Positions 1 to 64,000 of a stretch of DNA of 64,000 nt are shown in pieces. The stretch spans positions 13,335 to 77,334 of the forward strand of contig CAYMQG010000080.1 in the NCBI GenBank assembly GCA_964392625.1. Direction: 5' to 3'. The notes beneath the pieces were generated by a model, which saw nothing but the letters and a program-made list of their open reading frames with translations, was not told the origin of the DNA and did no database searches. The translations under genes were made by a program, and so were the position numbers. How positions within the stretch are numbered: position 1 is the stretch's first letter; each line of letters opens with the position of its first letter. The stretch is from an uncultured Gammaproteobacteria bacterium. GTDB taxonomy: Bacteria; Pseudomonadota; Gammaproteobacteria; Steroidobacterales; Foliamicaceae.

Positions 1-138
1 ATTGACGATTACCGGGCCCGCGTTATTGACGGCGGCGCCACTGACGTAACTGACGTATGCGGAAACGAATACGGCGCCCCAAGCATTTCGTTCGTTGCTC
101 CGGACGGAAACTCCTGGAACCTGGTCGGAAATCTGTGA
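1..138 (+). CDS. 3' end of a CDS truncated by the window edge; C-terminus resembles VOC/glyoxalase-fold proteins
   Basis: Frame 1 is open from base 1 to TGA at 136-138. The translation ends ...ISFVAPDGNSWNLVGNL*, which resembles the F-x-DPDGN-x-W-x-L C-terminal strand common in glyoxalase/bleomycin-resistance folds. Only 45 codons are visible. Confidence 0.35.
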   Translation: MDDYRARVIDGGATDVTDVCGNEYGAPSISFVAPDGNSWNLVGNL

Positions 139-153
139 TCAGATAAATTGCGG

Positions 154-241
154 CGGAGGGAGTGGGATTCGAACCCACGTGGGGCGGATCGCCCCCATCT
201 GATTTCGAATCAGCGCCGTTAGGCCTCTCCGGCATCCCTCC
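154..241 (-). tRNA. tRNA-Ser (anticodon CGA)
   Basis: The reverse complement reads GGAGGGATGCCGGAGAGGCCTAACGGCGCTGATTCGAAATCAGATGGGGGCGATCCGCCCCACGTGGGTTCGAATCCCACTCCCTCCG. The acceptor stem is GGAGGGA/TCCCTCC, the anticodon loop is TTCGAAA (CGA), there is a long variable arm, and the T-loop is GGTTCGAATCC. CCA is not encoded. Confidence 0.9.
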
Positions 242-288
242 GGGGGCGGATTATATTGCGCCGCCCCTTGATTCGCTGCCGCGTCCCT

Positions 289-1479
289 CTAATCCAGGCG
301 CTTGGTGAATCGCAGCACCGGAATCGCGATCGACACCAGGAACAGGCCCGAGATGGCGTACATCTGTGGCGCCATGTCCGCCAGGGTCGCGCCGCGGAGG
401 ATGATGCCCCGTACCAATTCCACGAAGTGCGTGATGGGGAACAGCAGCCCCACCCACTGGGCCACCCTGGGCATACCGTCGAACGGGAACATGAAGCCGG
501 ACAGCAGCAGCATCGGCAGCATGAAGAAGATCGCTCCCTGGATTGCCTGGAACTGCGATTTGGCGAACGTGGATATGGACAGGCCGATGCCCAGCGTGGC
601 CGCCACGAACACAAGGCTGGCCAGGTAGAGATCAAGCAAGGACCCCACGGTCGGTACGCGGAACAGCCAGGTTCCGGCGAAATAGACGATCGACACCTGG
701 ATCAACCCGATCAGGATGTAGGGGGCGATCTTCCCCAGCATCAGCTCGTAGTTGCGCACCGGCGTGGTGATCAGGAACTCCAGGTTGCCGCGCTCGCGCT
801 CGCGCACGACTGCGACCGCCGTAAACACGATCATCGTGAAGTTGAGAATCAGGCCGACCAGGGCGGGCACGATCTGCACGGCCGACCGTCGTTCGGGGTT
901 GAAGTAGAAGCGAAGGGCCAGGGGCATGTCCGGCTGTCCGGTTTGGGCGCGCGGCGACGGAAGAAACTGCACCAGCCGCTCTATCGCGCTGATGATGGTC
1001 GGATCGCCGGCATCGACCATCAGTTGCGCGAGCGGCCGGTCGCCGTCGCTCAGGCGGCGCTCGAAATCCGCCGGGATGTAGAGCACGGTGCGCAGGTCGC
1101 CGCGGCGCATCTGGTCCAGCAATTCGGTCACGTCGCCTGATCGGCTGACGAAATCCAGCACCTGGCTTGCTTCCAGGGCGCCCGCGAGCTGCCGCGACAT
1201 CGAAGTGTCCGCGTGGTCCACAAGCCCGGCGTGCATGTGACGGACGTCGGTATTGATCGCGTAGCCGAACAGGACGATCTGGATGAGCGGCAGTCCCACG
1301 ATCATTCCCAGCGTCAGGCGCTCGCGAAACAACTGGCGCATTTCCTTGTCGACGATGGCCGAGGTCCGCCGGAACCAGAACCGCACCAGGGCCAGCAATG
1401 GCGGTATCCAGGAAAGGCTGAACACGAAGGCCCGCCAAAGGCCCACCACGATGAATGTGAACGCCCGCCAGAGGTTCAC
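289..1479 (-). CDS. ABC-2 type transporter permease
   Basis: 396-aa ORF with an N-terminal TM, a large extracytoplasmic loop and a C-terminal cluster of 5 TM segments (YbhS/YhhJ-like layout). It has a 4-nt overlap with the upstream ATPase gene. Confidence 0.8.
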   Translation of the reverse strand: MNLWRAFTFIVVGLWRAFVFSLSWIPPLLALVRFWFRRTSAIVDKEMRQLFRERLTLGMIVGLPLIQIVLFGYAINTDVRHMHAGLVDHADTSMSRQLAGALEASQVLDFVSRSGDVTELLDQMRRGDLRTVLYIPADFERRLSDGDRPLAQLMVDAGDPTIISAIERLVQFLPSPRAQTGQPDMPLALRFYFNPERRSAVQIVPALVGLILNFTMIVFTAVAVVRERERGNLEFLITTPVRNYELMLGKIAPYILIGLIQVSIVYFAGTWLFRVPTVGSLLDLYLASLVFVAATLGIGLSISTFAKSQFQAIQGAIFFMLPMLLLSGFMFPFDGMPRVAQWVGLLFPITHFVELVRGIILRGATLADMAPQMYAISGLFLVSIAIPVLRFTKRLD

Positions 1480-2417
1480 CCGGATGGCCTTTGAAAGTTC
1501 GTGGCGGCGACGAATACGTCTTCCAGCGTGGCGCCCGTTCGCCGCACCGCGCCCTGCAGCGACGCTTTCCTGAGCAGGGCGTCGATACGTTCCACCGGGG
1601 ACTCCGTATCCGGATCAAGCATGACGCGCAAACGATTGCCGAGCTGGGTCACGGCCAGGACCCAGTCGTGCGGCTCGAGCAATGCACGGGTGCGCCTGGG
1701 CATTTGGGTTGCGACTTCGACCGTGACCGCCTCGAGCCGGTCCATCAGTTCCTGCGGAGGGCCTTCCCGCACCATCGCGCCCCGGTCGAGAAAAGTGAGG
1801 CGGTGACATCGTTCCGCTTCGTCCATGAAGTGGGTGGAGACCAGGATCGTCGTGCCCTGGTCGGCCAGTTCGAACAGGCGGTCCCAGAAATCCCGCCGAC
1901 TCTGCGGGTCCACCGCGCTGGTGGGTTCGTCCAGCAACAGCAACCGGGGTTCGTGCAGCGTGACGGCGGCCAGGGCCAGCCTCTGTTTCTGGCCGCCGCT
2001 CAGCGTTCCGGCCAGGCGTGAATGCAGGTCGTGCAGTTCATACAGGGCGCTGTTGACCTCGATCCGCTCCCGCATGCGCCGCAATCCCAGGTCGAATACG
2101 CGGGCGACGAAGCGCAGGTTCTCAAGTACGGTCAGGTCCTCGTACAGCGAGAACTTCTGGGTCATGTAGCCCATCTGCAGGCGCAGTTTCTCGGCTTCCT
2201 CGGGGACGCGGCAGCCGAGAACGGTGGCCTCTCCCGCGGACGGCACCAGCAATCCGCACAAAAGCCGCATCGTGGTGGACTTGCCGGAGCCGTTGGGGCC
2301 CAGGAAACCGAAAATCCGCCCGCGCGGTACGTCGAGATCGAGATTGCTTACCGCGGTTACGGGGCCGAAGCGGCGCGTCAGGCCGCGACAGGAAATGGCA
2401 AAGTCGTTTTCGTTCAC
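1476..2417 (-). CDS. ABC transporter ATP-binding protein
   Basis: Walker A GPNGSGKST, signature LSGGQKQRL, Walker B LLLLDEPT and H-loop STHFMDE. 4-nt overlaps on both sides. Confidence 0.92.
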   Translation of the reverse strand: MNENDFAISCRGLTRRFGPVTAVSNLDLDVPRGRIFGFLGPNGSGKSTTMRLLCGLLVPSAGEATVLGCRVPEEAEKLRLQMGYMTQKFSLYEDLTVLENLRFVARVFDLGLRRMRERIEVNSALYELHDLHSRLAGTLSGGQKQRLALAAVTLHEPRLLLLDEPTSAVDPQSRRDFWDRLFELADQGTTILVSTHFMDEAERCHRLTFLDRGAMVREGPPQELMDRLEAVTVEVATQMPRRTRALLEPHDWVLAVTQLGNRLRVMLDPDTESPVERIDALLRKASLQGAVRRTGATLEDVFVAATNFQRPSG

Positions 2418-3406
2418 CTGAGCGACGGAAAGTCGACTTCCACCGGCTGCCCCACCGGCAGATCGCCATAAGCGTCTTCCGTGATCGATACCTTCGCCAG
2501 GTAGGCAAGCCGGCTGCGGTCGCGCTGGGTCAGCGAGAAGTACGGCGTAAAAGCCGCTTCCGAGGATACGAAGGCCACCGTGCCTTCGATTTCGTTTGCA
2601 AGGCCGTCCACCCTTATCCGCGCGGCCAGTCCCGGCTGCACCCGCGCCCGCAACGGCTCGGGCACGTAGATCCGCGCATGCAGGGTGTCTCCGGCCAGCA
2701 TGACGGCCAGCGTCGCACCCGGTGGAGGCCGTTCTCCCAGCTCGTACGGCAGCGCCTCGATCCGGCCGTTTCTGGGCGCCACGACTTCCAGGCGTTCGGC
2801 GCTGATCCGCATGCGCTCCAGCCGGGCCTGCGCTTCGTCTACGGCGGCCTCGGCCTGTCCCAGCTCTTCCACCGTGGCCCCGTCCAGCAGGTCTTCCAGA
2901 ACGGCGCCCAGCGCCTCCACGTCGGTCCGGGCGATTTCCACGGCCCGCAACGCGCGATCCACGTCGGTCTGGCTGGCAATGTTCTGTTCCGCCAGGTCCC
3001 GGACGCGCAGGTGTTCGCGGGTGCTGACGTCGAGAATCTCCCTGGCGCCGTCAAGGCGCGCGCGGGCGGCGCGAATCGCCTCCTCCCGCGGGCCGCGAAC
3101 GAGTTCCGCCAGGCGCTGGCTTGTCCGGGTAACGGCCGCCTCCGCCGCCTTGAGGTCCTGATCGACCCGGGCGCCGTCCTGTCGCATCAACAGCTGCCCG
3201 GCCTGCACCCTCTCCCCTTCCGTTACGTTCAGTTCCACGATGGTTTCGTGGAACTCCGCCACCAGCTCCATGCGCTCGCGCTCCAGCGTGCCGACCAGGG
3301 GAAGCGGCGATGAGTCACCCGCGCAGCCCGCGGCGAGCAGCGTGTACGCGATCACCCCGGCGGACGCTGCCTTTTGCAGCGCAGTGTGGGGCGTTTCAGA
3401 ACTCAC
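2414..3406 (-). CDS. HlyD-family membrane-fusion (periplasmic adaptor) protein
   Basis: N-terminal anchor/lipobox-like LLAAGC, a long coiled-coil hairpin region, and barrel-sandwich motifs (NVTEGERVQAGQLLMRQD ... APRNGRIEALPYELGE). First gene of a 3-gene exporter operon. Confidence 0.8.
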   Translation of the reverse strand: MSSETPHTALQKAASAGVIAYTLLAAGCAGDSSPLPLVGTLERERMELVAEFHETIVELNVTEGERVQAGQLLMRQDGARVDQDLKAAEAAVTRTSQRLAELVRGPREEAIRAARARLDGAREILDVSTREHLRVRDLAEQNIASQTDVDRALRAVEIARTDVEALGAVLEDLLDGATVEELGQAEAAVDEAQARLERMRISAERLEVVAPRNGRIEALPYELGERPPPGATLAVMLAGDTLHARIYVPEPLRARVQPGLAARIRVDGLANEIEGTVAFVSSEAAFTPYFSLTQRDRSRLAYLAKVSITEDAYGDLPVGQPVEVDFPSLR

Positions 3407-3451
3407 TCTTGTTACCGATGGTTTTCGAAACCAATGATAACGAAAGCTCTC

Positions 3452-3918
3452 CTAGCGGCGGGACCGGAAGAAGGAGCGCATCAGTTCGGCCGACTGCTGC
3501 TCCAGCAGCCCCGCTTGCACTTCGCATCGATGATTGAGGGCCGCATTGTCCAGCACGTTGAAAACGCTGCCGCCGGCGCCCGACCTGGGATCGCGCGCCG
3601 AAAAAACCACGCGGGAAATGCGCGCCAGAACAATAGCGCCCGCGCACATCGCGCAGGGTTCCAGCGTGACGAACAGTTCGGCGCCCGGGAGGCGGTAGTT
3701 GCCGGCCGTCCCGCAGGCTGTGCGAATAGCTTCCATCTCCGCGTGGGCGGTGGGGTCCGCGCCGCCGATCATTCGGTTCCTTCCCTGGCCCGCGATGCGC
3801 CCGTCATGGACCAGCACGGCGCCCACCGGCACCTCTCCTTCTTCGCCCGCCTGCTCCGCCAGCTCCAGCGCGCGCCGCATGTAACGCTCGTCGTCGCCCG
3901 CAAGCGGTGGCCCCGCGT

Positions 3919-3928
<10 letters not shown>
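3452..3928 (-). CDS. tadA: tRNA-specific adenosine deaminase
   Basis: Deaminase zinc motifs HAEMEAI and PCAMCAGA. Size about 158 aa. Located downstream of guaA, with its start overlapping the guaA 3' end. Confidence 0.9.
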
Positions 3929-6950
<3,022 letters not shown>

Positions 6951-6964
6951 CTATCATTTTACAA

Positions 6965-8344
6965 ATGCGTGGCGAAGTGGTAAATCTCGGCGCCGGCGAG
7001 CGGACCGAAGACGCGCCATTGCTGCAAGTCGGCCAGTTGGTCCAGCGCATCGCCGCCAGCCTCAGGGACGAGTTTGCGGCAGTGAGGGTGGAGGGCGAGA
7101 TCGCCGATTTCAACCACTACCGCGGGCGCCACATGTACTTCAAGCTGAAGGACGAAGATGCGCTGATTCAATGCGCGATGTTCTCCACCGCCAACAGGCG
7201 ACTCAGTTTCAGACCGGCCGACGGCCAGCGCGTCATAGCCACCGGCCAGGTACAGGCCTATACGCCGCGCAGCAGCTATCAGCTCATCGTCTCGGACATG
7301 CGCGAGACCGGCGTCGGCAAGCTGCTGCAACAGTTCGAGGCGCTGAAGCGCAAACTCAAGGACGAGGGCCTGTTCGACGAAGAGCGCAAGCGTGCTCTTC
7401 CGCCGCTGCCCCGCTGCGTCGGGCTTGTGAGTTCCCGCGAGAGCGCGGCGGCGCGCGACGTGGTGACCGTATTGCGAAGCCGCTTTCCGGCGCTGCCCGT
7501 GGTGCTGTACCACACCCAGGTACAAGGTGCGGGATCCGCCGAACAGGTGGTCGCGGCGCTGCGCGCAGTGGCGGAGCAAAAGGCCTGCGACCTGGTGATC
7601 CTGGCGCGCGGGGGCGGCGACCTGGAAGACCTGGCCACGTTCAACGACGAACACCTGGCCCGTTTCATCGCGGCCTTTCCCGTACCGCTGATCAGCGGCG
7701 TCGGACACGAAACGGATTACACGATCGCGGATTTTGTTGCCGACCGGAGGGCGGCGACACCCTCGCAGGCGGCCGAGATCGCCACTCCGGATGCGGCCGA
7801 CTGGCTGCGGCGCGTCGAGCGCGCCCGGAGCAGCATCGAGCAGGCAGCCGTCTCGGTGCTGACGGGCCGGGGCGGATCGCTGAATCAACTGTCGGGCAGA
7901 CTGAGCCGCGCCGGCCCGCCCGCGCGGTTGATGCAATGCGGTCAGCGCCTCGACGAGCTGCATGACCGGCTGCGCGGCGCGGCAGCCCGGCTGGCGGGTC
8001 CGGGCGCGCAATCGCTGGCGACGCTGCTGGCCCGGCTTTCCGCCGTTTCGCCTCTGACCGTGGCTCGCCGCCACCGAACGCGGCTTGAGTGGCTGGTCCC
8101 GCGTCTGGGAGCGGCAACACAAAATCTGCTTGCCGCATCGCACCGGCGGGTGGACGTGGCCCGCTCGGCGCTGCGCGGGCTGGGTCCCCAGAACACGCTC
8201 AACCGGGGCTACGCCATCGTGACCGGCCCTGAAGGCCAGGTGCTCACCGACGCCTCTCAGGCGGCCGCGGGGAGCGACATCGAGGCGCGGCTGGCCCGCG
8301 GCACGCTGCGCGCACGGGTGCGCGCCAGGAAAGTCTCAGACTGA
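6965..8344 (+). CDS. xseA: Exodeoxyribonuclease VII large subunit
   Basis: OB-fold N-terminus (EGEISNF-like EGEIADFNHYRGRHMYFKLKD) and core motifs GRGGGSxEDL-like (ARGGGDLEDL) and GHETDYTIADFVADRRAATPS. Diverges from guaB. Confidence 0.93.
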   Translation: MRGEVVNLGAGERTEDAPLLQVGQLVQRIAASLRDEFAAVRVEGEIADFNHYRGRHMYFKLKDEDALIQCAMFSTANRRLSFRPADGQRVIATGQVQAYTPRSSYQLIVSDMRETGVGKLLQQFEALKRKLKDEGLFDEERKRALPPLPRCVGLVSSRESAAARDVVTVLRSRFPALPVVLYHTQVQGAGSAEQVVAALRAVAEQKACDLVILARGGGDLEDLATFNDEHLARFIAAFPVPLISGVGHETDYTIADFVADRRAATPSQAAEIATPDAADWLRRVERARSSIEQAAVSVLTGRGGSLNQLSGRLSRAGPPARLMQCGQRLDELHDRLRGAAARLAGPGAQSLATLLARLSAVSPLTVARRHRTRLEWLVPRLGAATQNLLAASHRRVDVARSALRGLGPQNTLNRGYAIVTGPEGQVLTDASQAAAGSDIEARLARGTLRARVRARKVSD

Positions 8345-9661
8345 GGATTCGGTGTAGGGATTGGAACTGGTGCGCAGCTCGATGCGCACGGGCGTGCCCC
8401 GCAATCCGAATTTCGTTCGAACCCGGCGCGCCAGGTAGCGGCGGAAACTGGCGGGCAGGTGTTCCGTCTGCCGGCCGTGAATCACGATCAGCGGCGGCCG
8501 TTTGCCGCCCTGGTGCGCATAGTTGAGCCGAATCCTGCGTCCGCCGCGCCTGGGCGTCGCATGCTCTTCCACGGCCCTGCGCAGAACCGCGTTGAGTTGG
8601 CCGGTAGGCAGGTCCCGGCTTGCCGATTCCACGCCGGCCAGCGCGCTGTCCAGCAGCTTTGTCACGCCCCATCCACGCAGGGCCGATACGCGGTGCAGAT
8701 CGACGAAGTCCAGGAAGTTCAATTGCCGCGCCAGCCCGTCGTTCACTCGGGCCCGCCCGGTAGCCGGGACGCGGTCCCATTGATTGGCGCCGATGACCAG
8801 CGCCCTGCCCCGGTCCAGCGCCAGCGAGATAAGCCTCAGGTCCTGCTCCGTTGCTCCTTCCCGGGCATCGAGAAGAACGATGACGGCGTCCGCCTGCTCT
8901 ATCGCCTGCAATGCCTGCGTTACCGACAGCCGCTCGGGACCGGCATCGACGCGAGCGCGCCGCCGGATGCCCGCCGTATCCACCAGCGTGCAGGGTTCCC
9001 CGCCGTACTCGAAGTCCAGCGGCACGCTGTCGCGCGTAGTGCCGGCCTGGTCCCGCACCAGCATGCGCTCCTCGCCCAGGTAACGGTTCACCAGCGTCGA
9101 TTTGCCCACGTTCGGGCGGCCGATGATCGCGATACGGGTGCGGCCGGCGTCTGCCTCCAAGGTTGCCGGCCCCTCCGGCAGAGCGCTCGCCACCGCGTCG
9201 GCAAGCGCCGGGACCCCGTCGCCGCGAAGCGCCGATATGGCATGAGGGTCGGGGATGCCCAGGGAGTGGAATTCCGCCACGCTGATTTCCCGCGGCTGCC
9301 CTTCGCTCTTGTTGACCGCGAGAATTACGGCACAGCCTGCCTCGCGCATCCATCCCGCCGCCGCTTCGTCGGCCGGGCAAAGCCCCTGGCGGGCGTCGGT
9401 CAGCAGGACGGCGAGATCGCTCTCCGCCAGCGCCCGCTCGAACTGTACGCGAACCGCCTCTTCCCAATCGCCGCCCTCGCCGATGCCCGGCGTATCGACC
9501 AGGATCACGCGCCGTCCGGCCAGCCTGGCCAGGCAGTGGCGGCGGTCGCGCGTCAGCCCGGGATAATCGGCGACTAACGCTTCACGTTTTCCGGCGAGCC
9601 GGTTGAAGAGCGTGGATTTGCCTACGTTGGGCCGCCCGGTAAGGGCCACGACCGGTAACAT
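8336..9661 (-). CDS. der: Ribosome-biogenesis GTPase Der (EngA)
   Basis: Two tandem GTPase domains (GRPNVGKSTL twice; DTPG/DTAG) and a KH-like C-terminus. The 3' end overlaps the convergent xseA 3' end by 9 nt. Confidence 0.96.
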   Translation of the reverse strand: MLPVVALTGRPNVGKSTLFNRLAGKREALVADYPGLTRDRRHCLARLAGRRVILVDTPGIGEGGDWEEAVRVQFERALAESDLAVLLTDARQGLCPADEAAAGWMREAGCAVILAVNKSEGQPREISVAEFHSLGIPDPHAISALRGDGVPALADAVASALPEGPATLEADAGRTRIAIIGRPNVGKSTLVNRYLGEERMLVRDQAGTTRDSVPLDFEYGGEPCTLVDTAGIRRRARVDAGPERLSVTQALQAIEQADAVIVLLDAREGATEQDLRLISLALDRGRALVIGANQWDRVPATGRARVNDGLARQLNFLDFVDLHRVSALRGWGVTKLLDSALAGVESASRDLPTGQLNAVLRRAVEEHATPRRGGRRIRLNYAHQGGKRPPLIVIHGRQTEHLPASFRRYLARRVRTKFGLRGTPVRIELRTSSNPYTESSV

Positions 9662-9685
9662 GGCGCCGATCCTCCATGTCCGCCG

Positions 9686-10945
9686 TCAGGAGCCGGCCGC
9701 CGTCGCGGAGCGCCAGGCGGTCAGTTCGCCGGATACGGTAAGCGCGAACAGTTTGTCGCCCATCACAAGCGGTTGCGAACCGATGCGGCTGTTCCCCGCC
9801 CGGGCCCGCGCCTCCAGCCTTCCGGTGAAGACGTTGAAACCGTGCAGATATCCGTCCAGGTCGCCGACCATCACGTGGGCGGCGTACAGCGCCGGACGCG
9901 AAAGGTCCCGATAGCCGAGCGAATCGGAGTTCCACAGGGGGGTGCCGCCGGTGCGGGCATGGGCGCTTATCTGCCCGTCTTCGCTGACCGAATAGACATT
10001 GTTCGCATCCACGACCAGGCCGTTGTAACCGGAGAATTCCCGCGACCACAGCAACTCGCCCGACTCCGCCGCCACCGACGTCAGCAGTCCGTTGTAGCCT
10101 GCGACGTAAACGTCGTTACCCACCACCTGCACGTCGCCGTTCAGGTCCACCAAGCGTTCCAGTTCGTTGCGGCCCGCCGGTGCGGCGAGCGGTACGTCCC
10201 ATGCCTTGGCGCCGTCGGACTGCTGATAGGCGGTCAGCCGCCCATTGTCGAACCCGCAGATAACCATCTGTGCCTGCACCACCGGCGCGGAGGTGCCTCG
10301 CAGGCTGAGCCGGGGCATGCTCTGGGACACCGACCAGAGCTCCTGGCCGGTGGCCAGGCTGAACGCGTACAGATAGCCGTGCACCGTGCGCACGAACAAG
10401 CGTCCGCCGCCGATCGCCGGCGCCGCCAGCACTTCGCCGTTGACATAGGCGCGCCACTCCTCGATACCGCTGTCCGCGTCGAGCACGACGACCCAGCCTC
10501 CCGAAGAACCGACGGCGACTAAGCCGTCTCCGACGACGGGGCCGGCGGAAAGACTGAGATCGGTGTCGCGCCGCCAGCGCTGCCTGCCGTTCCCGGCCTC
10601 GAAAGCATGGACCACGCCGTCGACGTTGGCCGCGTAGATCCTGGCGCCGTCGCCGTCCAGGCGCAACGCGAGGCGCAACTCGTCCCCGCCGTCTCCGACC
10701 CTCGCGGACCAGACACGCCGAATCCGGAACTGTTCGCTGAACTCCGTGAGTTCGCGCGGCTGGCGCGCCTCGCTCTCGTCGTCACCGCCGAAAATTCCGC
10801 AACCTCCCGCCGCCAGGGAACTCGCGGTCAACGCCAGCGCCATCAGGCCCCGCAAGAGTCCGGTTGGGAAGGCGTCCCGCTCTCCGGGAAGGCGGGACTG
10901 CCGTGAGGGCAATGCCCTCACTCCCAGGGCGAGAGTCTTCATCAC
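9686..10945 (-). CDS. bamB: Outer membrane protein assembly factor BamB (PQQ-like beta-propeller lipoprotein)
   Basis: Lipobox LAAGGC, repeated PQQ/WD-like blades, and the conserved position between yfgM and der. Confidence 0.88.
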   Translation of the reverse strand: MMKTLALGVRALPSRQSRLPGERDAFPTGLLRGLMALALTASSLAAGGCGIFGGDDESEARQPRELTEFSEQFRIRRVWSARVGDGGDELRLALRLDGDGARIYAANVDGVVHAFEAGNGRQRWRRDTDLSLSAGPVVGDGLVAVGSSGGWVVVLDADSGIEEWRAYVNGEVLAAPAIGGGRLFVRTVHGYLYAFSLATGQELWSVSQSMPRLSLRGTSAPVVQAQMVICGFDNGRLTAYQQSDGAKAWDVPLAAPAGRNELERLVDLNGDVQVVGNDVYVAGYNGLLTSVAAESGELLWSREFSGYNGLVVDANNVYSVSEDGQISAHARTGGTPLWNSDSLGYRDLSRPALYAAHVMVGDLDGYLHGFNVFTGRLEARARAGNSRIGSQPLVMGDKLFALTVSGELTAWRSATAAGS

Positions 10946-11634
10946 TGCTCGTCCCCTGCTGGTGTGATGTCGTCCGCCGGCTGCGGCGTCTCCGCTTCGG
11001 CGTCGCCCGCCGCCGCCAGGTGATCCAGCTTCAGGCGAATCCAGGCGGCGTCGATCTGGCCGCTGTGCTCCAGCGCCGCCTGGTAAGAGGCACGCGCCGC
11101 CTCCGTCTGTCCCAGCGCCTGGTGCAGGTCGCCGCGCATGTCCTCCGTCAACTGCCGCCAGGCGGGAGAATGTACGTCCGAGTCAAGCGTTTCCAGGCCG
11201 GCTTCAGGCCGATCCATGTAAAGGTAGACGCGCGCCAGGCGCAGGCGCGCCAGTTGCCGCAGGTCCCCGTTCGAAGTCGTCGCGATAACGCCCCGCAACT
11301 CCTGCTCGGCCAGCGACGGCTGCGTCGTATCGACATACTCCTTGGCCATGAGCAGCCTGGCGTGATCGGCATAGCCGCTCCCCTCGTAGTCCGCGACCAG
11401 GCTTTCCAGCAGGGTGCTGGCGGAATCCTGGTCGTCGGATTCGATCGCGGCCCGGAAATCCTCGTAGAGTTCGGATGCTTCGGCGGCCTGGCGGTCCTGC
11501 CGCAGCTGCCATTGGTTATAGCCGAAGTAGCCGCCGATCCCTATCGCGACGGCCACGATCGCGGTAGGCGCGTACTCGCGTACCCAGCCCCGCACACGGG
11601 CCGCCTGCTGCTGATCGGTAAGAAAATCATCCAT
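10942..11634 (-). CDS. YfgM-family membrane-anchored TPR-like protein
   Basis: MDDFLTDQQQAARVRGW, then one TM, then a TPR-like ectodomain. ATG at 11634. Sits in the hisS-yfgM-bamB-der synteny, with 4-nt and 8-nt overlaps to its neighbours. Confidence 0.8.
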   Translation of the reverse strand: MDDFLTDQQQAARVRGWVREYAPTAIVAVAIGIGGYFGYNQWQLRQDRQAAEASELYEDFRAAIESDDQDSASTLLESLVADYEGSGYADHARLLMAKEYVDTTQPSLAEQELRGVIATTSNGDLRQLARLRLARVYLYMDRPEAGLETLDSDVHSPAWRQLTEDMRGDLHQALGQTEAARASYQAALEHSGQIDAAWIRLKLDHLAAAGDAEAETPQPADDITPAGDEQ

Positions 11635-12913
11635 GGTCCCGAATTGTACGGTCGGCGCGCCCGCGCAGCACGCGCGAAAGTTCCCCGATCGGGACATCCG
11701 TCTGTTCGCTTTCTTCGCGCAAGTCCTTCAGGCCGACGGTTCCCGCGTCCAGTTCCCTCTCTCCCATAACAAGCGCGTAGCGCGCTCCGGAACGGCTTGC
11801 GTGGCGCATCTGGGCGCGGGCCCCGCCCCCGCCGCAATGCATCTGCACGGGCAGCCCGGGGCATTCGTTCCTCAGCTTCTCGGCCAGCTTGAGCCCGGCC
11901 TGCAGCACCTCGCCGCCGCCCAGCAGGACCAGGTATGCACCTTCTTCCTCGGTCGATTCAGGCAGCCGCGCGAGTTCCAGCAGACGCTCAACTCCCATTG
12001 CCCATCCGATTGCGGGGGTGGGCGGTCCCCCAAGCTGCTCGACCAGCCCGTCATAGCGCCCCCCGGCGCACACTGCGTTCTGCGCTCCCAGCCTGTCGGT
12101 CAGAAACTCGAACACGGTCCTGCTGTAGTAATCCAGCCCCCGCACCAGGCGGGGATTGACGCGGAAATCCAGTCCGATTGCGGCCAGCAGGGTTTGCAGT
12201 TCAGCGAAGTGATCGGCGGATTCCGGCTCGAGAAAATCGGATAGGTCCGGGGCCCCGCCGATCAGAGCCGCCATCTCCGGGTTGCGGCTGTCGAGTATGC
12301 GAAGCGGATTCCTGTCCAGACGGCCGCGGCTGTCCTCGTCCAGCGACTGGATGTGATCCCGGAAGTATTCCCTGAGGCGGTCCCTGTAGGCCGACCGGCA
12401 CCGGCGGCCGCCAAGGCTGTTGAGTTCCAGCGTGATGCCGTCCACTCCCAGCCTGGCGAAGATGCGCGCGGCCAGCGCGATCAGTTCCGCGTCGATGTCC
12501 GGCCCCGCGAACCCGATGGCTTCCACGTCGAACTGGTGGAACTGCCTGAGACGCCCCCGTTGCGGCCGCTCCCGGCGGAACATCGGTCCCGCGCACCAGA
12601 CGCGATGGCGGCCGCGGTGCAGGCCATGTTCCAGCGCCGCACGGACGATGCCGGCGGTCGCTTCCGGACGCAGGCTGATGGTCCGGCCCTTGCTCCCCTC
12701 GGTCGTATACATTTCCTTCTGCACGATGTCGGTGTCCTCACCCACCGAGCGAAGGTATAGTTCGGCGTGCTCCAGGATCGGAACCCGGAATTCTCGGTAA
12801 CCATGCTCCTCAAGCGTTCCGACGACGATTCCCTCGGCGCTGCGCCAAAGGGCGGCGTCCTCCGGAAGAAGATCGCGAACGCCTCGAACCGATTGAACGG
12901 ATTTTCCCGGCAC
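11627..12913 (-). CDS. hisS: Histidine--tRNA ligase
   Basis: The class II motifs are present: RGVRDLLP, LRPEATAG, MFRRERPQRGRLRQFHQ and GGRYDGL. I chose the GTG at 12913 because GGGAGG lies 6 nt upstream and the N-terminal length then matches HisRS. The longer track ORF (to 13033) would overlap rodZ. Confidence 0.93.
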   Translation of the reverse strand: MPGKSVQSVRGVRDLLPEDAALWRSAEGIVVGTLEEHGYREFRVPILEHAELYLRSVGEDTDIVQKEMYTTEGSKGRTISLRPEATAGIVRAALEHGLHRGRHRVWCAGPMFRRERPQRGRLRQFHQFDVEAIGFAGPDIDAELIALAARIFARLGVDGITLELNSLGGRRCRSAYRDRLREYFRDHIQSLDEDSRGRLDRNPLRILDSRNPEMAALIGGAPDLSDFLEPESADHFAELQTLLAAIGLDFRVNPRLVRGLDYYSRTVFEFLTDRLGAQNAVCAGGRYDGLVEQLGGPPTPAIGWAMGVERLLELARLPESTEEEGAYLVLLGGGEVLQAGLKLAEKLRNECPGLPVQMHCGGGGARAQMRHASRSGARYALVMGERELDAGTVGLKDLREESEQTDVPIGELSRVLRGRADRTIRDHG

Positions 12914-12951
12914 GCGCTGCCTCCCGGCTGGGTTCGGGCCCCGGTTCGGAC

Positions 12952-13365
12952 TCAGTCGGAGAACCAGCCAAGCACCATGTCGCCCCAGAACTGATAGGCG
13001 ATCAGGCACAGCGCCGTAGCGACCAGGATCCACGTGACCAGCTTCAGGCGTCCCCAGCGCTGGACCCGGGACGGCACCAGGCCGACTTTCGCGGGAAGGC
13101 GGTCCCAGTCCGGATACTTGCGCCGGTAGTCGGCTATCAGCTCTTCGGCGTTGATCTTGAGAAGCTTGCAGTAACAGCGCAAATGACCTACGACGTGGGC
13201 ATGGGCGCCGAACATCTCGATCTTGCCCGCCTCAAGCGCGCTGACGGCATCGGTCGACAGCCGAAGCTCCTGGGCAACATCCTCAACCGTGATCATCTGC
13301 GCCCGGCGGGCGGATTGCAGCCGCTCGCCATAGGAACCGGCGGGATTCTGGGTCGTTTCTGCCAT
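12952..13365 (-). CDS. rodZ: Short RodZ-like HTH/XRE membrane protein
   Basis: HTH (GERLQSARRAQMITVEDVAQELRLSTDAVSALEAG), then a basic linker, then a single TM near the C-terminus. Conserved position after pilW/rlmN. Start is the ATG at 13365 (AGGAG upstream) or the TTG at 13386. Confidence 0.7.
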   Translation of the reverse strand: MAETTQNPAGSYGERLQSARRAQMITVEDVAQELRLSTDAVSALEAGKIEMFGAHAHVVGHLRCYCKLLKINAEELIADYRRKYPDWDRLPAKVGLVPSRVQRWGRLKLVTWILVATALCLIAYQFWGDMVLGWFSD

Positions 13366-13382
13366 CTCAACAAGTCTCCTGG

Positions 13383-13919
13383 TCAATTCTGCGTTACAAG
13401 TCGCTCCAGCAACAATTGTGCCTCGACATTAAGGGGGTCGAGCGCCAGTGCGCGCCGAAACCACTCCGCCGCGCTGTTGCTGTCCAGCGGCAGTTCGCAC
13501 ACGCCGCAGTTGGCGTAGACGGCCGCCCGGCGTATGCCCACGGCCTCCCGTGCGGCCCGTTCAAGCATCCTGAGGCCCTCGCGCGGCTTTCCGGCCCGGC
13601 GGCACTGGAAAACACCCAGGCTGTTGAGCGCCTCGACATCGCGTGGCGCCAAACGGACCGCGCGCCTGTAATGCCGCTCGGCCCGCTCCTGGTCCTCGAG
13701 GTGCTCGTAGGCCATGCCCAGGACGCGGTGGGCCTCCGATGAATCGGGATCCTGCTGAGTGGCCCGCACCAGCTTGTCGCGAGCCAGCTCCGGACGGCCC
13801 TGTGCCAGGTACGCCGCGCCCAGTTCCAGGTTCAATGCCGACGCGTCCGGACCGGCATTCAGGCCCGCCTGGCAGCCGACCGTCAGCAAGGCGGCGGCCA
13901 TGAACCACGGCAACCTCAT
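13383..13919 (-). CDS. pilW: Type IV pilus biogenesis/stability TPR lipoprotein PilW-like
   Basis: MRLPWFMAAALLTVGCQ lipobox followed by TPR repeats. ATGA overlap with the rlmN stop. The track ORF extends upstream, but that part overlaps rlmN. Confidence 0.7.
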   Translation of the reverse strand: MRLPWFMAAALLTVGCQAGLNAGPDASALNLELGAAYLAQGRPELARDKLVRATQQDPDSSEAHRVLGMAYEHLEDQERAERHYRRAVRLAPRDVEALNSLGVFQCRRAGKPREGLRMLERAAREAVGIRRAAVYANCGVCELPLDSNSAAEWFRRALALDPLNVEAQLLLERLVTQN

Positions 13920-15001
13920 GCCCGCGCGCTCATCCCGGCCGGAACGCTCATGCCGTTCAGCACCGTTCCCCGCAACTGGCCGCAGGCCGCGTCTATGTCG
14001 TCGCCACGGGTCTTGCGCGTTATGGTCATGATGCCGGCGTCCAGCAGGACCTGGCGGAAGCGGTCGATCACGTCGCGCGGCGAGCACTTGAAAGGGGCGC
14101 CTTCCACCCGGTTGTAGGGTATGAGATTGAGCTTGGCCGGCCGGTCCCGGAGCAGCCTCGCCAGGGCCCTTGCCTGGTGCGGCTGGTCATTGACGCCGTC
14201 CAGCATCACGTACTCGAACGTGATTTCGCGGCTCTCCGTCTCCCGTGCATAGTCCCAGCAGGCGTCGAGCAGCGGCCCCAGGGGATAGCGCTTGTTCAGC
14301 GGAACCAGGTGGTTGCGCAGTCCATCGTCCGGCGCATGCAGCGACAGGGCCAGGGCGACGCGGGATACCGCCGCGAGCTTGCGGATACGCGGCGTAATGC
14401 CGCTGGTGCTCAAGGTCACCCGCCGCCGCGACAGCCCCAGGCCCAGGTGATCGACGAATACGGACGCGGCGCGGACCACCTCGCGGAAATTCGCCAGCGG
14501 TTCCCCCATCCCCATGAACACGATATTGGTGATTGCCCTCTCGCCGGCCCCGATTTCCCGGCGCGCGACCAGGACCTGGGCAACGATTTCCGCGGCGCTC
14601 AAATTTCGGTTGAAGCCCATCTGGCCGGTTGCGCAGAACGGGCAGTTGACCGCGCAGCCGACCTGCGAGGACACGCACAGGGAGCCGCGGCGGCGCTCGG
14701 GAATGAAGACCGTTTCTACGACCTGTCCGCCGCCGGCGTCCAGCAGCCACTTGCGCGTGCCGTCCGCCGAGCGCTCATGCCGCAGCACGTCCGGCAGGAC
14801 CAGGCCGGCCGTCTGCGCCAGCGATTCGCGCAGCGACAGGGTCATGTCCGTCATCCTGCGCGGCTCGAGCTCGCCGCGGTGGTACAGCCACCGCATGAGC
14901 TGGCGGGCGCGGAACGCCGCTTCGCCCCGCGAAACGAACCACTCTTCCAGCTCGCCGCGCGGCAAACCCAGCAGTGAAACGGCGCCCGCTCCCCTGTTCA
15001 C
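13916..15001 (-). CDS. rlmN: 23S rRNA/tRNA (adenine-C2)-methyltransferase, radical SAM
   Basis: Radical-SAM motif CVSSQVGCAVNCPFCATG and catalytic Cys region DIDAACGQL. I picked the GTG at 15001 by N-terminal alignment (VNRGAGAVSLLGLPRGELEEWF resembles other RlmN proteins). The track ORF's upstream 93 codons overlap ndk. Confidence 0.9.
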   Translation of the reverse strand: MNRGAGAVSLLGLPRGELEEWFVSRGEAAFRARQLMRWLYHRGELEPRRMTDMTLSLRESLAQTAGLVLPDVLRHERSADGTRKWLLDAGGGQVVETVFIPERRRGSLCVSSQVGCAVNCPFCATGQMGFNRNLSAAEIVAQVLVARREIGAGERAITNIVFMGMGEPLANFREVVRAASVFVDHLGLGLSRRRVTLSTSGITPRIRKLAAVSRVALALSLHAPDDGLRNHLVPLNKRYPLGPLLDACWDYARETESREITFEYVMLDGVNDQPHQARALARLLRDRPAKLNLIPYNRVEGAPFKCSPRDVIDRFRQVLLDAGIMTITRKTRGDDIDAACGQLRGTVLNGMSVPAGMSARA

Positions 15002-15015
15002 CAGGTAGCCCGGCG

Positions 15016-15438
15016 TCAGTGGGAATGCAGTTCGGCGCGCCGGAAGAAAAAGTCGATTTCTTCGCTGGCCGTCCCGGGGCCGTCCGACCCGTGAACGACA
15101 TTGCGCTCCACGCTCTCGCCGAAGGCCGCGCGCACCGTGCCCTCGGCGGCATCCGCCGGATTGGTGGCGCCCATCAAATCGCGGTTGCGGTCGATCGCGT
15201 CTTCGCCTTCCAGGACCTGGACCATGATCGGCCCGGAGGTCATGTAGGCCACCAGGTCGTCGTAGAACGGACGTTCGCAATGCACCCGGTAGAAATCCCG
15301 GGCCTGCTGGTCGTCAAGGTGCAGCATGCGGGCGGCTATGATCGTGAGGCCCGCATCCGCGAAGCGCTTGTATATCTCGCCGATCAGGCCGCGCGCAACA
15401 CCGTCCGGCTTGATGATCGACAGGGTTCGCTGGCTCAT
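15016..15438 (-). CDS. ndk: Nucleoside diphosphate kinase
   Basis: [14 protein letters not shown] ... NVVHGSD (active-site His). 141 aa from the ATG at 15438. ATGA overlap with the iscA stop. Confidence 0.96.
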
Positions 15439-15758
15439 ACGGTAAAGCTCTCGCCACAGCCGCATTCGCCGGTCGCGTTCGGGTTGGTAAAAATAAATTG
15501 CTCGTTCAGGTCCTTCTGCACGAAGTCCACCTCGGTCCCTTCCAGCAGCGGCAGGTTGGCGCGCGCCACGACGATGTTCAGGTCGTTCTGGCGCATAACC
15601 ACGTCGTCCCGTCCCACCTCGTCCGCATAATCCAGGACATACGAGTACCCGGAGCAGCCTGTCTCCGTAACGCCCACCCGCAGGCCAACACCGCTGCCGC
15701 GGCGTTGCAGGTACTCCAGTACTCTCGCTTCGGCGCGGGGCGTAAGGCGCAAACTCAT
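15435..15758 (-). CDS. iscA: A-type iron-sulfur carrier (IscA/ErpA/HesB family)
   Basis: 107 aa, with Cys in TGCSGYSY and the C-terminal CGCGESF motif. Confidence 0.9.
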
Positions 15759-15786
15759 CGGTCTACCTCAAGGTCAATCCAGGCTA

Positions 15787-17265
15787 TCAATTATCCCCGC
15801 CCCGCAGGCAGGCTTGCAAGGCGTCGCGGGCACACAGGAGCAGCGAGCGCGCCTCCGGCGGCGGTCTGAGTTCGTCGTTCAGCCGCAAGCTCCATTCGTC
15901 AACCGCCAATTCCCGGCCGTACGATTTCAGCGCCGTGGCGCCGTTACGGGCGGCGGCGGCCAGTATCGGCGGGCCCAGCACGCGAAATGCCGTCTCGACC
16001 ACCTGGTCCCGGTCCCAGCGCGCTTCCAGGCGTATCCAGTCGCCGGCGTTGCGGCGTCCGGCTTCACCCCGCGTGATGCGTCCGGGGCCGGTCGCCAAGG
16101 CCGGTCGTTCGTCTGACAGAGCACGCAAGGAGGCAACCGCTCTCCCGAATATCGCGCCGGCCCGGTCGATTTCCTGCTCCGTGCTGAAGCGCCCCAGGCT
16201 GAACCGGATCGTGCTCCCGGCCAGAAGCGGCGAACGCCCGAGGCAGCGCAGGACGGCGGACGGCTCGTCCTGCGCCCTGGAACACGCCGAACCCAGCGAG
16301 AAAACAACACCTTCCAGCGCATCCACCAGGCTGCCGCCCTCCACGTCCTCGACGCTGACGCTGAGGATCCCGGGCGCCAACTCCGCCCCGTCACCGTTCA
16401 GCACGACACCTCCGGCCGTCCTGAGACACTGCCATAACCGCTCACGCAGGGCGTGGACCCGCCGGCCCTCGTCCTCCATGTCCTTGCCGGCGATGGCGCA
16501 GGCCGCGCCCAGCCCCGCGGCCTGGTGGGTCGGGAGCGTGCCGGGGCGCAGCGAGCGTTGCTGCCCCCCGCCGAATAGCAGCGGCTCGATCCGCGGGATC
16601 CGCTCGCGGTTGATGCACAAAGCCCCGGCGCCCTTCGGACCGTACATCTTGTGCGCGGTAAGCGACAGCAGGTCGATTCGCTGCCGGCGCATGTCCAGCG
16701 GAAGCTTGCCCGCGCTCTGCGCTGCGTCGACGTGCAGCCAGGCGCCATGTTCCGCACAGATCCCGCCGAATTCCTCAACGTCCTGAACGACGCCGATTTC
16801 GTTGTTCACGTGCATCAGCGACACGAGCACGGTGTCGGGGCGCAGCACGGACCGCAGCGCCTCCGCCGTCACCACGCCCCGCGAATCGGGCTCGAGGCAG
16901 GTCACTTCAAAACCTTCATTCCGCAACGCCAGGCAGGACTTGAGCCCGGCCGGATGCTCGCTCAGGCCGGTTATCACGTGGCGCCCGTGCCGCGATCGAT
17001 AGCGGGCCGCGCCGATCACCCCCAGCCCGATCGATTCGGTCGCGCCGGAGGTGAAGATGACCTCCTCGCCCGACAGGCCCACCAGCGCCCCCACCTGCGC
17101 CGCCGATTCGGCGATCAGTTTCCCGGCCTCTATCCCCCCCGCGTGTTGAGCGGAAGGGTTGGCGTGGGGCCCGGCGAGGAGCAGCTTGCTCATGCGCGCG
17201 GCCACGCGCCTGTCCACCGGCGTGGAGGCGGCGTAGTCCATGTAGATCGGCGCGGCCGGAGGCAT
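15787..17265 (-). CDS. Class I cysteine desulfurase (IscS/NifS-like) fused to a C-terminal cysteine-less IscU-like domain
   Basis: PLP lysine in SLTAHKMYGPKGAGAL and catalytic Cys loop LGSACSRAQDEPSAVL. The extra roughly 100 C-terminal residues align ungapped with IscU, but the ligand positions read RNAGD, GPPILAA and SLLLCARDAL (see findings). Confidence 0.85.
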   Translation of the reverse strand: MPPAAPIYMDYAASTPVDRRVAARMSKLLLAGPHANPSAQHAGGIEAGKLIAESAAQVGALVGLSGEEVIFTSGATESIGLGVIGAARYRSRHGRHVITGLSEHPAGLKSCLALRNEGFEVTCLEPDSRGVVTAEALRSVLRPDTVLVSLMHVNNEIGVVQDVEEFGGICAEHGAWLHVDAAQSAGKLPLDMRRQRIDLLSLTAHKMYGPKGAGALCINRERIPRIEPLLFGGGQQRSLRPGTLPTHQAAGLGAACAIAGKDMEDEGRRVHALRERLWQCLRTAGGVVLNGDGAELAPGILSVSVEDVEGGSLVDALEGVVFSLGSACSRAQDEPSAVLRCLGRSPLLAGSTIRFSLGRFSTEQEIDRAGAIFGRAVASLRALSDERPALATGPGRITRGEAGRRNAGDWIRLEARWDRDQVVETAFRVLGPPILAAAARNGATALKSYGRELAVDEWSLRLNDELRPPPEARSLLLCARDALQACLRGGDN

Positions 17266-17365
17266 CAGTCAATCACGTCGCAAAAGCGGCAACCGAGGCA
17301 GTAGCATACCAACAGGATCGCATTAGAATAGAGTCCCGGGACAGGACAACAAGCGGAGAATCAGC

Positions 17366-17959
17366 TTGCAGGTTTTCGATCTCGTAGAGCGGGGAGCCAG
17401 GGCCGCGAACGAACCAAATCCCGGCGCCGCCATGCACGGCATGCTGAGCGGATTGCGCGACCGGCTCGACGATGTTCACGAGGCGCTGGATTTCTGCGGT
17501 TGCGGTGAGGAAACGGACACCCCCGACCGCCAGATCTTCTACCGGTCCCCCAACCTCCTGATGATGCGCGTTTGTTTCTGCCCCGGCCTTCGCACCCCGC
17601 CGCACGATCATTCGACCTGGGCGGCGATACTGATGCTCAGCGGCAGCGAGCGCAACATCCTGTACCGCCGATGCGGCCGACATGGACTGGACAGGACCGG
17701 CGAAGTCATGCTCAAGCCCGGTTCGATCTTCCGGATGAACGAAGACACGATCCACGTGGCGGAATGCGCGACCGACGAACCGGCCATCGCGCTGCACGTC
17801 TATGGCGGTGATCTGGACTACCTTCCGCGGCGCATGTGGCACCCGCATACGCTCGAGGAATTTCCCATGAAGATTGGCCACTACCAGGAATTGTCGGTTA
17901 TTGCCTCAAACGATCTGCACGCTCCCCTGGCCGGCGCGCCGCTTGCCGCCTCCGCCTGA
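17366..17959 (+). CDS. Cupin-fold protein of the cysteine-dioxygenase-like family (COG5553-like)
   Basis: Metal-binding strand GLRTPPHDHSTWAAILMLSGSERN and a later IHVAE, as in bacterial CDO/3-mercaptopropionate dioxygenase homologues. TTG start with GGAGAA 5 nt upstream. Diverges from the desulfurase gene. The antisense ORF 17273..17881 is rejected. Confidence 0.55.
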   Translation: MQVFDLVERGARAANEPNPGAAMHGMLSGLRDRLDDVHEALDFCGCGEETDTPDRQIFYRSPNLLMMRVCFCPGLRTPPHDHSTWAAILMLSGSERNILYRRCGRHGLDRTGEVMLKPGSIFRMNEDTIHVAECATDEPAIALHVYGGDLDYLPRRMWHPHTLEEFPMKIGHYQELSVIASNDLHAPLAGAPLAASA

Positions 17960-18059
17960 TACCCCGAGAGCGCCGTATCACCCCCCATGCCGGCTCCGGC
18001 CGGCATGCGCCCTTATCACATAGCGACGATCCCGCCCTGGAAACTCCCGGTCCCGCGCG

Positions 18060-18845
18060 ATGATGCCCCTGCTGAATACCGCTACCGCCGCCGCCCGGCG
18101 GGCCGGCGACATGGCCCTGCGCTATGCCGACCGGATCGAGCAACTGACTGTGCGCAGCAAGAGCCCGAACGAGCTCGTGACGGAGGTCGACGAGGCCGCC
18201 GAACGGATCATCGTTGAGCACATTCGCACCGGCTACCCCGACCACGCCTTTCTGGGCGAAGAAGGTGGCGCCAGCGGCTCCAGCGAATACGAGTGGATTA
18301 TCGACCCGCTCGACGGCACGACCAACTACATCCACCGCTTCCCGGTATTCTGCGTGTCGCTCGCGTTGCGCCGAAAGGGCGAACTGCAGCTCGGCGTGAT
18401 TTACGACCCGATGCGGCAGGAAATGTTTACGTGCACGCGCGGGGGAGGAGCGCGGATGAACGAGCGCCGCATTCGTGCCAGCCGCCAGGAGACCCTTGCC
18501 GGAAGCCTGATAGGAACCGGATTCCCCTATCGACGCAACCTTCAGTGGGTGGACGTCTACATGCGCATGCTGCGCCAGGTGATGCGCCACACCTCCGGAG
18601 TGCGGCGGCCGGGCGCGGCGGCGCTGGACCTGGCCTACGTCGCGGCGGGACGCCTGGACGGATTCTGGGAATTCGGGCTCAAGCCCTGGGACATCGCGGC
18701 CGGCGCCCTTCTGATCGAGGAAGCGGGAGGCTGGATCTCCGGACTGGAACCGGACACCGACTGCATGGAGACGGGCCATGTGCTGGCAGGCACGCCAAAG
18801 GTGTATGCCGAACTCAGAAAGTTATTTGATAAGACCCTAAGATAG
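18060..18845 (+). CDS. suhB: Inositol monophosphatase family protein SuhB
   Basis: Motifs FLGEE, WIIDPLDGTTNY and WDIAAGALLIEEAGG. 261 aa. The last 12 or so codons are unusually AT-rich (see findings). Confidence 0.93.
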   Translation: MMPLLNTATAAARRAGDMALRYADRIEQLTVRSKSPNELVTEVDEAAERIIVEHIRTGYPDHAFLGEEGGASGSSEYEWIIDPLDGTTNYIHRFPVFCVSLALRRKGELQLGVIYDPMRQEMFTCTRGGGARMNERRIRASRQETLAGSLIGTGFPYRRNLQWVDVYMRMLRQVMRHTSGVRRPGAAALDLAYVAAGRLDGFWEFGLKPWDIAAGALLIEEAGGWISGLEPDTDCMETGHVLAGTPKVYAELRKLFDKTLR

Positions 18846-18880
18846 TATTTATAAGTTACTGTAAATATTATTTTTAGTAT

Positions 18881-19822
18881 TCAGGTTACGGCCCCGTCGT
18901 TGGCCGTTTCCTTCTTCGGCGGCAACAGGTCCGCCGTGCTCACATTGAGCGCCAGCGCCGTATTTCCCGCGACGTAAATGGAGGAATAGGTTCCCACCAC
19001 GACACCGATGATCAGCGCCGAGGAGAAACCTTTCAGGGCTTCCCCTCCGAACAGGAACAAGGCAATGAGGACCAGCAGCGTGGTCAGGCTGGTGATGACG
19101 GTGCGGCCAAGCATCTGGTTGACGGAAGTGTTCATCACGGCCTGCGCATTGCTGGTGCGGATCCTCCGGAAATTCTCCCTTATACGGTCGAACACCACGA
19201 TCGTATCGTTGAGGGAATAGCCGATCACGGCCAGAGCCGCCGCCAGGATGGTGAGATCGAACGGCAGCTGGAAAACGGAGAAGACGCCGAGGATGATGAT
19301 CACGTCATGCGCCAGCGCCGCCACCGAACCTACGGCGAATTTCCACTGGAAGCGGAACATGACGTAAAGCAGGATCATCAGCAGGGCGAAAAGAACCGCC
19401 AGCCCGCCGCGCTCGGTCAGCTCCTGACCCACCTGAGGCCCGACGAACTCGACCCGGCGCAGTTCGACCTGCTCGCCGCCCGCGCGCAGCACGCCAAGCA
19501 ACTCCTCGCCCACTCCCTCCGCGTCGATGTTCTCGCGCGGGGGAATCCGAATCAGCACGTCGCGAGCCGCGCCGAAGTTCTGCACCTGTGCGTCGGCATA
19601 GCCGGCCGCCCCAAGGTCCGATCGAATGGCTCCCAGGTTGGCGTCCGCCGGGTATCCGACTTCCAGCAGGACGCCGCCGGTGAAATCGATGCCCAGGTTG
19701 AGTTGCCGCGTAGCCAGGGAGCCCAGTGAAACGAGCACCAGGACCACCGACAGGATGGTGGCGACCCGGCGTTGACCGAAGAAGTCGATTTCGCGGCGCA
19801 GGCGCAGCAATTCCATGATCAC
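18881..19822 (-). CDS. secF: Protein translocase subunit SecF
   Basis: 313 aa, with the SecD/F 6-TM core (DFTGG, YSLNDTIVVFDRIRE). 4-nt overlap with secD. Confidence 0.95.
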   Translation of the reverse strand: MIMELLRLRREIDFFGQRRVATILSVVLVLVSLGSLATRQLNLGIDFTGGVLLEVGYPADANLGAIRSDLGAAGYADAQVQNFGAARDVLIRIPPRENIDAEGVGEELLGVLRAGGEQVELRRVEFVGPQVGQELTERGGLAVLFALLMILLYVMFRFQWKFAVGSVAALAHDVIIILGVFSVFQLPFDLTILAAALAVIGYSLNDTIVVFDRIRENFRRIRTSNAQAVMNTSVNQMLGRTVITSLTTLLVLIALFLFGGEALKGFSSALIIGVVVGTYSSIYVAGNTALALNVSTADLLPPKKETANDGAVT

Positions 19823-21657
19823 ACCGCCAGCCGGCTCAGGCGCCGCCGGCCATATACGAGATTGACCACCGCCCGGGTCCCGACGATGGCGGTGAACATG
19901 GACATCAGGATGCCCAGCGACAGCGTGATCGCGAATCCCTTGATCGGACCGGTACCGAAGGTAAACAGCACGATCGCCGCGATGAGCGTCGTGATGTTGG
20001 CGTCGGCAATCGTGACCAGGGCCTTCTCGTAGCCGGCCCGGATGCTGGCCTGCGGCGAATTGCCGTTGCGCAATTCCTCGCGGATGCGCTCGAAGATCAG
20101 CACGTTGGCGTCCACCGCCATACCCACCGTCAGCACGATGCCGGCGATTCCGGGAAGCGTCAGCGATGCCTGCAGCAGCGACAGCAGCGCCACGATCAGC
20201 ACCATGTTGGCGGCCAGCGCCATCGTCGCGATCATGCCGAAGACGCGGTAATAGATGCTGATGAACAGCACCACGAGAAAGAGGCCGACCAGAATGGCGC
20301 GCATGCCCTGATCGATGTTGTCCTGGCCGAGCGACGGCCCCACGGTCCGCTCCTCGACCTTGAAGATCGGCGCCTCCAGTGCACCGGCCCGCAACAGCAG
20401 CGCCAGGTCGCGCGCCTCCACGACGTTGAGCCCGGTGATCTGGAAGCGACTGGAGAAGACACCGCGGATCGTGGCGTCGCTGATTACCGTCTTCTCCTCA
20501 CGGGCGACGGGTTCGCCCCGTTCGTCCATTTCGCGCTTGGTCTCGATGAAAAGCACGCCCATCGGCCGGTTCAGGTTTTCCTGGGTGGCCTCCAGCATCG
20601 CGTCCGCTCCGCGCGCAGCCAGGTTGACGTGCACGGCCGGCTGGCCGTTCTCGTCGAACCCCTGCCTGGCATCGACGAGCTGACCGCCGTCGGCGATGAC
20701 GGCGCGGCGCAGGAGGATCGGACGGCCGTCAGTGTGATACTGCAACTCGCAGCCCAGCGGCGCCCGTCCCAGGCGGTCGGCCTCCAGGGCATTTTCTTCG
20801 TAGCAGGTGATCCGAAATTCCACCGTGGCGGTCGAACCAAGGATCCGCGACGCCTGTGCCGGGTCCTGCACTCCGGGCAACTGCACGACGATCCGGCCCT
20901 GCCCCTGGCGCTGCACGAGGGGTTCCGCCACCCCCAGTTCGTTCACGCGGTTGCGCAATATCGTGATGTTCTTGCTCACGGCGTTGTCGCGCAATTCCCT
21001 CAGTCGGGCCTCGCCCAGCGTCGCGGTGATCCAGCCGGCTTCCCCGTCAAACCCCGAATCGTATTCAAGATCGGGCTCGATCTCCGTGAGCAGATCTTCC
21101 GCCTGCTCCAGGTCCTCGCGACGGCGCAGTTCCACCCGCACGGCGCCATCCAGCGGCTGCACCGTGCGCCGGATCCCCTCTTCGCGCAGCCGCCGGCTGA
21201 AGTCGTCGGCGTAGCCCTCCACGCGCTTGGTCACGACTGAATCGGTGTCCACCTCGAACAGAAAATGGACGCCACCCTGCAGGTCCAGCCCGAGGCTCAT
21301 CGGCCTCAACCCCAACGCCGCAATCCAGTCCGGCGTTCGGGGCACCAGGTCCAGCGCCAGGATGTAACCGGGTCCCAGTTGCTCCACCAGCAGGTCCCGT
21401 GCGCTCAACTGGGCTTCCACCGAATCGAACCGGATCAGCAGGGAGTCTCCACGCTGCCTTGCGCCCAGGATTTCAAATCCGGCCACGGCAAGCGCCCGGC
21501 GGGCGGAGTCGGCCTCCATCTCGCTGATCCCGCCCTGGTCTTCACGCGATATCAGCACCGCGGGGTCGTCGCCGTAAAGGTTCGGAAGCGCAATCAGCCC
21601 GCCGCCAACCAGGGCGATCAGCACCAGCAGGTTCTTCCAGAGAGGATAGCGATTCAT
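19819..21657 (-). CDS. secD: Protein translocase subunit SecD
   Basis: 612 aa. Large periplasmic P1 domain (LGLDLQGG) and C-terminal TM bundle (VDANVLIFERIREE). Confidence 0.95.
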   Translation of the reverse strand: MNRYPLWKNLLVLIALVGGGLIALPNLYGDDPAVLISREDQGGISEMEADSARRALAVAGFEILGARQRGDSLLIRFDSVEAQLSARDLLVEQLGPGYILALDLVPRTPDWIAALGLRPMSLGLDLQGGVHFLFEVDTDSVVTKRVEGYADDFSRRLREEGIRRTVQPLDGAVRVELRRREDLEQAEDLLTEIEPDLEYDSGFDGEAGWITATLGEARLRELRDNAVSKNITILRNRVNELGVAEPLVQRQGQGRIVVQLPGVQDPAQASRILGSTATVEFRITCYEENALEADRLGRAPLGCELQYHTDGRPILLRRAVIADGGQLVDARQGFDENGQPAVHVNLAARGADAMLEATQENLNRPMGVLFIETKREMDERGEPVAREEKTVISDATIRGVFSSRFQITGLNVVEARDLALLLRAGALEAPIFKVEERTVGPSLGQDNIDQGMRAILVGLFLVVLFISIYYRVFGMIATMALAANMVLIVALLSLLQASLTLPGIAGIVLTVGMAVDANVLIFERIREELRNGNSPQASIRAGYEKALVTIADANITTLIAAIVLFTFGTGPIKGFAITLSLGILMSMFTAIVGTRAVVNLVYGRRRLSRLAV

Positions 21658-21693
21658 GCGCGCAACGGCGGCGCCGCGCCGTCCGGTTTCTTG

Positions 21694-22026
21694 TCAGATG
21701 CCCTTGATCGTGCCCCTGGGCAATACCGCGCTCACGCTTTGCCGTTGCACCTTGACCTGCACGTCCCTGGCTACTTCCAGCGTCACGAACTGCTCGGCGA
21801 GGCCGGTAATGCGGCCCACCATGCCGCCCGAGGCCAGCACCTCGTCGCCTTCCGACAGCCCGGCCACCAGCGCACGGTGCGCCTTGTTGCGCTTGCTCTG
21901 CGGGCGAATCACCATGAAATACATGACCGCGAAGATCAGCACCATCGTGAAAATCATCGGCAGCATGCTGGGGCCTTCGCCGCCCTGCTGGTCCCAGGCG
22001 GGAGAAATCAGTATGTCGAGAAGCAT
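21694..22026 (-). CDS. yajC: Preprotein translocase accessory subunit YajC
   Basis: 110 aa with a single TM and the motifs RPQSKR and GDEVLASGGMVGRI. Conserved tgt-yajC-secD-secF order. Confidence 0.93.
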   Translation of the reverse strand: MLLDILISPAWDQQGGEGPSMLPMIFTMVLIFAVMYFMVIRPQSKRNKAHRALVAGLSEGDEVLASGGMVGRITGLAEQFVTLEVARDVQVKVQRQSVSAVLPRGTIKGI

Positions 22027-22088
22027 GACGGGTGGGTCCGTTTGTGGCTCATTCCTGATCCGAAATTATCGCACACCGCACCCTTCGA

Positions 22089-24199
<2,111 letters not shown>

Positions 24200-24288
24200 G
24201 CGCGCATTGTAGGGAAAGGCCCCGCGGGTGTCGTGCCCCTCTTGCCGGAGGCTCCCCGGAGGCGCCGCGAACTTGCGCCGTATGCGGG

Positions 24289-25284
24289 CTAGGTTGAACC
24301 GCGCTCGCGCATGGGAGGAGCTTCGGGGACGGCGGGCGCGGGCGGGCTGATCAAATTGCCGCGCGTGATCCGTCCGGAACGCTCCGGCAGCTCGAAACGC
24401 ACCGTGCGGCTTCGCTTGTGCCGCATCACTTCAAGCTCCACTTCCTCGCCCGGCTCATAAGAGCGCAGTATGCGCGTGGCCTGGCGGGCATCCCTGAAAG
24501 TCCGTCCGCCGATCTTGCGGATCACGTCGCCGTCTTCCAGCCCGATGTCCTCGTTCTCGGGCGCGCGCACCACCAGCAGGCCCTCGTCAACCCCGAAATA
24601 CTCGCCCAGGGCGGGGGTCAATTCCGCGACCTGCAAACCGCCCAGCCGCCAGGCCATGTCCGAGAAAGACAAGGCGTCGGCGGGAGCGCGCCGCACGCGC
24701 ACTACCCTGCGCGCCCTCCCGCCGTCGTCATCCACGTCAACCTCGACGTCCACGTTGCCGCCGCTGAAACTGTTTGCCAGCCTCCGGGCCCAACCCTCGG
24801 CCCGCTCGCCGAAACGGCGAGGCGCCACAAGGCCCCCACTAGCAACGATCTGCGTCCACGCATCGGTCTTGACCTGAACTTCCAGGTCGTCGCCGTCACG
24901 CCGGTATCCGACGGAGACTTCACTGCCCGGCTCCGTTTCGGCCAGCATGTCGCGAAGATGCTCATACGACTGCTCGCCGCTTGGACCGGCCAGCGATTCC
25001 CCGTTGATCGAGGTCAGCAGGTCTTCCGCCCGCAATCCCGCCTGCTCGGCCGGGCCGCCCGGCGATACCGACAACACGTTCAGTCCCTCAACGGGACCGT
25101 CGGCCCAGTTGCCCAGGCTTATGCCCAGGCGCGCGCCCTTCACGCGTTCCTGCAAAGCCAGGACTTCCTGGCGCAGCATGTCGGCGAACTGCTCTTCGGG
25201 CAAGCCGCCCTCATGCGGGTGCGCATTGAGCCCGATGGGGGCAAGCATCAGCGTCAGCAATGGCGTCAGTGCAAGAATTCTCAT
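24289..25284 (-). CDS. Secreted protein with two PDZ domains
   Basis: Signal peptide MRILALTPLLTLMLAPIGLNA. Two PDZ-like segments (VLSVSPGGPAEQAGLRAEDLLTSING; VVRAPENEDIGLEDGDVIRKIGG). Last gene of the ECF sigma operon. Confidence 0.65.
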   Translation of the reverse strand: MRILALTPLLTLMLAPIGLNAHPHEGGLPEEQFADMLRQEVLALQERVKGARLGISLGNWADGPVEGLNVLSVSPGGPAEQAGLRAEDLLTSINGESLAGPSGEQSYEHLRDMLAETEPGSEVSVGYRRDGDDLEVQVKTDAWTQIVASGGLVAPRRFGERAEGWARRLANSFSGGNVDVEVDVDDDGGRARRVVRVRRAPADALSFSDMAWRLGGLQVAELTPALGEYFGVDEGLLVVRAPENEDIGLEDGDVIRKIGGRTFRDARQATRILRSYEPGEEVELEVMRHKRSRTVRFELPERSGRITRGNLISPPAPAVPEAPPMRERGST

Positions 25285-25317
25285 GATTGGCTACTCCTGT
25301 CTTCTGTATCGGATACG

Positions 25318-25950
25318 CTAGAAATCGGCGTAAATGAAGCCGGCCTCCGCCGCCTCCGCGCGGCGCAAGTCAAAAAGGTCTTCCATCAGCAGGGCCCGCT
25401 CCTGAAGCAGCCGGCGGGGAACCGCCCGATCGCCGGCATTGAGCGTGGCCGGTATCAATCCCTCATCCAGCAGCGCAATCTGGTCCTCAAGTTCGGTCGT
25501 GAGTCCGAACGAACCCACTTCCACGACCTGGCCCGGCCCCGCCGGTTCGAACAGCGGCAGCGACCTCAAGCGCTGCTCCTGGAACTGCGAGAAGGCAACC
25601 AGTGCGTCCATGTCCATCCGCTCCAGTTGCTGCCCGAATTCCGGTGTGATTCCGCCGGCCGGCCCGAATGCGGCTGCCTCCGGACCGGCGTTTACGCCAT
25701 CGGCGTCCGGTCCGGCAAGAAAGTCTGCGCCCAGCCTGAAGCCGACCACGGCAACCGCGATGCTCGCCGCGACCGCCATTCCTCCGCCCCGATAGCGCCG
25801 GCGGCGGGACTCGAGCTGCCGTTGGGCTTCGTACCGGTCAAGCACGCGTTGCCAGCCGCCCTCGGGAGCCCTCTTCGGAGGCATTGCTCTCAAGGCCTCG
25901 GCGATGCCGCCGCCATCGGCGGGACTGTTCTCGGTTTGACTGCGTGTCAT
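25318..25950 (-). CDS. Putative anti-sigma factor (single-pass membrane protein)
   Basis: ATG at 25950 with GGAG upstream, 11 nt after the sigma-factor stop. One TM (MAVAASIAVAVVGF). The assignment rests on position only: no zinc-finger anti-sigma motif is seen. The longer track ORF (to 26592) is a run-on through the sigma gene in another frame. Confidence 0.45.
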   Translation of the reverse strand: MTRSQTENSPADGGGIAEALRAMPPKRAPEGGWQRVLDRYEAQRQLESRRRRYRGGGMAVAASIAVAVVGFRLGADFLAGPDADGVNAGPEAAAFGPAGGITPEFGQQLERMDMDALVAFSQFQEQRLRSLPLFEPAGPGQVVEVGSFGLTTELEDQIALLDEGLIPATLNAGDRAVPRRLLQERALLMEDLFDLRRAEAAEAGFIYADF

Positions 25951-25961
25951 TCGGGTCTCCT

Positions 25962-26555
25962 TCAGGCGATCATCGCCTGCCGCACGGGCGCCGCGGACGC
26001 CTTGGCCGCGGGAGCCAGGCGCTCCCGCAAGCGCTTGTGGGCGCGCGCCAGTTGCGATTTGGAAAAACTGCTGGTGCGATTCATCATTTCGGCAATTTCC
26101 TTGTGCGTGTATCCCTCCACGTCGTGCAGCCATACGACCGCGCGGGCCGTAGGCGACAGGCTGTCCAGGGCCGCCTCCAGGTCCATGGCCAGTTCCGGGG
26201 TTTCCTCGTTGGCCTGGATTTCGAACGTTCCCTCCTCCCCGACGATCTCGGTGAAAAGCAGGCGTCGGCGGTTCCATGCGGCGCGCATGTGCATCAGGCA
26301 GCGCGAGACGGCGATACGCCGGATCCAGGTGGCCAGCGAGGCTTCTCCCCGGAATTTTGCAATGCCCCGCAAGACTTCCACGAAACTCTCCTGAAGTATG
26401 TCGTCCGCCACCGTCGGCGACCCCGTCATCCGCAGCGCGAGCGTATAGACCGGGTCCGCGAACTGGCGGTAAATGATCTCGTGCGCCTTCATGTCGCCGC
26501 GCTGGGCGGCGCGCACGAATGCCGGATCGATGGTCCTGTTGGCAAACCCCGACAT
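25962..26555 (-). CDS. ECF-type RNA polymerase sigma-70 family factor
   Basis: Region 2 (DILQESFVEVLRGIAKFRGEASLATWIRRIAVSRCL) and region 4 HTH (GYTHKEIAEMMNRTSSFSKSQLARAHKRLRE). ATG at 26555. The upstream part of the track ORF is the antisense translation of tRNA-Leu. Confidence 0.88.
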   Translation of the reverse strand: MSGFANRTIDPAFVRAAQRGDMKAHEIIYRQFADPVYTLALRMTGSPTVADDILQESFVEVLRGIAKFRGEASLATWIRRIAVSRCLMHMRAAWNRRRLLFTEIVGEEGTFEIQANEETPELAMDLEAALDSLSPTARAVVWLHDVEGYTHKEIAEMMNRTSSFSKSQLARAHKRLRERLAPAAKASAAPVRQAMIA

Positions 26556-26634
26556 GCTCGGATAGATGCGATTCCCTGACAGATGGTTGCAAGGCAACGT
26601 ATTGCAGCGCACTAGTGTATCCTTCCGTTCCGGC

Positions 26635-26718
26635 GCCGGGATGGCGGAATTGGTAGACGCACCGGACTCAAAATCCGGCGGGGTGAAACCCGTGCGAGTT
26701 CGAGTCTCGCTCCCGGCA
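26635..26718 (+). tRNA. tRNA-Leu (anticodon CAA)
   Basis: GCCGGGATGGCGGAATTGGTAGACGCACCGGACTCAAAATCCGGCGGGGTGAAACCCGTGCGAGTTCGAGTCTCGCTCCCGGCA. Acceptor stem GCCGGGA/TCCCGGC, anticodon loop CTCAAAA, long variable arm, T-loop GTTCGAGTC. Confidence 0.92.
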
Positions 26719-26769
26719 CCGTCCGAAATCAGATTCTTCACCTCCATTCAACGCTTATCGGAAAATCCC

Positions 26770-27318
26770 GTGCCTGCGCCCCCCAACAAGTTCTGCAGCC
26801 AGTGCGGCGCCCCGGTGACCAGCCGTATTCCGGAAGGCGAGGACCGGGAACGGGAGGTGTGCCCGGCCTGCAATTTCATCCATTACCGCAATCCCATTCC
26901 GGTAGTGGGCTGCGTTCCGGAGTACAAGGGGCGCATTCTGCTGTGCCGGCGGGCCATCGATCCACGCCTGGGCTACTGGACCGTACCGGCCGGATTCATG
27001 GAACTCGACGAGACCCTGGAAGAAGCCGCATTGCGCGAAACCCGGGAGGAGGCCTGCGCCGAAGTCCGCCTGGGCGAACTCTTTTCGATCGTGGACGTGC
27101 CGCGCGCGGGCCAGGTCCACTTCTTCTTCAGGGCGGAGGTCATCAACGGCCAATTCGAGCCCGGCGTCGAGTCGCTCGATGTCCGCCTCTTCGCGCCTGA
27201 CGAGATTCCCTTCGAGAGCATTGCCTTTCGAAGCGGCATCATCGCGCTGCGCCGCTACCTGGAAGGCCCGGAGAAGGGGCTGGTCCTGGATGCGGTTCGT
27301 CCCGGCGCTCCAGATTGA
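26770..27318 (+). CDS. NUDIX hydrolase with N-terminal zinc ribbon
   Basis: CSQCG...CPACN zinc ribbon and Nudix box GFMELDETLEEAALRETREEACAEV. The start is set at the in-frame GTG at 26770, the first start codon after the tRNA. The track ORF from 26566 would run through the tRNA gene. Confidence 0.8.
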   Translation: MPAPPNKFCSQCGAPVTSRIPEGEDREREVCPACNFIHYRNPIPVVGCVPEYKGRILLCRRAIDPRLGYWTVPAGFMELDETLEEAALRETREEACAEVRLGELFSIVDVPRAGQVHFFFRAEVINGQFEPGVESLDVRLFAPDEIPFESIAFRSGIIALRRYLEGPEKGLVLDAVRPGAPD

Positions 27319-27363
27319 ATATCATTACGGATTGGCGCCGGAAACCCTCGGAATACCTGATCA

Positions 27364-27687
27364 ATGACCTTCCTGGTACTGGAAAGCTGCATCAAATGCA
27401 AACTGATGGACTGCGTGGAAGTCTGTCCCGTGGATTGCTTCCACGAGGGCCCGAACATGCTCGTGATCGATCCGGAGGAATGCATCGATTGCACGCTTTG
27501 CGAGCCGGAATGCCCGGTGGACGCAATCGTCTCCGAAGACGAGATCCCGGCCGGCCAGGAGCAGTTCCTGGAATTGAACGCCGAACTTTCACAGGAATGG
27601 CCGGTGATCACCGAGGCCGGCGAACCCCCGCCCGACGCCGACGACTGGCGCGAGACTCCCGACAAACTCCAATACCTCGAACGCTGA
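27364..27687 (+). CDS. fdxA: 7Fe ferredoxin (Azotobacter FdI type)
   Basis: [26 protein letters not shown] ... [16 protein letters not shown]. The cysteine pattern fits a 3Fe-4S plus 4Fe-4S ferredoxin. 107 aa. Confidence 0.93.
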
Positions 27688-27706
27688 CGCGTTCGCAGCT
27701 GTCGAT

Positions 27707-27949
27707 TCAGGCGACCTGCTTTCCGGCGATCGCCTCCCGCAGGCCTTCAAGAAGGCCTTCCATATGCGCCATCCGCTCGCGTAGCCGTCCTACTTCCTGC
27801 GCCAGCATCGATATCTCATCCCGCAGGGACCGTCCCAGCTCCGCATTCTCGGCGCGCAGTTCCTTGCGCATCGCCGTGCTGTCGGCGCGCAGCCACGCGA
27901 ACAGGCCGATCATCAGCGCGGCCAAAGCGATTGCGGGCGTCCAGTCCAT
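27707..27949 (-). CDS. Small membrane-anchored coiled-coil protein (hypothetical)
   Basis: 80 aa, with an N-terminal TM (AIALAALMIGLFAWL) followed by a heptad-like charged helix. No family recognised. Coding status not proven. Confidence 0.4.
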   Translation of the reverse strand: MDWTPAIALAALMIGLFAWLRADSTAMRKELRAENAELGRSLRDEISMLAQEVGRLRERMAHMEGLLEGLREAIAGKQVA

Positions 27950-28029
27950 GCCGCCAGTTTATGCCAGGACGACGTCAAGGCAAGAACAAAATGCGGGCCG
28001 TTTCGCCGGCATTTCAATCGGGATCTGCC

Positions 28030-29670
28030 TCACGGATCATCCGGCGCCTGCCTCACCAGCAAGGCCTGGCGCTTCGAATCGCCCGAGTCGTCGGAAGAAA
28101 TTACATAATGCGCCTGGGAGTTTGCGCTGGCAAATACGAAGTCCGCGAACCAGCGCCGCTCGCCGGCCGCATCGACCAGCGGCAGATTGAAGCGTTCGGC
28201 CGGCTGGCCGAATTCGATATCGTACGTTTGAATGTGATCGGGGTACTCACCGTCGCGGTTCTCCACCGCGTACCAGAGTCTGTCGGAGGCGTTCGACGCC
28301 GCGTGGCGAATACGATCTGCGGCGTCCAGGCCGCCGAGCCGCATGGCGAAAAGCATGTCCGTTTCGCGATCGTCGCTTGCGCGCACGACCACGCCGCAGG
28401 GCGAGAGAATAACGTCGCCGTCCGGGCCGAACCAGACATTGCCGCAGAACGGATAGTCCCCGTGATAGGGCGAGTCGTAGTAATCGTCGATTGCGCCCGC
28501 GACGATCGAATAGCGTTTGATGTCGCTCGGCGAGAGGTCGGTGTCGGCGCCGTAGATCTTGGCGCCGGACGGATGCAGCCTTGCCCGCATCTGATGGCGC
28601 ACCTGGTCTTGTCCACCCTGACTGACTGCGCCGGACACCAGGTCCACGCTGTAAATCGAGACCCACTGGCCCGTGTCGGGGAAGCCGTAGGCATATCCGT
28701 TTCCATCGATAACGACGTCGCCCAGACTCGCCGGCACGCCGTGGGTTTCCAACAGGCTCATGGCGTTCAGATCGACATGCGATACCCACCCATCGTGGCC
28801 CACTGCGGCATACGCTCCATCCAGTGAGACCGAAACCGCTTTGCCGGGCGTCGGCAATTCCACCGCAGCCCGGTCTCCATCGGGACGGATCGTCAGGAGC
28901 CTTTCTTCAGCAAGCGCGACGATCCGCTCTCCGACCGGATCGAACTCCGCGTCGATAATCGATTCATCGAGTGCAATCACGGTGTAGACCGTGACATCGA
29001 AGGATTCGAGCGTCACGGACGCGGGCTCGTAGCCATCGTCGACTTCCAGTTCGAATACGTAGGTGCCTTGCCTGTCGAAACGAATCGTCTGCACCGGTCC
29101 GTCGTAGACGGTGTCTATGCCGGAATCCGTCGGCAGCTCGACGACCCGCCAGGTAAAACTCAATTCGTGGCCATCCGGGTCGCTGGATCCTTGCGCATCG
29201 AGAGACACGTCGGAGCCTGTTACGGCAATTCGGTCCACGCCGGCGACCTCCACGACGGGTGGTTCGTTGGTAAGGGTTACCGTAACGGTGTCCGTGCTTG
29301 CGAGTCCCTCCGGGTCGCTCACCTCAAGTTCGAAAACGTATTCCCCGGTTTGCGCAGCGACGAAGGAGGGTTGCGCGCCTGCAGGATCGTCCAGCTCGAC
29401 ATCGGCAGATGCCGGCTGCGAGCTTACCTGCCACTGATACGTCAGTGTGTCGGCATCCGGATCGCTGCTGCCGGTGGCGTCCAGGGCAACGGGGGAAGAC
29501 TGGATAGCTTGCGTGATGTCGTTGCCCGCGTCGGCCACCGGCGCACGGTTGGCCGGCGCGACGGATTGCGGGGACGAGGAAGAACCACCGCCGCAACCGG
29601 ACAACGGCAGCATGCTGGCTGATGCGGCGATCCAGGCGACCGAAATGAATACCGCTCTTGTAGTCGGCAT
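28030..29670 (-). CDS. Lipoprotein with two PKD-like Ig domains and a large uncharacterised C-terminal domain
   Basis: Lipobox LPLSGCGGGSSSS. Two repeats of the type ...LDATGSSDPDADTLTYQWQV.../...LDAQGSSDPDGHELSFTWRV..., which are typical PKD signatures. The remaining roughly 330 aa are Asp/Gly/Tyr-rich and may form a beta-propeller (unverified). Confidence 0.7.
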   Translation of the reverse strand: MPTTRAVFISVAWIAASASMLPLSGCGGGSSSSPQSVAPANRAPVADAGNDITQAIQSSPVALDATGSSDPDADTLTYQWQVSSQPASADVELDDPAGAQPSFVAAQTGEYVFELEVSDPEGLASTDTVTVTLTNEPPVVEVAGVDRIAVTGSDVSLDAQGSSDPDGHELSFTWRVVELPTDSGIDTVYDGPVQTIRFDRQGTYVFELEVDDGYEPASVTLESFDVTVYTVIALDESIIDAEFDPVGERIVALAEERLLTIRPDGDRAAVELPTPGKAVSVSLDGAYAAVGHDGWVSHVDLNAMSLLETHGVPASLGDVVIDGNGYAYGFPDTGQWVSIYSVDLVSGAVSQGGQDQVRHQMRARLHPSGAKIYGADTDLSPSDIKRYSIVAGAIDDYYDSPYHGDYPFCGNVWFGPDGDVILSPCGVVVRASDDRETDMLFAMRLGGLDAADRIRHAASNASDRLWYAVENRDGEYPDHIQTYDIEFGQPAERFNLPLVDAAGERRWFADFVFASANSQAHYVISSDDSGDSKRQALLVRQAPDDP

Positions 29671-29682
29671 GTCGCCGATGTT

Positions 29683-30417
29683 TCAGTCGTCGGTTTCGTT
29701 GAGGATCGCGGCCAGGCGAACGGGCGGCACGTAACCGGGAATCAGGTCGCCGGCGGGGGTCAGGAGGGCCGGCGTGCCGCTCAATCCGATTTGCCGGCCC
29801 AGTTCGAAGTGCCGCTCCACGGACACGGAATCGCATTTCCGTTCGGGCACGAATCCACCGGCCTTCGCCACGGTGAGGGCCGCGGGGCGATCGTCCGAGC
29901 ACCAGATCGACTGCATCGTGGCCCAGCTGTCGGTGTCCGGTCCGGAGCGGGGAAAGGCCACGTAGCGGACTCCGATGCCCAGTTCGTGATACTCGGCCAT
30001 CTGCTGGTGCAGCCTGCGGCAGTATCCGCAGTCCACGTCGGTGAAGACGAGCAATTCGTGCTCGGTCCTGTCCGGCAAAAAGTCGAGCGTGTCCCACTCG
30101 TCCAGGCTTGCCAGCAGTTCCCGGCGCACTTCGGCGCGGCGCGATTCGGTCAGGTTCTCGCCGTTGGACACGTTCTGGAGATCGCCCGAGCCCAGGAACC
30201 CGAACTGTCCGCTGGCGTCGACGTAGGCAAGTCGATAACCGAACCGCAATTCGTACAGCCCCGGCACCGGGGTGGGACGCACTTCGTCCACGTTCGCGTA
30301 TTTCTCCCTGAGTTGCGCGATATCGGCCTGGATGTCGGCGGAGTCGCTGGAGTACAGAACGATGGGTGCGAGCAGCAGCGTCAGCGGGGCAATGCGCCTG
30401 AGGAAGTTCGTCTTCAT
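29683..30417 (-). CDS. dsbC: Thiol:disulfide interchange protein DsbC
   Basis: Signal peptide from the ATG at 30417 (MKTNFLRRIAPLTLLLAPIVLYS), an N-terminal dimerisation domain, and the thioredoxin active site FTDVDCGYCRRLH. Confidence 0.85.
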   Translation of the reverse strand: MKTNFLRRIAPLTLLLAPIVLYSSDSADIQADIAQLREKYANVDEVRPTPVPGLYELRFGYRLAYVDASGQFGFLGSGDLQNVSNGENLTESRRAEVRRELLASLDEWDTLDFLPDRTEHELLVFTDVDCGYCRRLHQQMAEYHELGIGVRYVAFPRSGPDTDSWATMQSIWCSDDRPAALTVAKAGGFVPERKCDSVSVERHFELGRQIGLSGTPALLTPAGDLIPGYVPPVRLAAILNETDD

Positions 30418-30475
30418 GCTTTTCGCTCTATCGTCGTAAGCCGAAATTATAGTTTCGCCTCCGGCCCGGAAAGAC

Positions 30476-32512
30476 TCAGGAAGCCTGGGCCCGGTCGGAA
30501 TCCGGCAGGCCGAGTCCGTCGCGCCGCAGCAGCAGGATTTCGTCGCGCAGCGCGGCGGCCTCCTCGAACTCGAGGTCCTGCGCATGCCGGTACATGCGTT
30601 TTTCCAGTTGCTTGATCTTCTTCATCACCTGCTCCGGCGTCAGCGCCCGGTACTCGGATACCCGTTCCGCCACCCTTCGCGCGGTCCGGCGGCGGCCCCG
30701 CCCCCGGACCACCGCTCCTTCCATGATGTCGGGAACGTCCTTCTGAATGCCGCGCGGCTCGATCCCCCGCTCCCGGTTGAATTCAATCTGCTTGCCGCGC
30801 CGGCGGTTGGTTTCCTCCAGCGCCCCGCGGATGGCCCCGGTGCGCTTGTCGGCATACAGGATGGCCATGCCGTTCAGATTGCGGGCCGCTCTTCCGATAG
30901 TCTGGATCAGCGAGCGTTCGGAGCGCAGAAAACCCTCCTTGTCCGCGTCGAAGATCGCGACCAGCGAGACTTCCGGCATGTCCAGGCCCTCCCGCAGCAG
31001 GTTGATGCCCACCAGCACGTCGAAGGCGCCCAGGCGCAGGTCGCGGATGATCTCCACCCGTTCCACCGTGTCGATGTCGGAATGCAGGTAGCGGACGCGT
31101 ACGCCGTGCTCCTCGAGGAACTCCGTCAGGTCTTCGGCCATGCGCTTGGTCAGCGTCGTGATCAGGACCCGCTCGTTCTGCTCCACGCGCAGTGCGATCT
31201 CGGACAGCACGTCATCGACCTGGCGTGACGCGGGGCGCACTTCCACCCGCGGGTCGATCAGCCCGGTGGGCCGCACGACCTGCTCCACCAGCGCGTCGGA
31301 ATGTTCGTGTTCGAAAGGTCCGGGCGTCGCCGAGACGTAGATGGTCTGCGGCGAAATCCGCTCGAATTCCCTGAACCGCAAGGGACGGTTATCGAGCGCC
31401 GACGGCAGCCGGAAACCGTACTGCACGAGCGTCTCCTTGCGCGAACGGTCGCCGCGGAACATGCCGCCCAGTTGCGGCAGCGTCACGTGGCTCTCGTCAA
31501 CGAACAGCAGCGCATTGGCCGGCACGTAGTCGAACAGGCACGGCGGCGGCTCGCCGGGATTCCGGCCCGAAAGGTAGCGGCTGTAGTTCTCGATGCCGGT
31601 GCAGTAGCCGACCTCCCGCATCATCTCGATATCGAAAAGGGTCCGCTGCTCGAGCCGCTGCGCCTCGACCAGACGCTGCTCCGCGCGCAGGAGCGTCAGG
31701 CGCTCCCTGAGTTCCCTCCTGATCTTGTCCACCGCGCCCTCCAGGGTCTCGCGCGGCGTCACGTAGTGCGTCTTCGGATAGATGGTGACGCGCGGCACGC
31801 GGCGGCCCATTTCGCCCGTCAGCGGATCGAAGTAGCGGATGTCCTCCACCTCGTCGTCGAAGAGTTGGACCCGGACCGCCTCGCGCTCGGACTCGGCGGG
31901 AAACACGTCGAGAACGTCGCCGCGGACCCGGAAGGTGCCCTGCCTCAGTTCCGCCTCGTTGCGGGTGTACTGAAGGTCCGCCAGGCGTCTCAGCAGGTCG
32001 CGCTGATCGACCCGGTCGCCGCGCACCAGGTGCAGGATCATCTGAAAGTAGGTGTCCGGATCGCCCAGGCCGTAGATCGCCGAAACGGTGGCCACGACGA
32101 TGGTGTCCTTGCGCTCCATGAGCGCCTTGGTCGCCGACAGCCGCATCTGCTCGATGTGCTGGTTGATCGATGCGTCCTTCTCGATATAGGTATCGGTGGA
32201 CGGCACGTACGCTTCGGGCTGGTAATAGTCGTAATACGAAACGAAATACTCGACCCGGTTTCGCGGGAAGAAATCCCGGAACTCGCCGTAAAGCTGGGCG
32301 GCCAGCGTCTTGTTGGGCGCGAGCACCAGCGCCGGCCGCTGCTGCCGGGCCACGACGCTGGCCAGTGTGTAGGTCTTTCCCGAACCGGTCACGCCCAGCA
32401 GTGTCTGGCGCGCAAGACCGGCTTCCAGCCCCTCGCACAGGCCGTCCACGGCCTGCGGCTGGTCGCCCGCCAGTTCGAAATCGGCCTGCAGTTCGAAGCG
32501 GTCCGCCTTCAT
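30476..32512 (-). CDS. uvrB: Excinuclease ABC subunit B
   Basis: [17 protein letters not shown], Walker [13 protein letters not shown] box ([10 protein letters not shown]), and C-terminal UVR domain ([19 protein letters not shown]). ATG at 32512. Confidence 0.97.
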
Positions 32513-32582
32513 GCCGGCACTGTAGCATTTCCGGCGGGCCGCGCCGATAAAATACGGACCGCAGAAACAAGCGAGCCTGATC

Positions 32583-33767
32583 ATGACTACCGTCCAGCTT
32601 TCCGAACGTGTTCAACGCGTCAAGCCATCAGCCACCATTGCCGTATCGACCCTTGCCCGCGAAATGCGCGCGGCGGGGCGTGACGTGCTCAGCCTGAGCG
32701 CGGGCGAGCCCGATTTCGATACGCCGGAGCACGTTTGCGCCGCAGCGGTTCAAGCCATGGAATCCGGCGACACGCGCTACACGGCCGCCGACGGCACTCC
32801 GGCCCTGAAGCAGGCCATCTGCAACAAGTTCGAGCGCGATAACAGTCTTGGCTTCGAACCCGGCCAGATCAGCGTGGGGGCCGGGGCCAAGCAGGTGCTG
32901 TACAACGTGTGCGCGGCAGTGCTGAACCCCGGCGACGAGGCCATCGTGCTGGCGCCCTACTGGGTGTCCTACCCCGACATCGTCAAGCTGTGCGACGGCG
33001 AGCCGGTGGTCGTGTCGGCCGGGTTGGAGGCCGGCTACAAGGTGACGCCCGAGCAGATCGAGCAGGCGATCACCGAGCGCACCCGGCTGATCTTCTTCAA
33101 TACGCCGAACAACCCCACCGGAGTCAGCTTCACCCGCGCCGAACTCAAGGCGCTGGGCGAGGTGCTGGCGCGGCACGAGCAGGTGCTGGTCGTTTCCGAC
33201 GACATCTACGAGCACATCTACTGGGGCGATGAGCCGTGGCTGACGCCGGCCCAGGTCTGGACCGGCATGCAGGACCGTATCGTCACGATCAACGGCGTAT
33301 CCAAGGCCTTCGCCATGACGGGCTGGCGCATCGGCTACGCGGCGGCCCACGTGGACCTGGTCAACGCGATGCGCAAACTGTGCAGCCAGAGCACCTCCAA
33401 TCCCTGCAGCATCTCGCAAGCGGCCGCGGCCGCGGCGCTGGAAGGCGACCAGTCGATCCTCACCACCATGCGCGACGCCTTCAGGGAGCGCTACGACTAC
33501 ATGTACGAGGCCGTCAACACGCTTCCGGGAATGCGTTGCGCTCCGGCGCAGGGCGCCTTTTACGTGTTTGCCGACGCGCGGGAGGCGATTCGGGCCAAGG
33601 GCCTGGATAACGACACGCAGATGGCCGAGCTGATCCTTTCCGAGGCCGAAGTCGCGCTGGTGCCCGGCGCGGCTTTCGGCGCCGAAGGCCACCTGCGGTT
33701 CTCCTTTGCCTGCGGCATGGACGACCTCAAGGAAGCCGTAAGCCGGATCGGGCGATTGCTCGCCTGA
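32583..33767 (+). CDS. Aspartate/aromatic aminotransferase, class I PLP enzyme
   Basis: 394 aa. [19 protein letters not shown] lysine in [13 protein letters not shown]. Diverges from uvrB. Confidence 0.88.
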
Positions 33768-33799
33768 AGCCCCCGATCCGGCTAAAATCGCGCCACGCT

Positions 33800-33875
33800 T
33801 CCCCGGTAGCTCAGTAGGTAGAGCGGTTGGCTGTTAACCAATTGGTCGCTGGTTCGAGTCCGGCCCGGGGAGCCA
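33800..33875 (+). tRNA. tRNA-Asn (anticodon GTT)
   Basis: TCCCCGGTAGCTCAGTAGGTAGAGCGGTTGGCTGTTAACCAATTGGTCGCTGGTTCGAGTCCGGCCCGGGGAGCCA. Acceptor stem TCCCCGG/CCGGGGA, anticodon loop CTGTTAA, CCA encoded. Confidence 0.93.
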
Positions 33876-33923
33876 GATTCGCGCTAGGATAGCGGGCAGT
33901 CGCACCCGTAGGCGCTCGATTCC

Positions 33924-35207
33924 ATGGAAGAACTCAAGGGATTCCTGCAAACCGCCCTGGATACCGTGTTGTCGGTGGTCCCGGTCGGCGCAACGCTGCA
34001 GGAAAGCCTGCTGCAACTTGCGCTTGCGGGCTTGCTGTGCCTGGGCGCGTGGCTGATCAGCCGGCGCATGCACCCGGCGATCGTCGATTGGTGCGAGCCC
34101 CGTCCGCGCTGGGAGAGAGCCCGGAGCATACTGGAGCCGCTGATCTGGCCGCTGACCTGGCTCGTGTTTCTGAGCCTGCTGCTGGGCCTGTACGTCGCGA
34201 TACAGCAGGATTCCTGGCTGCTGGAAGTCGGCACCAGCCTGCTGGTGGCATGGGTCGTGGTGCGGCTGGTGTCGAGGGCGATCCGCAACCCCATGCTGTC
34301 GCGCATCACGGCCGTCATCGCCTATGGAATGGCCGTGCTCAGCATCTGGGACCTGCTCGGACCCACGATAGAGATCCTGAACGGGCCGAGATTCACGCTC
34401 ACGCTGGGCGAGTTCAGCCTCAGCGTCTACCAGGTGCTGGCCACCGCCCTGCTGCTGGCGGTGCTGCTGAGCCTTGCGGGATTTACCTCCCGGGTCACGG
34501 AGCGCCGGTTGCGCGAAGCCGACTGGCTGACTCCGGCGGGCCGCGTACTGCTCAACAAGTCGCTGCGCATAGCGCTGTTCGTGCTTGCCATCCTGATCAC
34601 CATCGGGTCGGTGGGCATCGACCTTACGGCGCTGGCGGTGATCGGCGGCGCGGTGGGCTTCGGAATTGGTTTCGGGTTGCAGAAGGTTTTCTCGAACCTG
34701 ATCAGCGGAGTGATCCTGCTGACGGACAAGTCGATCAAGCCGGGTGACGTGATTACGGTGGAGAACACCTACGGATGGGTCAACAAGCTGGGCGCGAGAT
34801 ATGTCTCGATCATTACGCGCGACGGCATCGAGCACCTGATCCCTAACGAGACGATGATTACCGAACCCGTATCCAACTGGACGCATTCCGATGCCAATAC
34901 GCGCCTGCGGATACCGATCGGCGTGCACTACGACACCGACCTCGAACTTGCCACGCGGCTGGGCGTCGAAGCGGCGCAGAGCCAATCGCGGGTGCTCAAG
35001 GACCCGACGCCGCGCTGCCTGGTGAAGGGCTTCGGAGAGTCGGCGATCGATCTGGAGATCCGGTTCTGGATCCAGGATGCCGACAGCGGTGTTTCGAACA
35101 TCAAGAGCGCCGTCATTCTGGAGGTCTGGCGGCTGTTCCGGGAGCACGAAATACAGATTCCGTATCCGCAGCGCGATCTGCACATCAAGAGCGGGGAGAT
35201 CCCGTAA
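33924..35207 (+). CDS. Mechanosensitive ion channel, MscS family (extended N-terminal TM domain)
   Basis: Multiple N-terminal TMs, then the MscS pore/beta-domain signature (GFGLQKVFSNLISGVILLTDKSIKPGDVITVENTYGWV...ITRDGIEHLIPNE). Confidence 0.88.
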   Translation: MEELKGFLQTALDTVLSVVPVGATLQESLLQLALAGLLCLGAWLISRRMHPAIVDWCEPRPRWERARSILEPLIWPLTWLVFLSLLLGLYVAIQQDSWLLEVGTSLLVAWVVVRLVSRAIRNPMLSRITAVIAYGMAVLSIWDLLGPTIEILNGPRFTLTLGEFSLSVYQVLATALLLAVLLSLAGFTSRVTERRLREADWLTPAGRVLLNKSLRIALFVLAILITIGSVGIDLTALAVIGGAVGFGIGFGLQKVFSNLISGVILLTDKSIKPGDVITVENTYGWVNKLGARYVSIITRDGIEHLIPNETMITEPVSNWTHSDANTRLRIPIGVHYDTDLELATRLGVEAAQSQSRVLKDPTPRCLVKGFGESAIDLEIRFWIQDADSGVSNIKSAVILEVWRLFREHEIQIPYPQRDLHIKSGEIP

Positions 35208-35245
35208 AAAAAGCGGCAGGATCAACCTGCCGCAAGCCCTTTTCC
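35205..35245. terminator. Bidirectional rho-independent terminator between convergent mscS-family and comEA-like genes
   Basis: AAAAAAA-GCGGCAGG-ATCAA-CCTGCCGC-AAGCCCTTTTCC. This is a perfect 8-bp GC-rich stem (35213-35220 / 35226-35233) with a 5-nt loop, an A-run on one side and a T-rich tract on the other. Confidence 0.7.
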
Positions 35246-35270
35246 AGGGAGGGGGGATACAGTCGGGCAA

Positions 35271-35558
35271 TCAGGAAGAACTACCGGAGTCGGGTTTCTT
35301 CTCGTCCTCCAGGAGAATATCTTTCCCGTTATCCTCCAATACTTTAGGACCGATACCTTGAACCTTTAACAGGTCTTCGACAGTCTCGAAGGGGCCGTTT
35401 TCCTCACGGTAGGTAACGATGGCCCTAGCCTTGGCGGGGCCGATGCCCCGCAGTTCGCGGGCTATCGTGTCGGCATCGGCCTCGTTGACGTTAACCGGTC
35501 CGCCGAATACCCAGATCGGCGCCAGGGCCGCAACGACCATAACGATCCATCTGTTCAT
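35271..35558 (-). CDS. ComEA-like helix-hairpin-helix DNA-binding protein (periplasmic)
   Basis: Signal peptide from the ATG at 35558, then VNVNEADADTIARELRGIGPAKARAIVTYREENGPFETVEDLLKVQGIGPKVLE (a tandem HhH motif). Confidence 0.8.
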   Translation of the reverse strand: MNRWIVMVVAALAPIWVFGGPVNVNEADADTIARELRGIGPAKARAIVTYREENGPFETVEDLLKVQGIGPKVLEDNGKDILLEDEKKPDSGSSS

Positions 35559-35688
35559 GCTTGCGTCTCCTCTTAAGCCAAGCTCGCTCCAATAGGGAAC
35601 GTAGACGGCGCAGGAGTTTGTTTTGCGCAAGGCAGCAAGGAAAGCGGGTAATGGGCCGCGTTTATCGAATTAGGCCGTACTCCGGCGA

Positions 35689-36807
35689 TCAGGGTGCAAG
35701 TACCGAGATTAGGCGTGACGATTCCCACGCGCCGCACTCGTTGCATCGCCAGGCATGCGTTTCATCCAGATGTCCGCAGATGGTGCAGCGCCAGCGTGGC
35801 GGACCGCCGCTCGCCGCGCCCAGTTCGTCGATCAGCGCATGGAGCGACTCCTTCGAGAACTCCGCGGGATCGCCGGCGCCATACGTCCCCGCGAATGCGG
35901 GCAGTCTTTCCTTGAGCGAAGCGAACAGACACCGGGCTGAGGCCGGACACAGCAGATCGGGCTCCGTCAGAAGGGCGCAGGCGACGGCCGGTCCCAGAGC
36001 CGGATTCTCCGCCACAAGTCCATCGAGCAGTTCGCCGATTTGCTTGCCGGCAAATCCATGCCGTTCCGCCAGACCCAGAAGGATCAGTACGGCGGCTTCC
36101 GGAACGGAAGCCGCAAGGGCCAGGCTTCGGGCCGGATCACGCGGGTCCAGAACGGCCGGGTCAACCAGCAGTCTCGCGCTTTCACCCGTCCCTCGCGCCG
36201 CCTTGCGCCAGTAGCCGCGCGCCCGCCGCAGGTCGTCTGCGTCCGCGGCCCGCGCCGCCAGTTCGCACAGGTAATGGCAACGCAATCTCGACCCCAGCGA
36301 GGCGTCCTCGCTGCGGACCTGTTCAGCCACCCCGACGGCCCGCTCCCAGTCCGCCAGTTGCTCGCAAACACCCAGCTGCCGCTCCAGGGCGTTCAGTCGC
36401 AAGGGCAGGTATTCCGCGGTGCGCACGTAGGCTTCCTCCGCCCTGTCCAGCATCCCGGCTGCCCGGTAGTCGTCGCCGATTTCCAATCCGGCATGGGCCC
36501 GCGTAGCGGCGTCAAGATCCTCCCGTGCCGCCAGCGATTCGTGAATCTGCAGGGCCCTCCGCCAGTCGCCGCCGGACCGGAAATAGGCGGCCAGTTCAAA
36601 TGCCGCGCCGGGTTCGCTGCTCTCCTCTTCCGCCTGTGCCAGGTAGGCGCTTACGGCCTTTTCCGAACGCCGGGGAAGTTGCTGCGCATATTCCCTGAAC
36701 CGCCGGTGCAGGCCCCGCCCGGAATCGCCGGAGCGCGCATACCAGTAGCCCAGGGCGGCTGCAAGAATCAGACCACCCGCCATCGACACAAGGAAATCGG
36801 GAGGCAT
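35689..36807 (-). CDS. lapB: Lipopolysaccharide assembly protein B (TPR plus rubredoxin-like zinc finger)
   Basis: N-terminal TM, TPR repeats, and the C-terminal RCTICGHLDETHAWRCNECGAWES motif. Follows lapA and ihfB as in enterobacteria. Confidence 0.88.
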   Translation of the reverse strand: MPPDFLVSMAGGLILAAALGYWYARSGDSGRGLHRRFREYAQQLPRRSEKAVSAYLAQAEEESSEPGAAFELAAYFRSGGDWRRALQIHESLAAREDLDAATRAHAGLEIGDDYRAAGMLDRAEEAYVRTAEYLPLRLNALERQLGVCEQLADWERAVGVAEQVRSEDASLGSRLRCHYLCELAARAADADDLRRARGYWRKAARGTGESARLLVDPAVLDPRDPARSLALAASVPEAAVLILLGLAERHGFAGKQIGELLDGLVAENPALGPAVACALLTEPDLLCPASARCLFASLKERLPAFAGTYGAGDPAEFSKESLHALIDELGAASGGPPRWRCTICGHLDETHAWRCNECGAWESSRLISVLAP

Positions 36808-36824
36808 GGCGGACTAGTGCACTG

Positions 36825-37103
36825 CTAGGTTTCGGCCGGGGCGGTTCCTTTGGCGTCCTGGCGCGACTTCCTTCGGGCGGCGCGCCGCTTGAGCACGGCG
36901 CCGCCGGCGCACAGCAAACCGAAAAGCCAACCCAGGCCGAAGGCGACGGTAAACGCAAGCGGTTTGGACAAGCTTACGTCGGCGAACGCGAGGTCCAGTT
37001 CCACCGTCCCCCGGTTAAGCAGTGCGAGGATGCCGGCCAGGGAGACGACTGCGGCCAGCAGAAGAATATATGCGCCGCGTTTCAGCAAGCGTCCGGCTTT
37101 CAT
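36825..37103 (-). CDS. lapA: Lipopolysaccharide assembly protein A (YciS-like)
   Basis: 92 aa with two TM helices, located between ihfB and lapB. Confidence 0.7.
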   Translation of the reverse strand: MKAGRLLKRGAYILLLAAVVSLAGILALLNRGTVELDLAFADVSLSKPLAFTVAFGLGWLFGLLCAGGAVLKRRAARRKSRQDAKGTAPAET

Positions 37104-37112
37104 GGTTCGGCC

Positions 37113-37445
37113 TTAACGGCGCGCGGCATTGACTCGTTCGCGGAGCCGCTTCCCCGGACGAAACTTGGGGACGTACTTGCTCGGCAGCGCCACCGCTTCC
37201 CCGGTACGGGGGTTGCGCCCGATTCGCGCGCGGCGATAGCTGAGGCCGAAACTGCCGAATCCCCGGATCTCGATGCCCCCTCCGGAAGCCAGCGTCTGGC
37301 CCATCAGGTCTATGACGTGTTTGACGGACGCTTCCAGGTCGGAGGAAGAGAAATAGCTGAAGCGTTCGTCTTCAAGCAACCTGCGCGTGACGATCCGCAC
37401 CAGTTCCGAGCGCGTTATTGCCTTGCTGGCGACCGAAGCGCTCAT
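37113..37445 (-). CDS. ihfB: Integration host factor subunit beta
   Basis: ITRSELV...[49 protein letters not shown] overlap with the rpsA stop. Confidence 0.95.
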
Positions 37446-39130
37446 GTATCTTCGGCGTCCTCTTGCTGCTGGCTGCGCAGCAGTTCTCCGAGCGTGGCTC
37501 CCTTGATCCGGTCTCCCACCTCGGCTTCGTAGTCCCGCAAGGCCTGCGCCTCGGCCTGTTCCTCCATCGCCCGCACGGACATCGAGACCGTTCTGGACTT
37601 GCGGTCAACACCCACTATGCGTGCCTCGATCGACTGTCCGGGCTTGACCACCATGCGCGCGTCATCGACATGCTCGCGCGACAGTTCAGCGACCCGCATG
37701 CGTCCCTTCACGCCTTCACCGACCTCCAGTTCGACCATGCGCTGCTCGACGCCGGTAATGACGGCGGTCGCGACGCTGCCCTTGGGATGGTCCTTGAGGA
37801 AACTGGCCAGGGGATCGCCCTGCAACTGCTTGATGCCCAGCGAAATACGTTCCCGGTCCGCGTCCACCGAGAGCACGACGGCTTCGACATCCTGCCCCTT
37901 GCGGTAATTCCGTACCGCCTCCTCCCCGGGCAGGTCCCAGGAGAGGTCCGACAGATGCACCAGCCCGTCGATATTGCCCTCAAGCCCGATGAATATTCCG
38001 AAATCCGTCATCGAACGGACCTTGCCGGTCACGCGGTCGTCCCTCTTGTAATTGTTGGCGAAGTCCTGCCACGGATTCTCCAGGCATTGCTTCAGCCCCA
38101 GCGAAACCCGGCGGCGCTCTTCATTGATGTCGAGCACCATCACTTCGACCTCCTGTCCGACGTGAACGATCTTGCCCGGATTCACGTTCTTGCTGGTCCA
38201 GTCCATCTCCGATACGTGAACCAGCCCCTCAACGCCTTCCTCGATCTGCACGAAGCAGCCATAGTCCGCCACGTTGGTGACCTTGCCGAACAGTCGCGTG
38301 TGCGGCGGATAGCGCCGCCCGATGTCCACCCAGGGATCGTCGCCCAGTTGTTTGAGCCCAAGCGACACGCGGTTGCGTTCGCTGTCAAAGCGCAGGATCT
38401 TGACTTCCAGTTCCTCTCCCACGCGAACCACTTCCGACGGATGTTTGACGCGCCGCCAGGCCATGTCGGTGACGTGCAGCAATCCGTCGATGCCTCCCAG
38501 ATCCACGAAAGCGCCGTATTCGGTGAGGTTCTTGACCACGCCCTTGACCACCTGGCCTTCCTCCAGGCTGGCCAGCAGTGCCGCGCGTTCGGCACTGTGC
38601 AATTCCTCGATCACCGCTCGCCGGGACACCACCACGTTGTTGCGCCGGCGGTCCAGCTTGATGACCTTGAAGTCCAGCTTGCGGCCTTCCAGGTAGGTGG
38701 TATCGCGGATCGGATGCATGTCCACCAGGGAACCGGGCAGGAACGCCCGAACACTGGAGACATCGACCGTGAATCCGCCCTTGACGCGCCCGCTTATGGC
38801 GCCCTGCACGATCTCTTCCTGTTCGAACGCCGACTCCAGGCGCTCCCAGACACGCGTGCGCTTGGCGCGCTCCCGGGACAGGCGGGTCTCGCCAAACCCG
38901 TCTTCCATCGAATCCAGGGCGACTTCGACCTCATCTCCTATGTCCACTTCCAGTTCGCCGGTCTCGTCGGTGAACTGGCTGGCGGGTATCAGCGCCTCGG
39001 ACTTGAGTCCGGCGCTTACGGTTACGACCTCCGGTGATATATCGATCACCTGCGCCGAAAGTATTTCTCCCGGCCGGAAATTCTTGTCAGCGAGATTGGC
39101 TTCCACCAACTCTGCAAAACTTTCTGCCAT
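37442..39130 (-). CDS. rpsA: 30S ribosomal protein S1
   Basis: [11 protein letters not shown]-terminus from the ATG at 39130, followed by six S1 repeats (e.g. [27 protein letters not shown]). Confidence 0.97.
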
Positions 39131-39220
39131 TAAGGGCCTCAACGTAGTGCGGGCGTGCAATCCAGCTACGCTCGCGGTTGCCATTCCACGCGCCCGCCAT
39201 CCTGGCCGGCGCCAATTCCG

Positions 39221-39943
39221 CTATCGGGCCGCCTTATCCGGCCAGACTTCCGTTACAAGACGCCACGCCTCTGTCCTGGTTTTCCGGATATCCAGTTTCG
39301 TGGTGTCCAGCACCACCGCATGAGGCACTACCTTAAGCGGCGCCAGCGTACGGGCCGAATCGCGATGATCACGATCGGTCAGATCGCGGATCAGGTCGCG
39401 CATATTAGCATTGATTCCCTTTTGCTTCAATTGGTTATGGCGACGCCGGGCACGTTCTTCCGGGCTCGCGGTGAGGTAGATCTGCAGCTCTGCATCCGGA
39501 AAAACCACCGACGCCATATCGCGACCCTCGGCCACCAGTCCGGGCGCCCTTCGAAAGGCGCGTTGTTGCCTGAGAAGAAAGTTCCGCACCGTCGCGAGTG
39601 GGGCAACGACCGACGCCGCCACGCCCGTTTCCTCTTCACGGATCGCGCTGCTGACATCTTCGCCGTTCAGGTAGATGACCTCGCCGTCGGGGGTGGCTTC
39701 CAGCTCGGGAGGCGAATCCGACAGGTGCGCGGCGATTCTGGCTTCCCCCGCATGGACCAGATCGGCGCGCAGCAACGACAGCGACACGGCCCGGTACAGC
39801 GCGCCGCTGTCCAGTCTCCGCCAACCCAGTCTCTCCGCGAGATATCGTGCGATTACTCCCTTTCCCGCCGCGGCAGGCCCGTCAATTGCGACGACCGGCG
39901 CCAACCGGGACCGAGGGCGTCCCGGGTTACTCGATTGACTCAA
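39221..39943 (-). CDS. cmk: (d)CMP kinase
   Basis: P-loop VVAIDGPAAAGKG, then ALYRAV and GRDM. The start at 39943 overlaps the aroA 3' end by 17 nt. Confidence 0.9.
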   Translation of the reverse strand: MSQSSNPGRPRSRLAPVVAIDGPAAAGKGVIARYLAERLGWRRLDSGALYRAVSLSLLRADLVHAGEARIAAHLSDSPPELEATPDGEVIYLNGEDVSSAIREEETGVAASVVAPLATVRNFLLRQQRAFRRAPGLVAEGRDMASVVFPDAELQIYLTASPEERARRRHNQLKQKGINANMRDLIRDLTDRDHRDSARTLAPLKVVPHAVVLDTTKLDIRKTRTEAWRLVTEVWPDKAAR

Positions 39944-41231
39944 GACTCAAGCCCAGGTTGAGTGCGGTTTCGGCGAATCCCGGAAACGAAGTGTCAACGC
40001 AGTCCACGTCGCGGACGACGATCGGGTCCTGCGCCACCAGTGCGAGGATCGCGAAGGCCATCGCGACGCGATGGTCGCCCCGGCAGTCAATTTCCCCGCC
40101 GCGCACCGGGCCACCGCATATCCGCGCGCCGTCGGGAGTCTCTTCGCAGGCCACGCCGAGGGTCCTCAGTCCCGCGGTCATGGCCGAAATCCGGTCGCTC
40201 TCCTTGACCCGCAACTCCCCGGCGCCCTCGATTACGGTTTCCCCCATCGCGCAGGCCGCCGCCGCAAATACGGCCGGCATCTCGTCGATCGCCGCGGGAA
40301 CGACCGAAGCGGGAAGCGTCGCGCCCTGGAGCATTCCGGGCTTCGCCATGACGTCCGCCACCGGCTCGGACCCCGAGGTGCGCCGCGCGGTGATCTGCAA
40401 GGTGCCTCCCATGGCGTCCATCAACCGAAGAAAGCCTGTGCGGGTCGAGTTCACGCCCACAGTGCCGACCTGTATCTCCCGCGGACCGATCAGTCCCGCC
40501 AGCAGCAGGAACGCCGCCGAGGAAAAATCGCCCGGAACGTCAATCCGCGCCGCCCGTAGCGGCTGCCTTCCCGTCAGGCAGGCTCGGCCGTTGGTCCGCT
40601 CGATCGAGACCCCGAAGCTGGGAAGCATCCGTTCCGTGTGGTCGCGCGTCGGCACAGGCTCGCCCACACAGGTTTCACCCCGGGCTCCCAGGCCCGCCAG
40701 CAATATCGCGGATTTCACCTGCGCGCTTGCCACCGGGAGCTTGTAGGAAACGCCCTTGATCCCGGCATTCTCCGCAATGCGCAACGGTGGCCGTCCGTCC
40801 TTGCCCAGGGCGTCGATGCGCGCGCCCATCCGGGCCAGAGGTTCGATGATCCGGCGCATGGGCCGGCGGCTGAGCGAGGCGTCGCCGTGCAGTTCGGCGG
40901 CCACGCCCTGACCGGCCAGCAAGCCGGCGAGCAACCGCATCGATGTACCCGAGTTGCCGCAATCCAGCAAGCGTCGAGGCGCTTTCAGGCTCGCTCCACC
41001 GCGCACGAGCAAGCGATCCGGGGCCAGCCGGGAAATCCGCACGCCCAACGCTTCCAGCGCCTTCGCCGTGGCGACGCAATCGTGCCCCGGAAGGAAATTC
41101 ACGATCTCGCTCTCGCCCTCCGCCACCGCCGCGAGCATCACGGCGCGGTGGGAGATCGACTTGTCTCCCGGTACCGTTAACGGTTCGGGCGACGGCGTGG
41201 CGGGAATGCGGCTGGCGCGCCAGGACCTCAG
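39927..41231 (-). CDS. aroA: 3-phosphoshikimate 1-carboxyvinyltransferase (EPSP synthase), probable CTG start
   Basis: The EPSPS motifs are present: LTVPGDKSISHRAVML, CGNSGTSMRLL and RVKESDRI. The track ORF (GTG at 41141) cuts the conserved PGDKSISHRA motif. No ATG, GTG or TTG exists upstream before the in-frame TGA at 41253-41255. The CTG at 41231 lies 6 nt after AAGGAGG. Confidence 0.85.
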   Translation of the reverse strand: MRSWRASRIPATPSPEPLTVPGDKSISHRAVMLAAVAEGESEIVNFLPGHDCVATAKALEALGVRISRLAPDRLLVRGGASLKAPRRLLDCGNSGTSMRLLAGLLAGQGVAAELHGDASLSRRPMRRIIEPLARMGARIDALGKDGRPPLRIAENAGIKGVSYKLPVASAQVKSAILLAGLGARGETCVGEPVPTRDHTERMLPSFGVSIERTNGRACLTGRQPLRAARIDVPGDFSSAAFLLLAGLIGPREIQVGTVGVNSTRTGFLRLMDAMGGTLQITARRTSGSEPVADVMAKPGMLQGATLPASVVPAAIDEMPAVFAAAACAMGETVIEGAGELRVKESDRISAMTAGLRTLGVACEETPDGARICGGPVRGGEIDCRGDHRVAMAFAILALVAQDPIVVRDVDCVDTSFPGFAETALNLGLSLESIE

Positions 41232-41244
41232 AAGCGTCCTCCTT

Positions 41245-42438
41245 TCACGATTTCACCCCCAGGTCCCGTACCCGCCCCAGATCCCGCACACGCAAGATCC
41301 CCTCCATGCCGCGCAGACGCTTGAGCGCCGAGTCGGGGGCGTGGTCGTTGAGGTCCAGCATGGTGTAGGCAAGCCTGCCGCGCGACATGTTCATCATGGA
41401 CTCGATGTTGAGATTCTCTTGCGCCAGCACGGCGGAAACCCTTGCCACGATCCACGGCACGTTTTCATTGGCGATCGTCAGCCGGAAACCAGCGCCGCGC
41501 GGCTGATCGATCACGGGGAAATTCACCGATCCGCGCACGTTGCCGTCTTCAAGGTAGGCCCGCAGGTTTTCCGCGGCAATGACGGCGCAGTTCACCTCCG
41601 CTTCGGAAGTGGAAGCGCCCAGGTGCGGGAGCAGGATCGCGCCCGGATGCCCCATCAGTTCGGGCTCGGGAAAATCGCAGACGTAGGACGACAGCCATCC
41701 CGACTTCAGGGCTTCAAGCACGGCGTCGCTCTTCACGATGCCGCCGCGGGCGAAGTTGAGCAGCACTCCCCCCTTGCGCATAGTGCTGATCAATTTCCGT
41801 CCCACCAGCCCGCGGGTTTCGTCCACCAGCGGGATGTGGACGCTGACGAAATCGGCGCCGGCGAACACATGCTCCAGGCTCTGCCCCTTGCCCACCTGCG
41901 AGGACAACTCCCAGGCCCGGTCAAGGGCCAGGGCGGGGTCATAGCCGAACACTTCCATCCCCATCCCTATCGCGGCGTTGGACACTTTCACGCCTACCGC
42001 GCCCAGGCCCACCACGCCCATGACCCGGCCGGCCAGTTCGCGGCCCGCGAACCGCTTCTTGTGCGCTTCCACGGTCTTGTGCAAATCGTCGGCAGGCACG
42101 TCCATTGCCCGCAGGTGGTCCCACGCCGGCAACAGGTTGCGGGCCGCCATCAGCATGCCGGCGACGACCAGTTCCTTGACGGCGTTGGCGTTGGCGCCGG
42201 GTGCGTTCAGCACCGGGATCCCCCGCTTTGCCAGGGCATCCACCGGGATATTGTTGACGCCGGCGCCGGCGCGCGCAACGACCTCCACGCTGTCGGGAAT
42301 CGTTTCCGAGTGCAGGTCATGCGAACGCAGCAGGATCCCGTCGGGCGAATCGTCGTCGGACGGCGCCTTGTAGCTCTCCGCAGGCAGGCGTGCGAGTCCC
42401 TCGTTGGCGATATTGTTGTAAATCCGGATATTGAACAT
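41245..42438 (-). CDS. serA: D-3-phosphoglycerate dehydrogenase-like 2-hydroxyacid dehydrogenase with C-terminal ACT domain
   Basis: 397 aa. NAD-binding GVVGLGAVG, catalytic region NFARGGIV...LPHLGAST, and an ACT-like C-terminus. Adjacent to serC. Confidence 0.8.
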   Translation of the reverse strand: MFNIRIYNNIANEGLARLPAESYKAPSDDDSPDGILLRSHDLHSETIPDSVEVVARAGAGVNNIPVDALAKRGIPVLNAPGANANAVKELVVAGMLMAARNLLPAWDHLRAMDVPADDLHKTVEAHKKRFAGRELAGRVMGVVGLGAVGVKVSNAAIGMGMEVFGYDPALALDRAWELSSQVGKGQSLEHVFAGADFVSVHIPLVDETRGLVGRKLISTMRKGGVLLNFARGGIVKSDAVLEALKSGWLSSYVCDFPEPELMGHPGAILLPHLGASTSEAEVNCAVIAAENLRAYLEDGNVRGSVNFPVIDQPRGAGFRLTIANENVPWIVARVSAVLAQENLNIESMMNMSRGRLAYTMLDLNDHAPDSALKRLRGMEGILRVRDLGRVRDLGVKS

Positions 42439-42490
42439 TGCTTGTTTCCAGTATGGCGGACGCCCGTGGGCGTCCGCCCGGGCGACGGCT

Positions 42491-43570
42491 TCAGGCCTTG
42501 CGTTCGAATTCCTCCATGAAGCCGACCAGCGCCTCGACGCCTTCTTCCGGCATGGCGTTGTAGATCGATGCGCGCATGCCTCCCACGGCTCGGTGGCCCT
42601 TCAGGCCATACAGGCCCTCGGCCTCGGAAGCTTCGAGGAAGGCCCCGTTCAACTCCCCGTCGGCGAGCGTAAACGGCACGTTCATCCACGAGCGCCAGTC
42701 CGGGTCCACGTGATTGGCGTAGAAACCGGAACCGTCGATGTAGTCGTACAGGCGCTGCGCCTTGCGCCGGTTGCGTTCCGCCATCCCGGCCACTCCACCC
42801 TGCCCGGCAACCCAGCGAAACACCAGCGAGGCCACGTACCAGGGAAATGTCGCCGGCGTGTTGAGCATGGACCCGGCGGCGGCGATTTTCCGGTAATTGA
42901 AGGCCAGCGGCGTATCTTCGGGCACGCGCTCCAGGAGGTCGCGGTGAATGATGACCACGGTCACCCCGGCCGGACCGAGGTTCTTTTGCGCACAGGCATA
43001 GATCAGCCCGAAGCGACCCACCGGAATCGGCCGCGAAAGCAGGGTGGAAGACATGTCGCAAACCAGCGGGGCGTAGCCCACGTCCGGCGGCGGGTCGATC
43101 TCCAGTCCGTGAAGCGTTTCATTCGCGGTGTAGTGGAAATAGGCAGCGTTTTCCCCCGACGCCCAGTCGTCGCGCGCCGGCACCGACCGGTACTGCAACG
43201 CTTCGCCGTCGGCAACGACCCGCAGCGGACGAAGCCTGGCCGCCTCGGACGACGCCTTGCGGCCCCAGTGCCCGGTTATCAGGTAGTCGACGCCCTGCCC
43301 TTCGCGGGCCAGTGTCATCGGGATCGTTGCGAACTGCAGCGTGGCGCCGCCCTGCATGAACAGGACCGCGTATTCGTCGGGAATCCCGAGCAGTTCGCGC
43401 AGGTCCCGCTCCGATTGCTCGGCGAGCTCGATGAACTGACGGCCCCGGTGGCTGTCCTCCATCACCGACAGGCCGCGCCCCTGCCAGCTCAGCAATTCCT
43501 CGCGGGCCTGCTCCAGCACGGCAAGCGGAAGGTTCGCCGGCCCGGCGCTGAAATTGAAAATCCGGTCCAT
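42491..43570 (-). CDS. serC: Phosphoserine aminotransferase
   Basis: IFNFSAGPANLP N-terminus, PLP lysine region YACAQKNLGPAG, and C-terminal GGMRASIYNAMP. 359 aa. Confidence 0.95.
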   Translation of the reverse strand: MDRIFNFSAGPANLPLAVLEQAREELLSWQGRGLSVMEDSHRGRQFIELAEQSERDLRELLGIPDEYAVLFMQGGATLQFATIPMTLAREGQGVDYLITGHWGRKASSEAARLRPLRVVADGEALQYRSVPARDDWASGENAAYFHYTANETLHGLEIDPPPDVGYAPLVCDMSSTLLSRPIPVGRFGLIYACAQKNLGPAGVTVVIIHRDLLERVPEDTPLAFNYRKIAAAGSMLNTPATFPWYVASLVFRWVAGQGGVAGMAERNRRKAQRLYDYIDGSGFYANHVDPDWRSWMNVPFTLADGELNGAFLEASEAEGLYGLKGHRAVGGMRASIYNAMPEEGVEALVGFMEEFERKA

Positions 43571-43572
43571 GC

Positions 43573-46119
43573 CTATTGCGTGGAAGTGGGTTCTTCCTCG
43601 TCCCCCGCCAGAGTGCAGAACCCTGCGACGCGATCGCCCTTGTCGGGCCGCATCAGCCGCACGCCGTGCGAATAGCGTCCCTGTATGGAAACGTCGTCGA
43701 CCGCCGTGCGCAGCAATGTCCCGCCGGCGGTCATCAGCATGGCCTCGTCGCCTTCCCGAACCAGCGCGGCGCCGATCAGCTTGCCGTTGCGCCCTTCCGT
43801 TCGAATCGAAATCACGCCCTGCGCCGCCCTGCCCTTGCGCGGGAACTCGCTCACGACCGTCCGCTTGCCGAAACCCTTGGTGGTGGCCTGCAATACCCAG
43901 GCATCGTCGGCTTCGCCGTTCACGATCAGCGCCGCCACGACCCGGTGCTTCTTCTTGAGCCGCTGGCCGATCACGCCGGCCGCGATACGCCCCATCGGCC
44001 GCACGGTGGACTCGGAGAAGCGTGCGGCCCGCCCATTGCTGGCCAGCAGGATGACGTCGCTGTCGCCATCGGTGATCGCCGCCTCCACCAGGCGGTCCTT
44101 CTTCTTCAGGCTAAGCGCATAAATGCCGGTGCGGCGGATCTTCGCAAACGCGTCCAGTCGGGTCTTCTTCACCCGCCCCTTGCGCGTGGCCATGAACACG
44201 AAACGCCCATGGTCGAAGGAATCCACCGGCAGGACCGAATTGACCTGCTCGCCCTCCTCGAGTCCCGGCAGCAGGTTGGCGATCGGCAGCCCCCGCGTTG
44301 CACGGCTCTGCGTGGGTATCTCGAAGGGCCGGAGTTGGTACACCCGCGCCCGGTCGGTAAAGCACAGCAGCGTCGAGTGCGAATTCGTCACGAACAACTG
44401 GTCGATGAAGTCCTCCTGACCGACCGAGGCGCCGCGCTTGCCCCGCCCTCCCCGTCCCTGGGTCCGGAAGGTCTCCAGTTCCTGCGTCTTCACATAGCCG
44501 CGCCAGGACAGGGTGACGAGCACGTCGCGCCGCGGAATCAGGTCCTCGTCGGCAGTGCGCGTGTAGTCGGCGATGATTTCGGTGCGGCGTTCGTCGCCGT
44601 ACTCGCCGCGCAACTCGACCAGTTCATTGCGCACCACTTCAAGCAGCCGGTCCGGATCGCGCAGAATTGCCGTCAGCTCTTCCATCGTCTTCAACAGTTC
44701 GGCGTATTCCTCGAGGATCGCCTCCTGCTCAAGTCCTGTCAGGCGCTGCAGGCGCAACTCCAGTATCGCCCGCGCCTGGCGCTCGCTGAGGCGGTACCCC
44801 CTGTCGCTCAGGTTGGGAAGCTCCGTCAGCGCCGCCTGCGCCCTCTCGAGCATCCCGCGCACCGCGCCGGGCGCCCAGATTCTCGCAGTGAGCGCTTCGC
44901 GCGCCTCCTGTGCGTTGCGCGAAGCCCTGATCAGCGCCACGACCTCGTCGATGTTGGCCAGCGCCACCGTCAGGCCCTCCAGGACATGCGCCCGGGCCTT
45001 GGCCCGGCGCAGATCGTGGACGCTGCGCCGCGTGACCACGTCGCGCCGGTGGTCGAGAAAATGCTCCAGCATCTGCTTGAGGTTCAGCAACTGCGGGCGG
45101 CCTCCGCACAGCGCGACCATGTTGATGCCGAAGCTCGATTCCAGCGGCGTGCGGCGATACAGGTTGTTGAGGACGATCTCGGCGCTGACGTCGCGGCGCA
45201 ACTCCACCACCACGCGGGTGCCGTCCTTGTCGGACTCGTCCCGGACTTCCTGGATGCCGGCGATCTCCTTCTTGCGGGCCAGCAACGCGATCTTTTCAAC
45301 GCAGCGGGCCTTGTTCACGCGGTACGGAAGTTCCGTGATAACGATGGAATCCCGCGCCTGCCCCTCCTCGATCTCCGCCCGGGCCCTGAGCCGGATAGTC
45401 CCGCGGCCCGTACGGTAGGCCTCGGCCATGCCGGTTTCGCCCACGATCTGGGCCGCGGTCGGAAAGTCCGGTCCGGGCACGTGCTCCATCAGCCCGGCAA
45501 TGCCGATATCGGGCTCGCGGCTCAGGGCCAGCGCCGCATCGATGACTTCGCGCAGGTTGTGCGGGGGGATATTGGTGGCCATTCCCACGGCGATCCCGGA
45601 AGCGCCGTTGACCAGCAGGTTGGGAAGCCGGGCCGGCAGCACCGTCGGCTCCTGTTCCGCCCCGTCGTAGTTGTCGGCGAAGTCCACCGTATCGCGGTCG
45701 ATATCGACGAGCATCAGCGCGGCGATGGGCGCCATGCGAATCTCGGTATAGCGCATCGCCGCCGGCGCGTCGCCGTCCATGGAACCGAAGTTGCCCTGGC
45801 CGTCCACCAGCGGGTAGCGCAGCGAGAAATCCTGCGCCATGCGAACGATCGCGTCGTAAACGGCCGTATCGCCGTGCGGATGGAACCGGCCTATGACGTC
45901 GCCGACGATCCGGGCCGACTTCTTGTAGGGCCTGTCATGCAGGTTTCCCAGCTCCCGCATGGCGTGCAGGATGCGCCGATGAACGGGTTTCAGGCCGTCG
46001 CGAACATCGGGGAGGGCCCGGCCCACGATGACGGACATCGCATAGTCCAGATAGGACCGGCGCATCTCCTCTTCGAGCTTTACCGGTACGATTTCAGGGG
46101 CTGGCCCGGCCATGCACAA
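43573..46119 (-). CDS. gyrA: DNA gyrase subunit A
   Basis: [34 protein letters not shown], the QRDR segment [10 protein letters not shown], the active-site region AAMRYTE, and a C-terminal beta-pinwheel. The start may be 2 codons downstream. Confidence 0.97.
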
Positions 46120-46187
46120 AACGCGCCGCGACAGACGCGGCGCAGTACGGCTTCTACAGCGTCAATTCTACCATCAGGGGCATGCCC

Positions 46188-47336
46188 CTAATACGAGCGC
46201 GGCATGCCGAGGACGTGCTGTCCGATGTAGCTCAGGATCATGTTGGTGGACACGGGCGCGACCTGGTAGAGGCGCGTCTCGCGGAACTTGCGTTCCACGT
46301 CGTATTCCTCCGCGAATCCGAATCCGCCGAAGGTCTGCACGCAGGCCTCCGCCGCCTCCCAGGCGGCCTCGGAAGCCAGCAGCTTGGCCATGTTGGCCTC
46401 CTTGCCGGTGGACAGCCCCTGGTCGAATTTCTCCGCCGCGTCAGCGACCATGAGAGCGGCAGCTTCGACCGACGCATAGGCACGGGCAATCGGGAACTGC
46501 ACGCCCTGGTTGCGGCCGATCGGCCGGCCGAACACTTCCCGCTCGCCGGCATAGGCCGCGGCCCTGTCGATGAACCAGCGTCCGTCGCCGATGCATTCGC
46601 CGGCGATCAGCGTGCGCTCGGCATTCATACCGTCCAGAATGTAGCGGAAGCCCTGCCCCGCCTTGCCGATCAGGTTCTCGGCCGGCACCCGCACGTCGTC
46701 CATGAAAACCTGCGTCGTGGCGTGATTCATCATGGTGCGGATCGGGGTGATGCTCAGGCCCGGCGCCTCGCGCATGTCAACTATCAGGACGGACAGGCCT
46801 TCGGTCCGCCGCTCGACCTCCTCGCGCGGGGTGGTCCGGGCCAGCAGGATCATCAGGTCGGAGTGCTCCGCCCGCGATGTCCAGATCTTCTGGCCGTTGA
46901 CCACGTACTCGCCATTCTCCAGCCGGGCGGTCGTGCGCAATGCCAGCGTGTCGGTGCCGCTGCCCGGTTCGGTGACGCCGAAAGCCTGCAGGCGCAGATC
47001 GCCCGAGGCGATGCCCGGGAGCCAGCGCTGCTTCTGTTCGCTGCTGCCGTGACGAAGCACCGTGCCCATCGTATACATCTGCGCGTGGCAGGCGCCGGCG
47101 TTGCAGCCGGACCGGTGAATCTCCTCCAGTATCGCGGTGGCCGCCACCAGGCCCAGGCCGCTGCCGCCGTACTCCTCCGGGATCAGAGCGCCCAGAAAGC
47201 CGCTGTCCGTCATGGCCCGCGTGAATTCCGTGGGATAGGCCCGCTCGCGGTCCAGTTCGCGCCAGTATTCCCCCGGAAAATCGGCGCACACCGCCTGCAC
47301 CGCCTCCCGAATTTCCGTGAGTTGTTCCTTATCCAT
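46188..47336 (-). CDS. Acyl-CoA dehydrogenase family protein
   Basis: 382 aa with the ACAD fold (N-terminal helical, middle beta GSGTD, C-terminal helical). The C-terminus ...RLYQVAPVSTNMILSYIGQHVLGMPRSY has Gln where MCAD-type enzymes have the YEG catalytic Glu. Confidence 0.85.
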   Translation of the reverse strand: MDKEQLTEIREAVQAVCADFPGEYWRELDRERAYPTEFTRAMTDSGFLGALIPEEYGGSGLGLVAATAILEEIHRSGCNAGACHAQMYTMGTVLRHGSSEQKQRWLPGIASGDLRLQAFGVTEPGSGTDTLALRTTARLENGEYVVNGQKIWTSRAEHSDLMILLARTTPREEVERRTEGLSVLIVDMREAPGLSITPIRTMMNHATTQVFMDDVRVPAENLIGKAGQGFRYILDGMNAERTLIAGECIGDGRWFIDRAAAYAGEREVFGRPIGRNQGVQFPIARAYASVEAAALMVADAAEKFDQGLSTGKEANMAKLLASEAAWEAAEACVQTFGGFGFAEEYDVERKFRETRLYQVAPVSTNMILSYIGQHVLGMPRSY

Positions 47337-47357
47337 GAGCTTCGATACCGGTGGAGT

Positions 47358-48161
47358 TCAAAGAATTGCGCGGGAAGCCCCGCCGTCGGCCGTAATCGAA
47401 CGCCCGGTGACATGCGGGGCGGCATCGCTCGCCAGAAACGCAACCAACCGGGCGATTTCGCCGGTTGTTCCCAACCTCTGCTGGGGAATCGCATTGAGAA
47501 AACTCTGTTCCTCCTCCTCGGGCGTCTTGCCGCTGCGCGCCGCAAACGACTCCATCATGCCTTCCCAGCGGCCCGTCCTCGTGGGACCGGGATTGACGGC
47601 GTTGATGACTACGCCGTGTTCGGCCACTTCGCGCGCCAGTCCGGCGGTGACCGCGAGCAAGCCGGCATTCGCCGCGGCGCCCGGCAACATCCGCGGGTCC
47701 GGTTCGCGCCCCGAATTGCCCACCAGCGTCACGATCCGCCCATAGCGCCGCTCGACCATGCCGGGCAGGACCGCCCGGATCATCCGGATGGTGGCCATGA
47801 ACTTGAGCGCCATGCTTTGTTCCCAGACCGAATCCGGTATTTCCCAGAACAGGCCGCCGGCCGACGCTCCGGCGCAATTGACCAGAACGTCCACCCTGCC
47901 GAAGGCCTTTTCGGCGGAAGCCGCGACCGTACCGGCCGCCTCGGGGGAAGTCAGGTCCGCCGCCAGCCAGCGTGCGCTGTCGCAACCGGCCTTCCCCAGT
48001 TCCGTCGCCAGTTCCTCAAGATCGCTTTCCGTGCGGGCACAGAGAAACAGCGTCGCGCCCTCGCGAGCCAACTCAAGCGCGCAGGCCGCGCCAAGACCGC
48101 CGGTGGCCCCGGTAATCAGCGCAACCTTTTCGTTCAACTGCAAGTCCATACCGCCGCGCAT
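47358..48161 (-). CDS. Short-chain dehydrogenase/reductase-fold protein lacking the canonical Tyr/Lys
   Basis: Rossmann motif TGATGGLG and NCAG are present. An ungapped comparison with FabG places G-AAA-N where Y-xxx-K is expected (see findings). Confidence 0.8.
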   Translation of the reverse strand: MRGGMDLQLNEKVALITGATGGLGAACALELAREGATLFLCARTESDLEELATELGKAGCDSARWLAADLTSPEAAGTVAASAEKAFGRVDVLVNCAGASAGGLFWEIPDSVWEQSMALKFMATIRMIRAVLPGMVERRYGRIVTLVGNSGREPDPRMLPGAAANAGLLAVTAGLAREVAEHGVVINAVNPGPTRTGRWEGMMESFAARSGKTPEEEEQSFLNAIPQQRLGTTGEIARLVAFLASDAAPHVTGRSITADGGASRAIL

Positions 48162-48225
48162 TATCCCGCAGTTTTCGCTACTGCGGTCCAGCGTGGAACA
48201 GCTTGCGATGTTCGCTGGCGAGGAT

Positions 48226-49323
48226 TCAGGGCCAGTCGCGCGAAACGCTGACGAAGGACCCCCTGGACTGCGAGGCCATCAGCCAGTAGTAGCCGGTGGC
48301 GGCCGGATCCCCGTCCATCGGGTAGAACAGCACATTGACCGGAATCCCCGAGGGCAGATCGCGCACCGCGCGGGTAAAGAACCGTTCGCGCGCCCGCGTA
48401 TCCACCCATCCGACGCGCGAGGGAGGGCTGGCGCCCTGCGTCGGCAGTCCGTCGGTCAGCAGGTACACGTTGTCCGGCAACGGCTGCATCGCGCGTATCG
48501 CGCGCATCGCCGCATGCAGGCTGGTACCGCCCCTCGGCGCGAACTCGCGCAAGGCCTCGATCGCTTCGGTCACCCGCGCACCGTCGGCGACGCTGAGCCA
48601 CTCCCCGTCCGTGCCCTCAAGAATGCTCCTGTGTTCCACCCCGAAGATATAGACCTGAAAACGCTGCTGCGGCTCCAGGCGCGTGGTGATCCAGTCGACC
48701 GAATTCACGACCTGGACCCACTTCGGGGCGCGGGGTTTGAGTTCCTCTTCCATCAGGCGAAAGCGCAACACGTCGATATAGGTGCGCCCCAGCATGCTTG
48801 CGGACGCATCCACGAGGATCATTACCCGGTCGCCGCCCATCTGCATGCCGGTCAGGTATTGCCGCGCGCCCTCGCCCTCGAAACCGCGCACGCGCTGCCC
48901 CGCTCCTTCCTCCGCCTCGGCGACCCGCGCCTCAAGTTCCTGCTGCATTTCCCTGAGCCGGTCCACGTCGGCCCGCAGCTTCTCTACCGACTCCTGGCTC
49001 TGCGTCCCCAGGCGCTCGTATTCCGCCAGTTCGGCCAGCAACGCGGCAAGCCGTTCGCGCAGCTTTCTCAGCTCCTCGATGGCCGTTGCGCGGCGCTCGT
49101 CGAGCGTATCGCGCTCACCCCGCAACTGCAGCAGGTCCTTTCGCCCCTCCAGGACCTCCTCTTCGAGGCGCGTGGACTCGCTGAGCAGATCGATACGCTC
49201 GGCGTCCGCCCGCAAGCGCACCTGGGCGTTGATGATCACGAAGAACAGCACGACCGCGCCGAAGCCGCAGGAAATGATGTCCAGAAACGACATGCTGAAT
49301 ACGTGAAAGCGCCTACGAGCCAT
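48226..49323 (-). CDS. ExbD/TolR/MotB-like TM(Asp) - coiled coil - von Willebrand factor A (vWA) protein
   Basis: The N-terminus MARRRFHVFSMSFLDIISCGFGAVVLFFVI has a basic cytoplasmic tip and an Asp at the start of the single TM, as in ExbD, TolR and MotB. About 110-120 aa of heptad-rich charged helix follow. The vWA domain has an intact MIDAS (VMILVDASAS ... GGTSL ... VYLLTDG). The start overlaps the upstream gene by 11 nt. Confidence 0.75.
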   Translation of the reverse strand: MARRRFHVFSMSFLDIISCGFGAVVLFFVIINAQVRLRADAERIDLLSESTRLEEEVLEGRKDLLQLRGERDTLDERRATAIEELRKLRERLAALLAELAEYERLGTQSQESVEKLRADVDRLREMQQELEARVAEAEEGAGQRVRGFEGEGARQYLTGMQMGGDRVMILVDASASMLGRTYIDVLRFRLMEEELKPRAPKWVQVVNSVDWITTRLEPQQRFQVYIFGVEHRSILEGTDGEWLSVADGARVTEAIEALREFAPRGGTSLHAAMRAIRAMQPLPDNVYLLTDGLPTQGASPPSRVGWVDTRARERFFTRAVRDLPSGIPVNVLFYPMDGDPAATGYYWLMASQSRGSFVSVSRDWP

Positions 49324-50725
49324 CGCCGCCCACCTCGCGCGTGATCAGGAACTCCAGCGGCCCCACGCCCACCACGTCCCCCCCGCGCAATGGCGCCGAA
49401 TCCGCCACCGGCGCGCCATTCAGGTTGGTTCCGTAACGGCTGTGGTCATGCAAAACCGCCTGTCCATTCTCCAGCACCACGGTGCAGTGGTGTCGTGAAA
49501 TTCCACCTTCCGGCGAGAGCACGATCGACAGGCCCCCGGACTGCGGAGACGAGCCGAGATGCAGGCCTTCAGCGCCTATCCGCCAGGCCCGGCCGCCGAA
49601 CACGACGTGCGTCGGCGTCCGTTCTCCCCCTTCCCCGTCGCCGCCGGCAGGCGGCGCAACTCCATCCGGCCGGGAAATTCGCCCCGTGTCCGGCCCGCCG
49701 GGCAAGTCGAGGGCCGGCAAGGACGTAAGCAGCACATAGCGATCCCTCGCTCCCGACGCAGGACCGAAACGCTCCAGCGCGCCCAGCGCCGCGGCGCCCG
49801 CCGGCAGGACCTGGACCTCGGCGGCGAGCAGGCGAGCGAACACGTCGGCGCAGCCGGGAACCTCGGCGAGGACCCCCGACAGGTATATGTCCGCTGCCTC
49901 GGGGCCCGTGCACCACGATCGCATGCGATTCCCCGCCCCCCCCAACAGCCGCTCGACCGAGACAAGAAAGTCATCGCGGCTCAGGATCGCAGTGGCGGTT
50001 ACGGGCGCCGCTTCAAGTTGGGCCCTGAGCTCGCCGCCGGTCAGGACAGCCTGAAGCCATGAGTCCAATCGGTCGGCCAGTTCCTGTTCGGTGGCGGGCA
50101 GATCCAATGGATCAAAACGGGAACCCGCCACGAACCGGCCGGCAACGTAGCCGGTCATGGCCGCTCGGAGGTGACGCAGTCCCGGGCGGCCGTCGTACAG
50201 AATCTCCTCGCGCCGGATTCGGCCGTCGCGCGGCATGAGCCGGGAAACCGCCAAACGCTCGGGGGTAGCTTCAATGTGCAGGCAGGCGCGGCCCGCCGCC
50301 GCGCCCCGCACCGCGGCCACCCCGCTTTCGACCAGCCCGGCCACCGGCAGCCCGGCTTCCTCGGCGATGCCCAGCAGCAGTGCAAGGCGGTCTTCCGCAA
50401 CGCCCGGCGGAATGACCAGCACCACACCGCTTATGTCTCCCACGGATTGCCGAAAGCGCTCCCACAGCCCCTGCATTTGCCCGTGGGCCAGGTCGGCATA
50501 GCTGCGATATCCCCGCGCCGGCCTGGGCAGGGGCTCATCCGACAGCATTTCCCAGTAATTGCGGTAACTGCGCGCGGGGTCGCGCCGCGCCTCTTCGGCC
50601 GCTTCCCGTCCGAACGCCACCCGGCGCTTTTGCACCAGCGCCACGCCCGGCTCGTTGAACAGCACTCCGGCGGCGGTAGCGCCTACCAGCGCCGCTCCAT
50701 TGACTTCCAGCGCGACCAGCGCCAT
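49313..50725 (-). CDS. Hsp70/actin-fold (degenerate ATPase motifs) protein with C-terminal FHA domain
   Basis: The N-terminal roughly 340 aa align by eye to the DnaK NBD (VVLVIPPGVAEDRLALLLGIAEEAGLPVAGLVESGVAAV vs [37 protein letters not shown]), but the phosphate-1/2 motifs are lost. The C-terminal FHA reads GGISRHHCTVVLENGQAVLHDHSRYGTNLNGAPV...GDVVGVG. No signal peptide. Confidence 0.7.
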   Translation of the reverse strand: MALVALEVNGAALVGATAAGVLFNEPGVALVQKRRVAFGREAAEEARRDPARSYRNYWEMLSDEPLPRPARGYRSYADLAHGQMQGLWERFRQSVGDISGVVLVIPPGVAEDRLALLLGIAEEAGLPVAGLVESGVAAVRGAAAGRACLHIEATPERLAVSRLMPRDGRIRREEILYDGRPGLRHLRAAMTGYVAGRFVAGSRFDPLDLPATEQELADRLDSWLQAVLTGGELRAQLEAAPVTATAILSRDDFLVSVERLLGGAGNRMRSWCTGPEAADIYLSGVLAEVPGCADVFARLLAAEVQVLPAGAAALGALERFGPASGARDRYVLLTSLPALDLPGGPDTGRISRPDGVAPPAGGDGEGGERTPTHVVFGGRAWRIGAEGLHLGSSPQSGGLSIVLSPEGGISRHHCTVVLENGQAVLHDHSRYGTNLNGAPVADSAPLRGGDVVGVGPLEFLITREVGGDGS

Positions 50726-50741
50726 GCCGGCTCGCCGCGGC

Positions 50742-51539
50742 TCAGTCGCCCTGCAGGCGGCGGATCAGCCGTTCGTCGCAGTAATCCGAGGTCTCGAAGA
50801 CCAGTCGCTCCTGCAACAACTGAAGCTGGTGGACCAGGAACATGATGAAAATGCTGACCAGCAGGGCAAAGAAGGTGGAATTGAAGGCCACGCCGAGGCT
50901 CTCGGTAACGCCGCTGATGTCGCCTTCCACGGCCCGATAGGCAAGCGTCAGCGCCTGGCCGATCCCGCGCACGGTGCCGATAAAGCCGATCGAGGGGATC
51001 GCCCAGGCGATGTATCGGATCATCGACAGTTCGGATTCCAGTCGCTCGGCTTCGGCGTTGACCAGCGTCTGTGTAGCCGAAGAGACGTCCTGCACATTGC
51101 CCGTGGCGCCGAAGCGCTGCAGCGCGCTGAGCAATACGCGCGGCAACAGCAGGCGTTGCTGCGATTCGGGCAGCGCACGCAATTGGCGCGCGTGCTCGCG
51201 CGTGTCCTCGGGCAGTATGCGCACGCCTTCCGCCAACGGCAGCAGATCGCGCTGCAGCAGCGAGCGCTCGCGCAGCGCCCCACGCGCCTTGTAGCCCATG
51301 ATCGCCAGCGCCCAGAGCGCCAGGATCAGGCAGGCCTCCTGCTCGAAGTCGCGCACGATCACGTACAGCGAGCGTTCGGGCACGTACTCGGCGTCCTGTT
51401 CCAGCAGTATCCGCTGCTCTTCCATGACCGCGTTGGCCTGCGGTCGGATCCAGGCCACGTACATCGCATGCACCAGGATCACCGACAGGAACAGCGAAAA
51501 AAGCTGAAAAACGAATTCGACCGGTAACTGTCTTCTCAT
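50742..51539 (-). CDS. MotA/TolQ/ExbB proton-channel family protein
   Basis: 265 aa. Two N-terminal TMs, a cytoplasmic insert, then the family core IRYIAWAIPSIGFIGTVRGIGQAL ... GVAFNSTFFALLVSIFIMFLVHQL (conserved Pro-x-x-G-x-x-GT and the last TM). Confidence 0.8.
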   Translation of the reverse strand: MRRQLPVEFVFQLFSLFLSVILVHAMYVAWIRPQANAVMEEQRILLEQDAEYVPERSLYVIVRDFEQEACLILALWALAIMGYKARGALRERSLLQRDLLPLAEGVRILPEDTREHARQLRALPESQQRLLLPRVLLSALQRFGATGNVQDVSSATQTLVNAEAERLESELSMIRYIAWAIPSIGFIGTVRGIGQALTLAYRAVEGDISGVTESLGVAFNSTFFALLVSIFIMFLVHQLQLLQERLVFETSDYCDERLIRRLQGD

Positions 51540-51546
51540 CGATTGC

Positions 51547-52065
51547 TCACTGGTGTCGCGGGGGGCGGGGCGTCAGGACACGCCGAAGATATGCGCTGCC
51601 CTCGTCCCAGCCCTTCGTGTGCGGCGACTCGGGAAACTCCAGCTCGGCCACCGCGCAGGTAGGGAACTTTCCGTAGAGCACCGCGAAAGCCTCCTCTTCG
51701 CCTTGGCCGGCCAGGTACAGCGCCAGTTCCTGCAGGGCGGGATTATGGCCCACCACCATGATGTCGCCGGTGCCCTCCGGCAGTGCGTGCAGGCACTGCA
51801 GCACGGTTCCCGGACTGAAGGTGTACAGCCGTCGCATGACCTCGATGCTGAGGTCGGCGGGAAGGCTGGGCAGGACACCGCACAGCGTCTCCACCGCCCT
51901 GCGTCCGGCGGAACACAGGATTCTCTCGGGGGCGCATCCCACGGCCGCCAGTTTCTCTCCCATCGCGGGCGCATTCTTCCGGCCCCTGGGGGCCAGCGCC
52001 CGGTCGAAATCGTCGGCGGAATACGGCCCCGCCTTGGCATGACGCAACAGCCACAGGCGCTTCAT
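51547..52065 (-). CDS. sixA: SixA-type histidine-phosphatase-superfamily protein
   Basis: MKRLWLLRHAKA (RHG/RHA catalytic motif) ... MVVGHNPAL. 172 aa from the ATG at 52065. The stop lies only 7 nt before the MotA-like start. The 1026-aa track ORF containing it is otherwise antisense to ppk. Confidence 0.8.
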   Translation of the reverse strand: MKRLWLLRHAKAGPYSADDFDRALAPRGRKNAPAMGEKLAAVGCAPERILCSAGRRAVETLCGVLPSLPADLSIEVMRRLYTFSPGTVLQCLHALPEGTGDIMVVGHNPALQELALYLAGQGEEEAFAVLYGKFPTCAVAELEFPESPHTKGWDEGSAYLRRVLTPRPPRHQ

Positions 52066-52167
52066 GACGGAACGAGGGGGGCGCGCCCTCCTCTCCAGGA
52101 ATTGCTCATAACTCCTGTATGCTACTCCGATCATGGGGCACATTCCACGCCATCCCGGAACACGCAA

Positions 52168-54375
52168 ATGACGCCCGCGTCCGCCAAGCCGCGAGCGTTG
52201 AGCGAGGTGGAACGCGTCGCCGGCCGCCTGATCAACCGCGAGCTGTCCTGGCTGGAATTCAACACGCGGGTGCTGGAGGAAGCCGGCAACGAAAACCACC
52301 CGCTGCTGGAGCGCGTGCGGTTTCTGTCCATCTCCGCCAGCAACCTCGACGAGTTCTACATGGTGCGCGCGGCCGGGCTCATGGCCCAGGTGGCGGCAGG
52401 CGTCACAAAGACCAGTGCCGACGGGCTGACCCCCGGCGAACAGCTCGAAGCCATACGCGAACAGGTAAAGAGGCTTCTCAAGGCCCAGTCCGGGCGCAGC
52501 GCGCAGTTGCTGGCCGAATGCCGCGAGGCCGGGGTGGCGGTGGTAAAGCCCGAGGAACTGGGCAAGCAGGCCCGTGAGTGGCTGTCGCGATGGTTCGAGA
52601 ACCAGTTGTTTCCGGTGCTGACTCCCCAGGCGGTCGATACGGCGCACCCCTTCCCCTTCATTCAGACCGGCTGCCTGGTGTACGTGCTGCGGCTGATGCG
52701 GCCCGCGGACAAGCACGAGATCAACGGCCTGGTCCTTGTCCCCCCGCAGATCGAGCGGTTCGTGCGTGTTCCCGGCAAGGCCCTGCGCTTCGTCGCCGTC
52801 GAGGAAATCATCGCCCGCAACTTCAGGCTGCTGTTCCCCGGAATGAAGATCCTGGGCCACGGCATCTTCCGCATCAGCCGCGACAGCGACCTTGAAATCG
52901 ACGAAGAAGCCGAGGACCTGGTACGGACCTTCGAGACCGCCCTGCTGCGGCGCCGCAGAGGCAACGTCATACGGGTGGAAGTGGCGGCCGGCATGCCGAA
53001 GAACTTCCGCCGGTTCGTTCTCAAGGCGTTCAACGCCTCGCACGCGCATGTCTTCAACATCGACGGCATGCTGGGGCTGGCGGACATCAAGCAGATCATC
53101 ACGGACCAGCGCCGCGACCTGCAGCACGAGCCGCTCAACGTGCGCTTCCCCGAACGGGTACGCGAGTATGGAGGCGACATTCTCGCCGCCATACGCGCCA
53201 AGGACTTCGTCGTGCAGCATCCGTACGAGAGCTTCGACGTGGTCGTGCAGTTCCTGCGCCGCGCCACCGACGACCCGGCGGTCGTGGCCATCAAGCAGAC
53301 CCTTTACCGCACTTCCGAGGACTCGCCGATCGTCGAGGCGCTGATCGCCGCCGCCGAGGCCGGCAAGCTGGTCACCGCCATGGTCGAGCTTCGGGCGCGT
53401 TTCGACGAAGCGGCGAACATCCGCTGGGCGCAGGAGATGGAGCGCGCCGGCGTGCAGGTCGTCTACGGCTTCATGGAACTCAAGACCCACGCCAAGGTAT
53501 CGCTGGTGGTGCGCAGGGAAGCGGGCGAATTGCGGACCTATACGCACTTCGGCACCGGCAACTACCATCCGGTCAACGCGCGCGTCTATTCGGACCTGAG
53601 CTTCTTTACCTGCGACGCGGCCCTGGGGCGCGACACCGCGCGCCTGTTCAATTACATGACAGGCTACGCGACGCCCGAGGACATGGAAAAGCTGGTTTAC
53701 GCGCCGGCTCAGATGAAAAGCAGCCTGGTCGAGTTGATCGAGGAGGAAGTCGTCCATGCCCGCGCCGGGCGTCCGGCGGAGATCTGGGCCAAGCTCAACT
53801 CGCTCGTGGACCCCGAGATCATCGACTGTCTCTACCGGGCGAGCCAGGCCGGGGTGCGGATCGAACTCTACGTCCGGGGGATTTGCTGCCTGCGCCCGGG
53901 CGTACCCGGCATGTCTGAGAACATCCAGGTGCGCAGCATGGTCGGCAGGTTCCTGGAGCACTCGCGCGTCATGTGTTTCGGCGCCGGCCACCAGCTTCCT
54001 TCCACAGAGAGCAAGGTTTACGTATCGTCCGCCGACTGGATGCCCCGCAACCTGCATCATCGCGTGGAGACACTGGTGCCGATCGAGAACGAGACGGTCA
54101 AGCGGCAGCTCGTGGAGCAGGTCCTGATGGCGAACCGCTTCGACGTGATGCAGAGCTGGCAACTCGGACCCGACGGCGCTTACCGCCGCCTTGACCATCA
54201 ATCGGGCGATTTCAGCGCCCACACCTGGTTCATGACCAATCCGAGCCTTTCCGGCCGCGGCAGCGCCCTGCGGGAGTCGCGTCCGGCCATGCCCGGCGAA
54301 CTGTTTCCCGAGACCGGGGGGCCCACCGCCGCGGAAGACGAACCCCGCCCGACACTGGTCAAAGCCGCCGTCTGA
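52168..54375 (+). CDS. ppk: Polyphosphate kinase 1
   Basis: INRELSWLEFNTRVLEEA...PLLERVRFLSISASNLDEFYMVR, the autophosphorylated-His region ELKTHAKVSLVVRRE, and two PLD-like HKD-type C-terminal domains. ATG at 52168. The upstream 205 codons of the track ORF are rejected. Confidence 0.95.
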   Translation: MTPASAKPRALSEVERVAGRLINRELSWLEFNTRVLEEAGNENHPLLERVRFLSISASNLDEFYMVRAAGLMAQVAAGVTKTSADGLTPGEQLEAIREQVKRLLKAQSGRSAQLLAECREAGVAVVKPEELGKQAREWLSRWFENQLFPVLTPQAVDTAHPFPFIQTGCLVYVLRLMRPADKHEINGLVLVPPQIERFVRVPGKALRFVAVEEIIARNFRLLFPGMKILGHGIFRISRDSDLEIDEEAEDLVRTFETALLRRRRGNVIRVEVAAGMPKNFRRFVLKAFNASHAHVFNIDGMLGLADIKQIITDQRRDLQHEPLNVRFPERVREYGGDILAAIRAKDFVVQHPYESFDVVVQFLRRATDDPAVVAIKQTLYRTSEDSPIVEALIAAAEAGKLVTAMVELRARFDEAANIRWAQEMERAGVQVVYGFMELKTHAKVSLVVRREAGELRTYTHFGTGNYHPVNARVYSDLSFFTCDAALGRDTARLFNYMTGYATPEDMEKLVYAPAQMKSSLVELIEEEVVHARAGRPAEIWAKLNSLVDPEIIDCLYRASQAGVRIELYVRGICCLRPGVPGMSENIQVRSMVGRFLEHSRVMCFGAGHQLPSTESKVYVSSADWMPRNLHHRVETLVPIENETVKRQLVEQVLMANRFDVMQSWQLGPDGAYRRLDHQSGDFSAHTWFMTNPSLSGRGSALRESRPAMPGELFPETGGPTAAEDEPRPTLVKAAV

Positions 54376-54381
54376 CAGCCA

Positions 54382-55875
54382 GTGCCGGGCGTATTGCGAA
54401 CCAGCCCCGCGACCCCAAGCGAGGCGCCGGTAGCCGTGATCGACATAGGCTCGAACTCCGTTCGCCTGGTCGTCTACGAAAACGGCGGGCGGGCGCCCCT
54501 GCCGATATTCAACGAAAAGGTCCTGTGCGGGCTCGGCCGCGGGCTGGACCGGACCGGCAGAATGCCCGGGGACGGTATCCGCCTGGCCCTGGAGAGCCTC
54601 CACCGGTTCGCCCGCCTGTGCCCGCAAATGGGCGTTCTTGAAGTGCAGGCGGTCGCGACCGCGGCGGTCCGGGAGGCGAGTAACGGGCCGGAGTTCCTCG
54701 ATACCGTGCGCTCCGAATGCGGCCTGGATGTCCGCTTGTTGACGGGCAACCGGGAAGCCGAGGTGTCTGCCGGCGGAGTCCTGAGCGCAATTCCCCGGGC
54801 GAGCGGCGTTGCGGCCGACCTGGGCGGCGCCAGCCTGGAACTGACGCTCCTGGACAACGGGAGTGTGGCGGAGCGCGTTTCACTGCCGCTGGGCACGGTG
54901 CGCGGAAACGGCGAGGTGTCCATCGGGGAAAGCCGGGAGACCATTCGGGGCCAGCTTGACGGGTTGGACTGGCTGCCGCGGGCGCGCGGACAGTCCCTGT
55001 ACCTGGTAGGAGGCTCCTGGCGGGCATTGGCCCGAATCCACATGGACGAATCCGGCTACCCGCTGCATGTCATACATCACTACGCGCTGGAGGCCGCCGA
55101 CGCTTCGGAATTCTGCGGGATGCTGGCCGACTGGCCCCGCACGCGCCTGGAATCGGCCAAGGGACTGCGGGCCGACCGGCTGGAGTCCCTGCCCTTTGCG
55201 GCGGTCGCCCTGCAATCCGTGCTGGAGCGCAGCGGCGCCGAGCGGGTCGTGTTTTCCGCCAACGGCCTGCGCGAAGGCTGCCTGTACGAAGCCCTGACGC
55301 CGCTTGAACAGCAGATAGATCCCCTGCTGTGGCTGTGCGAGAGCGCTGCCCGGCGCATGGGCCGCGGGGGCTCGGGCGGCGACCTTCTGGCCGGGTGGAT
55401 CGCGCCGGCGCTGGAAGGACTGGTGCCTGACAAGCTCAGGCTGGCTGCCTGCCACCTGTCCGACATCGGCTGGTCCGAACATCCCGACTACCGGGCCGAG
55501 CAGGTATTCCTGCGCATATTGCGCATGCCGCTGACCGGCGCCGATCACCGCGAACGAATCATGCTCGGCCTGGCCGTCGCATCGCGCCACGCCGCCATCA
55601 CCCCGACACTGAAGCGCCTGGGCCTCGGCACGCTCGTCGACAAGAAAGAGAAGCGCCAGGCAGTCTGTATCGGCCTGGCCATGAGGCTTGCCTACACGAT
55701 TTCCGGCGGGGCCGTCAGCGTCCTTGAGCAATTCCGCCTGCAGCGGAAACCGGAAGAACTCGTGCTGACGGCGCCGGAAGGCGCCCACATCCTGGTCGGG
55801 AACACGGTCCAGCGCCGCTTGCGCGTCCTGGCGGAAAGGCTCGACCTCGACTATCGGATCCGTCTGCGCGCCTGA
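54382..55875 (+). CDS. ppx: Exopolyphosphatase (Ppx/GppA family)
   Basis: VAVIDIGSNSVRLVVYE, DLGGASLELT and LVGGSWRALAR motifs of the ASKHA-fold Ppx/GppA. GTG start 6 nt after the ppk stop. Confidence 0.92.
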   Translation: MPGVLRTSPATPSEAPVAVIDIGSNSVRLVVYENGGRAPLPIFNEKVLCGLGRGLDRTGRMPGDGIRLALESLHRFARLCPQMGVLEVQAVATAAVREASNGPEFLDTVRSECGLDVRLLTGNREAEVSAGGVLSAIPRASGVAADLGGASLELTLLDNGSVAERVSLPLGTVRGNGEVSIGESRETIRGQLDGLDWLPRARGQSLYLVGGSWRALARIHMDESGYPLHVIHHYALEAADASEFCGMLADWPRTRLESAKGLRADRLESLPFAAVALQSVLERSGAERVVFSANGLREGCLYEALTPLEQQIDPLLWLCESAARRMGRGGSGGDLLAGWIAPALEGLVPDKLRLAACHLSDIGWSEHPDYRAEQVFLRILRMPLTGADHRERIMLGLAVASRHAAITPTLKRLGLGTLVDKKEKRQAVCIGLAMRLAYTISGGAVSVLEQFRLQRKPEELVLTAPEGAHILVGNTVQRRLRVLAERLDLDYRIRLRA

Positions 55876-55887
55876 CGGTACGGCGCG

Positions 55888-56259
55888 CTAAATATCGGTT
55901 GGCCACACTACCGGGTTGTCGGCCGACAGGGGCTCCGAAGGCGTGAACTCCTCCAGCACCTCATCGCTGCCCAGCGCCTCCTCGATGCGGGCCAGGTCTT
56001 CCTCGATCGAGGTCACCTCCGTGGACAGCTCTTCCTCCACGGGAGATCCGTCTTCTCCCCGGGCCGGCGCATCGGCCGGAGTTGCATTGGAGGGCGGGAT
56101 GCTCTCCCGCCCAGCGGGCACGCCCTCGTTGTCGGGCGCCGCGTCCTCTGCGGTCCTGTCCTGCTGCGCGAGCCCCAGCCATCCGCCCACACGTTCGGCG
56201 GCCCAGGTCAGGCCAACGGCCAGGCCGATAACGGCGACAACTGCGACGACCTTCTTCAT
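55888..56259 (-). CDS. Small N-terminally anchored/secreted acidic protein (hypothetical)
   Basis: MKKVVAVVAVIGLAVGLTWAA followed by a Pro/Asp/Glu-rich tail (…EEELSTEVTSIEEDLARIEEALGSDEVLEEF…). The ATG at 56259 forms an ATGA overlap with the stop of the FGE-domain gene. Confidence 0.6.
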   Translation of the reverse strand: MKKVVAVVAVIGLAVGLTWAAERVGGWLGLAQQDRTAEDAAPDNEGVPAGRESIPPSNATPADAPARGEDGSPVEEELSTEVTSIEEDLARIEEALGSDEVLEEFTPSEPLSADNPVVWPTDI

Positions 56260-58676
56260 TCGGGTTCCTGCAACTCGGCGTAGCGCGCCAGGCGAAATCC
56301 TACATCGAGCCTCTCCTCCTCGCCAAAATCGCGGAACGCCCAGCGCAGTTCGCGCAGCGTCCCGTGCAGCCAGCCCGAACCGCGGATCACGTAAAAACGC
56401 CCCTCCTGCGGACCGCGCGGGTCCACCTCGAAGCCGGGATAAAGCGTATCGGTGCCGTAGTAATCGCCCGTCCACTCGGCCACGTTGCCGCCAAGATCGT
56501 AGAAGCCCAGCGGGTTGGCCGGAAACGAACCGACCGGGGCCGTGAAGGGAAAGAAGTCGTTGTAGGCGCTCAGCACGTTGGTGACGAGGCTGCCGGCCGA
56601 CTGGTCCGCGTAGTTGCCGGAGCGTGCCGGAGGAGGCATGCGCTCACCCCAGGGATAGCGCGAATTCCCCGCGCCGCCCCGGTAGCGGGCCGCCCAGACC
56701 CACTCCGCCTCGGTCGGCAGGCGATAGCCGGTCCCCGGCTCGGTCACCGGAATCAGCCGGCCGGAACGGCTCTGATACTGAAGCGGCAGGTTTTCCTGCG
56801 AACTCAGCCAGTTGCAGAAGGCCGCGGCGGCCTGCCAATCGACGTTCACCGCGGGGCTGCTGTCGGCCGCCAACGAACGGAAGCGCTCGGCCCCGGAGGT
56901 GTGGTTGGGAATGAAAGCGCGAAATTCCCGGTTGGTGACTTCCTTGACGCCCAGGTAGTAGCGTTTCGTGAGCCTCACCCTGCGGCGCACCTCGTTGTTG
57001 CGCCATCCCTGCGAACCGCGCTGCGATCCCATCTCGAACTCGCCGGGGAACAGCATGACCATTGACGCTCCCTGCGACGTTTCGATTTCCGTGGGCTGGG
57101 CGGCCAGCATCTGCTGCCGCGGCGTCAGGAGTTCCACTTCCACCTCCTGCGGATAGGCGGGCTGCGGAACGACCTCGCGCGACTGCGCCACGTAGCCTTC
57201 CAGGCTGAATTCGAGCTGTTGCTCGGTTGAAGGCAATTGAAGGTCCAGCGGGGTCCGACCGGCTGGCTGTCCGTTGACGCTGACCTGCGCTCCGGACGGA
57301 CGGCTCAACAGGCGAATGGTACCCAGACGCGGCTCGAGACGAATGGTCAGGGACTGCTCGGCGCCCCGACCCAGCGTCACCGTGCGTTCCTGCGACTCGT
57401 AGCCCGCCCGGGCCACCACCACGCGGTGCGCCCGGTCCGGGCTCACCTCCACGGTCGCAGGCGATCCTCCGCGAAAGTCCCCGTCCACGGTAATGCTGGC
57501 GCCCGGCGGGTCCGTCCGCACGCGAAGCACGCCTGCGGCAGGTTGCAGGCGGATGACGGGCAGGACCTGCGGCGAGCCGGCAACCACGGTCAGCCGTTCG
57601 CGATGCGTGGCGAATCCCGGCCTGGAGAACGACAGCATGCGTTCGCCGGACAGCAATTCCACGGTTGCCGGAGTTGTTCCCAGGACCTGTCCTTCCGATC
57701 GCAATTCAGCCCCCGGCGGATCGCTGCTGGCGAGGACCTCCGCCCAGTCCGGCTCCAGTTCGGCTCTGAACGGCTCCAGGTCGCCGCCGCCCTCCACGGC
57801 CAGCGCAATGCTCAGGTCCTTGTAGCGGAGCGCGCTTACGCTCAGGGCGTAAGTGCCCGGGCTCAGCGAGATTTCCTCGCCGGGGGAAAACACCTGGTCC
57901 ACGCCCTCGATACGAATCTCCGCGCCGGCCACGGCATCCACGACCACCCGTCCGGGCAAAAGCCGCATCGCGAAGCGAAATTCCTGACTGCCTTCGCCCC
58001 CCACCTCGATCTCTTCGTCCAGCGGGTAATAACGTTCCCGTTCAGCCCTGACCCGGTACCGGCCTTTCCAGAGAAGATAGCGGGACCCCACGTGCGGAGT
58101 GGGCAGCAGCGCGTCAACCTCAACGGCAACGTCGGCGGGCTCCACTTCAATCAGCACGCCTTCCGCGGTAAACACGAAGACGGCGCTGACGCCCAGCAGC
58201 GCCAGCAGCACGCCTGCCGCCAGGCGCAACCACAGGCGGCCCTTGTGCGCCGGCACGGAGCGCGAATCTCCGGCAGGCCGGCGAACCGCTATTTCGGCCG
58301 TGGCGTCTTCGTCGTCGGCCAGTTCGGGCGGCCTCGTGTCCCAGGCCTGCGCCAGGTAGCTCACATTCAGGCGCATAGCTTCGGGCGAAAGCGAGTCCAC
58401 CGTTACCTCCGCTCCGGCAATGGCGAGCCGATCGCCTTCCTCCAGCCACTGTGCGCCGCTGATCGGCTCGCCGTTCAGCAGAAGGCCGGAAATGCCCGGA
58501 TAGCACTGCACCAGGGCCCGGTCGTCGAGGAGATTGATGCTGGCCGCCGGAGGCGCGCCGGCCGGGCCGGGGAGGCGAATATGCGCGCCCGCGCCGCTGC
58601 CCAGCAGCACGGGCAGCTTGTCCGCCGCGAGCGTGCGCTCGCCCTCGGGCAGCACGAGAACCACATCACGCGCCAT
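56256..58676 (-). CDS. FHA-like N-terminal domain - TM - multiple PEGA domains - C-terminal FGE/SUMF1 (formylglycine-generating-enzyme-like) domain protein
   Basis: 806 aa. The N-terminal roughly 100 aa are beta-rich and FHA-like (LLNGEPISGAQWLEEGDRLAIAGAEVTV), but the canonical SRxH is not evident. TM is LWLRLAAGVLLALLGVSAVFVF. Repeated PEGA-type units are present (e.g. LRVRTDPPGASITVDGDFRGGSPATVEV). The C-terminus carries FGE-sulfatase motifs (YRLPTEAEWVWAAR, GNVAEWTGDYY, RGSGW). Confidence 0.8.
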   Translation of the reverse strand: MARDVVLVLPEGERTLAADKLPVLLGSGAGAHIRLPGPAGAPPAASINLLDDRALVQCYPGISGLLLNGEPISGAQWLEEGDRLAIAGAEVTVDSLSPEAMRLNVSYLAQAWDTRPPELADDEDATAEIAVRRPAGDSRSVPAHKGRLWLRLAAGVLLALLGVSAVFVFTAEGVLIEVEPADVAVEVDALLPTPHVGSRYLLWKGRYRVRAERERYYPLDEEIEVGGEGSQEFRFAMRLLPGRVVVDAVAGAEIRIEGVDQVFSPGEEISLSPGTYALSVSALRYKDLSIALAVEGGGDLEPFRAELEPDWAEVLASSDPPGAELRSEGQVLGTTPATVELLSGERMLSFSRPGFATHRERLTVVAGSPQVLPVIRLQPAAGVLRVRTDPPGASITVDGDFRGGSPATVEVSPDRAHRVVVARAGYESQERTVTLGRGAEQSLTIRLEPRLGTIRLLSRPSGAQVSVNGQPAGRTPLDLQLPSTEQQLEFSLEGYVAQSREVVPQPAYPQEVEVELLTPRQQMLAAQPTEIETSQGASMVMLFPGEFEMGSQRGSQGWRNNEVRRRVRLTKRYYLGVKEVTNREFRAFIPNHTSGAERFRSLAADSSPAVNVDWQAAAAFCNWLSSQENLPLQYQSRSGRLIPVTEPGTGYRLPTEAEWVWAARYRGGAGNSRYPWGERMPPPARSGNYADQSAGSLVTNVLSAYNDFFPFTAPVGSFPANPLGFYDLGGNVAEWTGDYYGTDTLYPGFEVDPRGPQEGRFYVIRGSGWLHGTLRELRWAFRDFGEEERLDVGFRLARYAELQEPE

Positions 58677-58693
58677 GTTTCACGCCCCCCGCG

Positions 58694-61006
58694 TCAGATG
58701 GGATCCGTGCAGACCAGAACCAACGGCTCCGGCAGTCCTTCCGGCTCCACGACGAACTCGCGGCGCACGTCACGAAAGCCGTCACGGGTCCCGACGGCGG
58801 TGTAGGCGCCGGGGCGTAGCTCAAGCATGCGACTGTCGAAACTTCCCAGGCGGCCAACGTGAAAAATGGTCACTTCGGTGAGACCGTCGGAACGCAGCCA
58901 CACCGGCGCCGGCGTGGCTGCCACCGCCAGGGCCTGCTCGAGGCGGCCGATCTGCCCGTTAAGGCGCGCGCCCGGACCGGGAATGGCCGCGGCTTCGTCC
59001 AGCAGCCGTTTGCCGCGCTGCCAGGCATCGTCCCGGTTCAACGTCCGGGCGTTCGCGATGGTGGTTTCCAATGCATCGTCCAGCCGCGCACGCCCCTCGG
59101 CCTCCGCCAGCCCGCGTTGCGCTGCGACGATGTTCGAGTCGATCTCAAGCATGCCGCGGTAATTGGCGGCCGCCCTGGGCCAGTCTTCCGCGAACCTGCC
59201 CGCCATCGCGGCCGCCTGGAACTGCGCCAGCCGCTGCCCGCGTTCCTCCAGTTCCAGCGCGGCAAGCGCTTCGACCGGCCCGGGATCGTTCGGACGCTGT
59301 TTCCGTGCGGCCTCGAACGCAGTCCGGGCCGCTTCGACATCGCCCTCTCCCAGCGCCGCATGACCGCGCGACATTCGCGAGTTGAACAGTTGCTGATCGA
59401 TCCGGGCATTGACCGTCGACAACTCCCTGCGGGCGGACTGCCGTTCCGGGTCGACCTTGAGCACCGCCTGCCAGGCGGCCCGCTGCTCCTCCAGGCTGCC
59501 TTCCCGCGCGCTGGCCCGCGCTTCGGCCACGGCCTGCATGGTTTCCGGCAGCCGGGCGGCCCGGCGGGACGCGGACTGCACCTCCGGATCGCTCGCTCCG
59601 AGAAGAATGCCGGCCTTTTCGAGTTCCGCCAGAGCACCGGCCTGATCGCCCGATTCGATAGCCTGCAGGGCTTCTTCCAGGGCCCCGCGGCCAATATCGG
59701 GAGCCTCTTCCCGCAGTTGGCGCAGCATCTCCGCCGCCTTTCCGTATGCGCCCTGCGCGTCCGGATATTCGCGCCTGCGATAGAAATCGTCCCCTTTCCG
59801 CTCCTCGGCCATGGCCTGCTCCCAGGCCCCGCCCGACCACATGGAGGGCTGCAGGGCCGCCAGGTAATTTCGGTCCTGCAGCATATCGCCCATGGCCTCA
59901 TCGGCCGCCTCGCGCTGCATTCTCAGCAGCTGCATGTCCTGGCGGGGCGCCTCGGCCTCCTGGATGATGCGTTCGGGCGGAGGACGCCTGCTTGCGCGTT
60001 CTTCCGCGAAGCGCGGCGCCGCGAAAAACAGGACCGCGGCCGCCGCCAGCAGGAGTCCGCCCAATGCATAAGCCACCCACAGCGGCACGCCGGAACTGCG
60101 TTGCAACGCCGGCGGCGCACCGCCGGGGTCGCCGGCGCCGGCTCGAGCTCGCGCGACAATGGCGGCGGCCTGTGACGGGCCTTCGGCGGTGGCGGATTCT
60201 GCCAGTATCTCTTCCAGGGCTGCACGCACGGCCGCCATGGTCACCGGCCTCAGGGCTTCGTCCCGCGCGAGCATCGCGGTAACCAGTTCGGCCAGCTCAT
60301 CGGGAAGCTGCGGCCGCCCTTCGGGGGCGGCGGGAGCTGCCAGCTCCGTGCTGCGAATGGCCTCTTCGCTGATGTCCGGCGCGAATGGCGGATAGCCGCA
60401 CAACAACTCGTAGATGACGCAACCCAGCCCATACACGTCGTCGCTGGTCCGGGCGGAGCGGCCCTCAAGCCGTTGCGGGCTCATATAGGCCAGCGAGCCT
60501 CCGGGACGCCGGACACGCCCGTCGTCGGCATCCGGCAGCACTGCGGCGCCGAAGTCCGTCAGGCAGGCGGCGCCCGACTCGTCCAGCAAAATGTTCTGCG
60601 GCTTGATGTCGCCATGCACCACGCCTTTGCGGTGCGCGTACGCCAGGGCGTCGCAAACCGGCAGCAGGCGCCTCGCGGCGTCGTTCCAGGGTTCGCCGGA
60701 CCGCTCTCCTACATGACCGCCCGGCAGGACGGGCATGGTGAAGAAATGGCTGTTGCCGTCGGAAACGAACTCCTCCGGGCGCACGACGGCCGGATGGACC
60801 AGCGACTGGGCAACGGAGAACTCGCGCCGGAAGCGGTCGATACGCGCCGGATGCCGGGCATATTCATCCGCCAGCAACTTCAGGGCCACTTCACGGCCTT
60901 CCCGCATATCTTCCGCAAGCCACACCTCGCCCAGCCCGCCGGAGCCCAGCGGGCGGACCAGGCGGAACCGATCCGCCAGCATCTCGCCTTGCCTTTTTTG
61001 GGTCAT
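58694..61006 (-). CDS. Transmembrane Hanks-type Ser/Thr protein kinase with periplasmic TPR-like region and C-terminal PEGA-like domain
   Basis: Gly-loop LGSGGLGEVW, VALK lysine, catalytic HGDIKPQNILL, DFG, and activation segment ...YMSPQRL. TM is LWVAYALGGLLLAAAAVLFFAAP. A long helical-repeat ectodomain follows. The C-terminus is EVTIFHVGRLGSFDSRMLELRPGAYTAVGTRDGFRDV. Confidence 0.88.
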   Translation of the reverse strand: MTQKRQGEMLADRFRLVRPLGSGGLGEVWLAEDMREGREVALKLLADEYARHPARIDRFRREFSVAQSLVHPAVVRPEEFVSDGNSHFFTMPVLPGGHVGERSGEPWNDAARRLLPVCDALAYAHRKGVVHGDIKPQNILLDESGAACLTDFGAAVLPDADDGRVRRPGGSLAYMSPQRLEGRSARTSDDVYGLGCVIYELLCGYPPFAPDISEEAIRSTELAAPAAPEGRPQLPDELAELVTAMLARDEALRPVTMAAVRAALEEILAESATAEGPSQAAAIVARARAGAGDPGGAPPALQRSSGVPLWVAYALGGLLLAAAAVLFFAAPRFAEERASRRPPPERIIQEAEAPRQDMQLLRMQREAADEAMGDMLQDRNYLAALQPSMWSGGAWEQAMAEERKGDDFYRRREYPDAQGAYGKAAEMLRQLREEAPDIGRGALEEALQAIESGDQAGALAELEKAGILLGASDPEVQSASRRAARLPETMQAVAEARASAREGSLEEQRAAWQAVLKVDPERQSARRELSTVNARIDQQLFNSRMSRGHAALGEGDVEAARTAFEAARKQRPNDPGPVEALAALELEERGQRLAQFQAAAMAGRFAEDWPRAAANYRGMLEIDSNIVAAQRGLAEAEGRARLDDALETTIANARTLNRDDAWQRGKRLLDEAAAIPGPGARLNGQIGRLEQALAVAATPAPVWLRSDGLTEVTIFHVGRLGSFDSRMLELRPGAYTAVGTRDGFRDVRREFVVEPEGLPEPLVLVCTDPI

Positions 61007-61084
61007 TCAGTCGCCTGGCACGGGCGTGCTTGCCGTGCTTCCGGCTTCAAATGATACGGGCGGGACGCTGCTCCCGCTTCCGTT

Positions 61085-62314
61085 TCAGGGGCGCGACAGG
61101 GACGTGCCCTCAGGCTCTTGCGCACCCGGCGTTTCAAGGTCGCCGGTCTCGCGGGCGTAGATGTCCCGCAACAGGCGGCGCCATTCACGAAACCTCTCCT
61201 CGGCGGATCCGGTCAAACGGCGGGTCTGACCTTCGAGCTCCACCACCATGGGCTCGGCCTCGGCATCGAAGGATTCGCCCACTTCGCGCAGCGCCTCGGC
61301 GTGCATCCTGGCTTCCTCGCGCCGCCCCAGGCTTCCCTGAATTCCCATGAAGCCCCCCTGGATCATGGTGCCTGTCACGCCCATGTTGTCGCCGCCGCTG
61401 GCTTCGTACGCGACAGCGCCCAGAATCCCGAGGACTCCGAGCAGCATGCGCGTATTCGCCGACCTGCGCATTTCCTCGTAACTCAGGCGGCCTTCCCGGG
61501 CCATCCGCCGCCAGTCGGTGTAGGGCCGGTCCAGCCCGTAGTAGAGGTTGGCGTAATGCTCGTTGACGGCGTCTATCAACGCGTATTCCCGCTCCCGCAC
61601 CTCGCGCATGCGGGCGACCATGGGATCGTCGGCAGCCGGCAGGCGCCTGACCTCGTACTGCCCGTCGCCGGTCTCTTCCAGATAGCCGCTGAAAGCCTGC
61701 GGCACGAGGCTCTGCCCGTAGCGCAGGTCGCTGATCTCGCGCACGCGCTGCAAATCGCCGGGACTGAACTGCGCGCGCGCCTGCAGCAGGTCGTTGGCGA
61801 TCTGGTTATAGATGTTCTGGTAGGGATCCTGACCGGGGCCGGTGTTGCGAATGTATGCCTGCTCCGCAACCAGCATTTCATAGTTCTTTTCGAACCACTG
61901 GCGGCCGGACGAGTCCCAGGCGCCGACACGCAGCTGCGCGCTATAGCCGTCCGATTGGTTGATCCTGCCCGAAATCACGACATCCGCAACCGGACTGTAT
62001 TCGGGAAGGACGCTTACCGCTCCCCAATAGCCGGTAGTCTCAAGCGTGCTCTTGAGGTGGTACGGCATGTAGCGCGCTTCGGCGCGGCGAATCTCGGGAA
62101 AGATGAAGCGGTCGTTGAGTTCCTGATCGCTCGCCTCTTCGGGCAGCCCCGCATCAAACACCAGGATGCCGACGTTCAGCAGCGATTCCGATGCAATTTC
62201 GGTCTCCGCGCGCTGCAGCCCCACCTGGGTGTACTGGACCTCGCGCGCGGACGTGCAGGCGCCCAGCACAATGATGCAGGCGGCCAGACCGAGAGTCGTG
62301 ATCGACCGGTTCAT
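61085..62314 (-). CDS. Lipoprotein of unknown function with a C-proximal glycine-zipper segment
   Basis: The ATG at 62314 gives MNRSITTLGLAACIIVLGACTS (lipobox). The later segment LLGVLGILGAVAYEASGGDNMGVTGTMIQGGFMGIQG resembles glycine-zipper membrane hairpins. ATGA overlap with the upstream gene's stop. Confidence 0.65.
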   Translation of the reverse strand: MNRSITTLGLAACIIVLGACTSAREVQYTQVGLQRAETEIASESLLNVGILVFDAGLPEEASDQELNDRFIFPEIRRAEARYMPYHLKSTLETTGYWGAVSVLPEYSPVADVVISGRINQSDGYSAQLRVGAWDSSGRQWFEKNYEMLVAEQAYIRNTGPGQDPYQNIYNQIANDLLQARAQFSPGDLQRVREISDLRYGQSLVPQAFSGYLEETGDGQYEVRRLPAADDPMVARMREVREREYALIDAVNEHYANLYYGLDRPYTDWRRMAREGRLSYEEMRRSANTRMLLGVLGILGAVAYEASGGDNMGVTGTMIQGGFMGIQGSLGRREEARMHAEALREVGESFDAEAEPMVVELEGQTRRLTGSAEERFREWRRLLRDIYARETGDLETPGAQEPEGTSLSRP

Positions 62315-63453
62315 TTTGTTTTCAACCCCATGTGCTTGCGATATTCGTCCCACAATGCCTCGCGTATGCGGGGGTCTTCTTCCTGCTCCGCCGCTTCGCG
62401 AATCTGCCGCGCCACCTGGTCCTCCTTGCCGGTAACCTCCGCAATATCTTCCGGAATCTCGATCTTCGTCTCCGGCTGCTCGCCGGGCGAGCCGTCTTCC
62501 GTCGGCCCGCCTTCTCCTTCGCCTCCGCCGGAGCCGCCACCGCTTCCGGAACTGCTTCCGCCTGCGCTGCTGCCGTCCGATTCGCTGCCCGGGCTTTGGC
62601 CGTCACCGCCAAGACCCCCGCCGCTCGCGTTGGGGATAGTCACCATAGCCCCGCCGGAGCCGCCGGACTCGCCGATCATTCCGCCCGTGCCTCCGGAACC
62701 GGCGGCGGACCCCTGTCCGGCCGATGCCATGGCGCCACGCTCACGGGCAATTTCGCGGTCGTAACCCTCCATGGATTCACGCAGGATTCCCTCGAGGTCG
62801 CCACTGCCTTGTGTGCCGCCTGCACCTCCTCTGCCGCCGGGCTCGCTACCCTGCCCGCCTCCGAAGCCACCGCCGACTCCCGTGGAACCGGCCTGCTGAC
62901 CTCCGGAACCGCCCGGCCGGCCCGAAGGCCCGCCCGCCGAACCGCTGGCGCCTCCCATGGAACCCATGGAACCCTGGGCGCCGCCCTGCGATCCCATCGA
63001 GCCCATCGAACCTCGCGAACCGCCTGGTGTTCCCATGGAGCCACCCATGGAGCCCATCGAACCGCCGGCTGAACCCATCGAACCCCGCGATCCACCGGTT
63101 GAACCCATCGAGCCCATGGAACCGCCGGACGAGCCCATTGAGCCCCCCATCGAACCGCGAGAACCGCCGGAAGAGCCCATCGAACCGCCCATGGAGCCAC
63201 GCGAGCCCCCGGAGGAACCCATGGACCCTTGCGAACCGCCCATGGAACCCTGAGAACCGCCCATGGAGCCCTGCGAACCGCCCATGGAGCCCTGCGAGCC
63301 CCCGGAGGACCCCGAACTGCCGCTGGGCGAAGGCATCGAAACCGGGGGGCCGCCGGACGGCGAGGAAACGCCTCCGGTGGTCTGGCAATTCGCCAGAACC
63401 AGCACTGCGGAGAGCGCCATACAAAAGCCTGAAATACGCACTGTTGCTTTCAT
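62311..63453 (-). CDS. Lipoprotein with extreme Gly/Ser/Met-rich tandem repeats and a conserved-looking charged C-terminus
   Basis: The ATG at 63453 gives MKATVRISGFCMALSAVLVLANCQ (lipobox). Roughly 125 aa of (G-S-M-G / GGSQ / GGSR) repeats follow, then a second Gly/Ser/Asp-rich tract. The C-terminus is EDIAEVTGKEDQVARQIREAAEQEEDPRIREALWDEYRKHMG. Confidence 0.65.
   Translation of the reverse strand: MKATVRISGFCMALSAVLVLANCQTTGGVSSPSGGPPVSMPSPSGSSGSSGGSQGSMGGSQGSMGGSQGSMGGSQGSMGSSGGSRGSMGGSMGSSGGSRGSMGGSMGSSGGSMGSMGSTGGSRGSMGSAGGSMGSMGGSMGTPGGSRGSMGSMGSQGGAQGSMGSMGGASGSAGGPSGRPGGSGGQQAGSTGVGGGFGGGQGSEPGGRGGAGGTQGSGDLEGILRESMEGYDREIARERGAMASAGQGSAAGSGGTGGMIGESGGSGGAMVTIPNASGGGLGGDGQSPGSESDGSSAGGSSSGSGGGSGGGEGEGGPTEDGSPGEQPETKIEIPEDIAEVTGKEDQVARQIREAAEQEEDPRIREALWDEYRKHMGLKTK
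62947..63327. repeat. Imperfect in-frame tandem repeat (9-nt periodicity, higher-order 18-33 nt units) encoding the GSM-rich tract
   Basis: The plus strand shows reiterated cat(g/c)ga(a/g)cc(n) units, e.g. catggaacccatggaaccctgggcgccgccctgcgatcccatcgagcccatcgaacctcgcgaaccgcc... This generates spurious ORFs in several frames on both strands (62724..63485, 62846..63424, 62957..63253). Confidence 0.85.
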
Positions 63454-63532
63454 TAAGGTTGGTCGACCCTCACATTTCAAACTAGCATACCACCGGCGCG
63501 GCCGCGGGCCCTTTGGGTATTTGATGCGCCAA

Positions 63533-63727
63533 TCAGCCGTCGCGTCGCTTACTGTACTCGTCGTAATTCAGCCGGCCCGACCGCACAGCCGGCGGATAGT
63601 GCCCGTACCGTTCCTGTTGGCGCTTCTGCCGGACGCGCCTCATCACCCAGGCAGCCAGATTGAACAGCACGAAGGCGAGCGCGAACAGCGCACCCACGTT
63701 GTCGAAGAAAAAGCTGAACAGATCCAC
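63533..63727 (-). CDS. Small membrane protein (hypothetical)
   Basis: 64 aa. N-terminal hydrophobic helix (FFFDNVGALFALAFVLFNLAAWV) followed by a basic tail (RRVRQKRQQERYGHY). No family recognised. Confidence 0.35.
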   Translation of the reverse strand: MDLFSFFFDNVGALFALAFVLFNLAAWVMRRVRQKRQQERYGHYPPAVRSGRLNYDEYSKRRDG

Positions 63728-63836
63728 GTGTCGCTCGCCTCACATGCAGGATAGCGTATCCACAACAGACTTTATTTTACGCAGATCGCGGTAGTACTAT
63801 CGAAGCCATGTCGCTTGCTGCCCTACGCGGGAACTG

Positions 63837-64000
63837 ATGCGCCCACGCTACCGAAACCTGCTGGCAGTCGTTTTCCTGGCGGGCGTGCTGGTCCTTGTCT
63901 GGCAACTTCAGGGCAGCGAGGCCACTACCACCGTGCTGCTGCTGACGTCCGCCGAGCGTCAGGACGGCGACTCCGCTTCGCTCAGCGATGCCGGCCGGGC
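63837..64000 (+). CDS. 5' end of a CDS running off the window (hypothetical, N-terminal TM/signal anchor)
   Basis: The ATG at 63837 gives MRPRYRNLLAVVFLAGVLVLVWQLQGSEATTTVLLLTSAERQDGD..., open to the window end with GC-rich third positions. It is not in the ORF track because no stop is reached. Confidence 0.4.
   Translation, partial: MRPRYRNLLAVVFLAGVLVLVWQLQGSEATTTVLLLTSAERQDGDSASLSDAGR

Follow-up and report, generated by a model that had tools for sequence, protein, structure and literature searches.

The question raised by this locus is whether three adjacent minus-strand genes, for a Ser/Thr kinase, an FHA-like/PEGA/FGE-domain protein and a small acidic protein, act as a signalling operon in their own right, and what role an FGE-type domain plays among them. 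Comparison of the window (the whole stretch of 64,000 nucleotides analysed) with related loci showed that the triad occupies the middle of a larger, uncharacterised cluster of genes that is widely conserved in Gammaproteobacteria.

Organization of the gene cluster

The features of the window that bear on the question are as follows.

62311-63453, minus strand: GS, lipoprotein (ORF), first gene of the cluster
61085-62314, minus strand: LP, lipoprotein of 409 aa (start fixed by P0069)
58694-61006, minus strand: gene 1, kinase (ORF, 770 aa)
56256-58676, minus strand: gene 2, FHA-fold/PEGA/FGE-fold protein (ORF, 806 aa)
55888-56259, minus strand: gene 3, SM, small acidic protein (ORF, 123 aa)
51547-55875, no strand assigned: inserted segment (ppx, ppk and a SixA-like gene) that splits the cluster
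54382-55875, plus strand: ppx (Pfam)
52189-54375, plus strand: ppk (Pfam)
51547-52062, minus strand: SixA-like gene of the histidine phosphatase family (Pfam)
50742-51539, minus strand: TolQ/ExbB/MotA-family proton-channel gene (Pfam MotA_ExbB, E=1e-14)
49313-50725, minus strand: Hsp70-like-FHA gene (Pfam FHA, E=2e-9)
48226-49323, minus strand: vWA gene with a TolR/ExbD-like helix (Pfam VWA_2 and VWA_3, both slightly under the curated cut-offs)

The layout originally predicted for the triad, with a 17-nt gap and an ATGA overlap, matched the ORFs and the junction sequences: TGA, 17 nt and ATG lie between genes 1 and 2, and genes 2 and 3 overlap by ATGA. The three-gene operon as a unit did not stand. 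The window has at least five co-directional genes (GS, LP, kinase, FGE and SM) spaced by a 4-nt overlap, a 78-nt gap, a 17-nt gap and a 4-nt overlap, so that there is an ATGA overlap at each end, the first being between the GS stop and the LP start. In relatives the cluster comprises 8 to 10 genes in the order GS, LP, kinase, PEGA-FGE, SM, TolQ/MotA-like, Hsp70-like-FHA, vWA and a second vWA (VWA2), with an OmpA-like gene next in some lineages.

Matching stretches numbered 352 in a set of genomes with a single representative of each species. LP, kinase and FGE genes were contiguous in 60 of the 63 related loci long enough to show the arrangement. The original prediction had called for a co-occurrence check of the triad against the MotA-FHA-vWA operon, and the association proved very strong: in all 43 informative loci outside the window's clade, FGE-(SM)-MotA...VWA formed an unbroken run on one strand with only short gaps or overlaps between genes, and the gene 2 orthologs of these loci are only 33 to 44% identical to gene 2 of the window. 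The triad was never found on its own among the 80 related loci.

The ppx/ppk/SixA-like insertion was observed only in the window, in L004-L018 and in L066; elsewhere SM is followed directly by the MotA-like gene. In the window's clade the two halves of the cluster are about 4.3 kb apart, and VWA2 is missing. Since ppk/ppx, which lie on the opposite strand, separate the halves, co-transcription of the two is deduced to have been lost in this clade.

Lipoproteins and the small acidic protein

LP (lipobox VLGAC) served as the marker of the system, its start being fixed by P0069, which is 100% identical over 409 aa. The LP family comprises 1841 protein clusters, all named "hypothetical" and none with a Pfam domain, and no sequence relative of LP was found in the PDB. 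The AlphaFold2 model (pLDDT 72.6) consists of an N-terminal alpha/beta domain followed by a long helical hairpin. In Foldseek searches the modelled N-terminal domain weakly resembled the N-terminal domain of TolB (4r40, E=5e-4) and LptE (E=1e-2), at low TM-scores (near 0.2 for TolB). The GS gene, which in nearly every related locus is the immediate upstream neighbour of LP, encodes a Gly/Ser/Met-rich, low-complexity lipoprotein (lipobox LVLANC) with a C-terminal helix, VARQIREAA..E.DP.LRE.LWDEYRK, that is conserved in L001 and L003. Tandem 21-nt repeats are present within the GS gene at 62933-63313.

SM begins with a hydrophobic N-terminus ending ...LTWA/AE, continues with a variable, acidic, low-complexity middle and ends in a conserved tail (...LEEFTPSEPLSADNPVVWPTDI-COOH). 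The tail consensus, EF.PS.PL.AD....[FLWM]P[STV]DI, is strictly conserved and Pro/Ser-rich, and an ORF with this type of tail was found between the FGE and MotA-like genes in at least 64 of 70 loci. There was no Pfam or NCBIfam match for SM. The hydrophobic N-terminal segment and acidic body agree with the anchored acidic protein of 123 aa described originally, and SM is predicted to be an exported or membrane-anchored acidic protein.

The kinase (gene 1)

Gene 1 is predicted from its domain and motifs to be a bitopic Hanks-type Ser/Thr kinase. The kinase domain (Pfam PF00069, residues 15-260, E=6.6e-40, 137.6 bits versus a cut-off of 31.7) is cytoplasmic and is followed by one transmembrane segment (305-334). 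The catalytic residues are intact, namely the beta3 Lys in VALK, the HxD Asp and loop Asn in HGDIKPQN and the DFG Asp, and the replacement of the Arg of HRD by Gly (HGD) makes it a non-RD kinase. The large helical-repeat periplasmic domain that had been proposed was assigned to the TPR type, since a profile from 31 orthologs matched TPR proteins in the PDB (E=2.5e-27). The terminal PEGA-like domain was also recovered: the last ~75 residues (~696-770) aligned to the PEGA repeats of gene 2 with an hhalign probability of 91 to 95%, over only ~39 columns. Pfam gave no PEGA match in this C-terminus, and the domain is designated as PEGA-like only. In some orthologs the kinase domain is degenerate or missing altogether.

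The FHA fold and PEGA repeats of gene 2

Gene 2 is likewise bitopic, with an FHA fold in cytoplasmic residues 1 to ~100, one transmembrane segment (147-178) and a periplasmic remainder. The FHA-like domain of the original prediction has to be divided into fold and function. The fold was supported by three lines of data. A profile of the N-terminus from 30 orthologs matched solved FHA domains (Ki-67 at E=4.4e-6, and also KIF13B, Rv1747 and FhaA), hhalign related it to the neighbouring FHA proteins at 93% probability, and the top 50 Foldseek matches of its AlphaFold2 model (pLDDT 80) were all FHA domains; Pfam made no FHA call in this region. The phosphothreonine (pThr) contact proposed for the domain was not supported. 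The signature of pThr binding (G-R, S-x-x-H, N) is replaced by a consensus with IG[ST], in which A.I stands where S..H would be expected and the S-x-N-G loop is missing, so that of the five signature residues the Gly alone is kept. The fold is also retained in orthologous clusters whose "kinase" gene has no kinase domain. Because the signature residues are gone and the domain persists in kinase-less clusters, the gene 2 FHA fold is unlikely to read pThr. The linker that follows it contains a conserved motif, T114-R-P-P.

The claim of several periplasmic PEGA domains was borne out. Pfam reported PEGA (PF08308) at E=2.3e-39 (133.5 bits versus a cut-off of 20.8) in three stretches, and five PEGA-type repeats, mutually related at 97 to 99% hhalign probability, were delimited in residues 172-519.

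These data bear on the reading closest to the original prediction, an autonomous three-gene operon: the kinase would phosphorylate itself or a partner, the FHA-like domain of gene 2 would bind the pThr and the two proteins would also meet through PEGA. The confirmed FHA fold, the intact kinase motifs, the PEGA-type domains in both proteins and the tight gene linkage are all consistent with it, as are fusions of kinase, PEGA and FGE domains outside the motor context, such as P0061, whose gene adjoins an ECF sigma factor gene. It is nonetheless judged unlikely, given the loss of the signature, the persistence of the domain where the kinase domain is missing and the lack of any isolated triad among the 80 related loci.

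The FGE-fold domain

The FGE/SUMF1 fold at the C-terminus of gene 2 was upheld by Pfam (PF03781, FGE-sulfatase, residues 537-798, E=5e-43, 148 bits versus a cut-off of 23.3) and by a match of human FGE (1y1e) to residues 537-771 (E=3.6e-17). The original prediction had left open whether the domain makes formylglycine, and had suggested a check of the two catalytic Cys. The alignment to 1y1e ends with RGSGWL-H against GGSYMcH, and there is no Cys at the catalytic positions (C336 and C341 in the human enzyme, after the GGS motif). The domain has a single Cys, at structural position 621, in 69 of 70 sequences and none downstream; the catalytic pair is missing from all 70 (gene 2 of the window and 69 orthologs). 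A role as formylglycine-generating enzyme is ruled out by this loss of both residues, and gene 2 is deduced from its sequence to belong with SUMF1/FGE in fold but to differ in catalytic equipment. The original statement that no sulfatase gene is visible was borne out: a six-frame translation of the window gave no match to the sulfatase signature pattern (CxPxR type).

A different enzymatic activity was also considered, with the FGE fold acting as an oxidase or maturase of the PvdO or EgtB/OvoA branch on a periplasmic substrate such as the SM tail. A large number of positions in this domain stay highly conserved among orthologs that are only 33 to 44% identical overall, PvdO, EgtB and SenA of NCBIfam match gene 2 weakly, and the strictly conserved, Pro/Ser-rich SM tail would be a candidate substrate. 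However, those matches are all far under the family cut-offs, Pfam found no DinB-type iron domain alongside the FGE fold, and the nearest Cys-less precedent beside a proton-motive-force (PMF) motor is structural: PorK, which lacks both Cys, is the docking hub of the PMF motor PorLM (PMC12421860). An enzymatic role of this kind is therefore considered improbable.

The predicted motor genes and the co-variation of kinase domain and FHA gene

Of all cluster members the TolQ/MotA-like protein is the best conserved, with 61% identity by BLASTP between the window and L001. No ExbD/TolR gene was found in the cluster. In the vWA protein of the window a TolR/ExbD-like trans-pore helix, which bears a conserved Asp (FSMSFLDIISCGF), is followed by a coiled coil and then by a periplasmic vWA domain whose MIDAS motif (DASAS) is intact. 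Among VWA orthologs the [SA]FLD[VIC] helix was present in 49 of 50 and DxSxS in 50 of 50, and DxSxS was present in 48 of 48 VWA2 orthologs. VWA2 occurs in essentially all other loci and is missing from the window and L004, which have a single vWA gene.

The Hsp70-like-FHA protein is soluble and combines an N-terminal domain of the Hsp70/actin fold with a C-terminal FHA domain; its profile matched the FhaA FHA domain (E=6.5e-8) and the nucleotide-binding domains of DnaK/Hsp70 (E=3e-4) in the PDB. It keeps the Gly and S-R-x-H of the signature but not the loop Arg and the Asn, so it cannot be taken for granted that this domain binds pThr.

Across the related loci, the kinase domain was shown to vary strictly together with the FHA gene and with the TxPP linker motif of gene 2. 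Kinase domain and FHA gene were both present in 36 loci and both absent from 13, with no discordant case; L086 is an additional locus lacking both. The T-x-P-P motif occurred in all loci with a kinase domain and was missing from the kinase-less loci. By parsimony on a neighbour-joining tree of LP, the state of the kinase domain changed at least three times, and since the kinase-less loci represent few lineages, few evolutionary events stand behind the co-variation. In some lineages (Lentisalinibacter) the kinase is degenerate and the FHA gene is kept. As the FHA gene tracks the kinase domain without exception in the loci counted, the Hsp70-like-FHA protein is a better candidate for the pThr reader than gene 2. 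Neither the cluster of the window nor those of relatives L001, L003, L004 and L065 showed a PP2C phosphatase.

The same data were weighed against the view that the triad and MotA-FHA-vWA are two unrelated systems in a merely conserved chromosomal neighbourhood. Both halves persist in the window's clade despite their separation by the opposite-strand ppk/ppx, and long-range synteny extends to the flanking SDR and acyl-CoA dehydrogenase genes, as this view would have it. Against it, the halves are contiguous and co-directional in all 43 of the other loci at a gene 2 identity of only 33 to 44%, and the kinase domain in the first half co-varies perfectly with the FHA gene in the second. We consider a merely shared neighbourhood to be an improbable explanation.

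Comparison with known systems

COG1262 is the FGE/SUMF1 group. [quoted passage not shown] The TagQRST-PpkA-PppA-Fha1 pathway resembles the present cluster in having a bitopic Hanks kinase activated from the periplasm by the FGE-fold TagR (likened by description), an outer-membrane lipoprotein, TagQ, with which TagR works, a cytoplasmic FHA protein as reader and a vWA domain on the periplasmic side (PMC13584744). It differs in that its vWA domain is on the kinase and not on TolR-like motor subunits, that TagR is soluble whereas the FGE fold here is on a bitopic FHA/PEGA protein, and that the FHA protein here, unlike Fha1, carries an Hsp70-like domain. No PP2C PppA, TagST ABC transporter or T6SS core genes were found in the cluster (window, L001, L003, L004 and L065). 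The lack of core genes and PppA and the location of vWA on separate proteins set the cluster apart from the T6SS threonine-phosphorylation pathway.

PorK/GldK of type IX secretion and gliding provides the second likeness, a Cys-less FGE fold serving as a periplasmic docking hub (PMC12421860) coupled to a MotA/ExbB/TolQ-class motor driven by protons (PorLM/GldLM). PorK chains were among the PDB sequence matches of gene 2 (E=2e-14), and GldK was its top NCBIfam match. The GldK score (104.6 bits) is well under the equivalog cut-off of 350, gene 2 is an inner-membrane bitopic protein with an internal transmembrane segment whereas PorK/GldK is an outer-membrane lipoprotein, no PorN, PorM or Sov homologs are present here, and the hosts are Gammaproteobacteria and not Bacteroidota. 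On these grounds gene 2 was rejected as a PorK/GldK ortholog.

The motor half corresponds to pairs of TolQ-like and TPH-vWA proteins that were independently predicted to act as 5:2 force transducers (Mol Biol Evol 2025, PMC12204202). In both cases a TolQ-like gene without tolR or exbD accompanies vWA proteins whose TolR-like trans-pore helix bears an Asp, and most relatives here have the heterologous vWA pair; the window's clade, with one vWA gene, does not. None of the words kinase, serine, phospho, sulfatase, formylglycine, Hsp70 and PEGA occurs in the main text of that paper, "FHA" turns up there solely as FhaC and, as far as its accessible text extends, none of its passages on lipoproteins concerns these clusters (PMC12204202). 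The association of kinase and FGE-sulfatase domains has already been catalogued among the "Proteo1" family architectures (bioRxiv 10.1101/2025.01.12.632604) and is seen in the NCBI "bifunctional kinase/FGE family protein" and in the fusion proteins P0061 (Pkinase, PEGA and FGE), P0060 and P0066 (both Pkinase and FGE). Unlike in these fusions, the domains here are on separate, adjacent bitopic proteins within a motor cluster.

Proposed model

Since the domain calls of the original prediction all hold, a kinase-linked envelope module remains a reasonable reading. We propose that the triad is probably the centre of an envelope-spanning system of 8 to 10 genes that combines a hub, a TolQ-like/vWA motor and an optional phospho-switch. 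To the hub, assembled in the periplasm, gene 1 would contribute its TPR region and PEGA-like end and gene 2 its five PEGA repeats and Cys-less FGE fold, with the conserved SM tail and both lipoproteins as further parts. By analogy with PorK/GldK on PorLM, the hub may act in docking, or as a ligand-binding or sensor module, together with the proton-driven TolQ-like/vWA motor. The kinase domain would be an optional regulatory layer: once the periplasmic sensor is engaged, the kinase would phosphorylate a cytoplasmic Thr, for which the invariant T114 of T-x-P-P in the gene 2 linker is the best candidate. The FHA domain of the Hsp70-like protein may then read the mark and control the assembly or activity of the motor, following the logic of TagR-PpkA-Fha1. 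Possible outputs are envelope tethering, surface adhesion or movement, and export. Points that count against the model are the split of the cluster in the window's clade, the incomplete signature of the Hsp70-like-FHA protein, the lineages with a degenerate kinase and a retained FHA gene, the few lineages behind the co-variation, the lack of a PP2C phosphatase in the cluster and the weak likeness of LP to TolB.

A Zorya-type anti-phage or conflict system, joining a MotA-like motor to effectors and kinase signalling, is very improbable even though the kinase domain matches the kinase models of PD-T4-6 and mad6 and the OmpA-like gene of L001 matches ZorB weakly, as the PADLOC matches were generic kinase-domain ones only (MotA, LP, GS, SM, FGE and the FHA protein had none), the MotA-like protein is distinct from ZorA, there is no nuclease or other effector domain, and the cluster lies among housekeeping genes with conserved flanks and appears to be vertically inherited.

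A more far-reaching version of the proposed model is put forward tentatively, as one that may well not hold. The cluster could encode an envelope machine powered by protons that represents a class not recognised before, in which a TolQ-like pentamer with vWA-headed, TolR-like rotors would work on a periplasmic hub of Cys-less FGE fold, PEGA arrays, TPRs, TolB-N-like lipoprotein and SM docking tail. Eukaryotic-type Ser/Thr phosphorylation, read by the Hsp70-like-FHA adaptor, would turn the machine on or off. If this is true, no 5:2 motor gated by a Hanks kinase was known before it.

RESULTS

Layout of the gene cluster in the window

The original prediction was of three minus-strand genes joined by a 17-nt gap and an ATGA overlap, and the open reading frames and junction sequences showed this arrangement to be real. 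The gene 1/gene 2 junction reads ...ATC TGA cgcggggggcgtgaaac ATG..., a gap of 17 nt, while the gene 2/gene 3 junction reads ...GAA CCC GAATGAAGAAG... and contains the ATGA overlap. The reading frames were further supported by a GC3 of ~0.8. The three genes had been taken as a unit; the real unit is larger and in the window starts at the gene for a Gly/Ser-rich lipoprotein (GS). This gene overlaps by ATGA that of a second lipoprotein (LP), the start of which was set by the identical protein P0069. The features are as follows.

62311-63453, GS lipoprotein, first gene of the cluster, mostly 7-aa GSMGGSQ-type tandem repeats (62933-63313, 21-nt period)
61085-62314, LP, 409-aa lipoprotein, model weakly resembling the TolB N-terminal domain and LptE
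58694-61006, minus strand, gene 1, kinase, 770 aa
56256-58676, minus strand, gene 2, FHA-fold/PEGA/FGE-fold protein, 806 aa
55888-56259, minus strand, gene 3, small acidic protein (SM), 123 aa, inside a longer open reading frame
51547-55875, inserted ppx (plus strand), ppk (plus strand) and a SixA-like histidine-phosphatase-family gene (minus strand)
50742-51539, minus strand, MotA (TolQ-like channel)
49313-50725, minus strand, Hsp70-like-FHA protein
48226-49323, minus strand, vWA protein (VWA)

The window's cluster is split by the ppk/ppx insertion, which lies between the SM and MotA-like genes, with the SixA-like gene ending 7 nt before MotA. The insertion was found only in the Foliamicus-like clade, to which the window belongs; the cluster is unbroken in all other relatives. 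A second vWA paralog (VWA2) is missing from the window's clade, and neither this paralog nor an OmpA gene was found elsewhere in the window by tblastn. A scan for promoters and terminators across 47-64 kb of the window gave no signal above chance, and an exact-sequence look-up gave no identical sequence on record for gene 2 of the window. The vWA gene is followed by genes for an acyl-CoA dehydrogenase and an SDR, a pair that is syntenic in Lentisalinibacter too. Positions 3919-46119 are ordinary chromosome (guaA, guaB, secD, uvrB, an MscS-type channel, rpsA, aroA, a 2-hydroxyacid dehydrogenase, a serC-like aminotransferase and gyrA). Among these housekeeping genes, one that is unrelated to the cluster (28030-29670) encodes a 546-aa protein bearing two PKD/Ig-like domains.

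Conservation of the cluster among relatives

Homologs sharing the architecture of gene 2 form one close clade (70-92% identity), one member of which is named Candidatus Foliamicus, together with a few distant homologs at 33-39% identity. The distant loci are contiguous and co-directional, encoding a G/S/A-rich protein, a ~430-aa protein, the kinase, the PEGA-FGE protein, a small protein, MotA_ExbB, FHA, VWA, a second VWA and OmpA. A wider survey was made with LP (~420 aa) as the marker and one genome per species; from 352 matching stretches, 80 loci were kept, and their open reading frames were annotated with phmmer. The order GS-LP-kinase-gene 2-(SM)-MotA-(FHA)-VWA-VWA2 was found in almost all loci. 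LP, the kinase and gene 2 were contiguous in 60/63 loci of sufficient length, and the run from gene 2 through (SM) and MotA to VWA was contiguous in all 43 informative loci outside the window's clade, a strongly positive outcome for the co-occurrence of the triad with the MotA-FHA-vWA operon. The architecture, topology and co-inheritance of the cluster genes are matters of observation. The carriers are labeled Woeseia/Woeseiaceae, Lentisalinibacter, Steroidobacteraceae, Chromatiales, Lysobacterales and unclassified Gammaproteobacteria. Lentisalinibacter has been cultured, the Woeseiaceae are abundant in marine sediment, and Foliamicus is sponge-associated. LP itself is represented in public data by 1841 protein clusters (90% identity), every one of them named "hypothetical."

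The kinase and the gene 2 protein

The domain assignments of the original prediction were borne out for both proteins. Pfam placed a Pkinase domain at residues 15-260 of gene 1 (E=6.6e-40), and the catalytic motifs VALK, HGDIKPQN and DFG are all intact; since the motif reads HGD, the protein is classed as a non-RD kinase. A single transmembrane segment (residues 305-334) precedes the periplasmic region, in which helical repeats had been proposed. These are TPRs: Pfam gave weak matches only, and a profile of this region from 31 orthologs matched TPR proteins in the PDB with E=2.5e-27. The most conserved stretch is the last ~75 residues, which matched the PEGA repeats of gene 2 with an hhalign probability of 91-95%. 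Because only ~39 columns were aligned, "PEGA-like," the term originally used, is a fair name for this C terminus. In Lentisalinibacter and relatives (L065, L069, L070, L072 and L073), the in-cluster kinase reads VALR, HGD[VI]TARN and DFA. As VALK, HxDxKxxN and DFG are replaced, this protein is probably a pseudokinase; these loci nevertheless keep the FHA gene. Some 6 kb upstream, surrounded by genes of fatty-acid metabolism, there is another kinase, which has a double zinc ribbon. The genes flanking the L065 cluster included no PP2C or other partners, only metabolism genes and an unrelated second kinase ~6 kb off.

For gene 2, Pfam assigned an FGE-sulfatase domain at residues 537-798 (E=5e-43) and PEGA in three stretches (E=2.3e-39), and hhalign resolved five PEGA-type repeats at residues 172-519. 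There is a single transmembrane segment (147-178) with Lys/Arg on its N-terminal side. The N terminus was not called FHA by Pfam. Its assignment as FHA-like is supported by the following data: a profile from 30 orthologs matched solved FHA domains (Ki-67, 4e-6; KIF13B, 6e-5; Rv1747 and FhaA, 3e-4), hhalign related it to the FHA domain of the neighboring FHA proteins with a probability of 93%, and for the AlphaFold2 model (pLDDT 80, eleven strands), each of the 50 best Foldseek matches in the PDB was an FHA domain. In gene 2 of one Foliamicus genome, a 16-aa tandem duplication (LPDGDRILTADELPI; L011:14088-14180) lies at the start of this domain. Of the pThr-binding signature G-R, S-x-x-H, N, the Gly alone is conserved, the consensus being IG[ST]...A.I..LD.R.F.Q....NGE....WL.DGD.

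The original prediction had left it to be checked whether the two catalytic cysteines of bona fide FGE are retained. The alignment with human FGE ends at RGSGWL-H versus GGSYMcH, and Cys was found at the catalytic positions in 0/70 sequences (the window and 69 orthologs). The domain of the window has one Cys only, residue 621 in AAFCNWL, and exactly this one Cys was present in 69/70. Because the catalytic Cys pair is absent, an enzymatic FGE was rejected, and we deduce that gene 2 does not encode a formylglycine-generating enzyme. Labels such as "FGE/sulfatase-modifying enzyme," as carried by proteins of this type, are misleading.

The small protein, lipoproteins and motor proteins

SM gave no family match in Pfam or NCBIfam; no fewer than 64/70 loci have an SM-type open reading frame. 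An acidic middle part of variable sequence precedes a conserved C terminus of ~22 residues (EF.PS.PL.AD....[FLWM]P[STV]DI-COOH). This C terminus looks like a docking tail, for which the groove of the FGE fold and the MIDAS of the vWA domain are candidate partners. In GS, the C-terminal helix VARQIREAA..E.DP.LRE.LWDEYRK is conserved and is common to the very different-looking low-complexity proteins of the related loci L001 and L003.

LP has no Pfam domain and, by sequence, no relatives in the PDB. Its model (pLDDT 72.6) consists of an alpha/beta domain and a long helical hairpin, for which the best Foldseek matches were the TolB N-terminal domain (E=5e-4) and LptE (E=1e-2); as the TM-scores were low, this likeness is a lead only. 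Together with the TPRs and, in some loci, an OmpA-like gene, it lends the cluster a Tol-Pal-like cast.

The vWA protein begins with a TolR/ExbD-like helix bearing a conserved Asp ([SA]FLD[VIC] in 49/50), followed by a coiled coil and then the vWA domain. The MIDAS motif DxSxS is intact in 50/50 VWA and 48/48 VWA2 sequences. A homolog search with the vWA protein, aimed at distant motors beyond this cluster, gave close relatives only (at least 48% identity) among the matches listed. The FHA protein is soluble. Its N-terminal domain resembles Hsp70/actin (DnaK nucleotide-binding domain, E=3e-4); its C-terminal FHA domain (FhaA, E=6.5e-8) retains the G, S-R-x-H and later NG/GD positions and is without the loop Arg and the Asn.

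Co-variation of the kinase domain, the FHA gene and the TxPP motif

Three features of the cluster are present or missing together, namely the kinase domain, the FHA gene and TxPP in gene 2. Sixteen of 75 "kinase" orthologs are ~500 aa long and have no kinase domain, keeping the transmembrane segment, the TPRs and the C-terminal beta domain. Among all loci scorable for kinase domain and FHA gene alike, 36 have both, 13 have neither and none is discordant. In the 13 loci that lack both, VWA follows MotA by 12-103 nt; L086 is a further locus of this kind. The motif T-[LARQI]-P-P in the cytoplasmic linker of gene 2 (T114 in the window) was present in all kinase-domain loci and missing in kinase-less loci. 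Kinase-less orthologs occur in L046, L048-L064, L083 and L086, and where scorable, the FHA gene and TxPP were also missing. These loci keep the FHA-like domain and PEGA/FGE part of gene 2, SM, LP, GS and the motor genes. A minimum of three changes is required to place the kinase-less state on a rough neighbor-joining tree built from LP; the independent events are still few.

DISCUSSION

Motors of the TolQ/ExbB/MotA type, with 5:2 stoichiometry, power flagella, Ton uptake, Tol-Pal, gliding, type IX secretion and Zorya defence. In 2025, a vWA family was predicted to supply the rotor, as a dimer, for 5:2 motors of the TolQ type with no known function; their loci have a TolQ-like gene, lack tolR/exbD and usually carry a pair of dissimilar vWA genes (PMC12204202). 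The cluster belongs to this TolQ/TPH-vWA motor family, except that in the window the vWA gene is single and not paired. The words kinase, serine, phospho, sulfatase, formylglycine, Hsp70 and PEGA are absent from the main text of that paper, and its sole "FHA" match is FhaC. Assignment to FGE proper, GldK/PorK orthology, the T6SS pathway or PADLOC systems failed. In type IX secretion, PorK is the docking hub of the outer ring engaged by the PorLM motor (PMC12421860), and we infer that PorK/GldK is the closest functional precedent for the Cys-less FGE fold of gene 2. The kinase and Hsp70-like-FHA protein would parallel the logic of type VI secretion, where TagR (COG1262) acts on PpkA and then Fha1 (PMC13584744). 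Hanks kinases fused to FGE-sulfatase domains are a known relative of the kinase/FGE pair. Each element of the cluster has a known relative; for the combined cluster, no description was found in the literature searched.

The functional statements made here on the cluster are all deduced from sequence. Its invariant core appears to be periplasmic and membrane-embedded, traveling with a predicted PMF motor. From this and the PorK/GldK precedent, it is proposed that the PEGA/FGE part of gene 2, the TPR/PEGA-like part of the kinase, the SM tail and the lipoproteins would form a hub or sensor, on or with which the vWA heads may work. An optional switch in the cytoplasm would consist of the kinase domain together with the Hsp70-like-FHA protein. 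We regard this overall picture, a periplasmic hub with a TolQ-like/vWA motor and an optional kinase/FHA switch, as reasonably likely. The leading candidate for the phospho-acceptor is T114 in gene 2, although the choice of this specific residue is tentative and on balance doubtful.

The original prediction was of an autonomous three-gene pThr module in which the kinase is read through the FHA-like domain of gene 2. This is weakened: the domain, although FHA-like in fold, is missing the pThr-binding residues and persists in loci without a kinase domain, so that the proposed FHA-pThr contact is not supported, and the triad was never found alone among the loci surveyed. That the FGE fold serves as an enzyme of some other kind is conceivable but unlikely and has no positive support; its matches to PvdO, EgtB and SenA were far under the family cut-offs and a DinB domain is absent beside it. 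A known defence system was rejected, PADLOC having given generic kinase matches only, and a defence role is unlikely given the housekeeping genomic context and conserved flanks. Two separate systems in mere synteny are contradicted, since a feature of one half, the kinase domain, co-varies with the FHA gene of the other.

The preferred reading of a motor-associated periplasmic hub would make gene 2 another catalytically dead FGE fold adjoining a PMF motor, a second repurposed case. To our knowledge, no partners are known for the vWA-headed motor family. The cluster is widespread, coherent and experimentally approachable through genetics and phosphoproteomics, and it provides this orphan family with its first candidate partners, along with a possible regulatory input.
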